DNA of 64,000 bases. Source: an uncultured Acidimicrobiaceae bacterium. Lineage in GTDB: Bacteria; Actinomycetota; Acidimicrobiia; Acidimicrobiales; RAAP-2. Where the stretch lies: assembly GCA_963734395.1 (NCBI GenBank), contig CAVTGY010000003.1:271878-335877 (forward strand). Direction: 5' to 3'. Below the pieces are notes generated by a model. It made no database searches, was not told the DNA's origin, and was given only the letters and a program-made list of their open reading frames with translations. The position numbers and the translations under genes are program-made. Below are positions 1 through 64,000 of the stretch, piece after piece (the first letter of the stretch is position 1; the number at the start of each line of letters is the position of its first letter).

Positions 1-201
1 TGGGTGATCGATCGGGCCACGACCTGCAGCGCTTCTTCGAAGCGGTCGACGTGACCGGGTGCCGGACCCGAAGCAACCCGTCCCATAGTTGCTTTCGGCA
101 CACAAGTAGTATACCAGCGCCGCTGATGGCCATTCACGGCCGCCAGACCTGGCCAGTGGCCGGCTCTGGGTTCGGCTGGCTCGCGGGGAGGTACGTGGAT
201 C

Positions 202-690
202 TCAGGATTCGGCAATGCGCTTGAGATTGGCAAGCGTTGTCCCGATGCCCTCCCGGGCCATCTGGGCCATGCCGTCGAGCCGGGTCTCGACGTCGAGGTC
301 AGGGTCGCCGGCGCTGACGAACGCCGGGTAGGCAGGTAGAACCTGCCACGACTCGGTTACCAACGTGGCACCAGACTCCTCGGTGAAGGTGTAACTCCAG
401 CGCACGAGCTCGGCATCGCCGTTCGGCCCGAAGTTGATGAACGTGAACTCTCTGCCTGGTGTGGAGGCAACGACCTTGCAACGTGTATCCCAACTGAAAT
501 CCCCGATGACGTTGTGGCCTGTAAACCACGCACCTTCCTTGCCCGCGTCGGCGTCGTCATCCCAGGCCCCGGACTGACTCACCGGGCTGAGATCGCCGAC
601 ACGGCCAACATCGCTCACGATCGCATACAGGTCTGCGGGTGACGAATCGATGCTGATGGTCTCGACGTAGTTGTAACCGGACAAATCCAC
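202..690 (-). CDS. SRPBCC (START/polyketide-cyclase-like) family protein
   Basis: 162-aa ORF with a GTG start. Sequence pattern typical of small SRPBCC ligand-binding proteins (SPVSQSGAW, WFTGHN, WDTRCKV, EFTF, WSYTF, TLVTESW). Family assigned from memory of the fold family only. Confidence 0.6.
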   Translation of the reverse strand: MDLSGYNYVETISIDSSPADLYAIVSDVGRVGDLSPVSQSGAWDDDADAGKEGAWFTGHNVIGDFSWDTRCKVVASTPGREFTFINFGPNGDAELVRWSYTFTEESGATLVTESWQVLPAYPAFVSAGDPDLDVETRLDGMAQMAREGIGTTLANLKRIAES

Positions 691-864
691 GGGTCGAACA
701 CTATGCCACCAACGACGTTCGGCATCCTACGGGGCGTCGGTAGCGCCACCCAACCGCCAAGGTGACAGGTGCGGACGGTCATCGTGCAGGGAGGTCACCG
801 TGTAGGTAGAGGGGGATCGATCGTCAAGGCGCCGCGCGCTTGGTGCATGAGTAGCGTTGGCCGG

Positions 865-1587
865 ATGGGACGAACGGTACTGCTCGTGCACGGGGCCTGG
901 CACGGGGCGTGGGCATGGGAGCCGGTAGTGGGCCGGCTGGATTCGGCCGGCGTTGAGGCCTTGGCCGTCGACCTGCCCGGCCACGGCGATGACCGCGCCG
1001 CCTTCGGTGACCTGCACGACGATGCGACCCGTGTGCGCCAGGAACTCGACCGTCTCGGGGGCGAGGTGGTACTCGTCGGGCACTCCTACGGAGGAGCCGT
1101 TATCACCGAGGCCGGCGACCATCCCGCTGTCGACCAGCTGGTCTACGTGGCTGCCTTCGTTCTGGACGCCGGCGAGTCCTGCATGAGCGCGGCGACGGAC
1201 TCCGCAGCCAGCCAACTGTCGTATGAAGGCCGACCTGACCTGGGTTCCGGCTTGATCGGGAGTCCTGATGGGTCGGTCATCCTCGATCCGAGCGCGGCCG
1301 CAACGTGTCTTTACAACCACTGTGACGAGCAGACCGTGGCCTGGGCGCTCGAGCGCCTGGGCCCCCAACCGTTGGTGACCCTGCAGCAGGCGCCTGCGGC
1401 CGTGGCCTGGAGGAGCCGGCCCTCCACCTACATCGTGTGCCGCGACGACATGATCGTCCACCCTGATCTCCAGCGGATCATGGCCCGACGTTGTGGCTCG
1501 GTCGTCGAATGGGAGAGCGACCACTCCCCATTTCTTTGTCGGCCCGAACTGGTCGCCGGACTGCTGGTCGAGCTCGCCAATGCCTGA
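865..1587 (+). CDS. alpha/beta-fold hydrolase (SABP2/methylesterase-like)
   Basis: ORF 769..1587. The internal ATG at 865 gives MGRTVLLVHGAWHGAWAWEPV. DLPGHG motif, nucleophile elbow LVGHSYGG, C-terminal DHSPF. The antisense ORF 727..1524 is a shadow. Confidence 0.8.
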   Translation: MGRTVLLVHGAWHGAWAWEPVVGRLDSAGVEALAVDLPGHGDDRAAFGDLHDDATRVRQELDRLGGEVVLVGHSYGGAVITEAGDHPAVDQLVYVAAFVLDAGESCMSAATDSAASQLSYEGRPDLGSGLIGSPDGSVILDPSAAATCLYNHCDEQTVAWALERLGPQPLVTLQQAPAAVAWRSRPSTYIVCRDDMIVHPDLQRIMARRCGSVVEWESDHSPFLCRPELVAGLLVELANA

Positions 1588-1618
1588 GGATCCGAAAACT
1601 TCCTCGGCGGTTGGTCGA

Positions 1619-4600
1619 TCACGAGGAGGTCACCAGGTTTTGGACTCCGAAGGCATCGGTAACGCCGCCGGTAGCCGCGGTGAACATCAAGAAGGCGGAC
1701 GGTGGCAGGTCCGCCACTTGCTGCTGGAGAACTTGGGTCCCATCGAGTGAAACGGTGATTTGAGTGCCCGAGGTGGTGATCACCACATGGGTGGTCGCCC
1801 CTTGCAGGGTGGGAATGGTCGAAGTGGTGGCCACCCAGTTCGGAACGCCGTTCACCGGTCCGCCATCGGCGATGCCGGCGAAGTTGGCCGAGGGTTCGGT
1901 CCCCTGTTTGAAGTTGACCAACCCCACCGCGACCCCGGAGATCCCCGAGTAGCCCAGCGAGCCCCCGGCCTGGCCGAGGAAGGTCGGGGAGGTCGGGCTG
2001 GCGAAGGTGAGTGTCATCCCGTTTGCCCCCGTTCCCCCGCCGATGACGGCATCGAAAGCAATGCTGAGATTCTGGGTAGGCACGGCGATCGGAGCCAAGG
2101 CCGACCCGGACTGGAATGTCGGACTGGCCGAGGTGAGCGCGACTCCCGCCCCTGACGAGACGGCGTTACCACGCAGGGTCCAGCCTGACAGCGGGGAGAG
2201 CTCGCTGTGGTAGATGCTGACGTTCTCGACGGCGTAGCTATCGGTGACCGCGCCGGTTGCCGCGGTGAAGACGAGGTCGGCTTGGGGGGGAAGGTCTCCC
2301 ACCTGCTTCTCGAGCACCTGGTTCCCATTGAGCCATACGGTGAGCTGGGTCCCGTTGATCGAAACGGTCACCTGGGTGGTCGCCCCTTGCAGGGTGGGTA
2401 TGGCGGTAGTGGTGGCCAGCCAGTTCGGAATGCCATTCACCGGCCCGCCATCGGCGATGCCGGCGAAGTTGGCCGAGGGTTCGGTTCCCTGTTTGAAGTT
2501 GACCAATCCCACCGCGACCCCGGAGATCCCCGAGTAGCCCAGCGAGCCCCCGGCCTGGCCGAGGAAGGTGGGTGAGGTCGGGCTGGCGAAGGTGAGGGTC
2601 ATCCCGTTCGCCCCCTTTCCCCCACCGATGACGGCATCGAACGACACGGTCAGTCCGTTGGTCGGAACCGATACCGGCGACACGATCGACCCGGACTGGT
2701 AGGTCGTGCCCGCCGAGGTCAGCGAGACGGCCCCTCCGGACAGGGCAGCGTTGCCATTGAGCTGCCAGCCGCCGACGCTCGGGCCGCCGACCATCCCCGA
2801 TCCGGCAAGGGAGACGCTCTGCACCCCCTGGCCGTCGTTGGCGCCGATGGCCCATTGGTCACTCGTCGGCCCGAGCTGGGTGGGCGTGAACGTCACCGAC
2901 TCGGTGAGCGAGCCACCGGCCGGAATGGTCGTCCCGACGGGCAGGGAGGTCGAGGCGGAGAAGGGTCCGGGGGCCGGAGGCTCGGACTCGGTGATGGTCA
3001 ACGTGCTCCCTCCGACGTTGCTGAGTTGGAAGGACTGGGTTGCACTCTGATCGAGCTGGACGGCCCCGAAGCTCACAGACAGTGAGGAGATCTCCAGGAC
3101 GGAAGGTGCGGTGCCGGTTGCCAGCAGGTTCACCGGTATGTCTCCACCGTTGCTGTCGACCATCAGGGAACCGGAGAACTGGCCGACTGCCGTCGGCGAA
3201 AAGGTCACCGTCGCCATCACCGCGGCTCCAGGTTGGATGACTTGGCCGGCGGTGGGGGCCCCAGAGGAGGAGAAGGGAGTCCCGGGAGGAGTCACCGAGG
3301 AAATGGTGACCGGCGCCGACCCGTCATTGAGGAACCCAACCGTTCCGCTCGATGTCGAGCCGGGAGGACCGCTGGCCAGCGTGATGCTGCTGGCCGTGCT
3401 GGCCAGACTGGGGCCATTGTTCTCGCCGGTGCCGGTGAGCGTGACCTGGTCAACTCGGTCCCCGAATGTGGTCACCGTGAGCAATCCCGCCGACGACCCC
3501 ACCGCCAGTGGCTCGAAGGTCACCGGCACGCTGACGGCGCCGTTGACCGGGAGGTACGTCGGGAGTGGTGCACTCGGGGTTCCCAATGAGAACGATCCGG
3601 ACGCGGCCAGTGAGGCGACGGTGACCGGGGCCGTTGCGGTGATGGTCACGGTCAGCGTGGAGGATTGCCCGATGATTGTTCGCGGAAATGCGGGTGACGC
3701 AGCGCTGACCGGAGCCGGCACCGAAGAAAATGCCGCTCCGAGTTGATCGAGGGTCGGGCCACTCGGGTCGGTGCCGTCGGCAGTAGCCGTCAGCTGGGCT
3801 TCTCCCATCCAGTTGACGATGTAGAAATTGAGCCTGAGCGCCTGCTGCATGCAGAAGGTCATGGTGGCCAGCGATGCGTCTCCCGAGTTCTCCCCACCCA
3901 GCAGGATCGGCCCACCGGCGACCAAGGAGGCCAGGTAGTCGGCCGGATCCTCGAGTTGCGGTGTCGGGAGGACGGTCTGGGCGTCGAGGTAGGTGGTGTA
4001 GGCCACGCTGTGGGCGGCGTCGGGCAGCGAGTCGAGGAGGTCGGCCCAGTCGAGTCCCTCGTTGAACTCGGCTACGGGCTGGGATGGGTCCAACAGGGCG
4101 GCAACCTCGGTAGCTGCACCACCGGGCCTCTGCCCCCATCCCGGGAGGAGCAGGAGCTCCCTGGTGTTGAAGTCCTCGTGCAATTGGCCATTGAGCCAGA
4201 TCCCGTAGTTGTCGAGATTCTGGTTGTAGGCGGTCAAGAACGCTTGGGCCTGCGTCGTGGTGCCGGTGCCCGGGGTCCAGCCCTGGACCGACGCCGGAAG
4301 GGCCGCCTGCGAACTGGCGTCGTAGGCCCAAAAGGCGTTGGCGTGTCCGTTGTAGCTGGGACCCGGGTAGCGGAGCTCACCCAAGGGGCCGCCTCCCTGG
4401 CGCACAGCGATGAGCTGACCCGCCGTGAACTGGGTTCCGAGCCACTGGAGGTAGGCACCCTCTGCCACGCGCACCGCAGTGTTGGTGACTGCGTTCACCA
4501 CCTTGTTGCCCGAGGGTTCGGTCCCGTCGAATACATCGCCGTACTGGTCGACGAACTGCGAATTGGGCATCGCAAGTACCCAGGCCGGTGGGTACTGGAG

Positions 4601-4888
4601 ACCGGGGTCGAGCACGACGTCAAGGTGGGCTGCCTGGGCGGCAGCGATCTCGGACTGGACCTGGCTCAGGTAGGCGGTGGAGAAGACACCCTGGGAGAGC
4701 TCGGCGTCGTTCCAGCCCACCTGGATGGTGACGGCACCGACCCCGGCGGCGGCCTCGGAGGCGTAGTTGCCGGGGGTGGCGCCGAGTAGGCCGAGGATCG
4801 GGGCCGCGGTGCTGCCCGAGGCGGTGCTGACCTTGGCGCTTGCGCCCAGCACGATGCCCACCGATGCCAGCACCACCGCCAGCGCCAC
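1619..4888 (-). CDS. secreted multidomain glycan-binding protein: N-terminal TIM-barrel glycoside-hydrolase-like region, central Ig-like (choice-of-anchor-D/ASH-type) repeats, two C-terminal ConA/L-type-lectin-like domains
   Basis: 1089-aa ORF with a GTG start and a hydrophobic signal-like N-terminus (ALAVVLASVGIVLGASA). The central part has repeated segments of the type TFSPTAVGQFSG / TFTPTQLGPTS / TFEPLAVGSS. The C-terminus holds two about 195-aa copies of a lectin-like domain (SGGAVSLTSA...QSGS...FDAVIGGG.GANGMTLTFA...GGSLGYSGI). The GH-family assignment of the N-terminal domain is tentative. Confidence 0.85.
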   Translation of the reverse strand: MALAVVLASVGIVLGASAKVSTASGSTAAPILGLLGATPGNYASEAAAGVGAVTIQVGWNDAELSQGVFSTAYLSQVQSEIAAAQAAHLDVVLDPGLQYPPAWVLAMPNSQFVDQYGDVFDGTEPSGNKVVNAVTNTAVRVAEGAYLQWLGTQFTAGQLIAVRQGGGPLGELRYPGPSYNGHANAFWAYDASSQAALPASVQGWTPGTGTTTQAQAFLTAYNQNLDNYGIWLNGQLHEDFNTRELLLLPGWGQRPGGAATEVAALLDPSQPVAEFNEGLDWADLLDSLPDAAHSVAYTTYLDAQTVLPTPQLEDPADYLASLVAGGPILLGGENSGDASLATMTFCMQQALRLNFYIVNWMGEAQLTATADGTDPSGPTLDQLGAAFSSVPAPVSAASPAFPRTIIGQSSTLTVTITATAPVTVASLAASGSFSLGTPSAPLPTYLPVNGAVSVPVTFEPLAVGSSAGLLTVTTFGDRVDQVTLTGTGENNGPSLASTASSITLASGPPGSTSSGTVGFLNDGSAPVTISSVTPPGTPFSSSGAPTAGQVIQPGAAVMATVTFSPTAVGQFSGSLMVDSNGGDIPVNLLATGTAPSVLEISSLSVSFGAVQLDQSATQSFQLSNVGGSTLTITESEPPAPGPFSASTSLPVGTTIPAGGSLTESVTFTPTQLGPTSDQWAIGANDGQGVQSVSLAGSGMVGGPSVGGWQLNGNAALSGGAVSLTSAGTTYQSGSIVSPVSVPTNGLTVSFDAVIGGGKGANGMTLTFASPTSPTFLGQAGGSLGYSGISGVAVGLVNFKQGTEPSANFAGIADGGPVNGIPNWLATTTAIPTLQGATTQVTVSINGTQLTVWLNGNQVLEKQVGDLPPQADLVFTAATGAVTDSYAVENVSIYHSELSPLSGWTLRGNAVSSGAGVALTSASPTFQSGSALAPIAVPTQNLSIAFDAVIGGGTGANGMTLTFASPTSPTFLGQAGGSLGYSGISGVAVGLVNFKQGTEPSANFAGIADGGPVNGVPNWVATTSTIPTLQGATTHVVITTSGTQITVSLDGTQVLQQQVADLPPSAFLMFTAATGGVTDAFGVQNLVTSS
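1622..2791. repeat. tandem 585-bp (195-codon) duplication encoding the two lectin-like domains
   Basis: The same nucleotide string (for example cagttcggaa...ggcgatgccggcgaagttggccgagggttcgg...) starts at 1836 and again at 2421, an offset of exactly 585 bp. A 61-aa block (GANGMTLTF...GGPVNG) is identical in both copies. Confidence 0.9.
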
Positions 4889-5233
4889 GATGGCGCGCGA
4901 CCAGTCGGGCCTGAATCTGCCGGCCTGCGATCAAAGGTATGCCGTGCTGTTCAACGTGGGCAGCCATCGGTCATTGCCGCTGTATCGGCCTGGAACGATG
5001 GGAACTTGACGCTGGCTTCACACAGCCTCCATCTGTTGCAGTGCGGTTTCTGCGTGGTCGTATGGTCACTCTGCGCCTTTCTCCGACGCTTGTGCCGTAT
5101 GACGCGCAAGATTCATCGCCGCGTAACCCATCGATCATCGAAGGGTCGGATACGTGTCACGCAACCCACCCCGGTACGGGGACTCATCGCTTCCGACGCT
5201 GGAAGGAGACACAAACCGAGGGAGATTACCTAT

Positions 5234-5250
5234 TTATCCGCTAGGGATAA
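5234..5250. promoter_or_regulatory. perfect inverted repeat TTATCC-N5-GGATAA (operator-like) in a 580-bp divergent intergenic region
   Basis: ttatccgctagggataa lies in the AT-richest part of the gap between the divergent genes 1619..4888(-) and 5469..5900(+). No binding protein is known, so this is a structural observation only. Confidence 0.35.
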
Positions 5251-5468
5251 GGGTGCAGAATGAGAATGGTCAGACCTGCTCGGGGACCGCCATCCCACCC
5301 AGGGTTTGACGTATCGCGCTGGTTCCTCCTGCCCCTTTGGAACCGGCGCGGCCGGGTTCGACCCCTGTGGGTATGCCCTAACAGAATCCTCACCACTCCG
5401 AGGTTGAAATCCAACATGGGGGCCGCAACATGGCTGCTGACACCCTCAGAACCCAAAGGAGAAATGCC

Positions 5469-5900
5469 GTGTTGAAGAAGCTCGCCGTCCCGATCGTGGC
5501 CGGTGGAATGTTGTTGGGAGGCATTGCCGCCACCGCCACCGCCTACGCCAGCACCCCCACTGCCTCGGTCGCCGCCCCCCAGGCCAACAAGAGCGCCATT
5601 CGCGCCTGGGTCAAAGCACATCGTCGTGCAATCGCCAAGGCCGGTATCGCGATCAGTGCCAAGACCATCGGCGTGACGCCAAAAGACCTGGTCACCGAGC
5701 TGAAGTCCGGCAAGTCCATTGCCGATGTTGCCGGTGAGCACGGCGTGAACGTCCAGGCCGTCGTCACTGTTCTGGACAACGCGGCCAATGCTCGGCTCAA
5801 CCAGGCGGTCGTCGATCACAAGCTGTCCTCCACCGAGGCCAACAAGATCGAGGCCGCCCTGCCCGGGTACCTGACCAAGGCGGTCGATCACACCTTCTGA
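5469..5900 (+). CDS. small secreted protein, unknown function
   Basis: ORF 5430..5900. The internal GTG at 5469 is preceded by AAAGGAG at good spacing and yields a classic signal peptide (VLKKLAVPIVAGGMLLGGIAATATAYA). The mature part is Ala/Lys-rich and predicted helical. Confidence 0.7.
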   Translation: MLKKLAVPIVAGGMLLGGIAATATAYASTPTASVAAPQANKSAIRAWVKAHRRAIAKAGIAISAKTIGVTPKDLVTELKSGKSIADVAGEHGVNVQAVVTVLDNAANARLNQAVVDHKLSSTEANKIEAALPGYLTKAVDHTF

Positions 5901-5938
5901 TCAAGCGTTCTGATGAAACGAGTGAGTGATGAAGCAAT

Positions 5939-5980
5939 GAGGTCCAACGCGGGCACCGGTTCGGGCTCGCGTTGGACCTC
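5939..5980. terminator. hairpin (13-bp perfect stem, 16-nt loop) between convergent genes
   Basis: GAGGTCCAACGCG (5939-5951) pairs perfectly with CGCGTTGGACCTC (5968-5980). It lies 39 nt after the stop at 5900 and upstream of the stop of the convergent gene at 6100. Confidence 0.6.
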
Positions 5981-6099
5981 ATGTCACTGCCAAACTGGGA
6001 CCACGCCGGCGATAAGCCGCCGTCAATCGTCCTCGGGAACCGGCAACGCGCCAGCTGGGTGGCCAGCTCGCGCGTTGCCGATCAGGTACTGCTGTGGAG

Positions 6100-6930
6100 T
6101 TATTTCGCTGAGAGTGGCTTCAATGCTGAAATCACACCAGTGGTACTGATGCACACGGCACCCTTTGCCGAGCCCGGGAGCTTGAGGCCGTCGCCGGTGT
6201 CAGAGGACACCGTGGCCGTGAAATCATCGGCTGTGGGTTCGGACGATGCGTTCTTGACGTAGCCCGGGCATTTCGTCGCCGGCGCGCTGGTCAGCGTAGG
6301 AGCGCCGATCGTGGTGCTTCCACCGGAGAGCCAGTCAATGGTTCCACCGGTCGCCAAGGTCGTAGAATTAACTGGCTGCGATCCTCCCCCGGTATCACCC
6401 CCGGTGCACCCGCTGACTGTGGAAGTTCCCGAAGCGGTTCCGGAGATGGTGCTACAGGAGATCGTGCTGGTAGACCACTTGAACTTGACTTCCTTCAACG
6501 TACTGATCACGCCGCTCGTCGAGATACAGACTTCGCCGCTCACCGAACCCGGGATCAGCATGCCATCCCCGGTGTCACCGGTGACGGTGGCCACGAAGAG
6601 GTGGGCTGAGGGCTCGCTGCTCGCGTTCTTGACGTAGCCCGGACAGTGCTTCGGAGACTCGGTTGTGAGTGCGGGAGCGCCGATCGTGGTAGTCCCATTG
6701 GAAAGCCAGGTGAAGGTTCCACCCTCTTCCAAGGCCGTGGCATTCACCGGCTTCGAGCCTCCTCCGGTGTTGGGCCCTGAGCACCCGCTGAGGGTCACGG
6801 TACTCGAAGCGTTTCCGGAGATGGTGGTGCAGGTGATCCCACCGGCGGCTCCTGCGGTACCGGCAAATCCCAGCGTGAACCCGGCAACTGGAATCAGCAG
6901 TGCAGCTACGGTCAACAAAACTCGTCGCAA
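6100..6930 (-). CDS. secreted protein made of two tandem Cys-containing domains of roughly 120-130 aa, unknown function
   Basis: ORF 6100..6990. The TTG at 6930 follows GAGAAGGGGAAG and gives the signal peptide LRRVLLTVAALLIPVAGFTLGFAGTAGAAG. The two halves align residue by residue (C.TISG.AS...SGC.G..TGGGS.PVN.T.L..GGT..WLS.G.TTIGAP.LT....KCPGYVKNASSEP...F.ATV..DTGDG...PGS..G.VCIST.GVIS.LK). Confidence 0.75.
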   Translation of the reverse strand: MRRVLLTVAALLIPVAGFTLGFAGTAGAAGGITCTTISGNASSTVTLSGCSGPNTGGGSKPVNATALEEGGTFTWLSNGTTTIGAPALTTESPKHCPGYVKNASSEPSAHLFVATVTGDTGDGMLIPGSVSGEVCISTSGVISTLKEVKFKWSTSTISCSTISGTASGTSTVSGCTGGDTGGGSQPVNSTTLATGGTIDWLSGGSTTIGAPTLTSAPATKCPGYVKNASSEPTADDFTATVSSDTGDGLKLPGSAKGAVCISTTGVISALKPLSAK

Positions 6931-7138
6931 TGGCTTCCCCTTCTCTTTTGGTTCCGGGAACGTCCCGAACAGGCCTTCCCCCTCTAACAAACGTTCGGGG
7001 CGGCCAGGCGTTACAGGACGGCTGGGTCCGGCCTCAGGTTCGGATTCCTACTGCCACCTGCGGGTCGACGTGGGAAAAGGTCGACTCGTGGGGCCGGCGA
7101 AACGGTAATTCGCAGATCCTCGGATTAGCCTGCCGACA

Positions 7139-8026
7139 ATGGCCGGCAACAGCTCGAATCTGCGTGACATGACCGGGCGCACGGTGGTAATCACCGGCGG
7201 CAACAGCGGAATCGGCCGGGCAACCGCCCAGGCGCTCGCTGGGCTGGGAGCTCGTGTGGTGATCACCTCCCGCAACGCCGACCGGGGTGTGGCCGCGGTC
7301 CGCGACATTCGTCAGACGAGCGGTAACGACGCCGTCGACTGGGTTCCCCTCGACCTGGCCAGCCTGGCATCGGTGCGGGCCTGTGCCGCCGACCTGCTTG
7401 ACCGTCTCGACCAGATCCATGTCCTGGACCTGAACGCCGGGGGTGTGCTGTCCCGTCGGACGGAGACCGAGGACGGGTTCGAATCACAGTTCCAGGCCAA
7501 CCACCTCGGTCACTTCCTGCTCAGCCAACTGCTCGTCGACCGGGTGAAGCAGAGCGCCCCGGCCCGGGTCATCGTGCTGTCGTCGTGGGGTCATACCCAG
7601 GCACGAGGTGGTCTGGATTTCAACGATCTCCAGTGGGTGGTCCGCCCCTACCGGGGTTCGATGGTCTACAGCGCCACCAAGCTGATGAACCTCTACTTCA
7701 CGTTCGAGCTGGCCCGCCGGCTGGCCGGGACCCAGGTGACGGTGAACGCAGTCCACCCCGGTTTCGTGGCATCAGGGTTTGCCATGTCGGGAGACACCAA
7801 TCTGCTCCGGTTGGGGATCATGGTCGGTCGACCCTTCGCCCGCTCCCCGAAGAAGGGGGCGGCGACGGCCATCTGGTTGGCGGCTTCCGACGAGGTGGAG
7901 GGTGTCACCGGCAAATACTTCGCCGACTGCAGGGAGAAAGCGCCGTCAGCTGATGCTTTGGACGGCGACTCGTCCCGGCGCCTGTGGGAGGTGAGCGCGG
8001 ACCTGATCGAGTCAGTCGAGGCGTAG
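7139..8026 (+). CDS. SDR family oxidoreductase (retinol-dehydrogenase-like)
   Basis: TGGNSGIGRATA cofactor motif, catalytic YSATK, NAG motif, 295 aa. Confidence 0.9.
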   Translation: MAGNSSNLRDMTGRTVVITGGNSGIGRATAQALAGLGARVVITSRNADRGVAAVRDIRQTSGNDAVDWVPLDLASLASVRACAADLLDRLDQIHVLDLNAGGVLSRRTETEDGFESQFQANHLGHFLLSQLLVDRVKQSAPARVIVLSSWGHTQARGGLDFNDLQWVVRPYRGSMVYSATKLMNLYFTFELARRLAGTQVTVNAVHPGFVASGFAMSGDTNLLRLGIMVGRPFARSPKKGAATAIWLAASDEVEGVTGKYFADCREKAPSADALDGDSSRRLWEVSADLIESVEA

Positions 8027-8058
8027 GCCGCAGCCGGTACGCCACCGAGTGAATGGCG

Positions 8059-8370
8059 TCAGACCGAATCGCGGAAGTCCGCACCGGCGGAAAGCGCGGC
8101 TACACCATCCATGATGTCGACCACCGGAACCACTTCGAACTCCAGCCAGGTGACGAACTTGGAGACCTCATCCATGAGACCCGCCTGATTGTCGGTCTCG
8201 ATCACCGCGTATCCGCCTTGACCGTCGATGCGCTGGAGGAACTCGGCCCACTTTTGATCTGCCGGCGTCTGCCACCTGGCAAACGTCGCCGTAATGGACC
8301 TTCCATCCTCGTGGTTCTGCTGGGCGGTGCCCTGGGCACGGTTCTTCCAGCTCATCAGATACTTCGCCAT
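8059..8370 (-). CDS. DUF3303-like small protein
   Basis: ORF 8059..8427. The ATG at 8370 is preceded by GAGGAGGAG. MAKYLMSWKNR...GGYAVIETDN...LEFEVVPVVD matches my recollection of the DUF3303 family. Confidence 0.65.
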   Translation of the reverse strand: MAKYLMSWKNRAQGTAQQNHEDGRSITATFARWQTPADQKWAEFLQRIDGQGGYAVIETDNQAGLMDEVSKFVTWLEFEVVPVVDIMDGVAALSAGADFRDSV

Positions 8371-8445
8371 GACTCCTCCTCTACCGCGGGTCCCCGCCGC
8401 TCGGGAACGCTGCAGCGATTGTTGCATGTATCCGGCGAGGAGGCA

Positions 8446-9141
8446 CTAGGAGCCGGCTGTGTCCAGCTGGCGTGAGCTGGGGCTTGTTGCGAAGACCACG
8501 GCCGTGGCCAACACGGTCACCGCCACCACCACCAGCGGCCATGTCGCCCCGGTATGGAGGTAGAGGGCGGCTCCACCCACGGCGCCGATCAGCATCGCCG
8601 CTACCGCCGAGGTCCTCCGGGCCACCTTGGGGTTGGAGCCACCGGCCAGGGAGGAGTCGGCAGCCAACCCGGTCAGCGTCATGGTCAGGACGGTGGTGGT
8701 GATGTCCGGTACGGCGAGTCTCCGGATGGTGGAGTTCCGGACGCCCATGGCGAAGGCCAGTACCGAGATGACCGTGTACCGGCCAGAGCCCGAGGTGACC
8801 ACGCCCGAATGAATGGCGCACACGATGGCGGCGACACCGGAAAAGAGGCCTTCGATCACCAGCGCAATCAGCAGCCAGTAGCGACGTGAGGTGACATGCC
8901 GTGTGACCCTCCCGGCGGCGACGGCACCGACCAGGAATGAACCGAGCGACGCAAGACTGGCCGCCACCGAGAACCCCGGTGCACCTGCCGTGGCGAACCC
9001 GAGGAGGACCACGTTGCCGGTCATGTTGGCGGTGAAGACGTGCCCGAGGCCCAGGTAGCTCACGGCGTCGACCATGCCGCTCATCACCGTGAGCAGGGTG
9101 AGTGTGCCGAGCAGCATCGTCGATGGTTCCGATTCGTTCAC
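8446..9141 (-). CDS. YoaK/DUF1275 family membrane protein
   Basis: LLTVMSGMVDAVSYLGLGHVFTANMTGNVVLLG signature and multiple TM helices. The start is uncertain (9177, GTG 9141 with GAGAAGG upstream, or ATG 9117). Confidence 0.8.
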   Translation of the reverse strand: MNESEPSTMLLGTLTLLTVMSGMVDAVSYLGLGHVFTANMTGNVVLLGFATAGAPGFSVAASLASLGSFLVGAVAAGRVTRHVTSRRYWLLIALVIEGLFSGVAAIVCAIHSGVVTSGSGRYTVISVLAFAMGVRNSTIRRLAVPDITTTVLTMTLTGLAADSSLAGGSNPKVARRTSAVAAMLIGAVGGAALYLHTGATWPLVVVAVTVLATAVVFATSPSSRQLDTAGS

Positions 9142-9271
9142 CGTGCCGACCTTCTCGTGGTCTGGGCGCCACCGCAAGCGCCGCGCCGCAACCGTAGCGA
9201 GTCCTCACGTCCGGGGGCGTGGACTGCACACCCGTCCGCCACTGCGCCGACCAAGCCGACCATTCAGAGCA

Positions 9272-9874
9272 CTAGGGCGACGGATCAGTGCCCAGCAGGT
9301 CTCGAACCGCGCCGCGGAGCATGCCACCGAGCTCGGTCGAGGGAACGTCGGCGAATACGTTTCCGGTGAGGACCAGGGAGCCCATCACCGCGCCGAATGC
9401 ACAGGCCATCCGGACCCGGTCCCCCAAGGCGACCGCCGGGTTGGCCAGCACCCTCTGGAAGCTCGCCTCCATGTCTTCGTGCTCAGCATCGTGGCGCTCG
9501 CGATGCAGCTCCTCCAGCGCGGCGCGGTTGCGTTCATGCAGAATGAACAGGGCCCGATGCTCGAGCAGCTGGTCGATGAACTGGTCGAGGAGCGCCGCCC
9601 AGGACTCGGGCGACACGTCGGTCTCGCCGACGGCGGTCAGTGCTGATTTCCCGAACTCGTGGAGTCGCAGGTGCAGCGTCATCAGGATGTCTTCTTTGCT
9701 GGCGAAGTGGTAGTAGATCGCCGCCTTGGAGAAACCGAGGCGTTCGGCGATCTGCCGCAACGACGTCCGCTCGTAGCCCTGGTCGGTGAAGAGCTCGAGG
9801 GCGATGTCGAGGATCCGCTCCTTGGTGCTCACGTCCCCCGAGCCGGCGTCGACACTGGTTGTGCTCAGGCTCAC
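9272..9874 (-). CDS. TetR/AcrR family transcriptional regulator
   Basis: HTH KERILDIALELFTDQGYERTSLRQIAERLGFSKAAIYYHF. The ORF extends to 9937, but that would leave only 17 bp to the divergent ABC gene. GTG 9874 leaves an 80-bp control region. Confidence 0.85.
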   Translation of the reverse strand: MSLSTTSVDAGSGDVSTKERILDIALELFTDQGYERTSLRQIAERLGFSKAAIYYHFASKEDILMTLHLRLHEFGKSALTAVGETDVSPESWAALLDQFIDQLLEHRALFILHERNRAALEELHRERHDAEHEDMEASFQRVLANPAVALGDRVRMACAFGAVMGSLVLTGNVFADVPSTELGGMLRGAVRDLLGTDPSP

Positions 9875-9884
9875 AGGGGCTAGT

Positions 9885-9930
9885 TTACTTGACAACCGGT
9901 AAGTAAGTCCCTTACCATCCGACAAGTAAG
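9885..9930. promoter_or_regulatory. putative TetR operator(s) in the divergent promoter region
   Basis: TTACTT-gacaaccggt-AAGTAA (9885-9906) and CTTAC-catccgacaa-GTAAG (9911-9930). The half-site GACAA..GTAAG is repeated. Confidence 0.45.
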
Positions 9931-9954
9931 AGGCCACCGACTGCTGAGGACGCC

Positions 9955-10959
9955 ATGCCCACCGACTCCATGATCCGGGCCGAAGGCCTGCAGAAGCGGT
10001 TCGGCGAGACCGTGGCCCTGGCCGGGGTGGACCTCGACGTGCCCACCGGCTCCATCCTGGGCGTGCTCGGTCCGAACGGTGCAGGCAAGACCACCGCGGT
10101 GCGCATCCTGACCACGCTTTCCATACCCGACGCCGGATCGGCCTGGGTGGCCGGTCACGACGTGGTGCGCGAGGCGCCGGCCGTACAGCGGAGCATCGGG
10201 GTCACCGCCCAGGACGCCACCGTCGACGAGCTCCTGACCGGGAGGCAGAACCTGGTCATGGTGGGGCGGCTCTGCGGTTTGCGCCGCACCGAGGCCCGGG
10301 CCCGTGCCGACGAGCTGTTGGCCGAGTTCGACCTGAGCGACGCGGCAGACCGGGTGCTCAAGGGCTACTCGGGTGGGATGCGCCGCCGCCTCGACCTGGC
10401 CGCCGGGCTGGTCACCCGCCCCCCTGTGTTGTTCCTGGACGAGCCGACCACCGGGCTCGACCCGACCAGTCGGATCCGCATGTGGGAGGTCATCCGGGGC
10501 CTGGTCACCGACGGCGTGACGCTGCTGCTCACCACCCAGTACCTCGACGAGGCCGACGAGCTGGCCGACCGGATCGTGGTGATCGACCACGGCAAGGTGA
10601 TCGCCGAGGGAACGGCGGCCGAGCTCAAGACGGCCACGGGCGGCGCCCGGCTGGAGGTCACCCTGAGCGCGCCCAACACCGAGGCGGCTACCGCCCTCGA
10701 GCCCTTCGTCTCCGGCCCGGTGCACGTGAGCCACGACGGGCGCCGGTTGAGGGCACCGGTGCGCAGCGGTTCCGGGCTGGCCACCACCGTGGTGCGCGCC
10801 CTCGACACCGCAGGGATCAGCGTCGATGACGTCGAGGTGCACCAGCCCTCGCTCGACGACGTGTTCTTCTCGCTTACCGGTCATCCCACCGAGCCCGATG
10901 ACGATGACCAGGCCGACGACCGTCGGGGCTCCGCAGAGCTCGAGGCGGTGAACTCATGA
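9955..10959 (+). CDS. ABC transporter ATP-binding protein (DrrA/ABC-2 exporter type)
   Basis: Walker A GPNGAGKTT, signature YSGGMRRRL, Walker B LFLDEPTTGLD. GAGGA RBS upstream. Confidence 0.9.
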   Translation: MPTDSMIRAEGLQKRFGETVALAGVDLDVPTGSILGVLGPNGAGKTTAVRILTTLSIPDAGSAWVAGHDVVREAPAVQRSIGVTAQDATVDELLTGRQNLVMVGRLCGLRRTEARARADELLAEFDLSDAADRVLKGYSGGMRRRLDLAAGLVTRPPVLFLDEPTTGLDPTSRIRMWEVIRGLVTDGVTLLLTTQYLDEADELADRIVVIDHGKVIAEGTAAELKTATGGARLEVTLSAPNTEAATALEPFVSGPVHVSHDGRRLRAPVRSGSGLATTVVRALDTAGISVDDVEVHQPSLDDVFFSLTGHPTEPDDDDQADDRRGSAELEAVNS

Positions 10960-11810
10960 CGGTGACGGCACTCGTCCCTCCGGTTGCCACCTCCCGCCCG
11001 CCGCGGGCCCCGGGCGTGGTCCGTCAGGCCTGCGACGTCATCACCCTGACCGGGCGCAACCTCATGCACATCGCCCGGGAACCGCTCCAGCTGTCCGACG
11101 TGACCGTCCAGCCGGTGCTCTTCACCCTCCTGTTCGTCTACGTCTTCGGTGCCGGAGTGGTGCTCCCCGGAGGAGGCAGTTACGTCGACTTTGCCATCGC
11201 CGGTCTCCTGGCCCTCAACCTCACCACCTCGGCCATGGGGACGGCGGTGGGGCTCAGCACCGATCTCAACAGTGGGGTGATCGACCGCTTCCGGACCCTG
11301 CCCATGTGGCGACCGGCCGTGCTGGTGGGTCGTTCGATGGCCGACCTGCTCACCGCGTGCCTGTGCGCCGCCATTGTGGCGGTCACCGGGCTTTGCATCG
11401 GATGGCGGCCGACCGGAGGGGTGCCCTCGACCCTCGCCGGATTCGCCATCTTCCTGCTGTTCGCCTACGCCCTCTCCTGGGGCTGCGCCTGCCTGGGGAT
11501 GGTCAGCAAGGGCCCGGAGTCGGCCCAGGGAATCGGTCTGGTCATCCTGTTCCCGCTGGCCATCGTGTCCAACGCCATGGTGCCGACGGAGCGCATGCCC
11601 ACCGTGCTGCGGGCCGTGGCCGACTGGAACCCGGTCAGTGCGGTGACCTCGGCGGCCCGTACCTTCTGGCACAATCCCAATCCCTCGGGGTCCATCCACG
11701 TCTGGCCCATGCAGCACCCGGTGGAGGCGTCCCTCCTGTGGTGCGCCGGACTCCTCTTGGTCTTCGCCCCGCTGGCCACCTTCCTGTACCGGCGGCGCAC
11801 AACCCAATGA
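10956..11810 (+). CDS. ABC-2 type transporter permease (DrrB-like)
   Basis: ATGA start/stop overlap with the ATPase gene. Six hydrophobic segments, 284 aa. Confidence 0.85.
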   Translation: MTVTALVPPVATSRPPRAPGVVRQACDVITLTGRNLMHIAREPLQLSDVTVQPVLFTLLFVYVFGAGVVLPGGGSYVDFAIAGLLALNLTTSAMGTAVGLSTDLNSGVIDRFRTLPMWRPAVLVGRSMADLLTACLCAAIVAVTGLCIGWRPTGGVPSTLAGFAIFLLFAYALSWGCACLGMVSKGPESAQGIGLVILFPLAIVSNAMVPTERMPTVLRAVADWNPVSAVTSAARTFWHNPNPSGSIHVWPMQHPVEASLLWCAGLLLVFAPLATFLYRRRTTQ

Positions 11811-11834
11811 CGTCGTAGCCAATGACGTCGTAGG
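11805..11834. repeat. tandem direct repeat of a 15-mer (CAATGACGTCGTAGC / CAATGACGTCGTAGG)
   Basis: Two adjacent copies match at 14 of 15 positions. The first contains the permease TGA stop (11808-11810). Each copy contains the GACGTC palindrome. Confidence 0.8.
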
Positions 11835-11948
11835 GGAACGGGTTCACCCGGGCACGGCGGAGACGCCTTCGGTGAACAGGACGATGAGACGCGGGTTCCC
11901 CCATCCTGTTGTCGCAAACCGAGGGTTTCCGGGCAGGCGAAACCCCTG

Positions 11949-14900
11949 GTGGCCTACGGTAGGGGCGTGCGGGCAGAGCAAGAGGCGCCGGCGACCACCG
12001 AGACCGTGGTGATCCTGTTCACCGACGTGGTGGGCTCGACCGAAATTGTCCCAGCGGCTGTCTCCCACCGTCGCCGACCAAGTCCGGCGAGCGCACTTCT
12101 CGATCCTCCGCCAGGCCATCGCCGAGGCGGGTGGCACCGAGGTAAAGAACCTGGGTGATGGGCTGATGGTGGTCTTCGGCTCCGCGTCGCGGGCCCTGTC
12201 GTGCGCAGTGGCCATGCAACAGGGTGTGGAACGGGACAACCGTGATCGTGAGCACCCGATGGGGCTGCGGGTCGGGATGAGCGGAGGAGAAGTAACCCGG
12301 GAGGAGGATGACTACTTCGGAAGCCCGATCATCGAAGCAGCGCGGCTGTGCGCCATCTGTGAAGGCGGGGAGATTCTGGCCACCGACATCGTGCGAGGAA
12401 TGGCCGGTCGCCACAACCACCACCAGTGCCTCGCCATGGGGGATCTCACCCTGAAAGGTCTGACTGATCCTGTCCCATCCGTCCGGGTGACCTGGGACCC
12501 ACTGGTGGGGGCGGCCGCCGACTCGGTCATACCCCTGCCCTGGCGCCTCGCCGTTCGACCGGCGTTGGGGGTGTTGGGACGCGAGACCGAGATGGAACTG
12601 ATCAGGGACGCCGCCAAACGCACGGCGGGCGGTGAGGGTCAGGGGGTGGTGCTCATCTCGGGCGAGGCCGGTCTCGGCAAGACCACCCTGGTGGCCGAGG
12701 CGGCACGGGCAGCCTTTGACAACGGGACGTGTGTGCTCTTCGGCCACTGCGAGGAGAACCTCTCCACTCCCTATCAGCTCTTTGCCGAGGCCCTCGGCCA
12801 CTACGTCACCCACGCCACCGAGGATCTGCTGCTGGCCCACGTGGATTCGCACGGTACCGAGCTGAGCCGGTTGGTGCCGGCGCTCTCCCGCAGGATCCCC
12901 GACCTTCCGCCATCGAAGGCCACCGACTCCGACTCCGAGCGGTACTTGCTCTTTGCCGCCGTCGTCGGCTTGCTGTCGACGGCGTCAGCGATACAACCGA
13001 TCATCCTGGTACTCGACGACCTTCAATGGGCAGACACGGGGAGCTTGCTGCTCCTGCGCCACCTGGCCGAGTCGGAACTGGCCACCAAGATGCTCGTGGT
13101 CGGGACCTATCGACACACCGAGGTCGCCCGCTCCGGTGCCTTGGTGGACACCCTTGGAGCGTTGCGTCGACAGGGGGCCGTGTCGCGCATCGATCTGACC
13201 GGGCTCGATGACGATGGCGTACTGTCGCTGATGGAAGCGGCGGCCGGCCATTCCCTCGACGACGCCGCCGTCGGTCTAGCCCACCTGCTCTATCGGGAGA
13301 CCGACGGCAACCCGTTCTTCGTGACTGAAGTACTGCGGCATCTGTCGGAGACCGGTGCGATCCACCAGGAGCCAACCGGGCAGTGGGTAGCGGAGGACGG
13401 TATCGACGAGATGTCCCTTCCCGACAGTGTCCGCGAGGTCATCGGTGCCCGCGTCGTACGGTTGGGCAAGGAGGCAGAGCGGGTTCTCTCGCTCGCTGCC
13501 GTCATCGGTCGGGACTTCGACCTCGAGCTCCTCACCCGGGTGACCAAGGTCTCCGAGGAGGTACTGCTCGACATCCTCGATGAGGCGGCGGCGGCCGCTC
13601 TGGTCCGCGAGCTGACCGACGCACCCGGCTGGTACAGCTTTTACCACGCCCTCATCCAGCACACGCTGTATGAGGATTTGGGTCCCACCCGCCGAGCACG
13701 GGCCCACCGAGAGGTGGCGGAGTCCCTGGAGGATCTCTGTGGGGATCGCCCCGGCGTCCGGGTGGGTGAGCTGGCCCGTCATTGGTTCAACGCCACCCAA
13801 GCGGTTGACCTGAACAAGGCCGTCGACTATTCCCGCCAGGCCGGGGATGCCGCGTTGACCGATCTTGCTCCTGACGATGCCTTGCGCTACTACACACAGG
13901 CCCTGGACGTCTATGAACAAGTCGGTGATCCAAACCGACAACTGGGCATTGATCTGGGCATCGGACTGGGGACCGCTCAACGACAGACGGGGGACCCCGG
14001 CTTCCGCGACACGCTCCTGGCCGCAGCCCAACGTGCTGCAGAGTTGGGGGACACCGGTCGTCTGGTCGCCGCCATCTTGGCCAACGACCGCGGAACGTTC
14101 AGCACGGTCGATTCCATCGACAGCGAGAAGATCGAGATGGTGGAGTTGGCCCTCGCCCGGATCTCGACCGATCACCCCGATCGGGCCCTTCTCCTGTCCA
14201 TCCTGTGTTCGGAGCTCACCATCGGTAGCCCGCTCGAGCGTCGGGAAGCCCTGGCCGAGGAGGCGATGGCCCACGCCGAGCGCTATGGAGACGATGCAAC
14301 CATCGTCCGGGTTGTCAACCACATCTCGCTCCCGTTGGCGGTGCCCCACCTGCTCGAGGCGTCGTTGGCCCGGACCGCTGACGCTCTTGCCCGCGCCGAA
14401 CGAGTCGGCGACCCGTTGCTGCTCTGCACTGCTGCCAGCGGGCGTCGCTTCACCGCCGCCTGTGCCGGAGACATCGAGGAGATGGACCGTTGCTTTGCCA
14501 TCAAGGGTCCTTTGGTCGATCGGTTGGATCAGCCCTTCCTGCATTGGGTGCACACGCTGCAGCGGGCCACGCGGGCGTTGATCGCCGGTGACACCGAGGA
14601 AGCGGAGCGCTGGGCCACCGAAGCCCTGACCATCGGCGCCGGGGGTGGCCAACCCGATGCCGCGGTGATCTTCGGCGCGCAGTTCATCATGGTCAGTCTC
14701 TGGCGGGGGACGGTGGCTGATCTCATCCCGTTGATCCTGCAGGCGATCGCCGACAATCCCGGGCTGCCGGTGTTTGTTGCCGCCCTCACTCTGGCCCATG
14801 CAGAGGCGGACCATTTCGAAGAATCGCGTCAGCTGTTGGAAGACTTCGCTCAAGCTGGATTCGAACTGCCGCTCGATCCGACCTGGCTCACCGGGATGAT

Positions 14901-15303
14901 CGCCTATGCGGACGCGGCCATCGAATGCGGGGACCCTCAGTTCGCCGAACCGCTGCTGGCCCGGCTGGCTCCATTTTCAGACCAGTGGCTCTACACCGAC
15001 GTGGCGACATCCGGACCGATCAGTCGATCGCTGGGTGGCCTGGCTACGGTCCTCCGCCGCTTCGACCAGGCCGATGCGCACTTTGGCCATGCTGCTGCCA
15101 CCAGCGAACGGGTGGGCGCCAAATACTTCGCCGCCCGGACCGACCTCATGTGGGGCAGGATGCTGGCCGAACGCGGGACCGGGGACGATGTGGAGAGGGC
15201 CGGCGCTCTGCTGGGCAGGGCGCTCGAGGTATCGGAGCGGCTCGGCTACCGAAACGTGGGCAAGCGAGCCGCCGCCGCTCTCGATGTTTTGGGCCAGAGG
15301 TGA
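11949..15303 (+). pseudogene. class III adenylate/guanylate cyclase - AAA(STAND) ATPase - TPR-like regulator, interrupted by a 1-nt frameshift near 12043-12046
   Basis: ORF 11949..12158 encodes VVILFTDVVGSTEI, the cyclase metal-binding motif. ORF 12046..15303, in the +1 frame, continues LSQRLSPTVADQVRRAHF...EVKNLGDGLMVVF. It then has Walker A SGEAGLGKTTLV, Walker B ILVLDDLQWAD and a long helical-repeat C-terminus. Confidence 0.8.
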
Positions 15304-15364
15304 TCGCCATGGGGTCGGTCACCCGTAACGCCGGCCGCCGGCTCCGGTAGGGGAAGCACGGGAT

Positions 15365-16861
15365 CTACGGTCCGCAGTGCAACGATGCGGACGCGGAGGT
15401 GGGGGTCGGCTGCGAGGGGTGCAGGACACGAAGAACCGCGTTGGTCGAGGTCACCGCGGTCTGGGTCGCGACCACCTGCGTCGTCGCATCGATGTCGGTC
15501 TCACCTGACCGAACGGGAGTCTGGTGAAGCGGGCCCAGTTGCCGGCCCGCCAGTGACCACTGGTAGGCCAGCATGCCGGACCCCCCGTTTGTGTGCACGT
15601 GGCCGCTGAGTACGAATGAGGTGGGACAAGTGGTGCCAACTCCGAGTTGTCTTGCCGTAACCGATACGGACTCGACAGCGAGGGGAGGGGAAGGTGACGA
15701 TAGTTGGGTCAGCGCCAGAAGGCCGATTGCAATTCCTACGCCCACCACGGCAGAGGCCACGACACCGGGCCAGCGGCGTCGCTTCCTCGGCGCAAAGACC
15801 GGCGGTTCGATGCGCTTGGTTGGCAACGGTATGGAGGAACTGCCGCTTGCCCGAAAATTGGTGATCGTCGAGGAGGTGTCGTCATCCTCGAAGGTGTGAA
15901 GATCCTGAGCCTCTCCCTGTTCCGAGATACGCGGACCACCAAGGGAACTGCGAGAAGCGATGGTCACCAGGTCGGCGCGCTCTCTCCAGCGTGGCCAGCA
16001 GGCATCCGCGGCCCTGCCCACTTCTGCCCAGAAGGCATCGGCGTCAGGTTGTCTATCGGCGGGGTTCTTGGCCAGCGCTCGAAGCACGGCTTCTTCGAGC
16101 CCGGGTGGGAGGGTGACGCCCACATCGGCCGGCGGGGGGACCGGCTGATGGATGTGCGCCTCCAGCGTTGCCAGGACGTCGCCGTCGAAGGGGAAGGGGA
16201 GACGGCCGACCAGCAGCCGGTAGGCCAGTATTCCCAAACTGTAGATGTCGGACTCTCTGGTGAGCTCGGTGACTCCCCTGGCCGCTTCGGGACTTATGTA
16301 TCCGGGCGTGCCGATGAGTGCGCCGGTGTGGGTGCGAAACGTCATCAACGACGTGAATCGCTCGGGACCGAGAATCTTTGCCACCCCGAAATCAGCGAGC
16401 ATAGGACATCCGGTCTGCATGAAGACCACGTTGGCGGGCGTGAGATCCCGGTGCAGAACACCTTGGGCGTGTGCATAACTGAGTGCGCCGGCCAGACGCG
16501 AAAGGATGAAGAGCGCATTCGCCGTCGACAACGGTGAGGCTCGAAGAACCTCTTCCAGATTGGGCCCGTCGACATACTCCATGAGGATCCACGGGGCGCC
16601 GTCATCGATCCCGTGTCCCTCGGAACGAACAATGTGAGGATGGTCGAGCCGACCGAGGAGCAGGGCCTCGCGACGGAAGCGGGCCTGCGCTTCGTCGCCG
16701 ACCCAATCCCCATGCAGCCGCTTGACCGCGGCCAGCCCGCCATCGGGTCGTCGGACCAGAAGAACGACACCCGAGGCACCTCTCCCGAGCACACCCACAA
16801 TCTCGAATTCAGGTGATTTGGGATCGGGCGTTCCGCTCGAGCCGTCCGCATCCTCGATCAT
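15365..16861 (-). CDS. Ser/Thr protein kinase with one TM helix and a small extracytoplasmic domain
   Basis: GRGASGVV...AVKRL, HRDLTPANV, ADFGVAK and GTPGYISPE motifs. TM WPGVVASAVVGVGIAIGLLAL. Confidence 0.9.
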   Translation of the reverse strand: MIEDADGSSGTPDPKSPEFEIVGVLGRGASGVVLLVRRPDGGLAAVKRLHGDWVGDEAQARFRREALLLGRLDHPHIVRSEGHGIDDGAPWILMEYVDGPNLEEVLRASPLSTANALFILSRLAGALSYAHAQGVLHRDLTPANVVFMQTGCPMLADFGVAKILGPERFTSLMTFRTHTGALIGTPGYISPEAARGVTELTRESDIYSLGILAYRLLVGRLPFPFDGDVLATLEAHIHQPVPPPADVGVTLPPGLEEAVLRALAKNPADRQPDADAFWAEVGRAADACWPRWRERADLVTIASRSSLGGPRISEQGEAQDLHTFEDDDTSSTITNFRASGSSSIPLPTKRIEPPVFAPRKRRRWPGVVASAVVGVGIAIGLLALTQLSSPSPPLAVESVSVTARQLGVGTTCPTSFVLSGHVHTNGGSGMLAYQWSLAGRQLGPLHQTPVRSGETDIDATTQVVATQTAVTSTNAVLRVLHPSQPTPTSASASLHCGP

Positions 16862-16876
16862 GGTGAGGCGGCGGGC

Positions 16877-17491
16877 CTAGTCCGGCTGTTCTACGGTGCC
16901 CCTGCGAAGCTCTGTCCGCTGCACGGCACCCCGCACCAGGGCCGCCTCCGCCAGTCGGGCCCGCCGTGAGGGACCCGGCTGGTCAATGCCGAATTTGTCG
17001 TAGAGGTTGGAAAGATGGAATTTGACCGTCGCCTCGCTCACCACCATTTCCTGGGCGATCTCCGCCGCAGTTGCGGGCTGCGCAAAAGGGCCCGGTCCAA
17101 CCACCGGCCGGCACAACGCAACAAGAACGTCCCGCTCACGCTTGGTCAGAGACGGGGGCTTGTCCGTCGCATTCATGGTCGCCGCGGAGGTCTCCTGGAC
17201 ATGTGCCCGGAACACCACGCGGGTCGCTCCGATCCGGATCTCGTCTCCGGGTTGCAGCGCTTGTTCGGTGCCGACCAACTCACCATTGACTCGAGTGCCA
17301 TTGGAGGTACCGAGGTCCCTGATCGACCAGCCGGAGGGATAGTGCTCCACGACCGCATGCGTACGTGAGACCGTTGGATCGGACACCAGCACGACATCGT
17401 TGGACGCTGAGCGGCCGATGACCATGCGATCGCCGGTGAGCCCGATGATCTCGGCACCCGCGTCACCCCACACCTCGAGGTATGCGTCCAT
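16877..17491 (-). CDS. FHA-domain / LuxR-type HTH transcriptional regulator
   Basis: FHA core (MVIGRSASNDVVLVSDPTVSRTHAVV...IRDLGTSNGTRVNG). C-terminal LTKRERDVL...EIAQEMVVSEATVKFHLSNLYDKFG. ORF extends to 17548, ATG at 17491 preferred. Confidence 0.85.
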   Translation of the reverse strand: MDAYLEVWGDAGAEIIGLTGDRMVIGRSASNDVVLVSDPTVSRTHAVVEHYPSGWSIRDLGTSNGTRVNGELVGTEQALQPGDEIRIGATRVVFRAHVQETSAATMNATDKPPSLTKRERDVLVALCRPVVGPGPFAQPATAAEIAQEMVVSEATVKFHLSNLYDKFGIDQPGPSRRARLAEAALVRGAVQRTELRRGTVEQPD

Positions 17492-17584
17492 TTCTTCAGC
17501 CACACGGTAGCCGACGTTTCGTGGGGAAGACGACGTGACCCGCCGCACCGTTGGGAGATACCAGGCTTGATCGTCCAGAGAACT

Positions 17585-19564
17585 TCAGGCTCCACACTGA
17601 CCGGCTGAGGTGCTGTTGCAGTAGACGCCCGCCCCTTGCCCGTCGACCGAGACATCGAGGAGCTGACCGGGTGAACCAGCGGCCAGGCTTACCGCGACCG
17701 TTGCTCCGACGGTGTAGTTCTGTGGATCTGAGCTTGCCGTAACCGTCCCGCTGGCCCCGTTGCCGTTTACCGAGGTGAGCGTGAAATCCATGGTGGCCGA
17801 GGGAGCACTGGCGAACGAGCAGCTGGGACACGCAGTCAGGTCCTGATAGAGCAAATGCCCGTCTCCCGTCGCGCTGATGTTCAGGCTCTGTTCGTGTGCG
17901 CCCCAGCTTCCGGACCAGGCGGCGAACGTCGAGGTCGACGTAGTGGAAGGGGTAACCGCGGTCGTGGCGGGTGGGACGGCCGTCGTGGCCGGTGCAGCCG
18001 CAGTCACGGTCGTCGTGGATGCCCCGCTGGAGCAATGCAGTCCCCAGCCGGCGACCACCGCGGTGGGCACTGAAGAAAGGTCCGGGCCGGACACGTTGGC
18101 CCCGGGGACCTGGCAGAAGCCAATGTTGGTGGGCCCTATCACTTGGTGCGTACGTAGGTTGAGGATCGCGTCGTCCAGGTCACTGCGGGCTTCCTGTTCG
18201 CCGGGCGGCTGGTCCGTGCCCGTGTAGAAGCCGAGTCCCTGCACCAGCACCCATTGCGGGGACACCGTGGAGACGCGCATGGAGAGCATCGCACAGCGGT
18301 CTCCCTGGTCGTCGTGTGTACCGATGGCTGCGCATGCCGCCTGTTCGACGGTGGCGAAGCTCGCCGGTCGAGCGGAGACGATCGTGGTCGACGGGGTCGG
18401 GGTGGCGCCGCCCCGGTGGGTCACGGCGAGTCCGCCGGCGGCCAGTGCGCCCACCACCACGAGGGCGGACGCGGCCGCGATGATGGGGTGGGAGGCGAGG
18501 AGGCCCCCAGAGGTGGCGGCGGGGGCTGACACTCCGGGGGCCGCCGCTCCGGCAGGTGCGGGAGAGCCGGCACCGGTGGCCGCTCCCGCCGGGGTGGCAC
18601 CGACCAGCTCTCCGGCACCGGTGGTGAGCGCGGCAACCAAGACGGCCACCGCAGCCCGCTTCTTCCAATCGGCGCCGTAGTCGTCGGCCGCCGCCGCCTC
18701 GAGCTCGGCGAGGAAACGTCCGGCGCTCTGCGGGCGACCGTCGGGGTTCTTGGCCAGGGCCCAGGTGAGAAGGGCGGAGGTATGGACACCGAGGCCCTCG
18801 ATGGGGGACGGGTCGGCTTCGGCCTGCAAGCGGAGTATGGCGAGGTCGTTGGCCGCCACGAAAGGGCGATTGCCGGCCAGGGCCTCGTAGAGGACGACGC
18901 CCATCGAGTAGAGGTCCGAGCGGGCATCGAGGGCCTGGCCCCGGGCCGCCTCGGGGCTCATGTAGGACGGGGTACCTCCGAGGGTGGTCGACCCGGTGCT
19001 CACCACCTGGCCGAAGTCGATCAACTTGGAGGTGCCGGTGCGATCGACCACGATGTTCTCCGGCTTCAGGTCCCCGTGGACCAGCCCGTGGGCGTGGACG
19101 AGTCCGAGTCCCTCCAGGGCACCGGCCATGATCCCCAGGGACTGCTCGGGAGTGAGCCGCCCGGCGTTTTGTTCGACGGCCCGCAGCGAGGCTCCTTCCA
19201 CATACTCGGTGACCAGGAAGAGGTGTCCCTGGTCCTGGTCGATTCCATAGGTGGCAACCAGATGGGGATCGGCGAGGTGGGAGAGCACCACCGACTCGGA
19301 TCGGAGGCGTTCGGGGTAGCCGGGCATCCCCGAGAGGATCGGGTCGAGCACCTTGAGGGCCACTTGTTGTGCCGATTCCGAGTCGACAGCCAGATAGACA
19401 ATGCCGGTCGCGCCGCGTCCGATCTCGCCGACCAGGGAATAGCGTCCGAGGCGATTGGACTGCTGGGCCTCAGGCTCGCCTACGGCCTCGATTGCACTGC
19501 CACAGGAGACACAAAAGGCGTCCGCCTCATCGACCGAAGCGCCACAGTTCTGACAGTAAGCCAC
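17585..19564 (-). CDS. Ser/Thr protein kinase with N-terminal zinc ribbon, TM helix and large extracytoplasmic domain
   Basis: MAYCQNCGASVDEADAFCVSCG (CxxC...CxxC). Kinase motifs GRGATGIV...ALKVL, HGDLKPENI, DFGQV, GTPSYMSPE. Ala/Pro linker, TM IIAAASALVVVGALAAGGLAV, and a Cys-containing C-terminal domain of roughly 270 aa of unknown fold. Confidence 0.9.
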   Translation of the reverse strand: MAYCQNCGASVDEADAFCVSCGSAIEAVGEPEAQQSNRLGRYSLVGEIGRGATGIVYLAVDSESAQQVALKVLDPILSGMPGYPERLRSESVVLSHLADPHLVATYGIDQDQGHLFLVTEYVEGASLRAVEQNAGRLTPEQSLGIMAGALEGLGLVHAHGLVHGDLKPENIVVDRTGTSKLIDFGQVVSTGSTTLGGTPSYMSPEAARGQALDARSDLYSMGVVLYEALAGNRPFVAANDLAILRLQAEADPSPIEGLGVHTSALLTWALAKNPDGRPQSAGRFLAELEAAAADDYGADWKKRAAVAVLVAALTTGAGELVGATPAGAATGAGSPAPAGAAAPGVSAPAATSGGLLASHPIIAAASALVVVGALAAGGLAVTHRGGATPTPSTTIVSARPASFATVEQAACAAIGTHDDQGDRCAMLSMRVSTVSPQWVLVQGLGFYTGTDQPPGEQEARSDLDDAILNLRTHQVIGPTNIGFCQVPGANVSGPDLSSVPTAVVAGWGLHCSSGASTTTVTAAAPATTAVPPATTAVTPSTTSTSTFAAWSGSWGAHEQSLNISATGDGHLLYQDLTACPSCSFASAPSATMDFTLTSVNGNGASGTVTASSDPQNYTVGATVAVSLAAGSPGQLLDVSVDGQGAGVYCNSTSAGQCGA

Positions 19565-19761
19565 ACGCCACCTCTCTGTCCTGGTAAGGGTCCGCTGCGA
19601 TCATTGTGATCGAGACGCAGAGCGGACGCCACAGCGGCGAAGGAGGGCCTTCCTCTCCGGTCATTCGGGATTTCCCGTCCTCACCGATGGGGAGGAGCGT
19701 TCACAGCCATTTCGCATCTCCACCCCAGCCCGGTCCCATATTGATCGTTCACACTCGGACC

Positions 19762-20367
19762 ATGGACGACCAAGTGGAGCAGGCAAGGACCCTTTGGCTG
19801 GTCGAGCACGGGCAGACAACGTGGGACTCCATGGGTTGGGTCCAAGGTCACGTGGACCAAGCCAGGTTTACCCGCATGGGGAAGCGTGAGATCTGTTACG
19901 TCTCGAATCGTCTGGCCGGCGAGAAGGTGTCCGCTGTCTATTCGAGTGACCTCTTGCGGGCTCGTCGAACGGCAATGATGATTGCTCATCGTCTCAAGTG
20001 CGAGGTCCGGATAGATCCTCGACTGAGGGAACGAAGCTTCGGCATTGCCGAGGGCGTGCCGTGGGTCGATGTCCCGACGACGGTGACCGGAGTGGCAGAC
20101 GGGCGGGTCGTTGATGAGACGGCTCGTCCACCTGGTGGTGAGAGTCTGCGCGACCTGTATCTACGGTGCCTCGAGTTCCTGATTGAACTCGGCACTCGTT
20201 CGAGTGAGGGCGACGCCGTAGTTGTTGCTCATGACGGCAGCCTCCGCATGCTGAGAGCCATCAACGAGGCCGACGCCCTTACCGGATTGAGGTGGGAATC
20301 GTCACGTCAGGAACTGGTGCAGCCGGTGACCCTCAGCTCGCCGTTGCAGCTCGACGCGGCATCGTGA
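19762..20367 (+). CDS. histidine phosphatase (phosphoglycerate-mutase-like) family protein with EHG instead of RHG
   Basis: ORF 19606..20367, ATG 19762 preferred. LWLVEHGQTTWD, SSDLLRARRTA, RLRERSFG and VVAHDGSL match the branch-1 histidine phosphatase pattern, except that the first Arg is Glu. Confidence 0.75.
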   Translation: MDDQVEQARTLWLVEHGQTTWDSMGWVQGHVDQARFTRMGKREICYVSNRLAGEKVSAVYSSDLLRARRTAMMIAHRLKCEVRIDPRLRERSFGIAEGVPWVDVPTTVTGVADGRVVDETARPPGGESLRDLYLRCLEFLIELGTRSSEGDAVVVAHDGSLRMLRAINEADALTGLRWESSRQELVQPVTLSSPLQLDAAS

Positions 20368-20379
20368 GAGTTCTGCAGG

Positions 20380-22371
20380 TCATTGTCCGGACCCGGCCGA
20401 TAGGCAATCCACGACTTCGTCGACGGCAGCCGTGCCGCGGCCGGCCAGACCGTTCGAGCAATCGGTCAGGCGGGCGCCGGTTGGGATCGCCCGGTGGGAG
20501 GCGGTGCCGGCAACGTCCCATACCCATGCATTCTCCTGATGATCCGGCCGTTCTCCGGTCGCGGCGGTGATCAATTCGGCTGCGACCGTAACCGAGGTGA
20601 CCTGGTCGTACGTAGGAAGGTCGGTTTGGTCTGGGATGACCACCTTGGTGACCCCCCACCCGGCCAGAGCCTGTCGGACAGCGGCGATGTCACCCGGTGC
20701 GATGACGGTTGGGGTTGGCGTGAACGCAGATACCCGGGCAATCACAGCAGCGCCGTCCCGCTCCTTTCCAGCTCGCTGGGGAACACCGCTCGGACCCCCG
20801 ACTCCGACGATCGAGTAGTTCATCCCGTCCACGGCCTGCCAGGTCATGGGGGTGTCGTTGCTTCCTGACGTCCCCGATCGCGCCGGAATGACAAGGAGTA
20901 CCTGTCCGGCGCTCAAGTGTGGCGCAATGGTCCGAAACCAATCGGGAAGGTTGACGGCCCGGGTGGTGATGGGAACCGACTGAGCCAGGTAGATGGCGGG
21001 AGGCACAACGGCAATCGCCCCCAGGATCACTCCAACTGCGGCACCACCCCATCGTGGCAGATGGGTCAGGAGACCTCCGACGTACTCGGGCCCTCGATTC
21101 GGAGCCGCTCGTTGTCGCCGTCGATTCACCGCCTGGTAGGCATGGTCGATGATCAGGGCCAACATCACCGCGACAGCAAGATAGACAATGAAAACGATTC
21201 GGTACGGGTAGATGTCTTCGACTAGCGGCAGGTTGGCCAGCAGCCTCCACGGCAACCACAGGCCGTTGACCACTCCCAGCGACAGCACAACCGAGATCAA
21301 CGTGATCGTGCCGAACAACCAGAGCCGCCGATCTCGGCGCCAGACGATGCATCCGCCGATGAGCACGACCACCACCCCGATCCCGAAGTATTGATCGGAC
21401 AGGATGGGTCCTTGGTAGCCACCGATGATGTGGTCGAGGTGACTGGCCACGCTGTCGCTGGGCGCGGACAGGACGAAGTGTTTGAGCGACGTGCCGCTTG
21501 TCGCCACGCCATTCGATCCTCCGGTGGCCGGCCATACCGGTCCCGAGAAGTGGGCCGGTCCGGCGAGCGCGAACCACACCGGATAGGCGAGGAGTGCGAT
21601 CGCGGTGACTGCGGCGGCGGAGAGACCGGCCATGACATGGCGGGCGTGGTCTCGAAGCGCATCGGGGCTCCGCCACCCGCTCCAGAGGACGACCAGGAGG
21701 ATTCCGATGCCGACCGTGATGGCCAACAACAGGAGGATCTCGCTCCCTACGAAGAACTGAACTGCCACCAGGAGACCGAGGATGACCCCGATCGCAAGCG
21801 GACGGTGCTGTTGCCGAAAGAGCAATTCATCCAGGCAGACCAGGATGAGGGGTGGAACAGCCGCCATCCCCAGCATCAAATGGTTCCAGCTGAGGGCAAC
21901 CATGATGAACGGAGAGAAGCCGTAGAACAGACCACCGATGAAGGCAGCCGGCGTCCACGACACCCAGCGGCGTAGAAGTACGAACATGGACAGGGCGGTA
22001 AGAAATGGCGCCAGGGTCGACGCGACGTTGAGGGTGGCAATCGGGCCGAACAGCCAGGTGATCGGGGCCAGTACGACACCGATTGCCAACACACTGGTGT
22101 TTGCCAGCATGTTCACCCCACCCGGATAGTGCAGGGCTGTCGTATAGAAGGGGTTGAGGCCATGGGCGATGGCATACGCCGCCCATTCGATGAACGAGTC
22201 GAACAAGGAGGGGTCGCCACACCCGCAGATGGTGTCCGACGTCGGATGGCTCCACACGTTCGACCAAATGAAGGCCGAGAGTGCCAGGTAGGCGCTCGCA
22301 GCTATCAACAGGGCCGGCCAACGACGGCCCGGGTTTCGTCCGGACCCGGACGACATTCTCGACGCCCACAC
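20380..22371 (-). CDS. large polytopic membrane protein (GT-C-like glycosyltransferase candidate, function unproven)
   Basis: 663 aa with at least 10 hydrophobic segments, followed by a soluble C-terminal domain of about 200 aa. Lies 4 nt downstream of the anti-sigma gene. No catalytic motif recognised with certainty. Confidence 0.75.
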   Translation of the reverse strand: MWASRMSSGSGRNPGRRWPALLIAASAYLALSAFIWSNVWSHPTSDTICGCGDPSLFDSFIEWAAYAIAHGLNPFYTTALHYPGGVNMLANTSVLAIGVVLAPITWLFGPIATLNVASTLAPFLTALSMFVLLRRWVSWTPAAFIGGLFYGFSPFIMVALSWNHLMLGMAAVPPLILVCLDELLFRQQHRPLAIGVILGLLVAVQFFVGSEILLLLAITVGIGILLVVLWSGWRSPDALRDHARHVMAGLSAAAVTAIALLAYPVWFALAGPAHFSGPVWPATGGSNGVATSGTSLKHFVLSAPSDSVASHLDHIIGGYQGPILSDQYFGIGVVVVLIGGCIVWRRDRRLWLFGTITLISVVLSLGVVNGLWLPWRLLANLPLVEDIYPYRIVFIVYLAVAVMLALIIDHAYQAVNRRRQRAAPNRGPEYVGGLLTHLPRWGGAAVGVILGAIAVVPPAIYLAQSVPITTRAVNLPDWFRTIAPHLSAGQVLLVIPARSGTSGSNDTPMTWQAVDGMNYSIVGVGGPSGVPQRAGKERDGAAVIARVSAFTPTPTVIAPGDIAAVRQALAGWGVTKVVIPDQTDLPTYDQVTSVTVAAELITAATGERPDHQENAWVWDVAGTASHRAIPTGARLTDCSNGLAGRGTAAVDEVVDCLSAGSGQ

Positions 22372-22375
22372 GGCG

Positions 22376-22630
22376 TTACTCGGTTCGCCAGCGCCGATAG
22401 AGATCGATCAGGTCCTGTCTGGCTTGGTCGGTCAGCTCATCGGGTTCGAAGGCACCGGTGAGCTCAATGGTCATCTTGATCTGCTCCAAGTAAGCAGAGC
22501 AGTTCGGACAGGCGCGAATGTGTGACTCGAATCGGCGTCGGTCTCGACGAGAAAGGGCTCCTTCGAGGTAGTCGGTGACAAGCTCGACGGCCTGTTGGCA
22601 CACGATGTCTCTACGCCGCAGTGACAGCAT
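22376..22630 (-). CDS. zf-HC2 (ZAS, RsrA-like) anti-sigma factor
   Basis: 84 aa with an H-x3-C-x2-C motif (FESHIRACPNCSAYL). Lies 3 nt after the ECF sigma gene. Confidence 0.8.
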   Translation of the reverse strand: MLSLRRRDIVCQQAVELVTDYLEGALSRRDRRRFESHIRACPNCSAYLEQIKMTIELTGAFEPDELTDQARQDLIDLYRRWRTE

Positions 22631-22633
22631 CGC

Positions 22634-23320
22634 CTAATCCTTGTCCATTTTGGCTTCGAGGAACTCCCGTAAACGGGAACGTCCCCGATGCAACAGGATG
22701 CGCTGATTGCCGCTGGATATCCCGAGGGCCGAGCACGCCTCGTCGTTGGTGAGCCCTTCGACATCGCGCAAGATGAGGACTTGGCGCTGACGTGGCGGCA
22801 GATCATCGAGGCCGGAAATAAGGATCGGCGTCAAGGTGGCGGCGTCGAGACGGCGCTCGCTGTCCTCCGCCCAGCGTTCAAGAGGATCAGCCCATTGGCC
22901 GTGCGCATCGAAGCGAGTGGGGTCCACGGCGTGAAGGGACTCGAGTGGCGTGCTGGGTCGCTCCTTGGAGCCAGCTGATCGCGCCCGGTTGACCAGAATG
23001 CCAAAGAGCCATGTCTTGAAGGAGGAACGTCCTTCGAACCGGTCGATTCCGCGCACAACCCCCAGCCAGGTGTCCTGCACGACCTCCTCAGCCACCGCCT
23101 CACTGGAGACCATCGAACGGGCTATGCGCAACATGGACTGCTGGTAGCGAGCCACCAGCATCACGAAGGCCTCCTCGTCACCGGAGCGGAGCCGGTTGAG
23201 TTGCTCGACGTCCATCTCCACGGCTCGGAGCATATGACCCATCGGATCCGAACTGCTCGCGCCCACCACGGTTGATCCTCTGTATGCGATCGGTGGTGCC
23301 ATCGTGGATCGAACGGACAT
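22634..23320 (-). CDS. ECF-type RNA polymerase sigma factor
   Basis: Region 2 (AFVMLVARYQQSMLRIARSMV...VQDTWLGVVRGIDRFEG...FKTWLFGILVNRA). Region 4 (LPPRQRQVLILRDVEGLTNDEACSALGISSGNQRILLHRGRSRLR). The start is uncertain; internal ATGs lie at 23242, 23233 and 23215. Confidence 0.9.
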   Translation of the reverse strand: MSVRSTMAPPIAYRGSTVVGASSSDPMGHMLRAVEMDVEQLNRLRSGDEEAFVMLVARYQQSMLRIARSMVSSEAVAEEVVQDTWLGVVRGIDRFEGRSSFKTWLFGILVNRARSAGSKERPSTPLESLHAVDPTRFDAHGQWADPLERWAEDSERRLDAATLTPILISGLDDLPPRQRQVLILRDVEGLTNDEACSALGISSGNQRILLHRGRSRLREFLEAKMDKD

Positions 23321-23457
23321 CCTCTCTTAGTCCCCGGGGTCCCGCAGTCGTTACACGGAACTCCATCGGCGAGTGGGCTCGGAAATCTCCGCGTAACGCT
23401 TAGCCCCGATTCGGAGACTGTATTTCGGCGGCCTAAACGTCAAACAAAGGAGAAGCA

Positions 23458-24606
23458 ATGAGAAGACTCACTCGATTGGCTTTGGGGGCCAGTGTGGCCC
23501 TCGGACTGGCGTCCCTGGCTGCGCCTCTCGCAGCCGGCGCCGACGGGCTCCCACCGGGACCACCGTTTGGAGGTGGCGGCGAACATGCCGTCTTCGTCCA
23601 GACCGACACCGCCATCAACCAAATCGCCGCCTACGACCGGGCAGGCGATGGCACCCTGACCCTCGAGAACACCTACGACACGGGCGGATCGGGCGGGATC
23701 CTCAACGGCTCCCAAGTCGACCACCTCGGTTCTCAGGGCTCACTCACCTATGACCCGTCGCAAGGCTCGCTCTACGCAGTAAATGCCGGGAGCAACAGCG
23801 TGTCCGTGTTCTCGGTGCGGGGCACCGACCTCACGCTTCGCCAGGTGGTGAGCTCGGGTGGGACGTTCCCGGTCAGTGTGGCCGCGCACGGCAATCTGGT
23901 CTCGGTCCTCAACGCCCTCAATGGTGGGTCGGTGCAGGAGTACTACGCCTTCTTCGGGCACCTGTTCCCCGTCCCGGGATCGAATCGGGCCCTGAACCTG
24001 ACCATTCCCTCGGACACCACCCAGTTCACGCACACGCCCGGACAGGTCGCCTACTCCCCGGACGGCTCCAAGCTGCTGGTGGCCACCAAGGCCAGCTCGA
24101 ACGCCGTTGATGTCTTCAACGTGGGCTTCTTCGGGTCCCTGTCGCGCTGGCCGGTGGTGACGACGCTGCCCGGCACGGTCCCGTTCGCCATCACGTTCGA
24201 CCAGGCCGGTCATCTGGTGATCGGTGAGGCAGGGACCAGTGCACTGGCCACCTTCACCCTCAACCGAGACGGTACGGTCACCCAACTCGATTCGCTGGCC
24301 AACGGAGTCGGCGGTTTGTGCTGGGTCACTCCCGCCGGGTCGTTCCTCTTTACCGGCAACACCAGTGCCGACTCGACCAGTGGGTACCAAACCAACGCCA
24401 GCGGTCAGCTGACCCTGTTCGGGGCCACAATGACCGACCCGGGAACGGTTGACGCATCGGCCACGCCCGACGGTCGGTTCCTCTATGTCCAGACCGGAGG
24501 GAAGGGCATCGTCGACGAGTTCGCGGTCAACGCCGACGGAAGTCTCAACGAGATCGGATCGGTGATGGACGGCGCCGTGGGTGGCGAGGGCATCGTCGCC
24601 GCCTAG
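23458..24606 (+). CDS. secreted beta-propeller protein (lactonase/YncE-like)
   Basis: AAAGGAGAAG RBS and signal peptide MRRLTRLALGASVALGLASLAAPLAAGA. Repeated blade-like segments (LY..NAGSNSVSVF, G.FPVSV, SPDGSKLLVA, PDGRFLYV). Confidence 0.8.
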   Translation: MRRLTRLALGASVALGLASLAAPLAAGADGLPPGPPFGGGGEHAVFVQTDTAINQIAAYDRAGDGTLTLENTYDTGGSGGILNGSQVDHLGSQGSLTYDPSQGSLYAVNAGSNSVSVFSVRGTDLTLRQVVSSGGTFPVSVAAHGNLVSVLNALNGGSVQEYYAFFGHLFPVPGSNRALNLTIPSDTTQFTHTPGQVAYSPDGSKLLVATKASSNAVDVFNVGFFGSLSRWPVVTTLPGTVPFAITFDQAGHLVIGEAGTSALATFTLNRDGTVTQLDSLANGVGGLCWVTPAGSFLFTGNTSADSTSGYQTNASGQLTLFGATMTDPGTVDASATPDGRFLYVQTGGKGIVDEFAVNADGSLNEIGSVMDGAVGGEGIVAA

Positions 24607-24619
24607 TTGTGACCACAGT

Positions 24620-24658
24620 GAGCGGCGGCGTTCCCAAGCAGAAGGGACGCCGCCGCTC
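24620..24658. terminator. bidirectional hairpin (12-bp perfect GC-rich stem, 15-nt loop) between convergent genes
   Basis: GAGCGGCGGCGT (24620-24631) pairs perfectly with ACGCCGCCGCTC (24647-24658). Lies between the stops at 24606(+) and 24694(-). Confidence 0.65.
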
Positions 24659-24693
24659 GCTCGGGGATCCGAACCAACTGGCTCACCCTCTGG

Positions 24694-25920
24694 TCAGGGC
24701 GACAGTCCGGCGACGTTCTGGGCCGTCGAGGAGACCTGTCGGAGCGAGATCCCGACTGATACCGGAATGAGCTGATCACCCGGGGAGCCGCCCGTCCCGA
24801 GCTGCCCTTGATTGTTCCGGCCCCAGGCCCAGAGCTTCCCGGATCGGTCGATGGCGTAGGAGGCGTAACCACCCGAGGCGACACTCACCGCGGTTGCTCC
24901 TTCGGGAAGCGTGATGTGGATCGGGACGGTCGAGTTGTTTCTCGTCCCGTTACCGAGTTGGCCGTGCTTGCCGTTGCCCCATGTCCACAGGGAGTCGTCG
25001 GCCAGGATGGCGATGGTCTGACCATTGGCCGCGCCACTTCCGCCTTGGAAGACCTGGGTGACGGCGGCCGGCAGAACCACCCGGACCGGGACCGGACTGT
25101 CGGTAGTGGTCCCGTTGCCCAGTTGGCCCGCCTGGTTGTAACCCCAGTTGTAGTACGCACCATTGTCCAGGAGGGCGCCGGAACCGCCCCACGACGATGT
25201 CAGGGCCTTGACCGGGGTCGGAGGAAGTCCGGCGACTGCGGTAGGCGTCGAGCTGTTCGACGTCCCGCCGTTGCCCAGCTCGCCATAGGATCCGTCACCA
25301 CAGGCGTAGACCACACCGTTGGACAGGAACAGTGAGTGGGTACGGGCGCCGGTGGCTTCGGTCACGTCGGTGAGCGGGACCCTCGTCGGCCGAGGAACGA
25401 AGGCGCCTCCGGGCAGGCAGAGATCGTGACTGGCGTTGAGGCCCCACCCCCACGCATCCCCTGTCGAATCGATGGCCAACCCGCCGTCGAAGGGCATGGG
25501 ATTGGGGAGGGAGGTGATCCGGGTTCCGGTCGGGAACTCCACCTCGACCGCCTTGTCCACATAAAGCGGGGTTGACCCGTCACCCAGCTCATCGTTGCTC
25601 CCGACGCCCCACGCCCAGACTGTCCCGGCGGAGGTGAGGGCGTAGGTATCGGAGTTGGACGTAGCGATCTCGATCACGTCTCCCACGATGCCCGGGATCG
25701 GCCTGGGCGTGTGGTGCTCGGTCTGGACCACGGCCCCCTGGGTGCCCGCCACCCCGAAGGTGTAGACGGTGGGCTGACTCACGGCCGGGCTGGTCGTGGA
25801 GGGGCCCGTTGCTGCGGAACCGCCGCAGGCAGCCAGTCCCAATACGACGACTGGCACGATAGCGATGAGCGGTATCCGCCTTGCCCGTCGGTGCGTGGTT
25901 TTCGGCTGTCGTCGCTCCAT
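24694..25920 (-). CDS. RCC1-repeat (BLIP-II-like beta-propeller) lipoprotein
   Basis: Lipobox VVLGLAACGG. Repeated GDGSYGELGNG, GYNQAGQLGNGTT, GNGKHGQLGNGT and GRNNQGQLGTG motifs. Confidence 0.85.
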   Translation of the reverse strand: MERRQPKTTHRRARRIPLIAIVPVVVLGLAACGGSAATGPSTTSPAVSQPTVYTFGVAGTQGAVVQTEHHTPRPIPGIVGDVIEIATSNSDTYALTSAGTVWAWGVGSNDELGDGSTPLYVDKAVEVEFPTGTRITSLPNPMPFDGGLAIDSTGDAWGWGLNASHDLCLPGGAFVPRPTRVPLTDVTEATGARTHSLFLSNGVVYACGDGSYGELGNGGTSNSSTPTAVAGLPPTPVKALTSSWGGSGALLDNGAYYNWGYNQAGQLGNGTTTDSPVPVRVVLPAAVTQVFQGGSGAANGQTIAILADDSLWTWGNGKHGQLGNGTRNNSTVPIHITLPEGATAVSVASGGYASYAIDRSGKLWAWGRNNQGQLGTGGSPGDQLIPVSVGISLRQVSSTAQNVAGLSP

Positions 25921-26009
25921 AGAGGACTAGGAGACCACATCCCGATTAGGAATGTGTGACGGAACCGTGAAGACGATGGGCGAGCGCACGGCGTTCGTGG
26001 GGCTGGTGG

Positions 26010-26786
26010 TCACGCGTGTCGATAGCGCAGAACCGCGATGGGCGTGAACACGGCGAGCAGTACCAGCGACCAGGTAAGAGCGAGCACGACGTCGCTGCTG
26101 GAGCCGATGAGCAGCGAGCGGACGGCGTCGACCATTGGCGTGATCGGTTGGTATTTGGCAAAGGGCTGGAGCCAGCCGGGCATCGTGTTCACCGGGACGT
26201 AGGTGCTGGAGATGAATGCGAACACGAATGCCACCATCGACATCCCCTGTGCCGCCTGGCTGTTGGGCGCCACCAGGCCCATGACGATGAACACGATGGT
26301 GAACACCACGCCGTAGACGAGGCACAAGCCCAGGGCAGCCAATCCTTGTGCGACGCTGCCCTCGAGCCGAAACCCGAAGAGGAACCCGAAGGCAGCGGTG
26401 GCACAAATGGCCCAGGCGTTCGTGCTGGAATCGGCGATGGTTCGCCCCACGACGAGCGCGCGGCGAGGTATGGGCAGGGAGAGGAGCCGGTCGGTGAAAC
26501 CCTGGGTTCGATCCTCGGCGACGGCGACGGCAATCCCACCCCCGGTGAACAGGACGATGGTGGCGACGTAGCCGGGCACCAGGTAGTAGACGTAGCTCGA
26601 CGCCCCGGTGGTGACGGCACCTCCGAATACGAAGCGGAAACTGAAGAGGAACAGCACTGACTGGACAATGCCCATGGCGAAGAGACCGGGGGTCCGGAAG
26701 TACTTTCGCAGCGCCCGACGAGTGACCTCGAGGCTTGCCCGGGCCGTTCCAGGCACTGCGATCGGGGCGGTAATTATCTGCGCCAT
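26010..26786 (-). CDS. ABC-2 type transporter permease
   Basis: 258 aa with six hydrophobic segments. The start overlaps the ATPase stop by 1 nt (TGATG). Confidence 0.85.
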   Translation of the reverse strand: MAQIITAPIAVPGTARASLEVTRRALRKYFRTPGLFAMGIVQSVLFLFSFRFVFGGAVTTGASSYVYYLVPGYVATIVLFTGGGIAVAVAEDRTQGFTDRLLSLPIPRRALVVGRTIADSSTNAWAICATAAFGFLFGFRLEGSVAQGLAALGLCLVYGVVFTIVFIVMGLVAPNSQAAQGMSMVAFVFAFISSTYVPVNTMPGWLQPFAKYQPITPMVDAVRSLLIGSSSDVVLALTWSLVLLAVFTPIAVLRYRHA

Positions 26787-27784
26787 CAGCGACTCCCATT
26801 CTGATCGGCACCGACCGTCGTTGGCGTGTCGACCCGGTTGGCGGTCAACGACAGGAAGACTTCGTCCAGGGTCGGTCGGCGCAATCCGATCTCACCGACG
26901 GGAATGGACGCTTCGTTGAGGCGCTGGATCACCGTGGCCAGCTGATCCGTGCCGTTGGTGCTCGACACCATGGCCCTTCTGCCTGAGTGGTCCAATCTGG
27001 GCGGGTTGGCCGTGACCTGGAGGAGGATTCGACCGATGTCTTCGAGCCAGGAGGGCTCGTCGAGAGCGATCTCGATCACCTCCTCACCGATGCGGGCCTT
27101 GAGCTCGCCCAGCGTGCCCGACGCGATGGTCCTGCCGTGGTCGATCACGACGACGCGGTCGGCCAGTTCATTGGCCTCATCGAGGTAGTGAGTGGTCAAA
27201 AGGACGTCGGTCCCCGCCGCGACCAGGTTTCGCACGGCACCCCATACTTCGTTGCGACCGGCGGGATCCAGTCCGGTGGTCGGCTCGTCGAGAAGGAGGA
27301 GCCGGGGTGCACCGACCAGGCTGGCTCCGAGGTCCAGTCGACGACGCTGACCTCCCGAATAGGTGCTGCAGCGTCGGTCGGCCACGTCTTCGAGGCTGAG
27401 CTGTTCGATCACCATCGACGCGGCCCGGTTCGCAGCGCTCTTCCGGTGCCCGAAGAGCCGGGCCGTCATCACCAAGTTCTCTCGACCGGTCATGGTCGGC
27501 TCGACCGCGGCGTACTGGCCGGCCAACCCGATCCCACGTCGGACGGCCAACGGGTCGTGAACGACATCGGTACCCCGCAACCGCAACGAGCCGCTGGTCG
27601 GGCCGATGAGGGTGGCGACAGTACGGACGAAGGTGGTCTTGCCCGCGCCGTTCGGTCCGAGGATGGCCAGCACTTCGCCCGGTGGGGCAACCAGGTCGAG
27701 GCCGTCGAGAGCGGTGACCTTCCCGAACCTGACCGTGAGACCGTCGGCTTCGAGGAGCGGTGCGCCCGTGGTTGTGCTGCTCAT
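26786..27784 (-). CDS. ABC transporter ATP-binding protein (DrrA-like), paralogue of 9955..10959
   Basis: GPNGAGKTT, YSGGQRRRL, LLLDEPTTGLD. Same domain layout and length as the other ATPase (332 vs 334 aa). Confidence 0.9.
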   Translation of the reverse strand: MSSTTTGAPLLEADGLTVRFGKVTALDGLDLVAPPGEVLAILGPNGAGKTTFVRTVATLIGPTSGSLRLRGTDVVHDPLAVRRGIGLAGQYAAVEPTMTGRENLVMTARLFGHRKSAANRAASMVIEQLSLEDVADRRCSTYSGGQRRRLDLGASLVGAPRLLLLDEPTTGLDPAGRNEVWGAVRNLVAAGTDVLLTTHYLDEANELADRVVVIDHGRTIASGTLGELKARIGEEVIEIALDEPSWLEDIGRILLQVTANPPRLDHSGRRAMVSSTNGTDQLATVIQRLNEASIPVGEIGLRRPTLDEVFLSLTANRVDTPTTVGADQNGSR

Positions 27785-27907
27785 GAGCCTCGAATCCGTT
27801 CGGTCTTTGGAGCCGGCCCATGGGGCGATTCCAGAGCCCCGTTCCTCTCGATTGATGACATCCGGTCACTCCTCCTGGGTCGTGCGATCCGGAGTCATCA
27901 TCTCATA

Positions 27908-27970
27908 TAGACTAGTCACTAGTCAACTAGTATGACACAAACGTCTAGCGCGGGAGCAACTAGTACACTG
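27908..27970. promoter_or_regulatory. AT-rich control region with four ACTAGT palindromes and a -10-like TACACT
   Basis: ACTAGT at 27911-27916, 27918-27923, 27926-27931 and 27959-27964; the first is embedded in the palindrome GACTAGTC. TACACT (27964-27969) lies 6 nt before the padR-like ATG, with no SD sequence. Confidence 0.5.
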
Positions 27971-27975
27971 ATTCA

Positions 27976-28620
27976 ATGGAGGAGTCGAAGTTCCGTGCCT
28001 CGTCGCTCGCCCTCGCCGTGTTGAGCCTGCTCGAGGTGGGACCGCTTCACCCCTACGGCATTCAGCGCCTCATTAAGCAGTGGGGGAAAGACAAGGTCGT
28101 CAACGTAGGAAACCGGGCGAACTTGTACAAGACGATCAAGAGGCTGCACGACGCGGGGCTGATCGCCGTTCGCCTAACCGAGCGCGACCAGCAGTACCCG
28201 GAACGCACGGTCTACGAGTTGACCGAGGAGGGTCGGCAGACGGCCCGGGTATGGCTTGCCCAGATGTTGTCGACTCCTCGCAACGAGTTCCCCGACTTCC
28301 CCGCGGCACTCTCGTTCGCCATGCTTCTCGGCCCTGACGAGATGGTCGCCGTGCTCGAACGGCGAGCCGACCTGCTCGAAGTCGACGTGGCCACCCACCA
28401 TCGAGACTTGGAGCTCCACGCCGGCTCCCTGCCCCGGGTGACCTTGCTCGACGACGAATATCAGATCGCCGTCGCTACCGCCGAGCTGACCTGGATACGC
28501 GGCGTCATCGATGATCTGCGATCCGGACTCCTCACCTGGGGCGACGAACTCGCCGAGGCGGCCGCGTCCTCGCTGATAGAGGCGGGTGTGACAAGGGAGG
28601 AACTCGGCGGCGGCCATTGA
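27976..28620 (+). CDS. PadR family transcriptional regulator
   Basis: Winged-HTH pattern LALAVLSLLEVGPLHPYGIQRLIKQWGKDKVVNVGNRANLYKTIKRLHDAGLI. Divergent from the ABC operon. Confidence 0.85.
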   Translation: MEESKFRASSLALAVLSLLEVGPLHPYGIQRLIKQWGKDKVVNVGNRANLYKTIKRLHDAGLIAVRLTERDQQYPERTVYELTEEGRQTARVWLAQMLSTPRNEFPDFPAALSFAMLLGPDEMVAVLERRADLLEVDVATHHRDLELHAGSLPRVTLLDDEYQIAVATAELTWIRGVIDDLRSGLLTWGDELAEAAASSLIEAGVTREELGGGH

Positions 28621-28810
28621 GCAAGGGACTGGCGTCATCCATCCGATCTTCGGGGCTGCATCCCCGAGGTGCCCGCGACTGCACCAGGGTGACTCCGGTT
28701 TTCGGATGCCCGGTCGGTCTGCGCTCAGGAGCCCGTCGGGTGGCGATACCCCAGATCTGATGCGTCGACTCTTCGGCTCGGGTCGCAAGTCCCGTATGGT
28801 CTAATGGATC

Positions 28811-29044
28811 ATGTTCTACGTTTTGGTCTTTGGTCTCCTGGCGGTGGTCCTGGTCGTTTCCTTCTTCGCAACCTGGTCACGGCGGCGCAGGTCGAGCTTG
28901 GGCTACTCCGTCGAGGAATCGCCATCCGCTTCGACGGCCGGCTCGGCGCACAGTGGTGGCGTCCATCACACCACCGACGCGGCACGGAGGAAACGGAAGA
29001 CCGAGCGCGCCCAGTCCCGGAAAGATCGGCGCAAACGTCACTAG
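28811..29044 (+). CDS. small membrane protein with strongly basic C-terminal tail (hypothetical)
   Basis: 77 aa. One TM (FYVLVFGLLAVVLVVSFFATW) followed by RRRR...RRKRKTERAQSRKDRRKRH. Third-position GC is high. The stop overlaps the convergent receiver-gene stop within CTAG. Weak RBS. Confidence 0.45.
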   Translation: MFYVLVFGLLAVVLVVSFFATWSRRRRSSLGYSVEESPSASTAGSAHSGGVHHTTDAARRKRKTERAQSRKDRRKRH

Positions 29045-29415
29045 TCTGCGGCCTGCACAAGAAGCGCTTCGATCTTGTCAAGCAATCGGACGAACTCGAT
29101 CGGCTTGGTGTCATAGTCGTCGCAACCGGCAGCCAGAGCTCGCTCCTCGTCACCAGCCATCGAATGGGCCGTCAACGCGATCACGGGAACAGCGGAGGTG
29201 CTCGGATCGGCTTTGAGCTCTCCCGCCGCTTGCCATCCGGTGACCACCGGGAGACTCATGTCGAGCAAGATGAGGTCGGGAGGATCCGTGCGCGCGGAGG
29301 CCAGGCATTCAGCACCATCGACCGCGGTGGTGACCTGGTAGCCGCGGCGCGCCAAACGCCGGGAGAGCATGTCGCGATTGAGCTCATTGTCGTCGACAAG
29401 GAGGATCCGGCTCAT
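29041..29415 (-). CDS. stand-alone response-regulator receiver (CheY-like)
   Basis: ILLVDDNELNR, phospho-acceptor context LILLDMSLP, ALTAH, DDYDTKP. ATGA overlap with the upstream histidine kinase. Confidence 0.9.
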   Translation of the reverse strand: MSRILLVDDNELNRDMLSRRLARRGYQVTTAVDGAECLASARTDPPDLILLDMSLPVVTGWQAAGELKADPSTSAVPVIALTAHSMAGDEERALAAGCDDYDTKPIEFVRLLDKIEALLVQAAD

Positions 29416-30859
29416 TCGGACACGTCCGCCCTGGCTCCGGCGGCTACGGCCGGAAGTTGGTCTCCGCTGTTCGACCTCCCTCTGGCGTTCCGAGGTAACC
29501 GGACGGTGAACGTCGAACCCACGCGGGCCTCACTTTGAGCATCGATGGATCCACCCAGGATCTCGCAGAACTGCCGGGTAATCGACAAGCCGAGCCCGGT
29601 TCCCCCGAAATCGCGAGCGGTCGAGTCCTCTGCTTGAACGAATGCGTCAAAGACGCGATCAAGCTGTGCCGTCGACATCCCGATGCCGGTGTCCCGGACA
29701 ATGAACTCAACAAACTCGGAGCCTTGGTTGTGGTCAACCCTTGCGTTGAGCGTGATCACCCCTCCTTGGGTGAACTTGCATGCGTTGCTGAGAAGGTTGA
29801 GGAGAACTTGACGAACCTTTGTCGGGTCCGAGCACATCGAGCCGAGGTGACCGGGTGCGATCATGTCGAGTCGGTTGGAGTTCTGGTCTACCAGCGGGTT
29901 GATCGTGTCGGATAATTCCCGCAACAGGTGATCGAGGTCAAAATCCTCGACCTTGACGTCCATCTTTCCCGCCTCGATCTTGGAGAGGTCGAGCACACCG
30001 TTGATGAGGGACAGTAGATAGCGTCCGGAACTGGCAATGCGACCGATATCCAGCATGTAACTGTCGCCGCGCTCCCGGCCTCCTCTTCGATCAACTCGCT
30101 GTAACCGATAATCGCATTGAGAGGCGTCCTCAGCTCGTGGCTCATGTTGGCGAGGAAGTCACTCTTTGCCCGGCTGGCCTGGAGCGCCTCGTCACGAGCA
30201 ACCGCCAGTTCCGCGGTTCGGGACTCGACCTTACGCTCCAGCGTCCGCTCGGATTCGCGCAACGCCTCGTTCGCGGCCATGGCCTCATCGATCGTGTCTT
30301 GCATTCGCGCACCCGATTGCGAGATGGAAAGCATGCACAGAACAGCACCGATGAGCGTTCCTACCGGTACCAGAACGCGCAGCAACGTGTCGGGTAACGG
30401 GTTTAGCGACATCAGCGGATTGAGGGACGCGAATATCGCACCCACGGTCAGGATTCCGGTGGCTCCGATTATGAGGCGAAGGAGGTGCTTGCCAGTGACG
30501 AATGGGAGGGCAATTACGACAGCCAAGATGGAGAAGACGGCAGTGAGGGGCCAGAGCCGGGGTGCGAAGATGCCGGTTGTCACCGTTTGACACCAGACCC
30601 CGATCACCAGGGCGGTGACGGCCACTGCGATCCGGTCGCTACGCGCGTAGTGCTTCGCGAACCGCTGAGCGACGATCGTCAATAGCAGCCCAACCTCCAA
30701 GACGATCAGAATGGGAGCACGATAGAGCAGGAAGTAGAGAAGGAGGATGACCAGCACGGTCAGGGGTGCCGCCGGCTCATTGAAGCGAATGAGTTGACGA
30801 AGTCGGTCGGCACTCACTTCGGTGGATTGGTCTGTGGCGTCCGCCGGCGTCGATGTCAT
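29412..30859 (-). pseudogene. membrane histidine kinase (multi-TM sensor, HisKA, HATPase_c) split by a 1-nt frameshift at a GGG run (30074-30076)
   Basis: ORF 29888..30985 carries the TM region and the H-box [26 protein letters not shown] 29412..30056 carries the rest ([17 protein letters not shown]-box LLNLLSNACKF, DTGIGM, GGTGLGLSI). The frame of the second ORF is open upstream as ...[11 protein letters not shown]. Start ATG 30859 is preceded by GGTGAGG. Confidence 0.85.
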
Positions 30860-30966
30860 CGCCTCACCGTTCCTTCCAGCTCCAGCATGTCCACCAGCCA
30901 GTACTCCTGGTCGCATTGTACGATACGGAGCCATGAACGGCGCCGCCGACGGCGGGCGAACCGCAG

Positions 30967-32337
30967 GTGACGGTGAGTGAGACACGGAGCGCCCTGCGGA
31001 GTCTGCAGCATGCGCTGAGGACCCGACTCGGTCAGATCATCGGGTACGGCGAGCTTCTGGAAGAAGATCTTCGCGATCGCGCGATCATCGATCTCCTGCC
31101 TGACGTCAAGCGCATCGTTGACGCGGCGCACGAGCTGCTCCACGATTTCGACGGACCACTTTTTGCGGGCGAGGCCGAACCGGCGCCGTTGAAGTCTGAG
31201 CAAACCACAGGGGAGGATGCGGTCCGGCCTGCCGACGGGGACCGGTCCGGCCGCATCCTTGTGATCGATGACGAGGAGTCGAACCGTTCTCTTTTGCGCC
31301 GACGGCTCATCGGACAGGGTTATTCGGTGTCGGAGGCCAGCAGCGGGGCTGGTGCGCTCAGGATGATCGAAGACGAGTCCTTTGATGTGCTGTTACTCGA
31401 TTTCATGATGCCGGAAATGGACGGCCTCGAGACCCTTGATGCGATCCGCAAGAGGTACTCGATCTCTGAGCTCCCGGTGGTCATGGCGACCGCTCGTACC
31501 GATCGTGAAGATGTTGTACGGGCTTTGAATCATGGGGCGAACGACTACGTCGGCAAGCCATTCGACTTCAGCATCGTCATTGCCCGCGTCCAGACACAAC
31601 TCGCACTACGAACAGCCGGTCGTGAGATCGAATCCCTGTTGCACCAAGTCGAAATCCGCAACGCATTCCTGCGCCAAACGCTCGGCCGGTACCTCTCCGA
31701 CGATGTCGCCGCCAGCCTTCTCGATCGCGACGATGGACTGGAGATCGCGGGTGAGCGTAGGCGGGTAACCGTGTTGATGACCGACCTACGCGGATTCACC
31801 TCTCTCACCGAACGCCTGCAACCGCGCCAGATCATCGCGACCCTGAATGAGTACCTGGGGGCAATGACGGGAGTAATCGATGATCATCAGGGGACGGTCG
31901 ACGAGTTCATCGGCGACGGGATCCTTGCTCTGTTCGGTGCATTTGGACAACGTGAGGATGACGCCCAGCGGGGCATCGCCTGTGCAGTCGCCATGCAAAC
32001 CGCGCTCCGTGATCTCAATGATCGCAACCGGCAACGCGCAATGCCGGAAGTGGCGATGGGCATCGGAATCGCCACTGGTGATGTCGTCGTCGGCAACATC
32101 GGCTCGGAGAAGCGCTCGAAGTTCACGGCGATCGGGAGTGCGGTCAACCTTGCGGCGCGCCTTGAGGGCCGTGCGGGAGGCGGCGAGATCCTGATCTCGC
32201 CCCAAACCTACGAGGACGTCCAGAAGCTGGTCGATGTCGAAGAGCTGCGCGAACTGGTCCTCAAGGGTTTTGACGGCGTCGTTGAAGCCCGCAGTGTCTC
32301 TGGCATTCGCAAGGCACACGGGCTCTCTTCAACATGA
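30967..32337 (+). CDS. DHp(HisKA-like, no ATPase) - receiver - class III nucleotide cyclase fusion protein
   Basis: N-terminal [26 protein letters not shown] aligns with the H-box of the neighbouring kinase and keeps the His. REC motifs ([35 protein letters not shown]). Cyclase motifs ([40 protein letters not shown]). Confidence 0.85.
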
Positions 32338-32490
32338 TGCCTGACCTGCGAGTTCCACAGAAGTCGACCCGGACGGCAGCCGATGGTCGACTGAACCGGA
32401 CAGGGCCCATTTCGGGCACCGACCAGGGTGGCGACTTGTCCGGCATGCCCCGACCGGCTGTCCTTTGCGCCTCGGGACTACTATGGGCTC

Positions 32491-33663
32491 ATGCGGGGGA
32501 AAAGAGCGCGCGTCGTCGCGACACTGGTGGCACTGGCCGCGGCATTGGTGACCAGTAGGGCGGTGGCCGGTGCCAGCGCGACGGCCAGCACGCCGACAGT
32601 GACCCAGATCGTCCTGCAGGCGCCCACGGCCTACAAGCCGAAGGCGCCGCCGGGCGGAGGCACCGATGACTACCACTGCACGCTGCTCAACCCCCATCTG
32701 AAGAAGAACGCCTTCATCACCTCGATCAATTTCCAGCCCAACAGCCCTGAGGTCCACCACGAGATCACCTACGCGGTTCCTCCCGATCTGGCGTCCGAGG
32801 CGGAGGCCCAGAACGCGGGCGGCAAAGGGTGGACGTGTTTCGGCGAGTCCGGGCTCTCGGGAGCCAGTGCGGTTACCTCATTGAACGGTGGAACCCCGTG
32901 GTTGACCGCCTGGGGTCCCGGCCACGACATCTCGAAGGAACCGGCCGGCACCGGCGCGCCCATGCCTGCCGGAAGCCTGGTCATCGTGCAGGAGCACTAC
33001 AACCTGCTGGTGGGGGACAAGCCGGTCCGCTCCAAGCTGACGCTCAACACCGTACCGGCGACAACTCCCCTGCGCCCCCTGCGCCTCGACCTGGCTGCCG
33101 CCCCGCCGGATGTTCCCTGTGCGCCCGGGGTCACCGGACCGATGTGCAGCCGCGCCGCCGAAATGGCGAGCGTGGGTCAACGCTTCGGGACCGACCAGGA
33201 GTTACTGGTCGACGGGCTCGAGGCAATCTGTGGACGCAATCCAAGTGACCCGCCGGTCGGGGACACCACGACCTGCACCTGGCCCATTCGAGGCCAGGGA
33301 AACATCGTGGAGCTGGCTCCGCACATGCACCTGCTCGGCGTGGGCATGAAGTTCGTCCTCAATCCGGGCACGCCGACTCAGAAGACGTTGCTCGACGTGA
33401 CGGACTACGACTTCCATTACCAGCGGGGCTACGACTTGGCCAAGCCGGTGCCGGTGGGTCGGGGCGACACCATCGGCATCACCTGTACCTACGATCCCAG
33501 AGAGCAAGAAGAGCTCCCTATCTTGCGCAAAGTGCCCCCTCACTTCGTCACCTGGGGAGACGGGTCGACAGATGAGATGTGCCTTGGTTTGATCTTCATG
33601 ACACCACCAGCCGGCGAATCCGAGTCGACGGCGCTGGCTCACGCTTTCCCGTCCAACGTCTGA
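32491..33663 (+). CDS. secreted copper type II ascorbate-dependent monooxygenase-like (PHM/DBH-like) protein
   Basis: ORF 32428..33663; ATG 32491 gives the signal peptide MRGKRARVVATLVALAAALVTSRAVAGASA. CuH-like ligands EVHHEI and QEHYN. CuM-like ligands HMHLLG and TDEMCLG. Confidence 0.7.
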   Translation: MRGKRARVVATLVALAAALVTSRAVAGASATASTPTVTQIVLQAPTAYKPKAPPGGGTDDYHCTLLNPHLKKNAFITSINFQPNSPEVHHEITYAVPPDLASEAEAQNAGGKGWTCFGESGLSGASAVTSLNGGTPWLTAWGPGHDISKEPAGTGAPMPAGSLVIVQEHYNLLVGDKPVRSKLTLNTVPATTPLRPLRLDLAAAPPDVPCAPGVTGPMCSRAAEMASVGQRFGTDQELLVDGLEAICGRNPSDPPVGDTTTCTWPIRGQGNIVELAPHMHLLGVGMKFVLNPGTPTQKTLLDVTDYDFHYQRGYDLAKPVPVGRGDTIGITCTYDPREQEELPILRKVPPHFVTWGDGSTDEMCLGLIFMTPPAGESESTALAHAFPSNV

Positions 33664-33757
33664 GCGGCCCCGAAGTTGGTGAATGGGTAATCACACCCGT
33701 GTAATCGTCACACCCCGGCTGCACCCTGATTCCGAACCAATAATCGGAAGGAATCAG

Positions 33758-34657
33758 ATGACCAAGGTGCTCGATTTGGATTTGAAGGTGGGCGATGGAG
33801 TGGCAGTTGGAGGACTCAGGGTCTTCCCGCTGACCGGTCAGAACCCGGGTGGACCTCCCTACCTGACCGGACCCGAAGCCTGCGCGGAGGGACTCATCGA
33901 GGTGAACGAACTCGACCCACCGCGGGTGCCGTTCCTAGCGGTGACCAATCTGGCAGAAGTGCCGATCCTGCTCGTCGAGGGGGAGATGCTCATCGGCGGG
34001 GACCAGAACCGAACCATGAACGTGACGGTCCTGTGCCCACCGCGAGCACTCATGCATGTGCCTGTCTCCTGTGTCGAAGCCGGTCGGTGGGGAGCGAGAC
34101 GGGCGGTGTCCGCCTCGAGGAGGCACGCACCCGGATCGCTCCGGGCGGCCAAGACGGCAAGTCTGGAGCCGAGGACGAGTGACGATTCGAGTCGGCGATC
34201 CGATCAGGGTCGGGTGTGGGATGAGGTCGACCGCCAATCGATTGCTCACGGCGTCAACTCGGAAACTTCAGCCCTGGAGGACGTCCAGCTGGAGGTCGAG
34301 GCCCGCCTGTCCGACGAGCTCGATCGGATCGAACCGCTGCCTGATCAGGTCGGTGTCGTATGCATGATCGGAGACCGGGTGGCGGGGTTGGATCTCTTCG
34401 ACAAGCCCACAACACTCGGGAAGTACCTGCGCGGGATCATCGCCGGCCATGTCCTCGACGCGCCGTCGTCGAACTGGAACTCGGATTCGATCCGGGTCAT
34501 CGAACGCTTCCTCGGTCAGATCGACTCGGCGGGACGGGACAGCGGGCGAGGCGTGGGCCTCGGAGAGGAGATCTTCCTGCACGGAGACGTGGCCGGGGTA
34601 GGTCTCACCTACGAGGAACGCCTGATTCATCTGGCCGCTTTTGCAACGCCGGCATGA
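33758..34657 (+). CDS. ARPP-1-like family protein (unknown biochemical function)
   Basis: ORF 33683..34657; ATG 33758 is preceded by GGAAGGA. The pattern LRVFPL...YLTGPEA...GLIEVNEL...VPILLVEGEMLIGGDQNRTMN...PVSCVEAGRWG is what I remember for the ARPP-1 family. Needs HMM confirmation. Confidence 0.55.
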   Translation: MTKVLDLDLKVGDGVAVGGLRVFPLTGQNPGGPPYLTGPEACAEGLIEVNELDPPRVPFLAVTNLAEVPILLVEGEMLIGGDQNRTMNVTVLCPPRALMHVPVSCVEAGRWGARRAVSASRRHAPGSLRAAKTASLEPRTSDDSSRRSDQGRVWDEVDRQSIAHGVNSETSALEDVQLEVEARLSDELDRIEPLPDQVGVVCMIGDRVAGLDLFDKPTTLGKYLRGIIAGHVLDAPSSNWNSDSIRVIERFLGQIDSAGRDSGRGVGLGEEIFLHGDVAGVGLTYEERLIHLAAFATPA

Positions 34658-35676
34658 ACCATCGCCATGGGAGACTGACCTTCGTGAGAGGTTTCGATGT
34701 CATCGGTGACGTCCACGGCTTTGCTGACAAGCTCGAGGGTCTCCTTCAGGAGCTCGGTTACGAGGAGCGAGACAGGGCCTACCGGTATGCGGGATCCGGG
34801 GAGGAGCGCCAGGTCATCTTCGTCGGCGACCTCGTGGACCGCGGTACCCAGCAGATCAAGACCCTCGAGATCGTGCGCGCCATGGTCGACGCCGGCAGTG
34901 CCCAGACGGTGATGGGAAACCACGAGTTCAACGCCATCTCGTTTGCCACGCCCGACCCGGAGAAACCCGGGGAGTTCATGCGGCCACACAACAAGAAGAA
35001 CCGGATGCAGCACAAGGAGTTCACCACGCAGATCCCGGTCAATACCCGCTTGTATGCCTACTGGATCAGGTGGTTCACGACGCTCCCGCTCTGGCTCGAT
35101 CTCGGCGGGATCCGAGTCGTCCACGCCTGCTGGAACAGAGGCCAGATCGACAAGGTCAAGGAGTGGGTGCCGCCCGGAACCCCGATGAGCAGCGAGTTCG
35201 TTGTTCGGGCCAACCGCAAAGGGCGCCCGGAACACAGGGCAATCGAGGTGCTGCTCAAAGGTCCCGAGCTGAGTCTCGCCAAGCACGGGCAGCCGGGCTT
35301 CCGGGACAAAGGTGACCACGTTCGAAACGAAGCACGCATCCGCTGGTGGCACGCCGAGGGGAGAACTCTCCGTGAGCTGGCCGAAATCCCACCGGATGCG
35401 AAGACCGAACGCGGTGGCGAGTACCCACCGCTCCCCGATGACCCCTGTCCGGAAGAGGCGGTCTACGACTACCGCGACCCGATGCCTGTCTTTTACGGCC
35501 ACTACTGGCGCAAGGGAGAGCCGACCAAGGGAGAGGACTGGACCAGCAACACCGTTTGTGTGGACTTCAGTGCCGTAAAGGGTGGGCCTCTTGCGGCCTA
35601 CCGGTGGAATGAAGGCGAAGAGATCTCTTTCGAGCATTTCGCCGCCTACGAAGGCAACAAACAATTGGGCAAGTAG
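34654..35676 (+). CDS. PPP-family metallophosphoesterase (PrpE/ApaH-like, possible Ap4A or protein phosphatase)
   Basis: The ATG at 34654 overlaps the upstream stop (ATGA). Motifs DVIGDVHG, FVGDLVDRG, MGNHEFN, VVHACW, FYGHYW. Confidence 0.85.
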   Translation: MNHRHGRLTFVRGFDVIGDVHGFADKLEGLLQELGYEERDRAYRYAGSGEERQVIFVGDLVDRGTQQIKTLEIVRAMVDAGSAQTVMGNHEFNAISFATPDPEKPGEFMRPHNKKNRMQHKEFTTQIPVNTRLYAYWIRWFTTLPLWLDLGGIRVVHACWNRGQIDKVKEWVPPGTPMSSEFVVRANRKGRPEHRAIEVLLKGPELSLAKHGQPGFRDKGDHVRNEARIRWWHAEGRTLRELAEIPPDAKTERGGEYPPLPDDPCPEEAVYDYRDPMPVFYGHYWRKGEPTKGEDWTSNTVCVDFSAVKGGPLAAYRWNEGEEISFEHFAAYEGNKQLGK

Positions 35677-35679
35677 ACG

Positions 35680-38600
35680 ATGGCAGATCGCCTGCTCACC
35701 CCTTCGAAGCTCACCGCGTGGCTGGACTGCGCGCACTTCCTGAACCTGAGGCACCAGGTCGACGTCGGCACCCTCACTATCGATCCGCCGGGATTCGGCT
35801 CGCTCGCGCACCTTCTGGTGGAGAAGGGCAATCAACACGAGGAAGACTGCCTGGCCGCCTATCGCAGCGAGGGACTCGACGTCTTCGAGGTTCCCGGCAG
35901 GGACCGCGGTGAGCCGTTCGCCGACTGGGTGGACCGGATCGGCAACCCCCTTGACTCAGGCCATGACGCGCTCTATCAGATGCCATTCATCCATGAGGGG
36001 ATCCGGGGGATCGCCGACTTCCTCGTATGGGTCGACGATCCCGACCCGGATTACTGCGTCTGGGAGCCGGTTGACGCCAAGCTGGCCCGCTCGGAGGCCA
36101 AGCCGGGTCATGTGCTTCAGCTCTGCTTCTACGCCGAGGCCCTCGAAGCCCTGACTGGCCACCCACCGAAGCACATCCACCTGTGGCTCGGCTCGGGTAA
36201 GACAGAGTCATTGCTCACCGAAGAGTTCCAGCCCTACTGGCGCCGGCTGCGTACGCAGCTGATCGCCCTGCTGGATGAGGACTCGGCGGACCGCGAGACG
36301 TCCCCCGAGCCCTGCGCCCACTGTGCCTTCTGCGAATTCCAAGAGACGTGCACGAAGGAATGGAGGGACAGCGATTCCCTGATCTACGTGGCGGGTATCC
36401 GGAGTGCCGAGCGAGCCAGTCTGGAAGCTGCCGGCGTGGATACGTTGGCCCAGCTCGCCGTCCAAGCGGGCCCAATCGACAGCCTCCCCTCTGAACGGCT
36501 CAGTCGTCTCGTTGAACAGGCAACCCTGCAAGCTGAGGCTCGGGTCGAAGAGCAAGTGCCGCCCCCCGTAGCGATCATCGAACGTTCCGAAGACACCACC
36601 TGGGGGCGGGGCTTCGAACTCATGCCCAAACCGGACGAGGGTGACGTCTTCTTGGATTTCGAGGGCGACCCGTTCTGGCGGGCCGACGTCGGTCTGTTCT
36701 TCCTTTTCGGTCTGATCGTCCGCTCCGATGAGGGCAACTGGGACTACCGGGCGTTCTGGGCCCACGACGAGGACGAGGAATCCGAGGCTACGCGCCATTT
36801 GATCGAGATCCTGAGCGAACGTCGTCAGACCTTCCCGGACATGCACGTCTACCACTACAACCACACAGAACGCTCTGCCCTCGAGCGGCTCACCGCAGAA
36901 CACGGAGTGGGGGAGGCGGCATTGACCGCACTGATCGAGACCGGATTCTTCGTCGACCTTCTCCCAGTGGTCCGCAACTCCATGCAGGTCGGCACCGAGT
37001 CCTACGGGCTCAAGGACCTCGAGAGGGTCACCGGCTACGTCCGGGGTCACGACATCGACCAGGGATCGGCGGCGGTCGTCGAATACGAGCAGTACATGAC
37101 CGACCACGACCAGGCCCACCTCGATCGCATCGCCGCCTACAACGCCGACGATGTGCGCTCGACGTTGGCTCTGCGGGACTGGCTGGTCAGCCAGCGGCCG
37201 GAGAGTCTCGTGTGGCGCGCCGCTTGTTTGGAGACTGAGGAGGTCAACCCTGAGCTCAACGCCCAGGTGGAGGCCCTGCACACCTTCGGGCCGGAGACGC
37301 CCGAGCACCTCCTCGGCGACTTGCTCGGCTACTGGTGGCGGGAACTTCGCGCCCATACGGCCCAGCAGCTGGCCAGGACTCTGGCCGACACTCCGGTTCT
37401 CCTCGACGATCCGGAGGTGATCGTCGGACTCGAGTACGTGGGTCCGTTCAAGCGCATCAGCCAGAAAGGGAAGCCGCTCAAGTGGGATGGGGTCCGATTC
37501 CAGTTCGTCGACCAAGATGTCTCGGCCTTCGATGCCAGGCGCGCCGCCGGCGTGCTCTACTCCACGCCGGAGGGCCCCGTCGGATATGCCGACATCGATC
37601 ACATCGACGCTGAATCTCGCGAGCTGGTGCTGGTCTGGAACCAACAGTCACAGGATCTGGGAATCCTCCCCTCGACGATCGTCATCAACGGTTGGGTGCG
37701 GGCGGGGCCAAAGGCTGAGGCCTTCGACGAGTTGGCGGCCAAGGTGCTCGATCCCGACGCCGACTCTCCGAACCGCGCTTCTCTGGCCCTTTTGCAACGG
37801 GAGCTCCCCCGGTTCGAATCAGGCCACGAGCCCGGCGGCGGCACCTTCGCTGACGATGTCGAATCCATCCTCGACTGGGCGCCGTACCTCGATCACAGCT
37901 ATGTGGCCATCCAGGGGCCGCCGGGTACCGGAAAGACCTTCCGGGGTGCCCACATCGTCCATGAGTTGATCAACAGGGGCAGGCGGGTGGGCATCATGGC
38001 CATGAGCCACAACGCCATCGACAACCTTCTGGCCGGAATCATCGGGGTCTTCGACGAGCAGGGCGACCTTGGCCAGCTCCGCTGCATCCGCAAGGACGAT
38101 GAACCTGATGATGGTGGTCTGCCGGGGGTGGAGTACACGGATTCGATTCAGCGGTGTGCCAAGGACGAATACAACCTGGTGGCAGGCACCGCGTGGTTGT
38201 TTTCCAGCAAGTTCATAAAGGAGTCACCGGTTGATGTACTGATTATCGACGAGGCGGGCCAGCTGTCACTCGCCGATGCACTGGCCGCTTCTCGGTCGGC
38301 GTACAACCTCATCCTGTTGGGCGATCCGCTGCAGCTTCCACAGGTGACCCAGGCGTCCCACCCCGGCGGAGGAGGCTTGAGCGTTCTCGAACACGTCATC
38401 GGCGGAGAGGGGACTATGCCTCCGGACCGTGGCGTCTTTCTCCGAGAGACCCGCCGGATGCACCCGGATGTCTGCCGGTTCATCTCGGATCAGATCTACG
38501 AGGGGCGTCTGGTCAGCCATCCGAGTTGTGCGACCCAGAACACAGAATTCGGCACCGGTCTGCGGTGGCTGGCCGCGGACCACGTCGATCGCTCCACCGA

Positions 38601-39045
38601 ATCCGAGGAGGAAGCCGAGCTCGTCGTGGCCGAAATGGGCCGGCTGATCGGAAGCAGCTGGATCGACCAGCACGGGCACCGTGCTCCGCTCGGCGTCGGG
38701 GATTTCATGGTGGTGGCTCCATACAACGATCAGGTTCACCTCCTGCGGGACCGCCTCGAAGCAGATCGCCGGACCCACGGTGTGAGCGTGGGAACGGTCG
38801 ACAAGTTCCAGGGACGAGAAGCACCTGTGGTCTTCTTCACCATGACCGCGTCCAGTGCCGAGGATGTGCCCCGGGGGTCGGAGTTCCTCTTCTCACGCAA
38901 TCGCCTGAACGTGGCCATCAGCCGAGCACGTTGCCTCGCCTATCTGGTCTGTACCGAGCAGCTCTTGAACAGCCGCGCCCACGATGTGGAAGAGATGCGG
39001 CTGGTCTCGACATTGTGCGCGTTCGTTGAGTACTGCACTCGGTGA
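35680..39045 (+). CDS. RecB/Cas4-like PD-(D/E)xK nuclease + RNase-H-fold module + Upf1/Dna2-like SF1B helicase fusion (TM0106-type)
   Basis: Starts 3 nt after the phosphoesterase stop. Nuclease motifs GIADFL, PVDAKL, QLCFYAEAL. Cys cluster LDC...CAHCAFCEFQETC. RNase-H-fold motifs DFEGDPFW, YHYNHTE, YNADDV. Helicase motifs GPPGTGKT, IIDEAGQ, LLGDPLQLPQV, RRMHP, VDKFQGREAPVVF, NVAISRAR. Confidence 0.85.
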   Translation: MADRLLTPSKLTAWLDCAHFLNLRHQVDVGTLTIDPPGFGSLAHLLVEKGNQHEEDCLAAYRSEGLDVFEVPGRDRGEPFADWVDRIGNPLDSGHDALYQMPFIHEGIRGIADFLVWVDDPDPDYCVWEPVDAKLARSEAKPGHVLQLCFYAEALEALTGHPPKHIHLWLGSGKTESLLTEEFQPYWRRLRTQLIALLDEDSADRETSPEPCAHCAFCEFQETCTKEWRDSDSLIYVAGIRSAERASLEAAGVDTLAQLAVQAGPIDSLPSERLSRLVEQATLQAEARVEEQVPPPVAIIERSEDTTWGRGFELMPKPDEGDVFLDFEGDPFWRADVGLFFLFGLIVRSDEGNWDYRAFWAHDEDEESEATRHLIEILSERRQTFPDMHVYHYNHTERSALERLTAEHGVGEAALTALIETGFFVDLLPVVRNSMQVGTESYGLKDLERVTGYVRGHDIDQGSAAVVEYEQYMTDHDQAHLDRIAAYNADDVRSTLALRDWLVSQRPESLVWRAACLETEEVNPELNAQVEALHTFGPETPEHLLGDLLGYWWRELRAHTAQQLARTLADTPVLLDDPEVIVGLEYVGPFKRISQKGKPLKWDGVRFQFVDQDVSAFDARRAAGVLYSTPEGPVGYADIDHIDAESRELVLVWNQQSQDLGILPSTIVINGWVRAGPKAEAFDELAAKVLDPDADSPNRASLALLQRELPRFESGHEPGGGTFADDVESILDWAPYLDHSYVAIQGPPGTGKTFRGAHIVHELINRGRRVGIMAMSHNAIDNLLAGIIGVFDEQGDLGQLRCIRKDDEPDDGGLPGVEYTDSIQRCAKDEYNLVAGTAWLFSSKFIKESPVDVLIIDEAGQLSLADALAASRSAYNLILLGDPLQLPQVTQASHPGGGGLSVLEHVIGGEGTMPPDRGVFLRETRRMHPDVCRFISDQIYEGRLVSHPSCATQNTEFGTGLRWLAADHVDRSTESEEEAELVVAEMGRLIGSSWIDQHGHRAPLGVGDFMVVAPYNDQVHLLRDRLEADRRTHGVSVGTVDKFQGREAPVVFFTMTASSAEDVPRGSEFLFSRNRLNVAISRARCLAYLVCTEQLLNSRAHDVEEMRLVSTLCAFVEYCTR

Positions 39046-39091
39046 GCCCGACCGGCCTGGCGGCAGTCCACTACGAAGGTCGCCTGGGCGC

Positions 39092-39577
39092 TCAGGTCCC
39101 ATCCTCGGCTGAAATCGGAGCCAGGATCACGAGGGGTATCTCACGAGCAGCGACTCGCTGATAGAGGTCGTATCCATAGGCAGCCGCCCGGACCTCATCC
39201 CACAGTTCGTCGCGCTCTGGGGACTCTGCAACCCGCGCCCGCATCGGCAGCGTCTGTCCCTCGGCGGTGACCATGACTTCAGGGTTGGCCACAAGATTAT
39301 GGAACCACTGTGGGTTTCGGCTATCCCCGCCATTGGAGGCGACGATGACAATTCGATCGGGCTCGACGATGGGAGCCGTAAGCATCGTGACGCGGGGCTC
39401 ACCACTTCGCCGGCCTACGGTGACCAGCCGCACGACGGGCATGCCCAACACCCTGTTGAGGATACGGCCGTCCGTGGCCTCGAATGCGGCTCCGTGCATG
39501 GTCGACCAGAACTTGACGAATGCGTCTTTGGCATCATTTGCCAGGCGCGTCAGTTCCGAGTCGCCGGCGAACGTCAC
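39092..39577 (-). CDS. nitroreductase-family deazaflavin(F420)-dependent oxidoreductase (DUF385/Ddn-like)
   Basis: VVRLVTVGRRSGEPRVTML...VASNGGDSRNPQWFHNLVANPEV...R...A...ERDELW pattern, 161 aa. Confidence 0.8.
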   Translation of the reverse strand: MTFAGDSELTRLANDAKDAFVKFWSTMHGAAFEATDGRILNRVLGMPVVRLVTVGRRSGEPRVTMLTAPIVEPDRIVIVASNGGDSRNPQWFHNLVANPEVMVTAEGQTLPMRARVAESPERDELWDEVRAAAYGYDLYQRVAAREIPLVILAPISAEDGT

Positions 39578-39846
39578 CCGGTGTTCTCGCCCCCATCTCC
39601 TGGTCGACGATTGAGCCCGAACAGCGCGTCGAGGAACTGTGCGGACAGATAGGAGATCTGCACGAGGTCCCCCGCCTCCTCCGCCAGTGTCATCCAGACA
39701 TCCTGGAGTGCACCGCGGCGGTCCTGTGCCGGACCTGTGCTGGATTGCTTGGCAAGACGATTGACCAGTGAGATGTTTGAGTCGACCATGTGGACCGCGG
39801 TATCGGTGATCCGACCCAGGATCGCGCTCGCTTCCGCTTCTGCCAT
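39574..39846 (-). CDS. hypothetical small helical protein
   Basis: 90-aa ORF with moderately high GC3 and a 4-nt overlap with the downstream Ddn-like gene. No recognisable domain. Confidence 0.4.
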   Translation of the reverse strand: MAEAEASAILGRITDTAVHMVDSNISLVNRLAKQSSTGPAQDRRGALQDVWMTLAEEAGDLVQISYLSAQFLDALFGLNRRPGDGGENTG

Positions 39847-39894
39847 GCGATGCAGAATATACCGCCCGTTATCCGGGCACGATCGACGCGGGTG

Positions 39895-41949
39895 CTATGG
39901 CATGAAGTATCCGGCGATCCCGTCGTTGCGAGGTCGTCTGCGCACCGCATTGGCCGCTTGCAGACCGGACATAACCGCCGCCTCGATGCATCCGGCGTTG
40001 AGTCCGGAATCTGTCCAGTCTCCGGCAAGGAAGAGATTGTCGTAGCCGCTCTCGTCCGATCGAAGGCGGTATCGGTCGGTCCCCGGGAGCGACTGCACAT
40101 AGCGGTCGGAAGGATCGACGTTCGCGGTCCAATACTGCGAGTCGAACCTGTCCGAGCCGATGCGGTCGCCGCCAGCGCAGAGCAGGTCCCACCTGAAGCC
40201 AGTCTGGCTCGTCGCCCCCGGAAGCAGATCGCCGATGTTCTGCTCGAGGAACTTGATAGCGGTCTCACGGACTCGGCGGTCCTGATCGGCTGCATCGCCA
40301 GGCCCGGTCGGAATCGGTGCCTCCAGCGCACCACGGAAATACGCGATCGCACCGGGGGTGGCATCTGCCGGCCAGTCTTCGACTGAAATGAGCTGCGGCA
40401 TCGAGGCCCAGGTGCTGAACGGCTCGACGAAGGCACTCAAGGTCGATCCCGCATCCACCCACCCGACATCTTGCTCGGCCGCACCCAGCCAGATCTGGAA
40501 CGATTGGGTTGCGACCGTTCCGAGGCGATCGATCATGTCGCGCCACTCAGGCCGCTTTGCAGCCAGCTCAGTGCAGGTGAACGATGCCATTGCGGGAGGA
40601 ATGGCGAAGACGATGACATCAAAGTCCACACCGTCCCGCAGGACCCGCTGCTCTGCGTCGGGCCATTGGCACCAATGTGCTTCGAGGGGGTGATTCTCGA
40701 TTCCTTCCGCGTCGGCGAGTTGATTGATCTGAGGAACTCTTGGAAAGCACGGCAGTCCCCGATAGAGAACAAGGGGGTCATAGTGGCGGCCATTCAATAG
40801 CCGCGCTTGCCGGCCGATGGTTATCGATTCGATTCGCTTGCTGTCCTTGGCAGGATGGAGCCCATCGACCCGATGAAAGAATTCGAAGTCGACGCCCCGT
40901 TGCCGCAGGACTTCATAGAGGGGGGCGAAGACGACGTCGCCCATGCCGGCCGTCATCTTCCAGAAGACCGATCCCTTGTAGTCGAACAACGTTTTGCCGC
41001 CGAAGAGGACGGCGGTGCCGGCGCTGAGCGCCGGGCGAGTCGTGTCCCCGTCCACGAAGCCGAACACCATGTCGTAGAGGGAACGGACGACGGAGAAGTC
41101 CCCGAGATCCGAAGGACCGCCATGCCGCTGTATCCAGCTCAGGTACTCCTCATCGTTGATGGCTCCGAGGCCACGAGGGTCAGTCAGAAGACCGTCGGCC
41201 ACGATCCCCCGGAGAGCGGCCACAGTCAGCGCCACTCCGGACCAGGTACGACGTAGAGAGTCGCCCCCGGCTGTGGGATCCCCCAGCCTGGGATCGTTAC
41301 TCATCGCGCCCTGAAGGACCTGCTCCACCCGAGGGAAGGGAAGTGAAGCTCCTCCCTTGGTCATGCGGATGGCTTCGGTGGTGAGAGCGGCCATGACGAT
41401 CGGAGCAGCCTCGGCGATCGATCGAACCTGAAGAGGTAGGACTGAGTTCTCATCATTGGAGATGGCACTGAAGTAGCGGTCGAGAAGCCGCACTCCCTGG
41501 ACCAGCAGATCCGTCAAGGTCGTATCGCGCCCACTGGCCGCCGAACGGCCCGGTTCACGGGAGTTGTCGGGCATATCCGTCACCCAGGGTTGCCAGCCGT
41601 CGTCGGATCTGTCGGCCATACCGATTTTGCTCGAAGGGATCAAGGCCTCCGACATAGTTCGTATGGGTGCATCCGGGCGATTCGCAGGTCGGTCCAGCTC
41701 CTCGTAGCACTCTTGGAGGATCTGGAACGCATTCTCGTACCACCCGAGCCAAATGTGGAGGCCGTGCTCTTCGATCCTGGCGTTCTCCCCCCGACTGCTT
41801 GCACCCTTTCCGCCGAGCCGCCATCCCCGTTGATACACGGTGATGCTTTCAAATTCCTCTTGCCAACCTGGCTTGCTCAGTCGCCAGGCCGCCGCCAATC
41901 CACCCATCCCTCCACCGAGGATGGCAACGCGATCTCGGCGACCATTCAT
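39895..41949 (-). CDS. FAD/NAD(P)-binding oxidoreductase (COG3349-like, amine-oxidase/desaturase fold)
   Basis: N-terminal Rossmann VAILGGGMGGLAAAWRL...YQRGWRLGGK...EHGLHIWLGWYEN. C-terminal NLFLAGDWT. 684 aa. Confidence 0.8.
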   Translation of the reverse strand: MNGRRDRVAILGGGMGGLAAAWRLSKPGWQEEFESITVYQRGWRLGGKGASSRGENARIEEHGLHIWLGWYENAFQILQECYEELDRPANRPDAPIRTMSEALIPSSKIGMADRSDDGWQPWVTDMPDNSREPGRSAASGRDTTLTDLLVQGVRLLDRYFSAISNDENSVLPLQVRSIAEAAPIVMAALTTEAIRMTKGGASLPFPRVEQVLQGAMSNDPRLGDPTAGGDSLRRTWSGVALTVAALRGIVADGLLTDPRGLGAINDEEYLSWIQRHGGPSDLGDFSVVRSLYDMVFGFVDGDTTRPALSAGTAVLFGGKTLFDYKGSVFWKMTAGMGDVVFAPLYEVLRQRGVDFEFFHRVDGLHPAKDSKRIESITIGRQARLLNGRHYDPLVLYRGLPCFPRVPQINQLADAEGIENHPLEAHWCQWPDAEQRVLRDGVDFDVIVFAIPPAMASFTCTELAAKRPEWRDMIDRLGTVATQSFQIWLGAAEQDVGWVDAGSTLSAFVEPFSTWASMPQLISVEDWPADATPGAIAYFRGALEAPIPTGPGDAADQDRRVRETAIKFLEQNIGDLLPGATSQTGFRWDLLCAGGDRIGSDRFDSQYWTANVDPSDRYVQSLPGTDRYRLRSDESGYDNLFLAGDWTDSGLNAGCIEAAVMSGLQAANAVRRRPRNDGIAGYFMP

Positions 41950-42133
41950 GGCGTAAGCACGATCATCGCAAACGCGGTGCGCCCATGGATCCCGAATGCA
42001 CGAACCGGGACCAGGCGCAAGGAAATCGGACCTCCCTCCAGTTCGCGATCAGGTCGAGCTCGCGAGTCGAATCCAAGTTGACTGAATGGCATTCCTTGAT
42101 CAGCCGTCGGTATCTCTGTGCGGAGCTGGTCGA

Positions 42134-43342
42134 TTAGGGGATTACCAGCCAGACCGGGATGGTGATGTCGTCCGGACTCGGCAGATCGGGATTGATACGG
42201 GCGATCACATGACCCCAATAGGTTGCACCAGGTGCTCCTTCCAGCTTGCCGGCATCGATCATAAGTCGAAAGGATGTCTCTCCGACTTCGAGCACGTCCG
42301 GCTGCATCTCGATGAGGTCAGCCCGGATGGCTTCCTCGTGGTGTCCATGCCGCGCCAGGCCGGGGCGAAGCGCGGTCGAGACGAGAACACGGCGTTCGGC
42401 ACAGGGGCCAACGTCGAACATCTCGGAGCAGCGGTACGAAACCTCCCCGACGGGATTGCGGCGGTGCTCTGGATCTGAGGACAACGGGCCGTCCCACCAG
42501 CGCAGCTCGAGCGGAAGCCTGAGGTCATCAAAATAGTCCTTAGGGCCGTAGCCACCGGTGAGCAATCGTGCGAAGGATACGCCGAGTCGATCCCTGTACT
42601 CCGTCAGTGTCTGCTGGATCGCGTCGATTGGGTGATCGGCGATCCCTTCCATCGGTGGCGGTGGCCGGGACTGAGCGGATCCGGTTGTCGATGAGTTTCC
42701 GGGACGGCGAAACTCAGAAGTCGAAGCGTCGACAATGCTGATCATGGTTGGATCAACGCCAGCGATCCTTTCAATGAAACTAGGGGGAAGGGCGGCGAAT
42801 CCAAGATTCGAAGCCAGCATTGCCAGTGACGCTGCTTGGTCACGGGTCATGTTCGAGAAGACCCGGAACTGGACCCGCTTGGTCGTCAACACGTCCACCT
42901 TCTTGCCGAGATCGCGCACGACGATGCTTCCCTCGTCAACCGTCACTCGGCCGTCACCTCCGTGACCCTTTTGGTTCTCGGCCAACCTGTACTCGAGCAC
43001 GGAACCGCGATCGCAGGGAAGTGAGCTTCGCCTGAAGTCCAAAACGGTCCTCAATGCTGTTGGGGTGTCGAGGTCGCTGGTGACATCACTCAGAGCGAAG
43101 GTCTCGAGATAGCGATTGATCGCAGGTCCCGGCGAGGCCAGAGGCGTCATTGCGCCCCATGGCGGATTGAAGACGGTCCAGTTCTCCGGCACCAGTATGG
43201 ATTCGACCTCGGTTCGAGGCGTCCCCTCTACGTGCATCCGACTTTCGAACGCGACGACGGGGCCCCCACCGGCGGGAGAGACACTCACCGTCCATCGCCC
43301 GAGATGAGCCATCAGCCGCTGATCACCGGTCCGTAAGGGCAT
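42134..43342 (-). CDS. hypothetical protein (402 aa), no recognised domain
   Basis: Long ORF with coding-like composition. The start is uncertain (43342 or 43312). The C-terminal segment (about 70 aa) resembles the C-terminus of 43670..44389. Confidence 0.65.
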   Translation of the reverse strand: MPLRTGDQRLMAHLGRWTVSVSPAGGGPVVAFESRMHVEGTPRTEVESILVPENWTVFNPPWGAMTPLASPGPAINRYLETFALSDVTSDLDTPTALRTVLDFRRSSLPCDRGSVLEYRLAENQKGHGGDGRVTVDEGSIVVRDLGKKVDVLTTKRVQFRVFSNMTRDQAASLAMLASNLGFAALPPSFIERIAGVDPTMISIVDASTSEFRRPGNSSTTGSAQSRPPPPMEGIADHPIDAIQQTLTEYRDRLGVSFARLLTGGYGPKDYFDDLRLPLELRWWDGPLSSDPEHRRNPVGEVSYRCSEMFDVGPCAERRVLVSTALRPGLARHGHHEEAIRADLIEMQPDVLEVGETSFRLMIDAGKLEGAPGATYWGHVIARINPDLPSPDDITIPVWLVIP

Positions 43343-43669
43343 CGAAGGCCGTTAGGCTTGCCAGCCATCGTCGAGAGATGTTGGCAAGGCTGGCAACCAA
43401 TGATTGATGATCCACTCTGTACCGGCCGAGGACTGGATGCGCGAACACGTGGTCGCTCTCCCGTCTTCGACTCACCTAGAAAGAGGGCGTTGGGTCTCAA
43501 TGGTTTCACCTCGACGTTGGATCCGGCCTTGGCACATCCAACGTCACCATTGGCCAACGGCTTCGTGAGGCGTCTCTCTGTCGTGTGGCCTAACCTACTC
43601 GACGGTCGGGTTTCCACTCCCCGTCGTCCAAGCGGCGCACAGGTCCCGATGCCGGGTGAGGGCTGAGCG

Positions 43670-44389
43670 ATGACTGAGGGCGACGATCGGAGCGGGAAGG
43701 GGAGCGAACTGCCGTGGGCGTTTGTACTCGACCCGTCGGCCAATGCGAAAGCCCTCGGTGACGTGCAGCGTCACGGCCTTGGGGCGGCGCGGGAACTGGT
43801 CGAGCGGGTGGTCTCGTCTATCGACCACTTCGGCAAGGCGGCCACAGAAGCAACATCGAGCGATGAGAGGTCATCGGACTCCAAGGCGAACCCCCTCCTG
43901 GTGAGCCTGGTAGAGGCTTGGTGGGAGCTCGCCGGCCAGGCAATGGCGGTTTTTGGAGAATTCCCGATTCCTCGCCCCGAAGGGCCCGAGGCCTCCGCCA
44001 CCCGACAGCGACCGGAGCAGCCGGTTGTGGTGGACCTCACCGGGGAGCACGGTCGACCGGTGCTGCGTCTTCTGGCCGGTCCGAACGGCCAAATCGATGA
44101 TCACCTGGTGCTCTGGTTCCACAATCCTTCATCGGATCCGGTCGGCCCTTTCGGTCTGGTGTGCGAGGGTTTGCAGTCCTCTCAGGGAGATCGAATCCAG
44201 GGCCGCAGCATCCGGTTTGACCCAGGAGAGTTGGACTCCGTGCCACCTCGCTCGGCTCGAGAGGTCTCCCTGTCGATTTGTGGCGAGCAGGGAATCGAGC
44301 CGGGTACCTACCTGGGGGTGATCGCGGTCGAAGGAGCGCCACGGGTCAGCGTGGACTTGGAGATCCTGGTGACAGATCGATCATCGTGA
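43670..44389 (+). CDS. hypothetical protein (239 aa), no recognised domain
   Basis: The ATG is preceded by GGTGAGGG. The C-terminal beta-rich segment ends PGTYLGVIAVEGAPRVSVDLEILV. Confidence 0.6.
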   Translation: MTEGDDRSGKGSELPWAFVLDPSANAKALGDVQRHGLGAARELVERVVSSIDHFGKAATEATSSDERSSDSKANPLLVSLVEAWWELAGQAMAVFGEFPIPRPEGPEASATRQRPEQPVVVDLTGEHGRPVLRLLAGPNGQIDDHLVLWFHNPSSDPVGPFGLVCEGLQSSQGDRIQGRSIRFDPGELDSVPPRSAREVSLSICGEQGIEPGTYLGVIAVEGAPRVSVDLEILVTDRSS

Positions 44390-44478
44390 TGAATCCGCAG
44401 TGGTAACGGCCGACATCTCCACCACCGAGATGGTGGAGGAGGAGCTGTCCCTTGTCGTGCTGGAGAGTTCGTCGGGCG

Positions 44479-45447
44479 ATGCTCGATGCCGTCCCCGACT
44501 CCGAGCCCTACAAGTGGTTGTACGAACTGGTCCGCGCCTACCCTGCTCGCCCAGGTAAAGCCATCCGGCCGGCACTTTGCCTTGCCACCTGTCGCGCTTT
44601 TGGTGGTTCCGAGGAGGACGCCTTTCCCATCGCCGTGGCGATCGAAATGCTCCACAACGCTTTCCTCGTGCACGATGACATAGCGGACGGGAGCGAGCGG
44701 CGGCGCGGCCGGCCGACGTTGTCCGCCGATCATGGCGATGCTCTTGCATTGAACGCCGGAGACGCGCTGGTTGTCTTGGCCAATCAGGTTCTGCGTCGCC
44801 ACGCCCGACGCCTCGAAGGCGAATTGGCCGACCGGGTTCTCGATGAGTTCGACACAATGGCGTTGCGAACGTTGGAAGGCCAGGCGACAGAGCTTGGATG
44901 GCGCCGGGACGGCATCACCACCCTGAGGCCGGAGGACTATCTCGACCTCATCCTTCACAAAACTTGCTGGTATACGACCATCCACCCTCTTCGAGTAGGA
45001 GTCCTGCTTGGATCACGAGGAGAGGCGCGTCTGCAGTCCATGGTGCCATTCGGCTTCTACCTTGGGGCTGCCTTCCAGATTCGAGACGACCTGCTGAATC
45101 TCACCGGCGACGAGGATCTCTACGGTAAGGAGATCAACGGCGACCTCTACGAGGCCAAGCGGTCGTTGGCTCTGATTCACCTGGGTGCGGAGGTCAGCGG
45201 GGATGACGCGATTGCCTTCGACAACTATTTGTCGGTGGACAGGCCGGAACGCACGGCGTCCATGATCGCCGAAATTCGAGGTCTCCTCGACAAGTACGGA
45301 AGTCTTGAGTTCGCGTACGACTTCGCTCAGGGTATTGCCCTAGGTGCGAGCGAGGCATTCGAGGAAGCATTCGGCGACTGTCCGGAATCTGAGGACACCA
45401 GGTTCGTGCGATCACTCGTTCCGTACATGCTGGGGCGAATGTACTGA
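44479..45447 (+). CDS. polyprenyl (geranylgeranyl-type) diphosphate synthase
   Basis: GKAIRPAL, first Asp-rich motif LVHDDIADGSERRRG, second Asp-rich motif FQIRDDLLN. The N-terminus looks short, and an upstream out-of-frame ATG at 44430 may be the true start (see findings). Confidence 0.85.
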   Translation: MLDAVPDSEPYKWLYELVRAYPARPGKAIRPALCLATCRAFGGSEEDAFPIAVAIEMLHNAFLVHDDIADGSERRRGRPTLSADHGDALALNAGDALVVLANQVLRRHARRLEGELADRVLDEFDTMALRTLEGQATELGWRRDGITTLRPEDYLDLILHKTCWYTTIHPLRVGVLLGSRGEARLQSMVPFGFYLGAAFQIRDDLLNLTGDEDLYGKEINGDLYEAKRSLALIHLGAEVSGDDAIAFDNYLSVDRPERTASMIAEIRGLLDKYGSLEFAYDFAQGIALGASEAFEEAFGDCPESEDTRFVRSLVPYMLGRMY

Positions 45448-45553
45448 AGTGCCTCCTAGGACCAAACGGTACATGTGGACATCCAGTACGTCAGCCGTTC
45501 GCCTGGAGCCCGGTCGCAATTGCCTCAACATCGAGCGACTGAAGGAGGCGTGT

Positions 45554-46348
45554 ATGGCTTCGCCGATGGTCTGGCTGACACGCCTCGCCAGTGTCGTCGG
45601 TCCGACGGGGCCACCGACACAGGTCGGCAATGACGTCTGGAAGGTGTCGGCGGGCGGTCGTACCCTCGTCGCCAAGCTTGGCGCCAACGCGCTCGACGAG
45701 GCGGTGGGTCTCGAAACACTCAAAGCGGTGCCCGGCGCGCCGCCGGTGCCCGAGGTGGTGTTCGCCGAGGCGGATCTACTCGTCACAGCGTGGGTAGAAC
45801 AGGGCTCGCGGACCGGGAAGCACGAGGAGTCGTTCGGCCGTGCACTGGCGGCGTTGCACGGCGCCCCTTATCCGCACTGGGGTGGAGGCTCTTCGTGGAT
45901 CGGAGCCTGCCCCATCGATCCCACGATCTCCCAAAATGCCGCCGGCTTCTACAGCGCCCGGCTTTGCGAGCTGTCCACCCGTTGCGGACTCGAGCAATCG
46001 GTAAATGCGGTGGTCGCCAGGCTCGGGGAGCTCCTCCCGCCAGGCGGACCCGCTCTCCTCCATGGCGACCTCTGGTGGGGCAACGTGCTCTTCGGTGCTG
46101 ATGGACGGACCTGGCTCATCGACCCCTCGGTCCACGGCGGGCACCCAGAGGAGGACCTCGCCATGCTGGCGCTGTTCGGCGCGGTGCCGGATCGCCTGCT
46201 CCGCGCCTACGCCGAGGTGCATCCGTTGAGCCCAGGTTGGAAGGAGCGGGTCGAGCTCTTCCAGCTCTACCCGTTGCTCGTCCACACGGTGCTGTTCGGC
46301 GGTGGCTACCGCGCCCAGGCGGAGGCAGTGGCCCGGCGCTTCGCCTGA
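45554..46348 (+). CDS. fructosamine-kinase family phosphotransferase
   Basis: The ATG is preceded by GAAGGAGG. LLHGDLWWGNVLF and LIDPSVHGGHPEEDLAMLALFG motifs. Confidence 0.85.
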   Translation: MASPMVWLTRLASVVGPTGPPTQVGNDVWKVSAGGRTLVAKLGANALDEAVGLETLKAVPGAPPVPEVVFAEADLLVTAWVEQGSRTGKHEESFGRALAALHGAPYPHWGGGSSWIGACPIDPTISQNAAGFYSARLCELSTRCGLEQSVNAVVARLGELLPPGGPALLHGDLWWGNVLFGADGRTWLIDPSVHGGHPEEDLAMLALFGAVPDRLLRAYAEVHPLSPGWKERVELFQLYPLLVHTVLFGGGYRAQAEAVARRFA

Positions 46349-46397
46349 GTGCCGTGCCGTCACCTAGTAGAAAGCGCCCCTGTCTCGACCGGGATCC

Positions 46398-47600
46398 TTA
46401 TCCGAACACCACGTCCAGCTGGCGCGGCCCCCTGACCTGTCCACCGGCCCACAGGACTTCGGCACCGTCGGCCAGATGGAAGACCGGCACCCGGGCCAGC
46501 CATTCCTCGAGGGCGACCCGTAGCTCCATCCGGGCCAAGTTCGATCCGGCACAACGATGGATCCCCGATCCGAACGCCACGTGCCGGTTCTGCTCGCGAT
46601 CGAGGAGCACCTCATCTGCTCGTTCGAAGGCGGCAGGGTCCCGGTTCGCGGCCGGGAAGTTCATCAGGAGCTTGTCGCCCTTCTTCATGGGACATCCGTT
46701 GAATTCGACGTCCTCGGTTACCAGGCGAGCCATCGTCACCGGCGAGTATGCGCGGAGCAGTTCTTCGACGGCAGTGTCCAAAAGCGCGGGATTGGCCACG
46801 AGTCGCTCACGATCCTCGTCGTTCGTCGCCAGGTGCCAGAGCGAAGAGCCGATCGCACTCCAGGTCGTGTCGATACCCGCGATCATCGTCAGCATCGCCA
46901 TACCCAGAATGACCATGTCGTCGACAGCACCTCCGTCTTCTGCCTTGGCGTGCAGCAGGTAAGTCAGCAGGTCGTCGCCATCGGTCTCCCGCCGCTCATT
47001 TATTCGATCCCAGAGGTAATAGCCGATGCCGAACATCCCACGCTCAACGCGCTCAGGATCATCTGCGAACTCCAGGGAATCGCGGACCCAGCCGGTGAAA
47101 GTGTCGGCAAGCTCCTCGGGGATACCGAGGATCGAGCCGATCACCCGTACGGGGATCTGCTGTGCATAGTCCGAGGCGGCGTCGGCCTTTCCTGCCGCCA
47201 GGTGAGCGTCGATCAACGATCCACATAGATCTCTGGTCATTGGCTCGTACGACTTCACCCTGTCGTGAGAGAACCAGGGAAGCAAGAGCCGGCGTGTCCA
47301 CGTGTGCAGGGGTGGGTCGGAGGTGATCGGAGGGAGGCCGTAGGTGAGGATTGGGGTCTCCGGTTCGTCCAACGCGTCGATGACGCTGGTATTGGCGGAG
47401 CTGAAATGCTCGATGTCCTTGGCCATCGCCGTGACGTCTTCATACGTCGTCGGAAGCCAGGCACGTCCCCGACGGTCGGTACGCGCGATCGGACACACCT
47501 GGCGTAGCTCGTCCCAGCGAGGGAAGGGGTTGCGTACGTAGGACTCGTCGAGGACGTCGAAATCCGACGTCCAATCGCTAACCGGCTCGGTCCTTGCCAT
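46398..47600 (-). CDS. cytochrome P450
   Basis: Heme loop FGSGIHRCAGSNLA, I-helix AGIDTT, ExxR (VEELLR). 400 aa. Confidence 0.9.
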   Translation of the reverse strand: MARTEPVSDWTSDFDVLDESYVRNPFPRWDELRQVCPIARTDRRGRAWLPTTYEDVTAMAKDIEHFSSANTSVIDALDEPETPILTYGLPPITSDPPLHTWTRRLLLPWFSHDRVKSYEPMTRDLCGSLIDAHLAAGKADAASDYAQQIPVRVIGSILGIPEELADTFTGWVRDSLEFADDPERVERGMFGIGYYLWDRINERRETDGDDLLTYLLHAKAEDGGAVDDMVILGMAMLTMIAGIDTTWSAIGSSLWHLATNDEDRERLVANPALLDTAVEELLRAYSPVTMARLVTEDVEFNGCPMKKGDKLLMNFPAANRDPAAFERADEVLLDREQNRHVAFGSGIHRCAGSNLARMELRVALEEWLARVPVFHLADGAEVLWAGGQVRGPRQLDVVFG

Positions 47601-47747
47601 CTGCCGCCTCCAACACCCAGGTCGGGATGACCTGCTGGTAACAGTATGCCTAGTCGCCGACGCTTCCGCAGCGGAGAAGCGTGCGCCGGCTGCTCACGGT
47701 CGCCCGGGCTTGGGTCCGTCAGCGCTGAGGGCTCTAGCATTCGGCGC

Positions 47748-48230
47748 ATGAGTGGTTCCAACAGCGAGTATCGCGAACCCGGATGGTTCACCAAGAATGT
47801 CTTCAACCGACTGATCGCGAGTCTGACCAAGTCTGGGGTCAGTGTCTGGGGATCCCGAATCCTGTTGGTGCGCGGTCGTGCCAGTGGGGAATGGCGCTCG
47901 ACCCCAGTCAACCTTCTGACCGTGAGTGAGCACTCCTACCTCGTCGCTGCACGGGGGCAGACCCAGTGGGTTCGAAACCTCCGCGTGGCGGAGTCGGGTG
48001 AGCTCCGTGTGGGTAAACGGATTCAGCCCTTCGGTTCGGTCGAACTCCAAGATGACGACAAGGTCGACATCCTCCGGGCCTACTTGAAGCGTTGGAAGAT
48101 GGAGGTGGGAGTGTTCTTCGATGGGGTAAGTGCCAAATCGCCGGATGCGGAGCTTGCTCGAATCGCCCCGAATCACCCGGTCTTCGAGATCACCATCCAG
48201 GAGTCACCCGAGCGGACCTCCACAGGCTGA
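47748..48230 (+). CDS. nitroreductase-family deazaflavin(F420)-dependent oxidoreductase (second paralogue)
   Basis: ORF 47646..48230, ATG 47748. FNRLIASLTKSG...LLVRGRASGEWRSTPVNLL...YLVAARGQTQWVRNL pattern. Confidence 0.8.
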   Translation: MSGSNSEYREPGWFTKNVFNRLIASLTKSGVSVWGSRILLVRGRASGEWRSTPVNLLTVSEHSYLVAARGQTQWVRNLRVAESGELRVGKRIQPFGSVELQDDDKVDILRAYLKRWKMEVGVFFDGVSAKSPDAELARIAPNHPVFEITIQESPERTSTG

Positions 48231-49795
48231 TTACCCCACCTCTTCCAGTACCAATTCGACCTGGTCAGACTCGTCGTACGCCAATGGCAGTGCCTCCACT
48301 GGTTGGCGGGCCGGACGAACCCCGAATGCCACCATGGCCAACGCAGCCAAGCTGAAGAGAGCGCCGAGCCCGAAGACCATGTCCAGGCCGTGAACGATGG
48401 TGATGTTCTCATGGGCGATGGGTCCTGCACCGGCGAGGTGTTGGATGCCGAGCTGGGCGTGGCTGGTCACGGCGTCGAAGGCGGTGACGAGGACCGCCAG
48501 TCCCAGCGCACCGCCTAGCTGTTGGGACACATTGACCAGTCCGGATGCCGCTCCAGCATCCTCGGGAGCCACCTCGGCGAGCGACGCTGAGGTGAGACTC
48601 ACGAACGAGATTCCCATGCCGACGCCGACCAGCACCATGGTCACCACGATCTGAGCGTACGAGGTCGCCGGTTGGATCCGGGTCGCGAGCAGGAGGCCCA
48701 GGGTGACGATGGTGGCGCCGGTCATCATCACGTTCTTCTGGGGGAACCGTCGAACCAGGACCCGGCCGGTCAGCTGGGACGCCAGGAAGACCGAGGCGGG
48801 CATGGGCAGGAAGGCGACCCCGGCAACCAGCGGTGAGAACCGCTGCACATCCTGGAAGAACTGGGAGAGGAAGAAGAACATCCCGTACATCCCGGCGTAC
48901 AACAAGCCACGGGCGAGATTGGCCGAGGAGCGGGTGGCATGGGTGAGCAGCCGCAACGGGAGAATCGGCTCTTCCACCCGGCTCTCGTGATGCACGAACA
49001 AGCCCAGCAAGTGCCAAGCCGACGACGAGCGACGCGATGGCGACGGGACTGCTCCAGCCGTTGGTTCCCGCCTCGACCAGGCCGAACACGATTCCTGTCA
49101 TCCCCAGGGTCGACGACACGGCCCCGGTCAGATCGAACCGGCCCTTATAGACCGCGGTCTCGGCGATCACCAGCCGTCCGATCATCAAGACGACGAGCCC
49201 GATGGGGACGTTCACGAACATGACCCACCGCCACGACACGAGATCGGTGAGGAGTCCTCCCGCTACCAGCCCGATCGCCCCGCCGGCTGCCGACACCGTG
49301 GTGTAGAGCCCGATGGCCCGTACCCGCGCCGGCCCCTCGGCAAAGGTGGTGGTGAGCAGCGACAACGCAGAGGGTGCAGCAAGGGCGGCGCCGATCCCTT
49401 GCAGGGCGCGGGCCCCGAGGAGCATCCATCCGGTGGCAGCGAGGCCTCCGACCAGTGAGCTCACGGTGAACAGGGCGATGCCGGTCAGGAAGACCCGGCG
49501 ACGGCCGAGCAGGTCACCGGCCCGCGCACCCAGGAGCAACAGGCCGCCGAAGGTCAGGATGTAGATGTTGAGCACCCAGGAAAGCCCGCTGGCCGAGAAT
49601 CCGAGACTCCTCTGGATGTGGGGCAGGGCGACGTTGACGATGGTGGTGTCGAGCACCACCATCAGCTGAGCGGTGAGGATGACGAAGAGGAGTAGGGACG
49701 GGTTCTTGAGGTGGCGCCGGAGCGACCCCGGCGGAGCGCTCGGAGGGGGAAGTGACCGCTTGCGGCTGTGACGCTGTAAGGGAGATGGAGGGCAT
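48231..49795 (-). pseudogene. MFS drug:H+ antiporter (DHA2/EmrB-like, 14-TMS type) split by a frameshift near 49008-49012; N-terminal start also unresolved
   Basis: ORF 48409..50001 carries LMVVLDTTIVNVALPHIQ...GRRRVFL...TM1-8 and goes out of frame after VAIASLVVGLA. ORF 48231..49010 continues LLGLFVHHESRVEEPILPLRLL plus six more TMs. Confidence 0.8.
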
Positions 49796-49978
49796 TGACT
49801 ACGACCTTTCCGATGGTATTCTGGTAACCGGAAGCTTCTTCCGCTTAGTATACGGAGGGTGCCTCCGTTTAGCAAGCCGTTCTTTTGGAAAGGTGTGGGA
49901 GACGTGTCCAGGCAGCAACTCGAGGTGGAAACTCCAGATACACCTGGGCAGGCGGAGCTGGAGGAGTCCGGTCGACCC

Positions 49979-50521
49979 ATGCGGGCCGATGCTCGTCGCA
50001 ACTACGAACGCCTGGTTGTGGCCGCCCGAGAGGTGTTCACCCAAGAGGGTGGGGGTGCGTCGATGGAGGCCATTGCCCGCCGGGCGGGGGTCGGCGTGGG
50101 CACCCTCTACCGCCACTTCCCCACCCGGATCGACGTGGTCGAGGCCGTCTACCGTACCGACGTCGACAATCTTGTCCACAGTGCGGAGCAGGTCTCGGCA
50201 GAGCTTGAGCCGTGGCCGGCGGTTGTGGCCTTCCTCGAGGCGTTCGTACGGTACGCCCAAGGCAAGCGGACCTTCCTCAACGAGCTCCACGAGGCCTTCG
50301 AGAAGAACCCGGACCTCAAGGTGGACATGTTGGACCGGGTTCGCCAAGCCATGGAGCTGGTGGTCGGGCGAGCACAGCGGGCCGGGGTGATGCGCACGGA
50401 TGTGGACGGATCGGACGTCATGCAATTGCTCCGATCGATGTGCTCGGACGTCACCCTGTCCGAAGGTCAGAGCAAACGGTTGCTGGGCACGATCCTCGAC
50501 GGCCTGCATAAGGAGCCGTAG
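49979..50521 (+). CDS. TetR/AcrR family transcriptional regulator (divergent from the MFS gene)
   Basis: MRADARRNYERLVVAAREVFTQEGGGASMEAIARRAGVGVGTLYRHF HTH. ORF from 49859, ATG 49979 preferred. Confidence 0.85.
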   Translation: MRADARRNYERLVVAAREVFTQEGGGASMEAIARRAGVGVGTLYRHFPTRIDVVEAVYRTDVDNLVHSAEQVSAELEPWPAVVAFLEAFVRYAQGKRTFLNELHEAFEKNPDLKVDMLDRVRQAMELVVGRAQRAGVMRTDVDGSDVMQLLRSMCSDVTLSEGQSKRLLGTILDGLHKEP

Positions 50522-50729
50522 TCCCGCCCGAGTCGACGACGCTTCTGTTATCGCCTTCCGTCGCTGAAGAGATAGCGGCGTGCCGACAAGCTCGCTGACC
50601 GGCAATCCGCCTGCTCCGTTGTGATCAATGAGACTGGTCGCCTAATGTCCGGTCGTGCCGGCTCTCGAGTGGAGCCCCCGCTCGCTCGATGCCGTCGAGC
50701 GTCGATCGAACGGAGAGGAAGGGTCGACA

Positions 50730-51821
50730 ATGAGCTTCGTTCCCTACGACCGCCCTGTTCGGGCCGCCTTTGTTGGGCTCGGACGGATATACGACCTCAA
50801 CGTGCGCGCCTATGTCGACAATCCCGACGTCGAGGTGGTGGCACTGGTCGATCCGGACGAGAAGCGCCGGGCCCAGCGCCAGGCCGAATGGCCGGAGGCC
50901 CGCACGTTCGCCTCGGTTGCGGATATGGCGTCGAGCGGTGTCGAGGTCGATGCCGTCGAGGCTCTCCTCCCTATCCCTCTTCACGTCGACGGGGTTGTTG
51001 AGCTGCTCGGCCACGGTTGGCACGTCAACCTGCAGAAACCGATGTGCAACGACCTGGCCGGAGCCTCCCGGATGCTCGAGGCAGCCGCATCCAACGACCG
51101 GCAACTCCGGGTCATGGAGAACTACATCTTCTACGAACCGTTGGTGAGGCTCAAGCAGATCGTCGAGTCCGGCGACATCGGCGAGGTGAGCGGCTATCAC
51201 ATGAAGATGGTGGGAAGTGGGCTCGGAGGATGGGAGGTGCCGGCCAGCAGCTACAAATGGCAGTTCATGCAGATCCGCAACGGGCGCGGCATCCTCGTGT
51301 TCGACGATGGCTGGCACAAGCTGGCCACCGCCCTGTGGCTGTTCGGTCCGATCCAGGAGGTCCGGGCCTGGGTGGGCGCCACCGAGGTCTACACCGATGT
51401 AAACATCGACGCCCCGACCACCTTGGCGTGGGAACACGAGAATGGCGTGCGAGGTGTGTGGGACATCACCCTGGCACCCGATATGTACCTCCGTTCCGAC
51501 TACTACACGAATGATGAGCGGTGGGAGGTAACCGGCCGAAAGGGATACGCACGAGTCAACCGGTGCACGGGTCGGGGCGTCCAGCAGCCGAGCCTCGAGG
51601 TGTACGCCGATGGGGAGATGCGGGCGTTCCACGCGCTCGATGACGACTGGGCCAGCAGCTTCCGGGATTCCGGTCGACACTGGTTGCGCTGGCTCCATAC
51701 CGGTGAGGGTCCCTTGCTGTGGAACGGACAGGGAGCCGTCGCTGTCCTGCGGTTCGCCCTCGCCGCTTACGCGAGCAGCGAGGCCGGGGGCATAGGGGTG
51801 GACCCCGCCACCGTCGAGTAG
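50730..51821 (+). CDS. Gfo/Idh/MocA family oxidoreductase
   Basis: The ATG is preceded by GGAGAGGAAGG. N-terminal Rossmann RAAFVGLGRIY...VVALVDPD, plus EKP-like QKPM. 363 aa. Confidence 0.85.
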   Translation: MSFVPYDRPVRAAFVGLGRIYDLNVRAYVDNPDVEVVALVDPDEKRRAQRQAEWPEARTFASVADMASSGVEVDAVEALLPIPLHVDGVVELLGHGWHVNLQKPMCNDLAGASRMLEAAASNDRQLRVMENYIFYEPLVRLKQIVESGDIGEVSGYHMKMVGSGLGGWEVPASSYKWQFMQIRNGRGILVFDDGWHKLATALWLFGPIQEVRAWVGATEVYTDVNIDAPTTLAWEHENGVRGVWDITLAPDMYLRSDYYTNDERWEVTGRKGYARVNRCTGRGVQQPSLEVYADGEMRAFHALDDDWASSFRDSGRHWLRWLHTGEGPLLWNGQGAVAVLRFALAAYASSEAGGIGVDPATVE

Positions 51822-51916
51822 CGAGAACCCTCAGCGTTAATAATCTGAGGACTGATGCCGGATATCCCGTCTGTCGACAGCCGTCTGCCCGGTAGCGATG
51901 GCGACTACTCGGTCGT

Positions 51917-53215
51917 TCAACGCAGCTGCGCCTGCATGCTCAAGATGTCGCCACCCACCTCATCCTTTACGTCTGAACCGATGGCGGCCTGATCCGCACA
52001 CTCTGACCAGGAGTCCACGGCGTCGAGAACGGTGCCAATGATCGCTCTCGCATCCGGCACCTCGAAACGATCACCGACCATCACCAGATCAGACCGAGCG
52101 ATTTCTTGCGTTTGGCCGTTCACGGCCATCAGATGCTGGGCGGTCCAGTAGCTCTGCGGATTGTGTGCGTGCGTAACGTCGTACGCAGGGGCGAGCCGCC
52201 AGGTGCCGTTCTTATGCAGGAAGAAGGAGAAGTTCTTGGTGTGATCGTCGCAGTTTGCCGCGGCCACGTTGAAGACCATCCGACGAAAAACCTCAGCAGC
52301 TGCCACCGGTCCAGGGTCGAGGCGCTCTGCAGCCTCGAAGAGCTGGGCATAGTCGTGGGCTCCGACCAGCCGGAAGTCCATGTGAGCGAGCGCGCACAGG
52401 GTCTGAACATGCACCTTTGTGCCATCTTGGGGACGGTCGAAGCGCCGAGTCATGAAGTGCGCCCGGCCACCCTCGTGAAGCAAGCGGCATGCCGTCATTT
52501 CGATGCCGGCAGCCTTGGCCATCAACGAGTAGGCGTACTCGATCCGTCCGTAGTCAGCCGACTCGCCGAGATCCAGATCGACCCCAACGCCGTCGAACTT
52601 CAACAGCCATTGTTCGAATCCGGGATCCGAGGGGACCTGACCGGAGCGCACCTCTCCAGTCGTCGGGTTCCAGGCCACCACGGCCTTGGCGCGTGCACCG
52701 CCGGCTGAGGTTCCAACTGCGATCAGGTGGCGGACTGATTCGGTAATGCCGTCCTCGGAATCGAACGCCCCAACGACAGCAGAGCGGGCGGCGAGTACGA
52801 ATTCGGAGAGGTCGATAGCAGTCGCCTTGCGAGTTCGCGGCCCTCGAGTGGGTCGGAACTCGAGCGCTCCGAGGCCGCGCGACGCCAGGTAGGCAAGGCG
52901 GTCGAGCGGCGTGATTGCACTTGTCGATACCCCTTCGCCCACGAGGTATGCGGTGGTAAGCGCATTGCCGAAGGCGTCGGGGAGCGAATCGGCAAGCATT
53001 GCGGGAAGCCGGTGGAACGTCTCAACGGGTAGCGCGGGAAACACGTAACGGCTCTGGTCGAGCGGCATGGTTGTCGGCGCAAGCTCGATGCCGCTTGCTT
53101 GCCAAGTGGGCGCGTACTCAAAGACGTAGTAGCCGGTGGCCGGGTCGAGGGCGACAGCGCCGACCCGGTCGCCCCATGCGAGTACCTCTACGACATCAAC
53201 GGGCTGGTATGCCAT
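51917..53215 (-). CDS. hipA: type II toxin HipA-family Ser/Thr kinase
   Basis: HipA N-terminal coupling region, P-loop-like GTSAGGARAKA, catalytic ANCDDHTKNFSF, Mg-binding LAPAYDV. 432 aa. Confidence 0.9.
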   Translation of the reverse strand: MAYQPVDVVEVLAWGDRVGAVALDPATGYYVFEYAPTWQASGIELAPTTMPLDQSRYVFPALPVETFHRLPAMLADSLPDAFGNALTTAYLVGEGVSTSAITPLDRLAYLASRGLGALEFRPTRGPRTRKATAIDLSEFVLAARSAVVGAFDSEDGITESVRHLIAVGTSAGGARAKAVVAWNPTTGEVRSGQVPSDPGFEQWLLKFDGVGVDLDLGESADYGRIEYAYSLMAKAAGIEMTACRLLHEGGRAHFMTRRFDRPQDGTKVHVQTLCALAHMDFRLVGAHDYAQLFEAAERLDPGPVAAAEVFRRMVFNVAAANCDDHTKNFSFFLHKNGTWRLAPAYDVTHAHNPQSYWTAQHLMAVNGQTQEIARSDLVMVGDRFEVPDARAIIGTVLDAVDSWSECADQAAIGSDVKDEVGGDILSMQAQLR

Positions 53216-53553
53216 CAGCCCTCACCTTTGGCGGTTGCTCTGCGACGGGAGACGCGCTGGCGGGCATGGGTCGCCGGGTTTTTCGAGGAGAGCATCGCGA
53301 CGGGGCTGACCGTGATACGAGGTGTGAGCGACTCCAGCCATTCGGTGCGCCCGAGTGCCCGGACGACACGGACCAGGGTCTTCAGCGTGGATCCCTTCCC
53401 GGCTTCGAGGTTCTTCACCGCGCCAAGGCTCACGTCGGCATGCTTCGCCAGTTCTCCCTGGTCGAGGTTCGCTGCGATCCGTGCGGCACGGACCTCCGCT
53501 CCGATCACAGCTTCCCATTCGTCGGTGCTTCGCCGGACCCGTTCAACAGCCAT
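53215..53553 (-). CDS. hipB: HipB-like XRE-family HTH antitoxin
   Basis: IGAEVRAARIAANLDQGELAKHADVSLGAVKNLEAGKGSTLKTLVRVVRALG. The stop overlaps the hipA start by 1 nt. Confidence 0.8.
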   Translation of the reverse strand: MAVERVRRSTDEWEAVIGAEVRAARIAANLDQGELAKHADVSLGAVKNLEAGKGSTLKTLVRVVRALGRTEWLESLTPRITVSPVAMLSSKNPATHARQRVSRRRATAKGEG

Positions 53554-53558
53554 AATAT

Positions 53559-53683
53559 TGACTCTTATCTTTCGAATGATATCTAAGAGTCACAAATATA
53601 GCTTTTCACTCACTCCTCTGTCAATAGCCACTAATAGGGCTATAAATGGGGTAACAGTATATAATAGCTAATACTATAGCTAT
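53559..53683. promoter_or_regulatory. hipBA control region: three inverted repeats, two with N8 spacing like known HipB operators
   Basis: TGACTCTTA (53559-53567) pairs with TAAGAGTCA (53584-53592). ATAGCC-N8-GGCTAT lies at 53624-53643 and ATAGCT-N8-AGCTAT at 53664-53683. The whole stretch is conspicuously AT-rich. Confidence 0.5.
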
Positions 53684-54047
53684 TACTGAATACGTTAGGA
53701 ACGAGGTCCCGCGCGGGCACGGATCGAATCACCCCAGCTTTGGGATCCAACAGCCCAATCTCTCTGCCTACGAGAACGATCGTCAGATGCCTTCGGCTGA
53801 TGCCTTGAATCGAATTCTCCGCGGGTGCGGATACCTCCTAGAGGCGACTGCTGGCGCACGGCGCATCATTTGCCCTTCTCCAGGTGCGGCCTTGTTTGCC
53901 GACAACGACCATCGATCGGAGCCAGATAGAGCACATGACCCGGTGCAGTCAGAATCGATCGAGCCGCACCATAGGGACGAGCTGCCGGCGGCCAAGCTTA
54001 AACAGGCGCTGGCCCTTGCCGACTCCATCCGTTGGGCGAAGGCCTGA
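53655..54047 (+). pseudogene. possible remnant of an XRE-HTH gene (C-terminal half only, no start codon)
   Basis: The frame is open from 53655 and reads ...FGIQQPNLSAYENDRQMPSADALNRILRGCGYLLEA, which looks like helix 3 onward of an XRE HTH. No ATG, GTG or TTG occurs before 53787. The same frame continues past two in-frame stops. Confidence 0.25.
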
Positions 54048-54201
54048 CCACGAGGGCGATCGGGGATGTGATCCTCGAGATTGATAAGCCACTTGGAGCA
54101 TCTGGAGTCTGAAGACCGTCTGATTCCCGATCCGATCGGTCCCAATAAGCTGGTCCTGGCAAAGATCCCACAGTCGGAGGTCCGACCAGGTGAGGGGAAC
54201 G

Positions 54202-54522
54202 ATGGAGACAAGAGGGCGAAGCGGCATTGGGCTTCTCGGCGCGATCGCCGTTGTCGCCATCGTAGTTGTGGCCGCCACCGTTGGCCTGATCATCCTGGGC
54301 ATTCTTGCTGCTCTCGTCGTGGTCGGCTTGGTAGTACTGGCGATCGACCGGCTCCTGTTGGCAATCAGTCCGAAGCGCCGAGAACGCCGAGCGAATCTGC
54401 AGAGATCGTTCTTCATCTGGGGGACCGGAGGATCGGTGGAGGGGGGACCGATCATCGACACGACAGCGCGTCTCGAGGATCCACAGTGTCAGCAGAGGCA
54501 GAACGGTCGACCGGATAGATGA
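54202..54522 (+). CDS. small two-TM membrane protein (hypothetical)
   Basis: The ATG is preceded by GAGGGGA. GIGLLGAIAVVAIVVVAATVGLIILGILAALVVVGLVVLAI. Confidence 0.4.
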   Translation: METRGRSGIGLLGAIAVVAIVVVAATVGLIILGILAALVVVGLVVLAIDRLLLAISPKRRERRANLQRSFFIWGTGGSVEGGPIIDTTARLEDPQCQQRQNGRPDR

Positions 54523-54668
54523 TGGCTAAGGCCTCAGCTTGAGTAGCTGAGGAAGCGCTCCTGGTCGCAGTCTCCAGGGTCCATCTGCACACCCGGCAAT
54601 CGGGACGGCACGAGCCTTGAGGGGCGGCCGCTAGGGCGGCGCCTCTCACCCATGCCGTCCCGGGGCGC

Positions 54669-55064
54669 CTAGGGGGCGAGCGCCCAGATGAGCCGGATGT
54701 GGTCCACCTCGCCAGCTACCAGGTTGATGTTCTGCGGTTGACTGCATAGGCCGGTGGCCGTGCTCGACGCCGCAGGACCGCAACCGATGACTGTGTAGCT
54801 GCCCGGTGAGAGCTTGATGTGGAAGCGCCCCGATTTACCTACGTGCTTCTCAAGAACGAGCGGAATGGAGTGGAACTCCACTTCGACTGTTCCGGCGGTG
54901 GGATGGAACTTACCGGGGGCGGCCCCACCCTCGAAGCCCAGCTTGCCGGCTACGGCGGAATGGCGGGCCGCGGGTGAGGCTGCGTGGGCCGGAGTGGCCT
55001 GTAATCCGATCATGGCGACGCTGCCGGCGGATAGCGCCAGGGCAATGTTGGCCAAACGGGACAT
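54669..55064 (-). CDS. small secreted beta-sandwich protein (carboxypeptidase-regulatory-like, tentative)
   Basis: ATG 55064 is preceded by AAAGGGGA. Signal peptide MSRLANIALALSAGSVAMIGLQATPAHA. GRFHIKLSPGSYTV motif. Confidence 0.65.
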   Translation of the reverse strand: MSRLANIALALSAGSVAMIGLQATPAHAASPAARHSAVAGKLGFEGGAAPGKFHPTAGTVEVEFHSIPLVLEKHVGKSGRFHIKLSPGSYTVIGCGPAASSTATGLCSQPQNINLVAGEVDHIRLIWALAP

Positions 55065-55293
55065 AGTTCCCCTTTCGCTTTCCCTTTCTGGTTTCCGCAC
55101 CCCACGCCCCTGGCGTCGGTGACACGACCCCATCGGGAAAGGTCGCTCACCAATCACCATGAAAAAAGGGCGATTGACTAAACAACCGACGAGTGACCCA
55201 TTTCGTTACAGTCGGCGCTCCCTGCGCCGGTTGTGCGAAACGGACGCGTGCTGCAGGTACACCCCAACGTCATCACCAGCGTGCATCGAGTCG

Positions 55294-56538
55294 TCAATCG
55301 CGGTAGGCGGCGACCTCGCTGCGGGTGAGATTGATCAGGTTGCCGAGTGCGATGTTGACGTCGACAAGGTGAAGGCCCCACGTGGGGCCGAGTGTCTGCC
55401 CCACGATCGTTCGTGGATCGCCCTCATGGATAGGGGCGCTCACCTGCAGCCACGTCGCCCCGCCCTGTGAGAGGCACTGACCCGAATAGAGATCCGGTTC
55501 GGTTACCCACGGTGTGGGCAGTGCGGGCGGTACGACACCGGATAGTCCACCGAGGCCTTTGGCTGACGATCTGGTCGGGAAGTAGGGCGACAGGGGGGCG
55601 ATCCCGCCGGAGGGATTGGCTGGATTGACGCACAGGACCTGCAGTCCAACCGTCGACGTACTGCCGGACAGGTGACTGACCCCGGAACCGGGCCTGCCGA
55701 AGAGCGAGTTGGTCGGGGGCGCCTGGTCGAAGCTCGAATACGCGATTACACAGCCCGTCTGGGTACTGGTCGTACAGGCTGGAATGTGCTGGAAGCTACC
55801 CCCGACCGTCCCACCCACCGGGACCGTCACGTTCCCTCCCAGGATGATGGCCGACACCAGATGCGCGCGCACGACAGGGTTGTCGTCAACCTGCTTCTGC
55901 AACAGCTTGATGACCATCGAGGCGCCCTGAGAATGGCCGATGAGGATGAAGCCCCGACCTTGGTTGTAGTGGGCCAGGTAGTCCTCCCAGGCAGTTAGTA
56001 CCGACGCATAAGCAGCAGCGAGGTCGGAGACCGTAATGGCCCCGGGGTCGGCCAGCGCATGCAGGGTCAACTGAGGGTAGATAGGCGCGTACACCTTGCA
56101 AACCTGTGAGAAACGAGAAGCCTGGATCCGCGCCACCGCCGTCTCGGACGGGTCGATATGGAGGTTGGCCACGGCCCCCGACTGCTCGCTGACCGTTGGG
56201 TAGACATAAAAGCAGTCGACAGCGGGATTAGCCGCCGGTGATGCATGCTCCACACTGGGTGGACCTGACTGTGGAATCACCGTACTGGTCAGATCCGCCG
56301 TGCAGGGGTTGTCGGACAATCCAGGTCGGCACAGCCACTCGACACCCTGAGCGTCCGTTCTCGATGGTGCGGCGCCATTGGCCGCTGCGGTCCGAGCTGG
56401 CTGGGTCGGTAGCGTTGTCGTGGGAGAGGTGCTCGACGCACTGCACGCCGTACCTATCGCGGCGAAGACGCACATGATTGCCGTAGCAAGCGATCGACCG
56501 TGGGGGTTGGTCGGTGCTGGTCGGCGATACTCCAACAT
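55294..56538 (-). CDS. secreted alpha/beta hydrolase (DUF3089-like lipase/esterase)
   Basis: Signal/lipobox-like AAIGTACSA. VDCFYVYPT motif and nucleophile elbow LIGHSQGA. Confidence 0.75.
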   Translation of the reverse strand: MLEYRRPAPTNPHGRSLATAIMCVFAAIGTACSASSTSPTTTLPTQPARTAAANGAAPSRTDAQGVEWLCRPGLSDNPCTADLTSTVIPQSGPPSVEHASPAANPAVDCFYVYPTVSEQSGAVANLHIDPSETAVARIQASRFSQVCKVYAPIYPQLTLHALADPGAITVSDLAAAYASVLTAWEDYLAHYNQGRGFILIGHSQGASMVIKLLQKQVDDNPVVRAHLVSAIILGGNVTVPVGGTVGGSFQHIPACTTSTQTGCVIAYSSFDQAPPTNSLFGRPGSGVSHLSGSTSTVGLQVLCVNPANPSGGIAPLSPYFPTRSSAKGLGGLSGVVPPALPTPWVTEPDLYSGQCLSQGGATWLQVSAPIHEGDPRTIVGQTLGPTWGLHLVDVNIALGNLINLTRSEVAAYRD

Positions 56539-56739
56539 TCAGGTGCCTCCGTGAAGTCCGGATCAGGACGCCTAACTTGGCAAGGCCCGTAGCGTGGCAC
56601 AGTATGCATCGGTGCGTCGCCCGGTGGTCGTGCGCAATGAGAGCGGTGGGGACTCCTGCAAACGGAGCCTTCCCGTCCAGGGAGCCTTGATTGAGCCCCG
56701 CAACAACAGGAAAGAGCTGCGAACTCGTCGGGAGGGACG

Positions 56740-57096
56740 ATGATTCAAATATTGGAAGATATGCCGGCGGGCGTGATCGGCTTCGAGGCGCGGGGGAAGT
56801 TGGAGGCCGATGACTACCGCAAGGTGATCCTGCCGGCGCTGGTAGAGGCCGCAGAGTCAGGGGAGGTGCGATTTCTCATCGTGATGCGCGATTTTCAGGG
56901 TATGAGCGGAGGCGCGCTGTGGCAGGACCTGAAGGTCGGCGTGGAACATCTCCGAGCATGGAAGCGTATTGCGCTGGTGACCGACATCGATTGGATGCGA
57001 CACATGACTGACCTGTTTGGATGGATGACACCTGGGGAGACGAGAACGTTCTCCTTGGCACAGCGAGACGATGCCAAGGCCTGGGTGGCGGGCTGA
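56740..57096 (+). CDS. STAS/SEC14 (SpoIIAA-like) domain protein
   Basis: 118 aa. MIQILEDMPAGVIGFEARGKL...DYRKVILPAL...FLIVM...WKRIALVTD pattern. Confidence 0.8.
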   Translation: MIQILEDMPAGVIGFEARGKLEADDYRKVILPALVEAAESGEVRFLIVMRDFQGMSGGALWQDLKVGVEHLRAWKRIALVTDIDWMRHMTDLFGWMTPGETRTFSLAQRDDAKAWVAG

Positions 57097-57179
57097 GTGG
57101 CCGGCCCTGGCCTGTGTGTTCGGCAAGGGCACATACTCAGCCTCGAGTTGTGGCGATGCCCTGCCGGTAGATTTGGGGC

Positions 57180-58799
57180 GTGAAGACCTTGCGCCACCCA
57201 TCGCGCCGCCGTCGGGCGATCGCGTCGGCCATCGGCCTGCTCATTCTGGCAGTCGGCTGCGTTATGGCGACCGGGAGCGCGGTGCTGGCGCCCTCGGCCT
57301 ATGCGCTGGCCGGGCAAGTCGAGTCGGGCACCCCTGGCCCGGATGCCGTGACCGCGTTCGGCGCTGCTGCTGCCGTGTCGGGGACGACGCTCCACGGTCT
57401 GGCCGCTCCCGTCGTGGGGGTGGCGGCCACCCCTGACGGACTCGGGTATTGGGTGGTGGCCGCGGACGGCGGCATCTTCACCTACGGAAATGCTGCCTTC
57501 GAGGGATCCACGGGCGGGATCGACCTGAACGCGCCGGTGGTCGGGATGGCCGCCACCCCCACCGGCCGCGGTTACTGGCTGGTCGCCGCCGACGGGGGCG
57601 TCTTCGCCTTCGGGGACGCGGTGTTCGCCGGCTCGATGGGAGGACGTCCGCTCAACCAGCCGATCGTCGGGATGGCCGCCACCCCCACCGGCCGCGGTTA
57701 TTGGCTGGTCGCCGCCGACGGGGGCGTCTTCGCCTTCGGAGACGCGGTGTTCGCCGGCTCGATGGGAGGACGTCCGCTCAACCAGCCGATCGTCGGGATG
57801 GCCGCCACCCCCACAGGCCATGGCTATTGGATGGCGGCGTCAGACGGCGGGATCTTCGCCTTCGGTGACGCCCCGTTCGAGGGTTCAATGGGCGGCACTC
57901 CCCTCAACGAACCGGTGGTCGGCATGGCCGCGCCCCCCGATGGGCGCGGCTACTGGCTGGCCGCCGCCGACGGGGGGATCTTTTCCTTCGGCGATGCCCC
58001 GTTCGAGGGATCCGACGGTGGCACGCCGAACCAGGGTCAGGCGGTCGGTATCGCCGGTCGGTCGGGCGGATACTGGATCGCCTACGGCGTCGATCCGGCG
58101 GCACAGATGATCCCGGCGATCGCCGCCTATGTCGCCGGGCGGGCCGACAACGTGACGGTGGCCGTGGAGGATCTCACGAACGGTCAGATCTACCAGTTCC
58201 AGCCCGGAGTGGTCGAGAACACGGCGAGCACGGTGAAGGTTGACATCCTGGCCACCCTGCTGGCGCAGGCCCAGGCCGCCGGAGCCACGCTCACGCCCGA
58301 AGAGCAGAGCCTGGCGGTCCCGATGATCGAGGAGAGCCTGGACAGCGCGGCCGACACCCTGTGGACCCTCCTCGGGCCCGGTGCCGTCGGCGCGTTCGAA
58401 CGAGAGGCGGGTATGACCTCGACCCTGCCCGCCACCGATGGGGTCTGGGGAACCACGACCACCACGGCGCTTGACCGGCTGGCGATGATCCGAACCTTGG
58501 TGGAGCCCAACCCGCTGCTCACCGATGCGTCTCGGGCCTACGTCCTCGACCTCATGGAGCACATCACCCCCTCCCAGGACTGGGGGGCGACGGGTGGTGT
58601 GCCCTCGGGAGTCACCGTGGCGCTCAAGAACGGGTTCGCTGTCATCAACGGGTGGCAGATCAATACCACCGGCTGGGTAAGCGGTGACGGCCGCGACTAC
58701 CTGATCGCCGTGCTCACCAATGGAAACGTGTCCGAACAGTACGGCATCGATACAGTCAACAATGTGTCCGCGCTCGTGTGGAACGCGGTCCGACCCTGA
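57180..58799 (+). CDS. secreted/anchored protein: about 5.5 copies of a 42-aa GYW...DGG.F.FGDA repeat + C-terminal class-A-beta-lactamase-like serine hydrolase domain
   Basis: N-terminal TM/signal AIASAIGLLILAVGCVMATGSAVLA. Repeats of the form PVVGMAATPTGRGYWLVAADGGVFAFGDAVFAGSMGGRPLNQ. C-terminal SxxK (ASTVKV) and KNG motifs. Confidence 0.8.
   Translation: MKTLRHPSRRRRAIASAIGLLILAVGCVMATGSAVLAPSAYALAGQVESGTPGPDAVTAFGAAAAVSGTTLHGLAAPVVGVAATPDGLGYWVVAADGGIFTYGNAAFEGSTGGIDLNAPVVGMAATPTGRGYWLVAADGGVFAFGDAVFAGSMGGRPLNQPIVGMAATPTGRGYWLVAADGGVFAFGDAVFAGSMGGRPLNQPIVGMAATPTGHGYWMAASDGGIFAFGDAPFEGSMGGTPLNEPVVGMAAPPDGRGYWLAAADGGIFSFGDAPFEGSDGGTPNQGQAVGIAGRSGGYWIAYGVDPAAQMIPAIAAYVAGRADNVTVAVEDLTNGQIYQFQPGVVENTASTVKVDILATLLAQAQAAGATLTPEEQSLAVPMIEESLDSAADTLWTLLGPGAVGAFEREAGMTSTLPATDGVWGTTTTTALDRLAMIRTLVEPNPLLTDASRAYVLDLMEHITPSQDWGATGGVPSGVTVALKNGFAVINGWQINTTGWVSGDGRDYLIAVLTNGNVSEQYGIDTVNNVSALVWNAVRP
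57408..58080. repeat. in-frame 126-bp tandem repeat array (42-aa units), two units nearly identical
   Basis: Units start at 57541, 57667 and 57793 (period 126). Units 57541-57666 and 57667-57792 differ at only 2 positions by eye. Confidence 0.85.
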
Positions 58800-58975
58800 G
58801 CGGCAAGCGGCCGGGTCTCTCGGGCAGGCGGGATCCGAAAGAGTGTGTCGCGGAGAAGTGAATCGCCGCTGTTGCGATTGCCGGGCTTCTCAATCGGACA
58901 AGCCACTTCTAGGAGTATTCTGAATTGGTGCCTCCAGTTGATCGGTCATCTCCAGGCTGACGGCTGACGACCTGG

Positions 58976-59350
58976 GTGAATGCAATGGCCACTGAGAGTC
59001 TGTTCATCAATGCATCCGTCCACCGCTCCGTAGCCTCTGGCGAGGTCATCTACGCCGAAGGTGACCAAGGTGACCAAATGTTCGGCATTGTCTCAGGATC
59101 AGTGACCCTTCGAAAAGGCTCTGCCGTTGTTGCTTCGTTGGGACCCAACGATGTCTTTGGCGAGCGTGCCTTGATCGATCATCTTCCCCGAAATCTGACA
59201 GCTACTGCGACCAGCGCGTCCATGCTGGCCGAGATCAATCGACGCGACTTCCTCTTTCTCGTCCACGAATCACCCACGTTCGCTCTGGGCATCATGAAGG
59301 CTCTGGCCAGCAGATTGCGCGATTACGACGAGCTATTCGGTGGTTCATGA
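58976..59350 (+). CDS. cyclic-nucleotide-binding domain protein (no DNA-binding domain)
   Basis: 124 aa. GDQGDQMFGIVSGSV...FGERALID...R..TATA motif of cNMP-binding beta-barrels. Start is GTG 58976 or ATG 58985. Confidence 0.8.
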   Translation: MNAMATESLFINASVHRSVASGEVIYAEGDQGDQMFGIVSGSVTLRKGSAVVASLGPNDVFGERALIDHLPRNLTATATSASMLAEINRRDFLFLVHESPTFALGIMKALASRLRDYDELFGGS

Positions 59351-59445
59351 AGTCGCCACCTTTCGCCACGTGGAGCCGACCTGTGATCGTTGAACCCCTG
59401 GGGCGAATCCTGAAAACGCAGTTGCGGGTGAGCTCCGGAGCCGGT

Positions 59446-60825
59446 TCAGCCAGACCTGCTTGCTGTCTCGGTAACCGAGTAGACCCGGCGGGTTTCGGAA
59501 AGTCCTCTGAGGTGAACGTCCCGCCCGTCGGTGAATTGGAACTCGCCGCTCAGATCGCAAAGGTCCTTGAGGACAGAGGAGACCAAAACCTCTCCTCCCG
59601 CAGCTTGTTGCGCAATCCGGGCCGCCAGGATCACCGCGCCACCCAGGAAATCGTTGCCGTCCCGAACCGCTTCACCGGAATGGAGTCCGAGTCGAACCTT
59701 AATCGGCACGTCAGGTTTCGAGAGATTCCGGGCCTCGAAGTCACGCTGTATTCCCACGGCGCACTCCAGAGCTCGGCTGGCGCCACTGAAAGCGATCATG
59801 AAACCGTCACCTTGGGCCTTGATCTCATGCCCGCCGCAACGTCCAACACGCTGACGAATTACGTGGTTGTGCTCTCGCAGAATATCCATCGCTCGTCGGT
59901 CACCCAACTGCTCGGTGAGGGAGGTAAAGCCCTCCATGTCGCTGAACATGATGGTGACGGTGCCCTCAGGCAGGCCTCTTGCTCGAAGGTCCTCCTCGGT
60001 GTCCATTCGTCCTTCTGCGGCAATGTCGACGAGCCCCGGGCCTTGCGGCATCTCACCGCTCGACCTCCGGCCGCCGCGAGACCGATCGGGTGACCCAATG
60101 ACGCGGTTCTCACTTCGTGGGACATGTGCCGGCTTGTTCCGGACGGAAACACTGCCCCAGAAGGCGAAGGCTTTCACCCGGACAATCGGGGACCCCGGGA
60201 TCCGAGGCGCATCCTTCATCCGCCGGGCATCTTTTCCGCCCATGACGGCTATGCCGCCAAGCTCCACCTCGATGCCTTCGGGGACGATGATGTCGATTCC
60301 GCCCATGATGGCGATTGCGCTGATGCTGACAATCGGGCCCTCCACTTCCGCGTTGCGCATGTCGAGATGGCAGCCGCCCATGATGGCGATTGCGTTGGTC
60401 CGTTCACGGATGCGCCATCGACCCCTGCGCTGGGAGCCACCCATGATCGAGACGGTCCAACGGGTCGTCTTGTGCTCGATGGCGACGTCAGGGGCGGACG
60501 GTGCCATCGGCAGCGGCGAATGGTCAATCTCACCCCCCAGGACTCCAGCGAAGTCGGGACCGAAGGGATGAGGAATATCGGCAAGAAGCGGTGGGATATC
60601 ACCGAGCGAGACTGCTTGATACGCAATACCGACCCGTTCGGAGAACTCGTCCAGAGTGAGCCGGCCGTCGCCACACGACTTCTTGAGCACCTCAACCACC
60701 CGGTCACGGTCCGCATCGGATAGACGAGCCCCCGCCGAGCCGTCCGGCGACATCATGGACATGCAGACCATTGTGCCTGACATCGGAGCAAAGTTCTTCG
60801 GGCAGGCATCTTCTCTCCCGACCAC
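59446..60825 (-). CDS. DUF1707 - LiaF-C-like repeat - class III nucleotide cyclase fusion
   Basis: RLSDADRDRVVEVLKKSCGDGRLTLDEFSERV (DUF1707). Repeated AIAIMGG segments. Cyclase motifs VTIMFSDMEGFTSLTE, KAQGDGFMIAF, GGAVILAARI. The start is uncertain (60825 to 60753). Confidence 0.85.
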   Translation of the reverse strand: MVGREDACPKNFAPMSGTMVCMSMMSPDGSAGARLSDADRDRVVEVLKKSCGDGRLTLDEFSERVGIAYQAVSLGDIPPLLADIPHPFGPDFAGVLGGEIDHSPLPMAPSAPDVAIEHKTTRWTVSIMGGSQRRGRWRIRERTNAIAIMGGCHLDMRNAEVEGPIVSISAIAIMGGIDIIVPEGIEVELGGIAVMGGKDARRMKDAPRIPGSPIVRVKAFAFWGSVSVRNKPAHVPRSENRVIGSPDRSRGGRRSSGEMPQGPGLVDIAAEGRMDTEEDLRARGLPEGTVTIMFSDMEGFTSLTEQLGDRRAMDILREHNHVIRQRVGRCGGHEIKAQGDGFMIAFSGASRALECAVGIQRDFEARNLSKPDVPIKVRLGLHSGEAVRDGNDFLGGAVILAARIAQQAAGGEVLVSSVLKDLCDLSGEFQFTDGRDVHLRGLSETRRVYSVTETASRSG

Positions 60826-61113
60826 CGCTGGCTTTCCGGCGGCAGAACGGGTGCTGACCCGTTCTCAGCCTGAGCGGGGCTGAGGTTGATCAGTCCGAAC
60901 TCAGCCGTGGTGGCTCACCGGTATCGTCTTCGCCGAGTCCTCTGATGTCCGTGGATCAGCGGAGCACACCCGTCTGGGATCGGCCGCGGCACGGTCTCCG
61001 GTTGAAGACGGCAGAATGGACGCAAGAAGACCCTGTGGCCAGGTCGCACCAGACGTGCGGACATAGGGGAAGCGGTGCGCTAGAGGGCGCGCCCAAGACA
61101 GGAGAAACTCATC

Positions 61114-61872
61114 ATGGCATCAGCCAACCGGGGATCATTCGGATCAGCGTCGAACTACCACCGCATGGTGGAAGCCTACGGACCGCCCCGCCCGGGGGGA
61201 TCGACCGCGGTGTTGGACAACCCCACACCCGTCCCCGTCACCACTCGAACGTTCACCGCCGATGGCGCTTTCAACAAGGCCGGGCTGCTCGGGGCCTTGG
61301 CCCTGGTCGTTGGTGCCTTGGCCTATGTCGCCGATCTCCCCCTCGGGCTGGTGTGGCCGCTGATGCTGGTTGCCCTCGGTGCGGGTCTGTGGGCCTCCTT
61401 CCGACCGAAGCGGGCCAAGGTGCTTGCGCCCGTGTTCGCGGTAGGTGAGGGAGCGGTCCTTGGCTTGCTCTCCCGTTTCTACGCAAACCAGGGCGAGCAC
61501 GTAGTCACCCTGGCCGTGGTCGGGACCCTGGCCGTGGTCACCGGCGTTTGGTTCTTTTACCGCACCGGCCTGGTCCGTGTCGGCCACCGGTTCATCCAGA
61601 CCACGATGGTTGCATCTGTCGGCCTGCTGGCCGTGATGGTTGTGTCCATCCTGACCGGATGGGGAGCGTCGGGGCTGGGCGGCGTGGTCATCTTCGGCAT
61701 CTTGTACCTGTTCATCGCCGTGATGAACCTGTTTGTCGACTACGACTTCGCCTACCGCGCCCAGGCGGGCCAACTCAGCGCCGACGCCGAGTGGTACTCC
61801 GCCTTCTCGCTGCTGCTCTCTTCGGCCATGGTCTATCTGGCCCTGTTACGCATTTTTGGCGGCCGGCGCTAA
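61114..61872 (+). CDS. Bax inhibitor-1/YccA-like (BaxI_1-type) membrane protein
   Basis: AGGAGA RBS. Soluble N-terminus followed by six to seven TM helices, with a C-terminal charged end. Confidence 0.75.
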   Translation: MASANRGSFGSASNYHRMVEAYGPPRPGGSTAVLDNPTPVPVTTRTFTADGAFNKAGLLGALALVVGALAYVADLPLGLVWPLMLVALGAGLWASFRPKRAKVLAPVFAVGEGAVLGLLSRFYANQGEHVVTLAVVGTLAVVTGVWFFYRTGLVRVGHRFIQTTMVASVGLLAVMVVSILTGWGASGLGGVVIFGILYLFIAVMNLFVDYDFAYRAQAGQLSADAEWYSAFSLLLSSAMVYLALLRIFGGRR

Positions 61873-61907
61873 GGAACACTCGTGGTCGGGGGAGTGATCA
61901 ACGGGAC

Positions 61908-63714
61908 TTACCGTTTCTCCACAGGTTCCGCTCGCAGCACCTTGACGCCCGCGAAGTGGGGCTGCTGACGCCACCGCTCGAGGTACCCGACGTAATCAAG
62001 GAGACTCCCGGAGTAGGTGAGGTTCCGGGCCGCCCGGGCGTCTATCGCCTGTTGCTCGCTGTTGTAGAAGCTGGGCGTGCAGCTCTGGAAATAGCCGGCG
62101 CCGCCGATCCCGACGCCCTGGAGCACCGCCAGCCACTCGTCTTCAGCGGCCTCCTCGGGCTCGATGACGGCGATGCCCTGTTCGACGCAGGCCTCCACGA
62201 TGTTCGCCACGTGCTTGGCCGATTCCGAGAGCAGGTGCGAGAAGTTCGTGCCGAAACCACCTTGGACGAGGCTGATCAGGAGCAGGTTCGGGAATCCACT
62301 GGCCAGCACCCCGTGCAGGGTGTGGGCGCCCTCGGCCCACCGCTCCGAGAGCCTGACTCCGTCGCGACCTTTGGGGTCGAAGCCGAGCCGCTGGTGCAGA
62401 TCTGTCGTGACCTCGAAGCCGGAGGCATAGATGAGCAGATCCACCGGGTACTCCACACCGTTCACCACCGGGCCGCGCGCGGTGAGTTTGTCGACGCCTC
62501 GCCCATTGGTGTCCACCAGATGCACGTTGGGCAGGTTGAACGCCGGCAGGTAGTCGTCGTGGAAGCAGACCCGTTTGCAGTGCTTGCCCCAGTACGGCTT
62601 GAGATTCTCAGCCGTCTCGGGGTCCTGGACGATCTCGTCGATGCGGTGTCGGATCGCTTCCATGGTCTCGAAGTCGGACCGCTCGAGCGCCTCGGCTTCC
62701 TCCTCCGATTCCGCGGCACTCCGGGTGTCGACCCACATCACCTCGGTCCAGCCGTCATCTACCAGGTCCACCTCGGGTTGGGCGCCGGTCACCGCTTGGG
62801 TGAAGTTGACGATCCGCTCCTCCTGCCAGCCCGGTTCGAGGCTCCGGAACCACTCGACGTCGGTGGGCCGCTGGTCGCGGACGCCCACCGCCCCCGGCGT
62901 CCGCTGGAAGACGTAGAGCTCCTTGGCCACACGGGCGATCTGGGGCACCACCTGCACGGCGGTGGCGCCGGTGCCGATGATGCCGACCCGCTTGTCGGCC
63001 AGGCTGTCCATCGGCTCGGTGGGGCTCCCGCCGGTGTAGCTGTAGTCCCACCGGCTGGTGTGGAAGGCCTTGCCCTCGAAGTCCTCGATCCCGGGGATCC
63101 CCGGCAACTTGGCCTTGTGCAGGATTCCCCCGGCCAACACCATGAAACGGCTCGACAATCGATCGCCACGGGAGGTGGTGACCAGCCAGCGCCGCGCCTC
63201 CTCGTCCCACTCGGCACCGGTCACGTCTGTCTGGAAGAGGGCATGGGGGTAGAGGTCAAACGTGCGGGCCAGGAGCTTGGAGTACTCGTAGATCTCCGTG
63301 GCGCTGGCGTAGCGCTCGGACGGCATGAATCCGGTCTCCTCGAGGAGCGGAAGGTAGGTGTACGACTCCACATCGCACATGCAGCCCGGGTACCGATTCC
63401 AGTACCAGGTGCCACCGAAGTCGCCTGCCTTCTCGACGATCCGGAAGTCGTTGATCCCGTGCTTGCCGAGGTCGTATCGCCGTGAGCATCCCGGCGAAGC
63501 CGCCACCCACGATCACCACGGTCGTCTCCTCGACCACCGGTTCTCGGGTGAAGCCGGGCTCGACGAACGGGTCCCGGTCGAGGTCCTCGAACTCGCCCTT
63601 CAGCTCACGCCACTGGGCCATACCCTCCGGACGCAGGCGCTTCTGCTGCTCCAGCCGGTACCGCTCGCGCAGCTGGTCGATCGGGGGGCCCTCTGCGTTG
63701 TTGTCCTGCTCCAT
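61908..63714 (-). pseudogene. Baeyer-Villiger (flavin, NADPH) monooxygenase split by a 1-nt frameshift near 63478-63481
   Basis: ORF 63256..63714 carries the FAD motif [17 protein letters not shown] 61908..63506 continues [32 protein letters not shown]. It also has the BVMO fingerprint [12 protein letters not shown] and the NADPH motif [12 protein letters not shown]. Confidence 0.85.
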
Positions 63715-63982
63715 GGCTGTCGCTCTTCTCCTTCGAACCCATCAACTCACCAGCCAGGCTACGGGCTAGCTCGGACCCCTCGGCCGAATGTGTCTCCACT
63801 GCGTGCAGTCAGACCGTGGGACTGGAGTTCTCAGCCGGTGCAGCTGAGGACGGCGATGGGCCGGTGTCGTCGGCCACCCCGGTCTCGCTGCGGGTCGGGC
63901 TAGAGGGCGGCGGTGCAGGATTTCCAGGACGGCCGCACCTGCCCGAAGATCCGACTAGACCGAAGGTCGAGGAGGTACTGCT

Positions 63983-64000
63983 ATGGACGATCCCGTCATT
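63983..64000 (+). CDS. 5-prime end of an unidentified gene running off the window
   Basis: ATG (MDDPVI...) preceded by GAGGAGG at 7-nt spacing. Only 6 codons are visible. Confidence 0.25.

Follow-up and report, generated by a model that had tools for sequence, protein, structure and literature searches.

Background

Conflict systems that are centred on ARG and contain ARPP are a published prediction; their supposed role is to counteract ADP-ribosylation by viruses (Iyer, Burroughs, Anantharaman, Aravind 2022, Viruses 14:1977; PMC9503650). Calcineurin-like phosphatases were already listed there as alternatives to rhodanese-phosphatases, REase nucleases 'linked to helicases' were already among the accessory genes, and a role was proposed for phosphatases in processing free ADP-ribose and for regulators in sensing it.

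We studied a 64-kb stretch of Acidimicrobiaceae DNA (the window), in which a gene trio at 33758-39045 on the + strand likewise combines an ARPP-1 protein, a member of the calcineurin-like phosphatase class and a helicase-linked nuclease of the restriction-endonuclease fold. Loci orthologous to the trio carry TY-Chap3, ARG-DSPc, SIR2/Macro-type genes and WYL regulators, and their gene content varies around a core as in the described systems. The neighbour set of the ARPP, phosphoesterase and nuclease-helicase loci matches the published ARG/ARPP description (PMC9503650), which supports the general idea of the original prediction that the trio belongs to the world of ARPP conflict systems. A calcineurin-like protein indeed takes the place of the rhodanese-phosphatase, as that prediction had noted, but this substitution is not as unprecedented as was assumed. 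There are also differences from the ARG/ARPP systems: the defining ARG enzyme and a Nudix/WYL regulator are missing, no ARG, Macro, WYL, Nudix or TY-chaperone gene being found in the entire window, and the paper (PMC9503650) does not mention a partner made of TM0106 nuclease, RNase-H-like domain and SF1 helicase. New beyond the predicted system are the Ku/LigD, AdnAB-like and RecC neighbours of ARPP and a conserved upstream element of PafBC geometry; these links and the putative promoter point to DNA, not protein, as the target.

Gene organization and encoded proteins

The open reading frames of all three genes were present, and the tight spacing proposed earlier was borne out by the sequence. 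The stop codon of gene 1 and the start codon of gene 2 share ATGA (GCATGA at 34654-34657), whereas gene 2 ends with TAG at 35674-35676, after which come 'acg', a gap of 3 nt, and the ATG of gene 3 at 35680. Although a mechanical list of reading frames starts gene 1 at 33683, we prefer the ATG at 33758, because a GGAAGGA Shine-Dalgarno sequence lies 5-11 nt upstream (33747..33753, + strand; read directly and conserved in the alignment of upstream regions) and the starts of homologues agree. Genes 1-3 form one unit of transcription and translation behind a conserved promoter element.

Gene 1 (33758..34657, + strand) encodes a 299-aa ARPP-1 (DUF6569) protein with an orphan fold. Its assignment, originally made from the motifs LRVFPL, VPILLVEGEMLIGGDQNR and PVSCVEAGRWG, all of which are present, was confirmed by a full-length match to the Pfam profile PF20208 (E 7.9e-74; 249 bits, cut-off 27; model positions 2-297 of 297). 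The family residues E51, G75, G80, Q83, R85, N88, C105, E107, R110 and W111, as well as R129, Q150, W154 and H291, are kept (alignments A1 and A6). The AF2 model reached a pLDDT of 80 and a pTM of 0.83, and neither structural nor sequence relatives were found in PDB or BFVD.

Gene 2 (34654..35676, + strand; 340 aa) encodes a calcineurin-like (PPP-type) metallophosphoesterase (PF00149, E 2e-10). The motifs GDVHG, GDLVDRG, GNHE, HAC and GHYW were all recovered, and the metal-site residues D19, H21, D59, N89, H90, H157 and H283 are invariant (alignment A2). While this upholds the phosphoesterase part of the earlier assignment, PrpE and ApaH are not the nearest kin: among NCBIfam models, all of which stayed under their curated cut-offs, TIGR04075 (Pnkp) scored 4.3e-30 with a partial match, PrpE 2.9e-17 and ApaH 2.7e-13, and the best PDB match was the Pnkp phosphatase domain 4J6O (E 8e-17). 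Judged by these scores, the nearest relative of gene 2 is the bacterial Pnkp phosphatase domain, known from Pnkp-Hen1 RNA repair, with which it has the binuclear metallophosphoesterase core and N-terminal motifs in common. Unlike Pnkp, however, gene 2 has neither kinase nor ligase/adenylyltransferase domains and no Hen1 partner, about 170 of its central residues cannot be aligned with Pnkp, and it reaches only 104.6 bits against the cut-off of 750.

Gene 3 (35680..39045, + strand) encodes a fusion of 1121 aa, for which profile searches with TIGR03491, RNase_H_2, AAA_11 and AAA_12 recovered the predicted three-module architecture together with all the motifs read from it (C...CxxCxxCx5C, DFEGDPFW, YHYNHTE, YNADD, GPPGTGKT, DEAG). 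TIGR03491 (TM0106) matched at 7.3e-58, and its 196.6 bits exceed the cut-off of 97.45. The first domain (35695..36354, + strand) is a PD-(D/E)xK nuclease with a Cas4/AddB-type Cys cluster (PDDEXK_1 1.3e-07; Cas4 models 1.8e-07), the second (36646..37188, + strand) a DnaQ-like RNase_H_2 domain and predicted exonuclease (PF13482, 2.8e-22), and the third (37855..39045, + strand) an SF1 helicase core of Upf1/Dna2-like type (AAA_11, AAA_12) with IGHMBP2, Upf1, Dna2 and Sen1 as relatives in PDB. In an alignment of 12 sequences (A3), C215, C218 and C224 of the cluster C17 ... C215-x2-C218-x5-C224 were at least 90% conserved, and D113, E129, D132, K134, Q147 and Y151 of the nuclease, D326, E328, H392, N488 and D491 of the exonuclease and, in the helicase, Walker A G746-T753, D857-E858, Q885, R926, G1038-G1045 and R1082 were invariant.

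By joining a Cys-cluster PD-(D/E)xK nuclease of Cas4/AddB/Dna2 type to an SF1 helicase, gene 3 resembles the helicase-nuclease machines of end resection (AddAB, AdnAB, RecBCD and eukaryotic Dna2). Gene 3 differs from these machines as a single polypeptide with an additional DnaQ/RNase-H-like exonuclease domain and in its patchy, plasmid- and island-associated distribution, and its helicase is of the Upf1/IGHMBP2 type (AAA_11/AAA_12), not of the UvrD/RecD type. The logic of an SF1 helicase with a nuclease effector is likewise common to Nhi, Hhe, Mokosh MkoA/MkoC, ProA and the PLuB helicase, but the nuclease and RNase-H modules of gene 3 are unlike theirs. Similarity to MkoA (1.2e-42) and PLuB (3.5e-24) was partial, and scores for ProA (33; cut-off 1500) and Hhe (20.5; cut-off 2000) remained far below the curated cut-offs. 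The PADLOC search suggested for recognizing a defence system matched neither gene 1 nor gene 2, and of gene 3 only the helicase core aligned with these nuclease-helicase systems.

Recurrence, exchange and decay of the trio

Positions 33689-39036 of the window share 76.5% DNA identity over 5,424 nt with positions 9931-15339 of a locus in another Acidimicrobiaceae genome (L009), whereas the flanks are unrelated. Since this 5.4-kb block recurs within unrelated flanks, the arrangement goes beyond chance. Our survey covered 80 ARPP-anchored, 80 phosphoesterase-anchored and 8 helicase-anchored loci, and in it the complete trio was present in only three distinct loci, namely the window, L009 and, rearranged, L014. 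The trio recurs as a unit in L009 but is not an obligate one.

A comparison of L009 with L012 revealed flanks of 97% nucleotide identity, although the ARPP proteins were only 66% and the nuclease-helicases 51% identical; ARPP was inverted and about 6 kb of extra genes were present in L009. Elsewhere, the phosphoesterase was reduced to a 60-nt scar (L006), an intact helicase stood beside an ARPP pseudogene (L086) or alone (L085), and an intact ARPP was found next to a fragmented helicase (L015). These comparisons show a block that is transferred whole, exchanged between near-identical genomes and degraded one gene at a time.

It has to be considered whether the genes form a functional unit at all. 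Gene 3 could be a selfish or repair gene in its own right, beside which ARPP and the phosphoesterase landed by chance, and compaction could account for the tight spacing. Most surveyed loci do hold each gene without the other two. Yet the nuclease-helicase was the commonest ARPP neighbour; of about 80 loci, 9 distinct ones had the two no more than 10 kb apart, including Chromatiales (L045) and Bryobacterales (L065), compared with about 0.4 loci expected by a rough estimate for a single-copy gene placed randomly in a 3-4 Mb genome. At least four arrangements of ARPP and nuclease-helicase were seen (colinear with or without the phosphoesterase, divergent, or with the phosphoesterase upstream), spanning Actinomycetota, Gammaproteobacteria and Acidobacteriota. 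Moreover, gene pairs recur in several orders: independently of ARPP, phosphoesterase relatives adjoined the nuclease-helicase in 5-6 and ARG in 6 of the 80 loci, and a Pimelobacter plasmid carries an operon of ARPP, a hypothetical gene, ARG and a TM0106 nuclease that lacks the helicase. ARPP with nuclease-helicase, phosphoesterase with nuclease-helicase, phosphoesterase with ARG and ARPP with ARG recur as independent pairs in several phyla and on plasmids. Together with the overlap of start and stop codons, this makes a chance assembly very improbable. The caveat of the original prediction, that gene 3 might be a housekeeping helicase placed downstream by coincidence, finds no support either: there are the four arrangements in three phyla, and lone helicase relatives occupied variable, island-like contexts instead of a syntenic core.

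A REC-fused class III cyclase that matches PycC models is located 1.4 kb upstream of the trio. Along with the weak similarity of gene 2 to the Ap4A hydrolases PrpE and ApaH and the published proposal on free ADP-ribose (PMC9503650), it might speak for a nucleotide-second-messenger defence, with ARPP as sensor or adaptor and the phosphoesterase making or degrading an Ap4A-like or ADP-ribose-derived signal that gates the nuclease-helicase. However, the cyclase belongs with a histidine kinase in what is ordinary two-component signalling, and it is missing in L009, where homology to the window begins at 33689; no cyclase, CD-NTase, TIR or SIR2 conserved with the trio was found, so that the 'nucleotide-signal' logic proposed earlier finds no conserved signal generator. 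Gene 2 scored better against a polynucleotide phosphatase, and the profile search detected no recognizable nucleotide-sensing domain in gene 3. Obligate coupling of sensor and effector is also unlikely, because the nuclease-helicase stays intact after loss of ARPP and phosphoesterase (L085, L086) and ARPP outlasts decay of the helicase (L015). We consider such signalling improbable.

A conserved promoter element upstream of ARPP

Alignment, a position-weight-matrix scan and comparison with PafBC geometry delineated a promoter/operator element at 33684..33736 (+ strand) that travels with ARPP genes. Its sequence is GAATnACAcCnnTGTAAyyGTCACACC-N8-CAnnCT, with GTC at 33707-33709 and a -10-like CACCCT at 33722-33727 (A at 33723, T at 33727). 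In loci of the clade it was kept upstream of ARPP irrespective of genomic context, also where Ku/LigD, AdnAB-like or RecC genes are the neighbours, and when 13 loci were aligned, 16 positions proved invariant. Scanning 2.1 Mb gave 21 loci with at least 45 bits, and the sole copy away from ARPP preceded an NYN-like gene (L035).

The PafBC consensus is tGTCgg(N10)tA(N3)T (PMC8635444). The spacing of the ARPP element, GTC-N13-A-N3-T (A 16 nt past GTC and T 4 nt further), agrees with it exactly, and like PafBC promoters the element has no -35 box; in contrast to them, the -10 motif opens with C instead of T, and about 22 nt 5' of GTC (GAATnACAcCnnTGTAAyy), outside the known PafBC site, are conserved. 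The element therefore fits the geometry of DNA-damage promoters of the WYL regulator PafBC, and we regard it as a putative PafBC-type promoter on the basis of geometry and five consensus positions. In other phyla, 9 of 61 loci had TGTCAC-N10-tA-N3-T ahead of ARPP, versus 0.55 expected. WYL regulators adjoined ARPP in 7-11 of the 80 loci, and in non-actinobacterial phyla the regulator of the TGTCAC promoters would have to be an adjacent HTH-WYL-WCX protein, not PafBC.

Proposed function and genomic neighbours

The trio would act on nucleic acid, and most likely on DNA. A DNA-directed role is favoured because ARPP orthologues were found between LigD-PrimPol and Ku, and also in divergent orientation to an AdnAB-like pair and close to RecC, as if the latter two machines were interchangeable. 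We give an even chance to a mobile module, induced by damage, whose task on DNA is to process adducts (sugar-phosphate or ADP-ribose) or blocked ends; that the trio is a horizontally exchangeable derivative of the predicted ARG/ARPP 'ADP-ribose adduct' conflict systems, devoid of ARG and regulator, may just as well be true as not.

In such a module, a PafBC-like HTH-WYL-WCX regulator sensing ssDNA or damage would activate transcription through the GTC(-26)/-10 hybrid promoter. The invariant Cys/Gln/Glu/Arg/Trp cluster of ARPP-1 and its conserved basic helical segment could recognize or chemically attack a sugar moiety on a polymer, candidates being an ADP-ribosyl or ribosyl adduct and an abasic or blocked end. 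Gene 2, the Pnkp-like phosphoesterase, might strip the phosphate-bearing remnant (a 3'-phosphate, 2',3'-cyclic phosphate or phosphoribosyl group), and the Fe-S nuclease, exonuclease and SF1 helicase would unwind and resect the DNA, so that a lesion in host DNA is cleared or marked foreign DNA destroyed. All substrates named here for genes 1 and 2 are inferences. The nuclease-helicase would be self-sufficient, with ARPP and phosphatase as facultative front-end modules that may also serve AdnAB-like, RecBCD and Ku/LigD end-processing machines.

Several results count against a mobile conflict module: the lack of ARG, Macro, WYL, Nudix and TY-chaperone genes and of PADLOC matches for genes 1 and 2, the rarity of the full trio, and the absence of ARPP from all 80 phosphoesterase-anchored loci. 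Furthermore, the window context is chromosomal, with neither adjoining mobile-element genes nor a GC anomaly at the trio found within the window; the ARPP proteins of the clade are 60-86% identical across more than 100 clusters, although immunity genes typically evolve fast; and among 50,697 phage records ARPP and gene 3 had no meaningful match. PafBC-type promoters and Ku/LigD/AdnAB neighbours suit plain DNA repair equally well. The trio could thus be an ordinary, vertically useful repair operon, a damage-induced PafBC-regulon pathway of end healing and resection, which we regard as possible but somewhat doubtful. Tentatively, the phosphoesterase would in that case clean 3' ends, consistent with the end-healing phosphatase of Pnkp as its closest relative, the nuclease-helicase would resect, and ARPP, whose neighbours include MBL-fold genes, would be an accessory lesion- or end-binding factor. 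A similar logic is known from 'ligase-associated DNA damage response' clusters of helicase, metallophosphoesterase, MBL-exonuclease and ligase.

An ordinary repair operon is, however, difficult to reconcile with a module only 51-66% identical and different in gene content between 97% identical flanks, with pseudogenes and deletion scars, and with the different chromosomal sites in the window and L009. Several domains among the partners (ARG, PARG, SIR2, HEPN and NYN) are also typical of conflict systems. Besides TY-Chap3, ARG-DSPc, SIR2_2, MBL and NYN neighbours, an ARPP-vWA-PARG fusion was seen, and in L045 a HEPN-SNF2 gene follows the nuclease-helicase that adjoins ARPP. Relatives of gene 3 occurred in defence-island-like and IS-rich contexts, in a Mycobacterium beside IS110, GmrSD, YoeB and an SMC-like ATPase, in Iamia beside ARG, a giant helicase and ISL3, and elsewhere beside NERD/AbiEii, a KAP NTPase with ISL3, or NOV_C with a Cas3-like helicase. 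Full-length relatives were located on 58 plasmids, one of them adjoining a multiubiquitin/E2/E1 system.

Domain content and layout of the three genes

The ARPP-1 gene (gene 1, 33758-34657, 299 aa), the phosphoesterase gene (gene 2, 34654-35676, 340 aa) and the nuclease-helicase gene (gene 3, 35680-39045, 1121 aa) follow each other on the plus strand, and all three reading frames were found exactly where the original prediction had placed them. GCATGA is common to the stop of gene 1 and the start of gene 2 (34654-34657), and three bases separate the TAG of gene 2 (35674-35676) from the ATG of gene 3 at 35680. The start codon of gene 1, the ATG at 33758, has GGAAGGA ahead of it and matches the start position in more than 100 homologues.

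The assignment of gene 1 to the ARPP-1 family held in a profile search, where Pfam PF20208 (ARPP-1, DUF6569) gave a full-length match above the gathering score (E 7.9e-74, 249.1 bits, cut-off 27), residues 9-295 spanning positions 2-297 of the 297 in the profile. Section 3.8 of Iyer et al. 2022 (PMC9503650), where the family was first defined, assigns it an orphan fold, absolute conservation of one Cys and one Gln, and a possible action on ribose. Both near-invariant residues are present in gene 1 (C105 and Q83); in an alignment of 40 sequences with identities of 27-56% they were conserved to at least 90%, as were N88, E107, R129, Q150, W154 and H291, and E51, G75, G80, R85, R110 and W111 were invariant. 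Sequence conservation of ARPP was high among the homologues of the Acidimicrobiaceae clade, and at 50% identity the family falls into about 6,400 clusters (E <= 0.001). When the AF2 model of gene 1 (pLDDT 80, pTM 0.83) was compared with PDB and BFVD by Foldseek, nothing was retrieved below E 0.1 (TM about 0.1), and a profile search of the PDB sequences found no relative. A literature search for DUF6569 gave no matches; for TM0106 the matches were irrelevant, and papers on Rv1251c were uninformative.

All three modules predicted for gene 3 were recovered by profile search. TIGR03491 (TM0106 RecB-like putative nuclease) matched residues 125-502 with 196.6 bits (cut-off 97.45, E 7.3e-58), accompanied by matches to RNase_H_2, AAA_11 and AAA_12, and homologues on plasmids and in genomes also bear the RefSeq name TM0106 RecB-like nuclease. 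PDB relatives of the helicase part are IGHMBP2, Dna2, Upf1 and Sen1. The catalytic residues of all three modules were invariant or nearly so in an alignment of 12 sequences reaching down to 33% identity. With Cas4, gene 3 has in common no more than fold, catalytic residues and Cys cluster: the Cas4 model TIGR00372 scored 29.3 bits (equivalog cut-off 65), and no cas genes were found in the neighbourhood of the trio. In PADLOC-DB v2, which includes Mokosh, Dpd, Nhi, AbiO and Druantia, genes 1 and 2 had no match and gene 3 gave partial helicase or Cas4-like domain matches without a full-length system match. Among 50,697 phage records ARPP was not found, and gene 3 gave trivial helicase matches only.

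For gene 2, the metallophosphoesterase motifs named in the original prediction were all present (PF00149, 41.9 bits, gathering score 21.5), and the five metal-binding motifs GDVHG, GDLVDRG, GNHE, H157 and GH283 were invariant among four orthologues. PrpE and ApaH, the kin originally proposed, were not the closest: among the curated models the phosphatase domain of bacterial Pnkp (4.3e-30) ranked before PrpE (2.9e-17) and ApaH (2.7e-13). None of the equivalog cut-offs was reached by gene 2 (Pnkp TIGR04075, 104.6 vs 750; PrpE NF010148, 63 vs 340; ApaH NF001204 and TIGR00668, 49.9 vs 176 and 24.7 vs 222.85). The nearest solved structure, PDB 4J6O (E 8e-17), was deposited as 'Metallophosphoesterase'; we take it to be the Pnkp phosphatase domain of Clostridium thermocellum, and it aligns with gene 2 only over the N-terminal ~80 residues and one C-terminal stretch. 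In sequence, gene 2 is nearer to polynucleotide phosphatases than to Ap4A hydrolases.

The trio as a cassette

In 80 genome loci with ARPP relatives we searched for genes 2 and 3 and clustered the neighbouring ORFs de novo. The gene 3 family was the commonest ARPP neighbour, being found in 9 distinct loci, and a random single-copy gene would lie within 10 kb of ARPP by chance in ~0.5% of genomes (a rough figure, uncorrected for kinship). The order ARPP, phosphoesterase, helicase is colinear in the window and in locus L009, and in L006 ARPP is followed by the helicase. The helicase lies on the opposite strand in L014 (identical to L004), followed by phosphoesterase and ARPP, and is divergent from ARPP in L011 and L012. 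It is split into three ORFs near ARPP in L015. In a Chromatiales locus (L045) ARPP is followed by the helicase and a HEPN-SNF2 gene, and in a Bryobacterales locus (L065) the helicase is 5 kb from ARPP. Four ARPP/helicase arrangements in three phyla count against one inherited accident. The gene 2 family adjoins ARPP only in the window, L009, L010 and L014.

DNA alignment of the window (33689-39036) with L009 (9931-15339) gave 76.5% identity over 5,424 nt, and outside this block nothing aligned. The block therefore spans from about 70 nt 5' of gene 1 to the gene 3 stop, and is located at different chromosomal places in the two genomes. This is evidence that it behaves as a cassette. Mere coincidence, by which three genes would have come to be adjacent without any connection, has the repeated pairing of genes 1 and 3 against it, and we consider it very improbable. 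The GC content of the block (0.63-0.64) is close to that of the surrounding windows (0.60-0.64), and a recent foreign origin on grounds of composition was rejected.

Turnover was most evident in the comparison of L009 with L012. Both flanks share about 97% nucleotide identity, whereas between them protein identity is 66% for ARPP and 51% for the nuclease-helicase. The orientation of ARPP is reversed, and ~6 kb of additional genes, including TY-Chap3 and the phosphoesterase, are present in L009. L009:4943-15392 and L012:5212-9712 represent one chromosomal site with differing module versions, which resembles a hotspot or variable island. Different stages of decay were also observed. Remnants of gene 2 are a 60-nt piece of its 5' end between ARPP and helicase in L006 and 26 residues in L011. 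L086 has a helicase of 71% identity, no phosphoesterase and an ARPP region of 72% DNA identity that is broken into short ORFs; L085 has the helicase alone (76% identical), and in L015 ARPP persists beside the decayed helicase. Thus, the helicase outlives the other two genes and ARPP outlives the helicase, which excludes dependence of a toxin-antitoxin kind; an obligate complex of all three parts becomes unlikely. The specific version in which ARPP and the phosphatase would restrain a toxic nuclease was rejected because the helicase is intact where ARPP is a pseudogene or absent. In L006, the ARPP/nuclease-helicase pair, from which the phosphoesterase has been lost, has 0.9 kb upstream of it an ORF with rve_3, Mu-transpos_C_2 and IstB_IS21 matches (7391-9127; IS21-family transposase and IstB ATPase domains).

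Mobile contexts of genes 2 and 3

Full-length gene 3 relatives at about 35% identity were found on 58 plasmids, one of them among integrase, VapBC and HNH genes. Chromosomal relatives with 59-64% identity adjoin IS110, GmrSD, YoeB/Phd, an SMC-like ATPase and an SNF2-NOV_C helicase in Mycobacterium heckeshornense, and ARG (ADP-ribosylglycohydrolase), a 1,586-aa AAA_11/12-MTES_1575 helicase, DUF6998 and ISL3 in Iamia; other relatives of this set are next to NERD and AbiEii, KAP NTPase and ISL3, PRiA4_ORF3 and AAA_16, or NOV_C and a 2,024-aa RNase_T/DEAD/Cas3-like protein. On Phenylobacterium plasmid pA (L170:2603-9336) a full-length homologue is located directly 3' of a cluster of multiubiquitin, E2/UBC, ThiF(E1), DUF6527 and an SDH-type protease, a context in which the nuclease-helicase may be the effector of other conflict systems as well. 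In another locus (L177:3740-5004), four small overlapping ORFs without Pfam domains (116, 144, 82 and 84 aa) lie directly 5' of a gene 3 homologue in one operon and may be alternative accessory genes.

Relatives of gene 2 (39-68% identity) were surveyed in 80 metagenome loci, where they neighboured the nuclease-helicase in 5-6, ARG in 6, TY-Chap3 in 2 and ARPP in none. A plasmid relative in Burkholderia occurs with Nudix and ARG. The conjugative plasmid pMAQU02 of Marinobacter nauticus (L174:2921-12425) carries a gene 2 homologue together with SRAP (SOS-response-associated peptidase), a WYL protein, a DEAD helicase and a 1,117-aa STY4851/ECs_5259-family protein without a Pfam domain. This cluster may be another, uncharacterised module with a shared phosphatase.

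Relation to predicted ADP-ribose conflict systems

ARPP has been described as an accessory gene of 'ARG-centric' systems predicted to counter viral ADP-ribosylation (Iyer et al. 2022, PMC9503650). According to the same work, the phosphatase of these systems is a rhodanese-phosphatase or, instead, a calcineurin-like, HD or HAD enzyme; TY-chaperones and WYL/Nudix regulators occur alongside the core, about 42% of the systems have a one-component regulator with WYL or Nudix sensor next to them, and an REase-fold nuclease, optionally linked to a helicase, is accessory. The calcineurin-like partner, originally taken as a departure, is therefore a phosphatase swap already in print. The trio agrees with these systems in its calcineurin-like phosphatase, which is translationally coupled to ARPP, and in the PD-(D/E)xK nuclease plus SF1 helicase of gene 3, which corresponds to the REase/helicase accessory.

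In the 64-kb window ARG was not found by tblastn with two ARG proteins of related loci or in Pfam scans of 20 neighbouring ORFs; ARG is present in the related loci L010 and L088 and in plasmid locus L171. Neither tblastn nor the scanned neighbouring ORFs yielded a WYL homologue, and TY-Chap, SIR2 and MBL genes were likewise absent from the window. The trio thus contains only 'accessory' parts of the published network, whereas the ARG core and adjacent regulator are missing. The operon on Pimelobacter simplex plasmid pA-N39 (L171:7001-12351), consisting of ARPP, a 94-aa protein, ARG, a 550-aa TM0106 nuclease without helicase and a 324-aa protein, stands between the published ARG systems and the trio as an intermediate carried by a plasmid. 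In the cultured organism Lamprocystis purpurea DSM 4197 (L064:9980-13069), a single 1,029-aa protein combines ARPP-1, vWA and a microbial-type PARG catalytic domain, which is a direct physical link of ARPP to poly/mono-ADP-ribose hydrolysis.

The neighbours of ARPP included ARG or ARG-DSPc (9 loci), HTH-WYL-WCX regulators (7-11), MBL-fold (5), SIR2_2 (5) and TY-Chap3 (4) genes as well as HDAC-like and NYN genes, the latter in L010, L022 and L044. These neighbours make up the network of Iyer et al. (PMC9503650), and the kind of system is already predicted in print and not categorically new. New here are the specific ARG-less trio, its cassette behaviour, the links to double-strand-break (DSB) machinery, the PafBC-type promoter across phyla and the identification of the TM0106-helicase as main ARPP partner in Acidimicrobiaceae.

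The original prediction had explained the trio by a nucleotide signal, with ARPP as adaptor or sensor, gene 2 as nucleotide-processing enzyme and gene 3 as DNA-targeting effector. This logic found little support in the comparison: no generator of a signal is conserved, gene 2 is Pnkp-like, closer to a polynucleotide phosphatase than to an Ap4A hydrolase, and the components are separable. We regard it as improbable.

A shared promoter element upstream of ARPP

The element GAATnACAcCnnTGTAAyyGTCACACC-N8-CAnnCT precedes every ARPP gene of the clade regardless of the neighbours. Upstream of gene 1 it is located at 33684-33736 on the plus strand, and 16 of its positions were invariant in 13 loci. 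The window has a single copy of its 15-mer core, which was also present in 18 of 168 fetched loci, always upstream of ARPP save for one Acidimicrobiia MAG (L035:14721-14773), where the element is followed by a 157-aa NYN-like gene, a hint of a small regulon.

PafBC promoters follow the consensus tGTCgg(N10)tA(N3)T, with a strict GTC '-26 element', a normal -10 and no -35 (PMC8635444). The element has the same spacing (GTC 33707-33709, A 33723, T 33727), and GTC.{13}A.{3}T was found upstream of ARPP in 17 of 20 clade loci. In contrast to a PafBC site, sequence 5' of GTC is conserved and the first -10 position is C, which the PafBC model does not explain. Within ~100 nt upstream of ARPP in other phyla, the motif (TGACC-N6-)TGTCAC-N10-tA-N3-T was present in 9 of 61 loci (0.55 expected from shuffles, maximum 3 in 500), and in 4 of the 9 an HTH-WYL-WCX gene is adjacent, the architecture of the L055 neighbour being confirmed by Pfam. 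The PafBC-type promoter suggests that a regulator acts in trans on the trio. From the sequence we infer control by a PafBC-like WYL regulator, and the trio would hence be induced by ssDNA or DNA damage.

An RNA-level explanation for the conserved upstream region, a leader or riboswitch, was rejected. Rfam gave only noise, and an RBS-sequestering hairpin, at -0.55 kcal/mol consensus energy, had many of its pairs broken and would sit partly upstream of the predicted transcription start; a DNA promoter/operator is preferred.

DNA-end-processing neighbours and possible function

In the Acidimicrobiaceae clade, ARPP is located between LigD-PrimPol and Ku in L002, is divergent from an AdnA/AdnB-like helicase-nuclease pair in L007, lies near AdnB-like genes in L022 and L019 and is 3 kb from RecC in L008. 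Altogether, 5 of ~20 clade ARPP loci adjoin DSB end-processing or end-joining genes, far above the 2-5% roughly expected, and when TM0106-helicase loci are included, the majority of clade ARPP genes adjoin some DNA-end machine. Together with HIRAN and SRAP associations, these neighbours point to DNA, not protein, as the substrate polymer.

Our main interpretation, which we hold with even confidence, is that the trio is a mobile module, directed at DNA and induced by a damage signal, and represents a variant without ARG of the ARG/ARPP conflict systems predicted earlier. The nuclease, exonuclease and helicase of gene 3 would form a self-sufficient engine for processing or degrading, ARPP would be an enzyme recognising or attacking a sugar adduct, and the Pnkp-like phosphatase would heal the end or remnant, constituting with ARPP an optional front end. 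The damage may be caused by invaders or toxins (immunity) or arise endogenously (repair). A plain DNA-repair operon is a possible but less probable explanation, with which the PafBC-type promoter, the adjacency to Ku/LigD/AdnAB, the high ARPP conservation and the quiet chromosomal surroundings in the window would agree; hotspot replacement, the decay series, plasmid carriage and island contexts argue against it. Even a merely accessory repair operon would be a new partner for actinobacterial end processing.

If the DNA-directed interpretation is right, it joins three so far separate fields, namely ADP-ribose conflict systems, WYL/PafBC damage sensing and DSB end processing, and the function of ARPP becomes directly testable. 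With three genes, one promoter and 5.4 kb, the trio is the smallest self-contained version found here; natural 'mutants' (phosphatase loss, ARPP pseudogene, helicase alone) are at hand, as is a concrete regulatory prediction. More speculatively, and rather doubtful at present, ARPP-1 could be the missing lesion-recognising or -cleaving enzyme of a WYL/PafBC-controlled pathway for ADP-ribosyl or other sugar adducts on DNA, and the trio a mobile 'de-adduct, heal the end, resect' unit. Such adducts could come from DarT-like or phage ADP-ribosyltransferases. If true, the unit would represent a DNA repair-immunity hybrid of a new class, in which ARPP and the phosphatase plug as a front end into an interchangeable TM0106 helicase, AdnAB, RecBCD or Ku/LigD.

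Surroundings of the trio in the window

A defence island was not detected around the trio, PADLOC being blank for 9 of 10 neighbours. A response-regulator receiver fused to a class III nucleotide cyclase (30967-32337), 1.4 kb upstream of the trio, matched Pycsar PycC models (E 1e-27). As a PycC defence gene it was rejected on account of generic class III cyclase homology, its histidine kinase partner and the lack of conservation beside the trio elsewhere; it probably serves ordinary signalling. The divergent histidine kinase (29412-30985, minus strand) is split into two overlapping ORFs, with HisKA in 29888-30985 (profile match truncated) and HATPase_c in 29412-30056, probably by a frameshift that is either genuine or an assembly error. 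A HipA-family kinase (Couple_hipA and HipA_C; 51917-53215, minus strand) is encoded 13 kb downstream of the trio. In L002, too, an HTH-HipA pair (17-1662) occurs about 8-10 kb from ARPP, and this proximity of HipA is probably coincidental.
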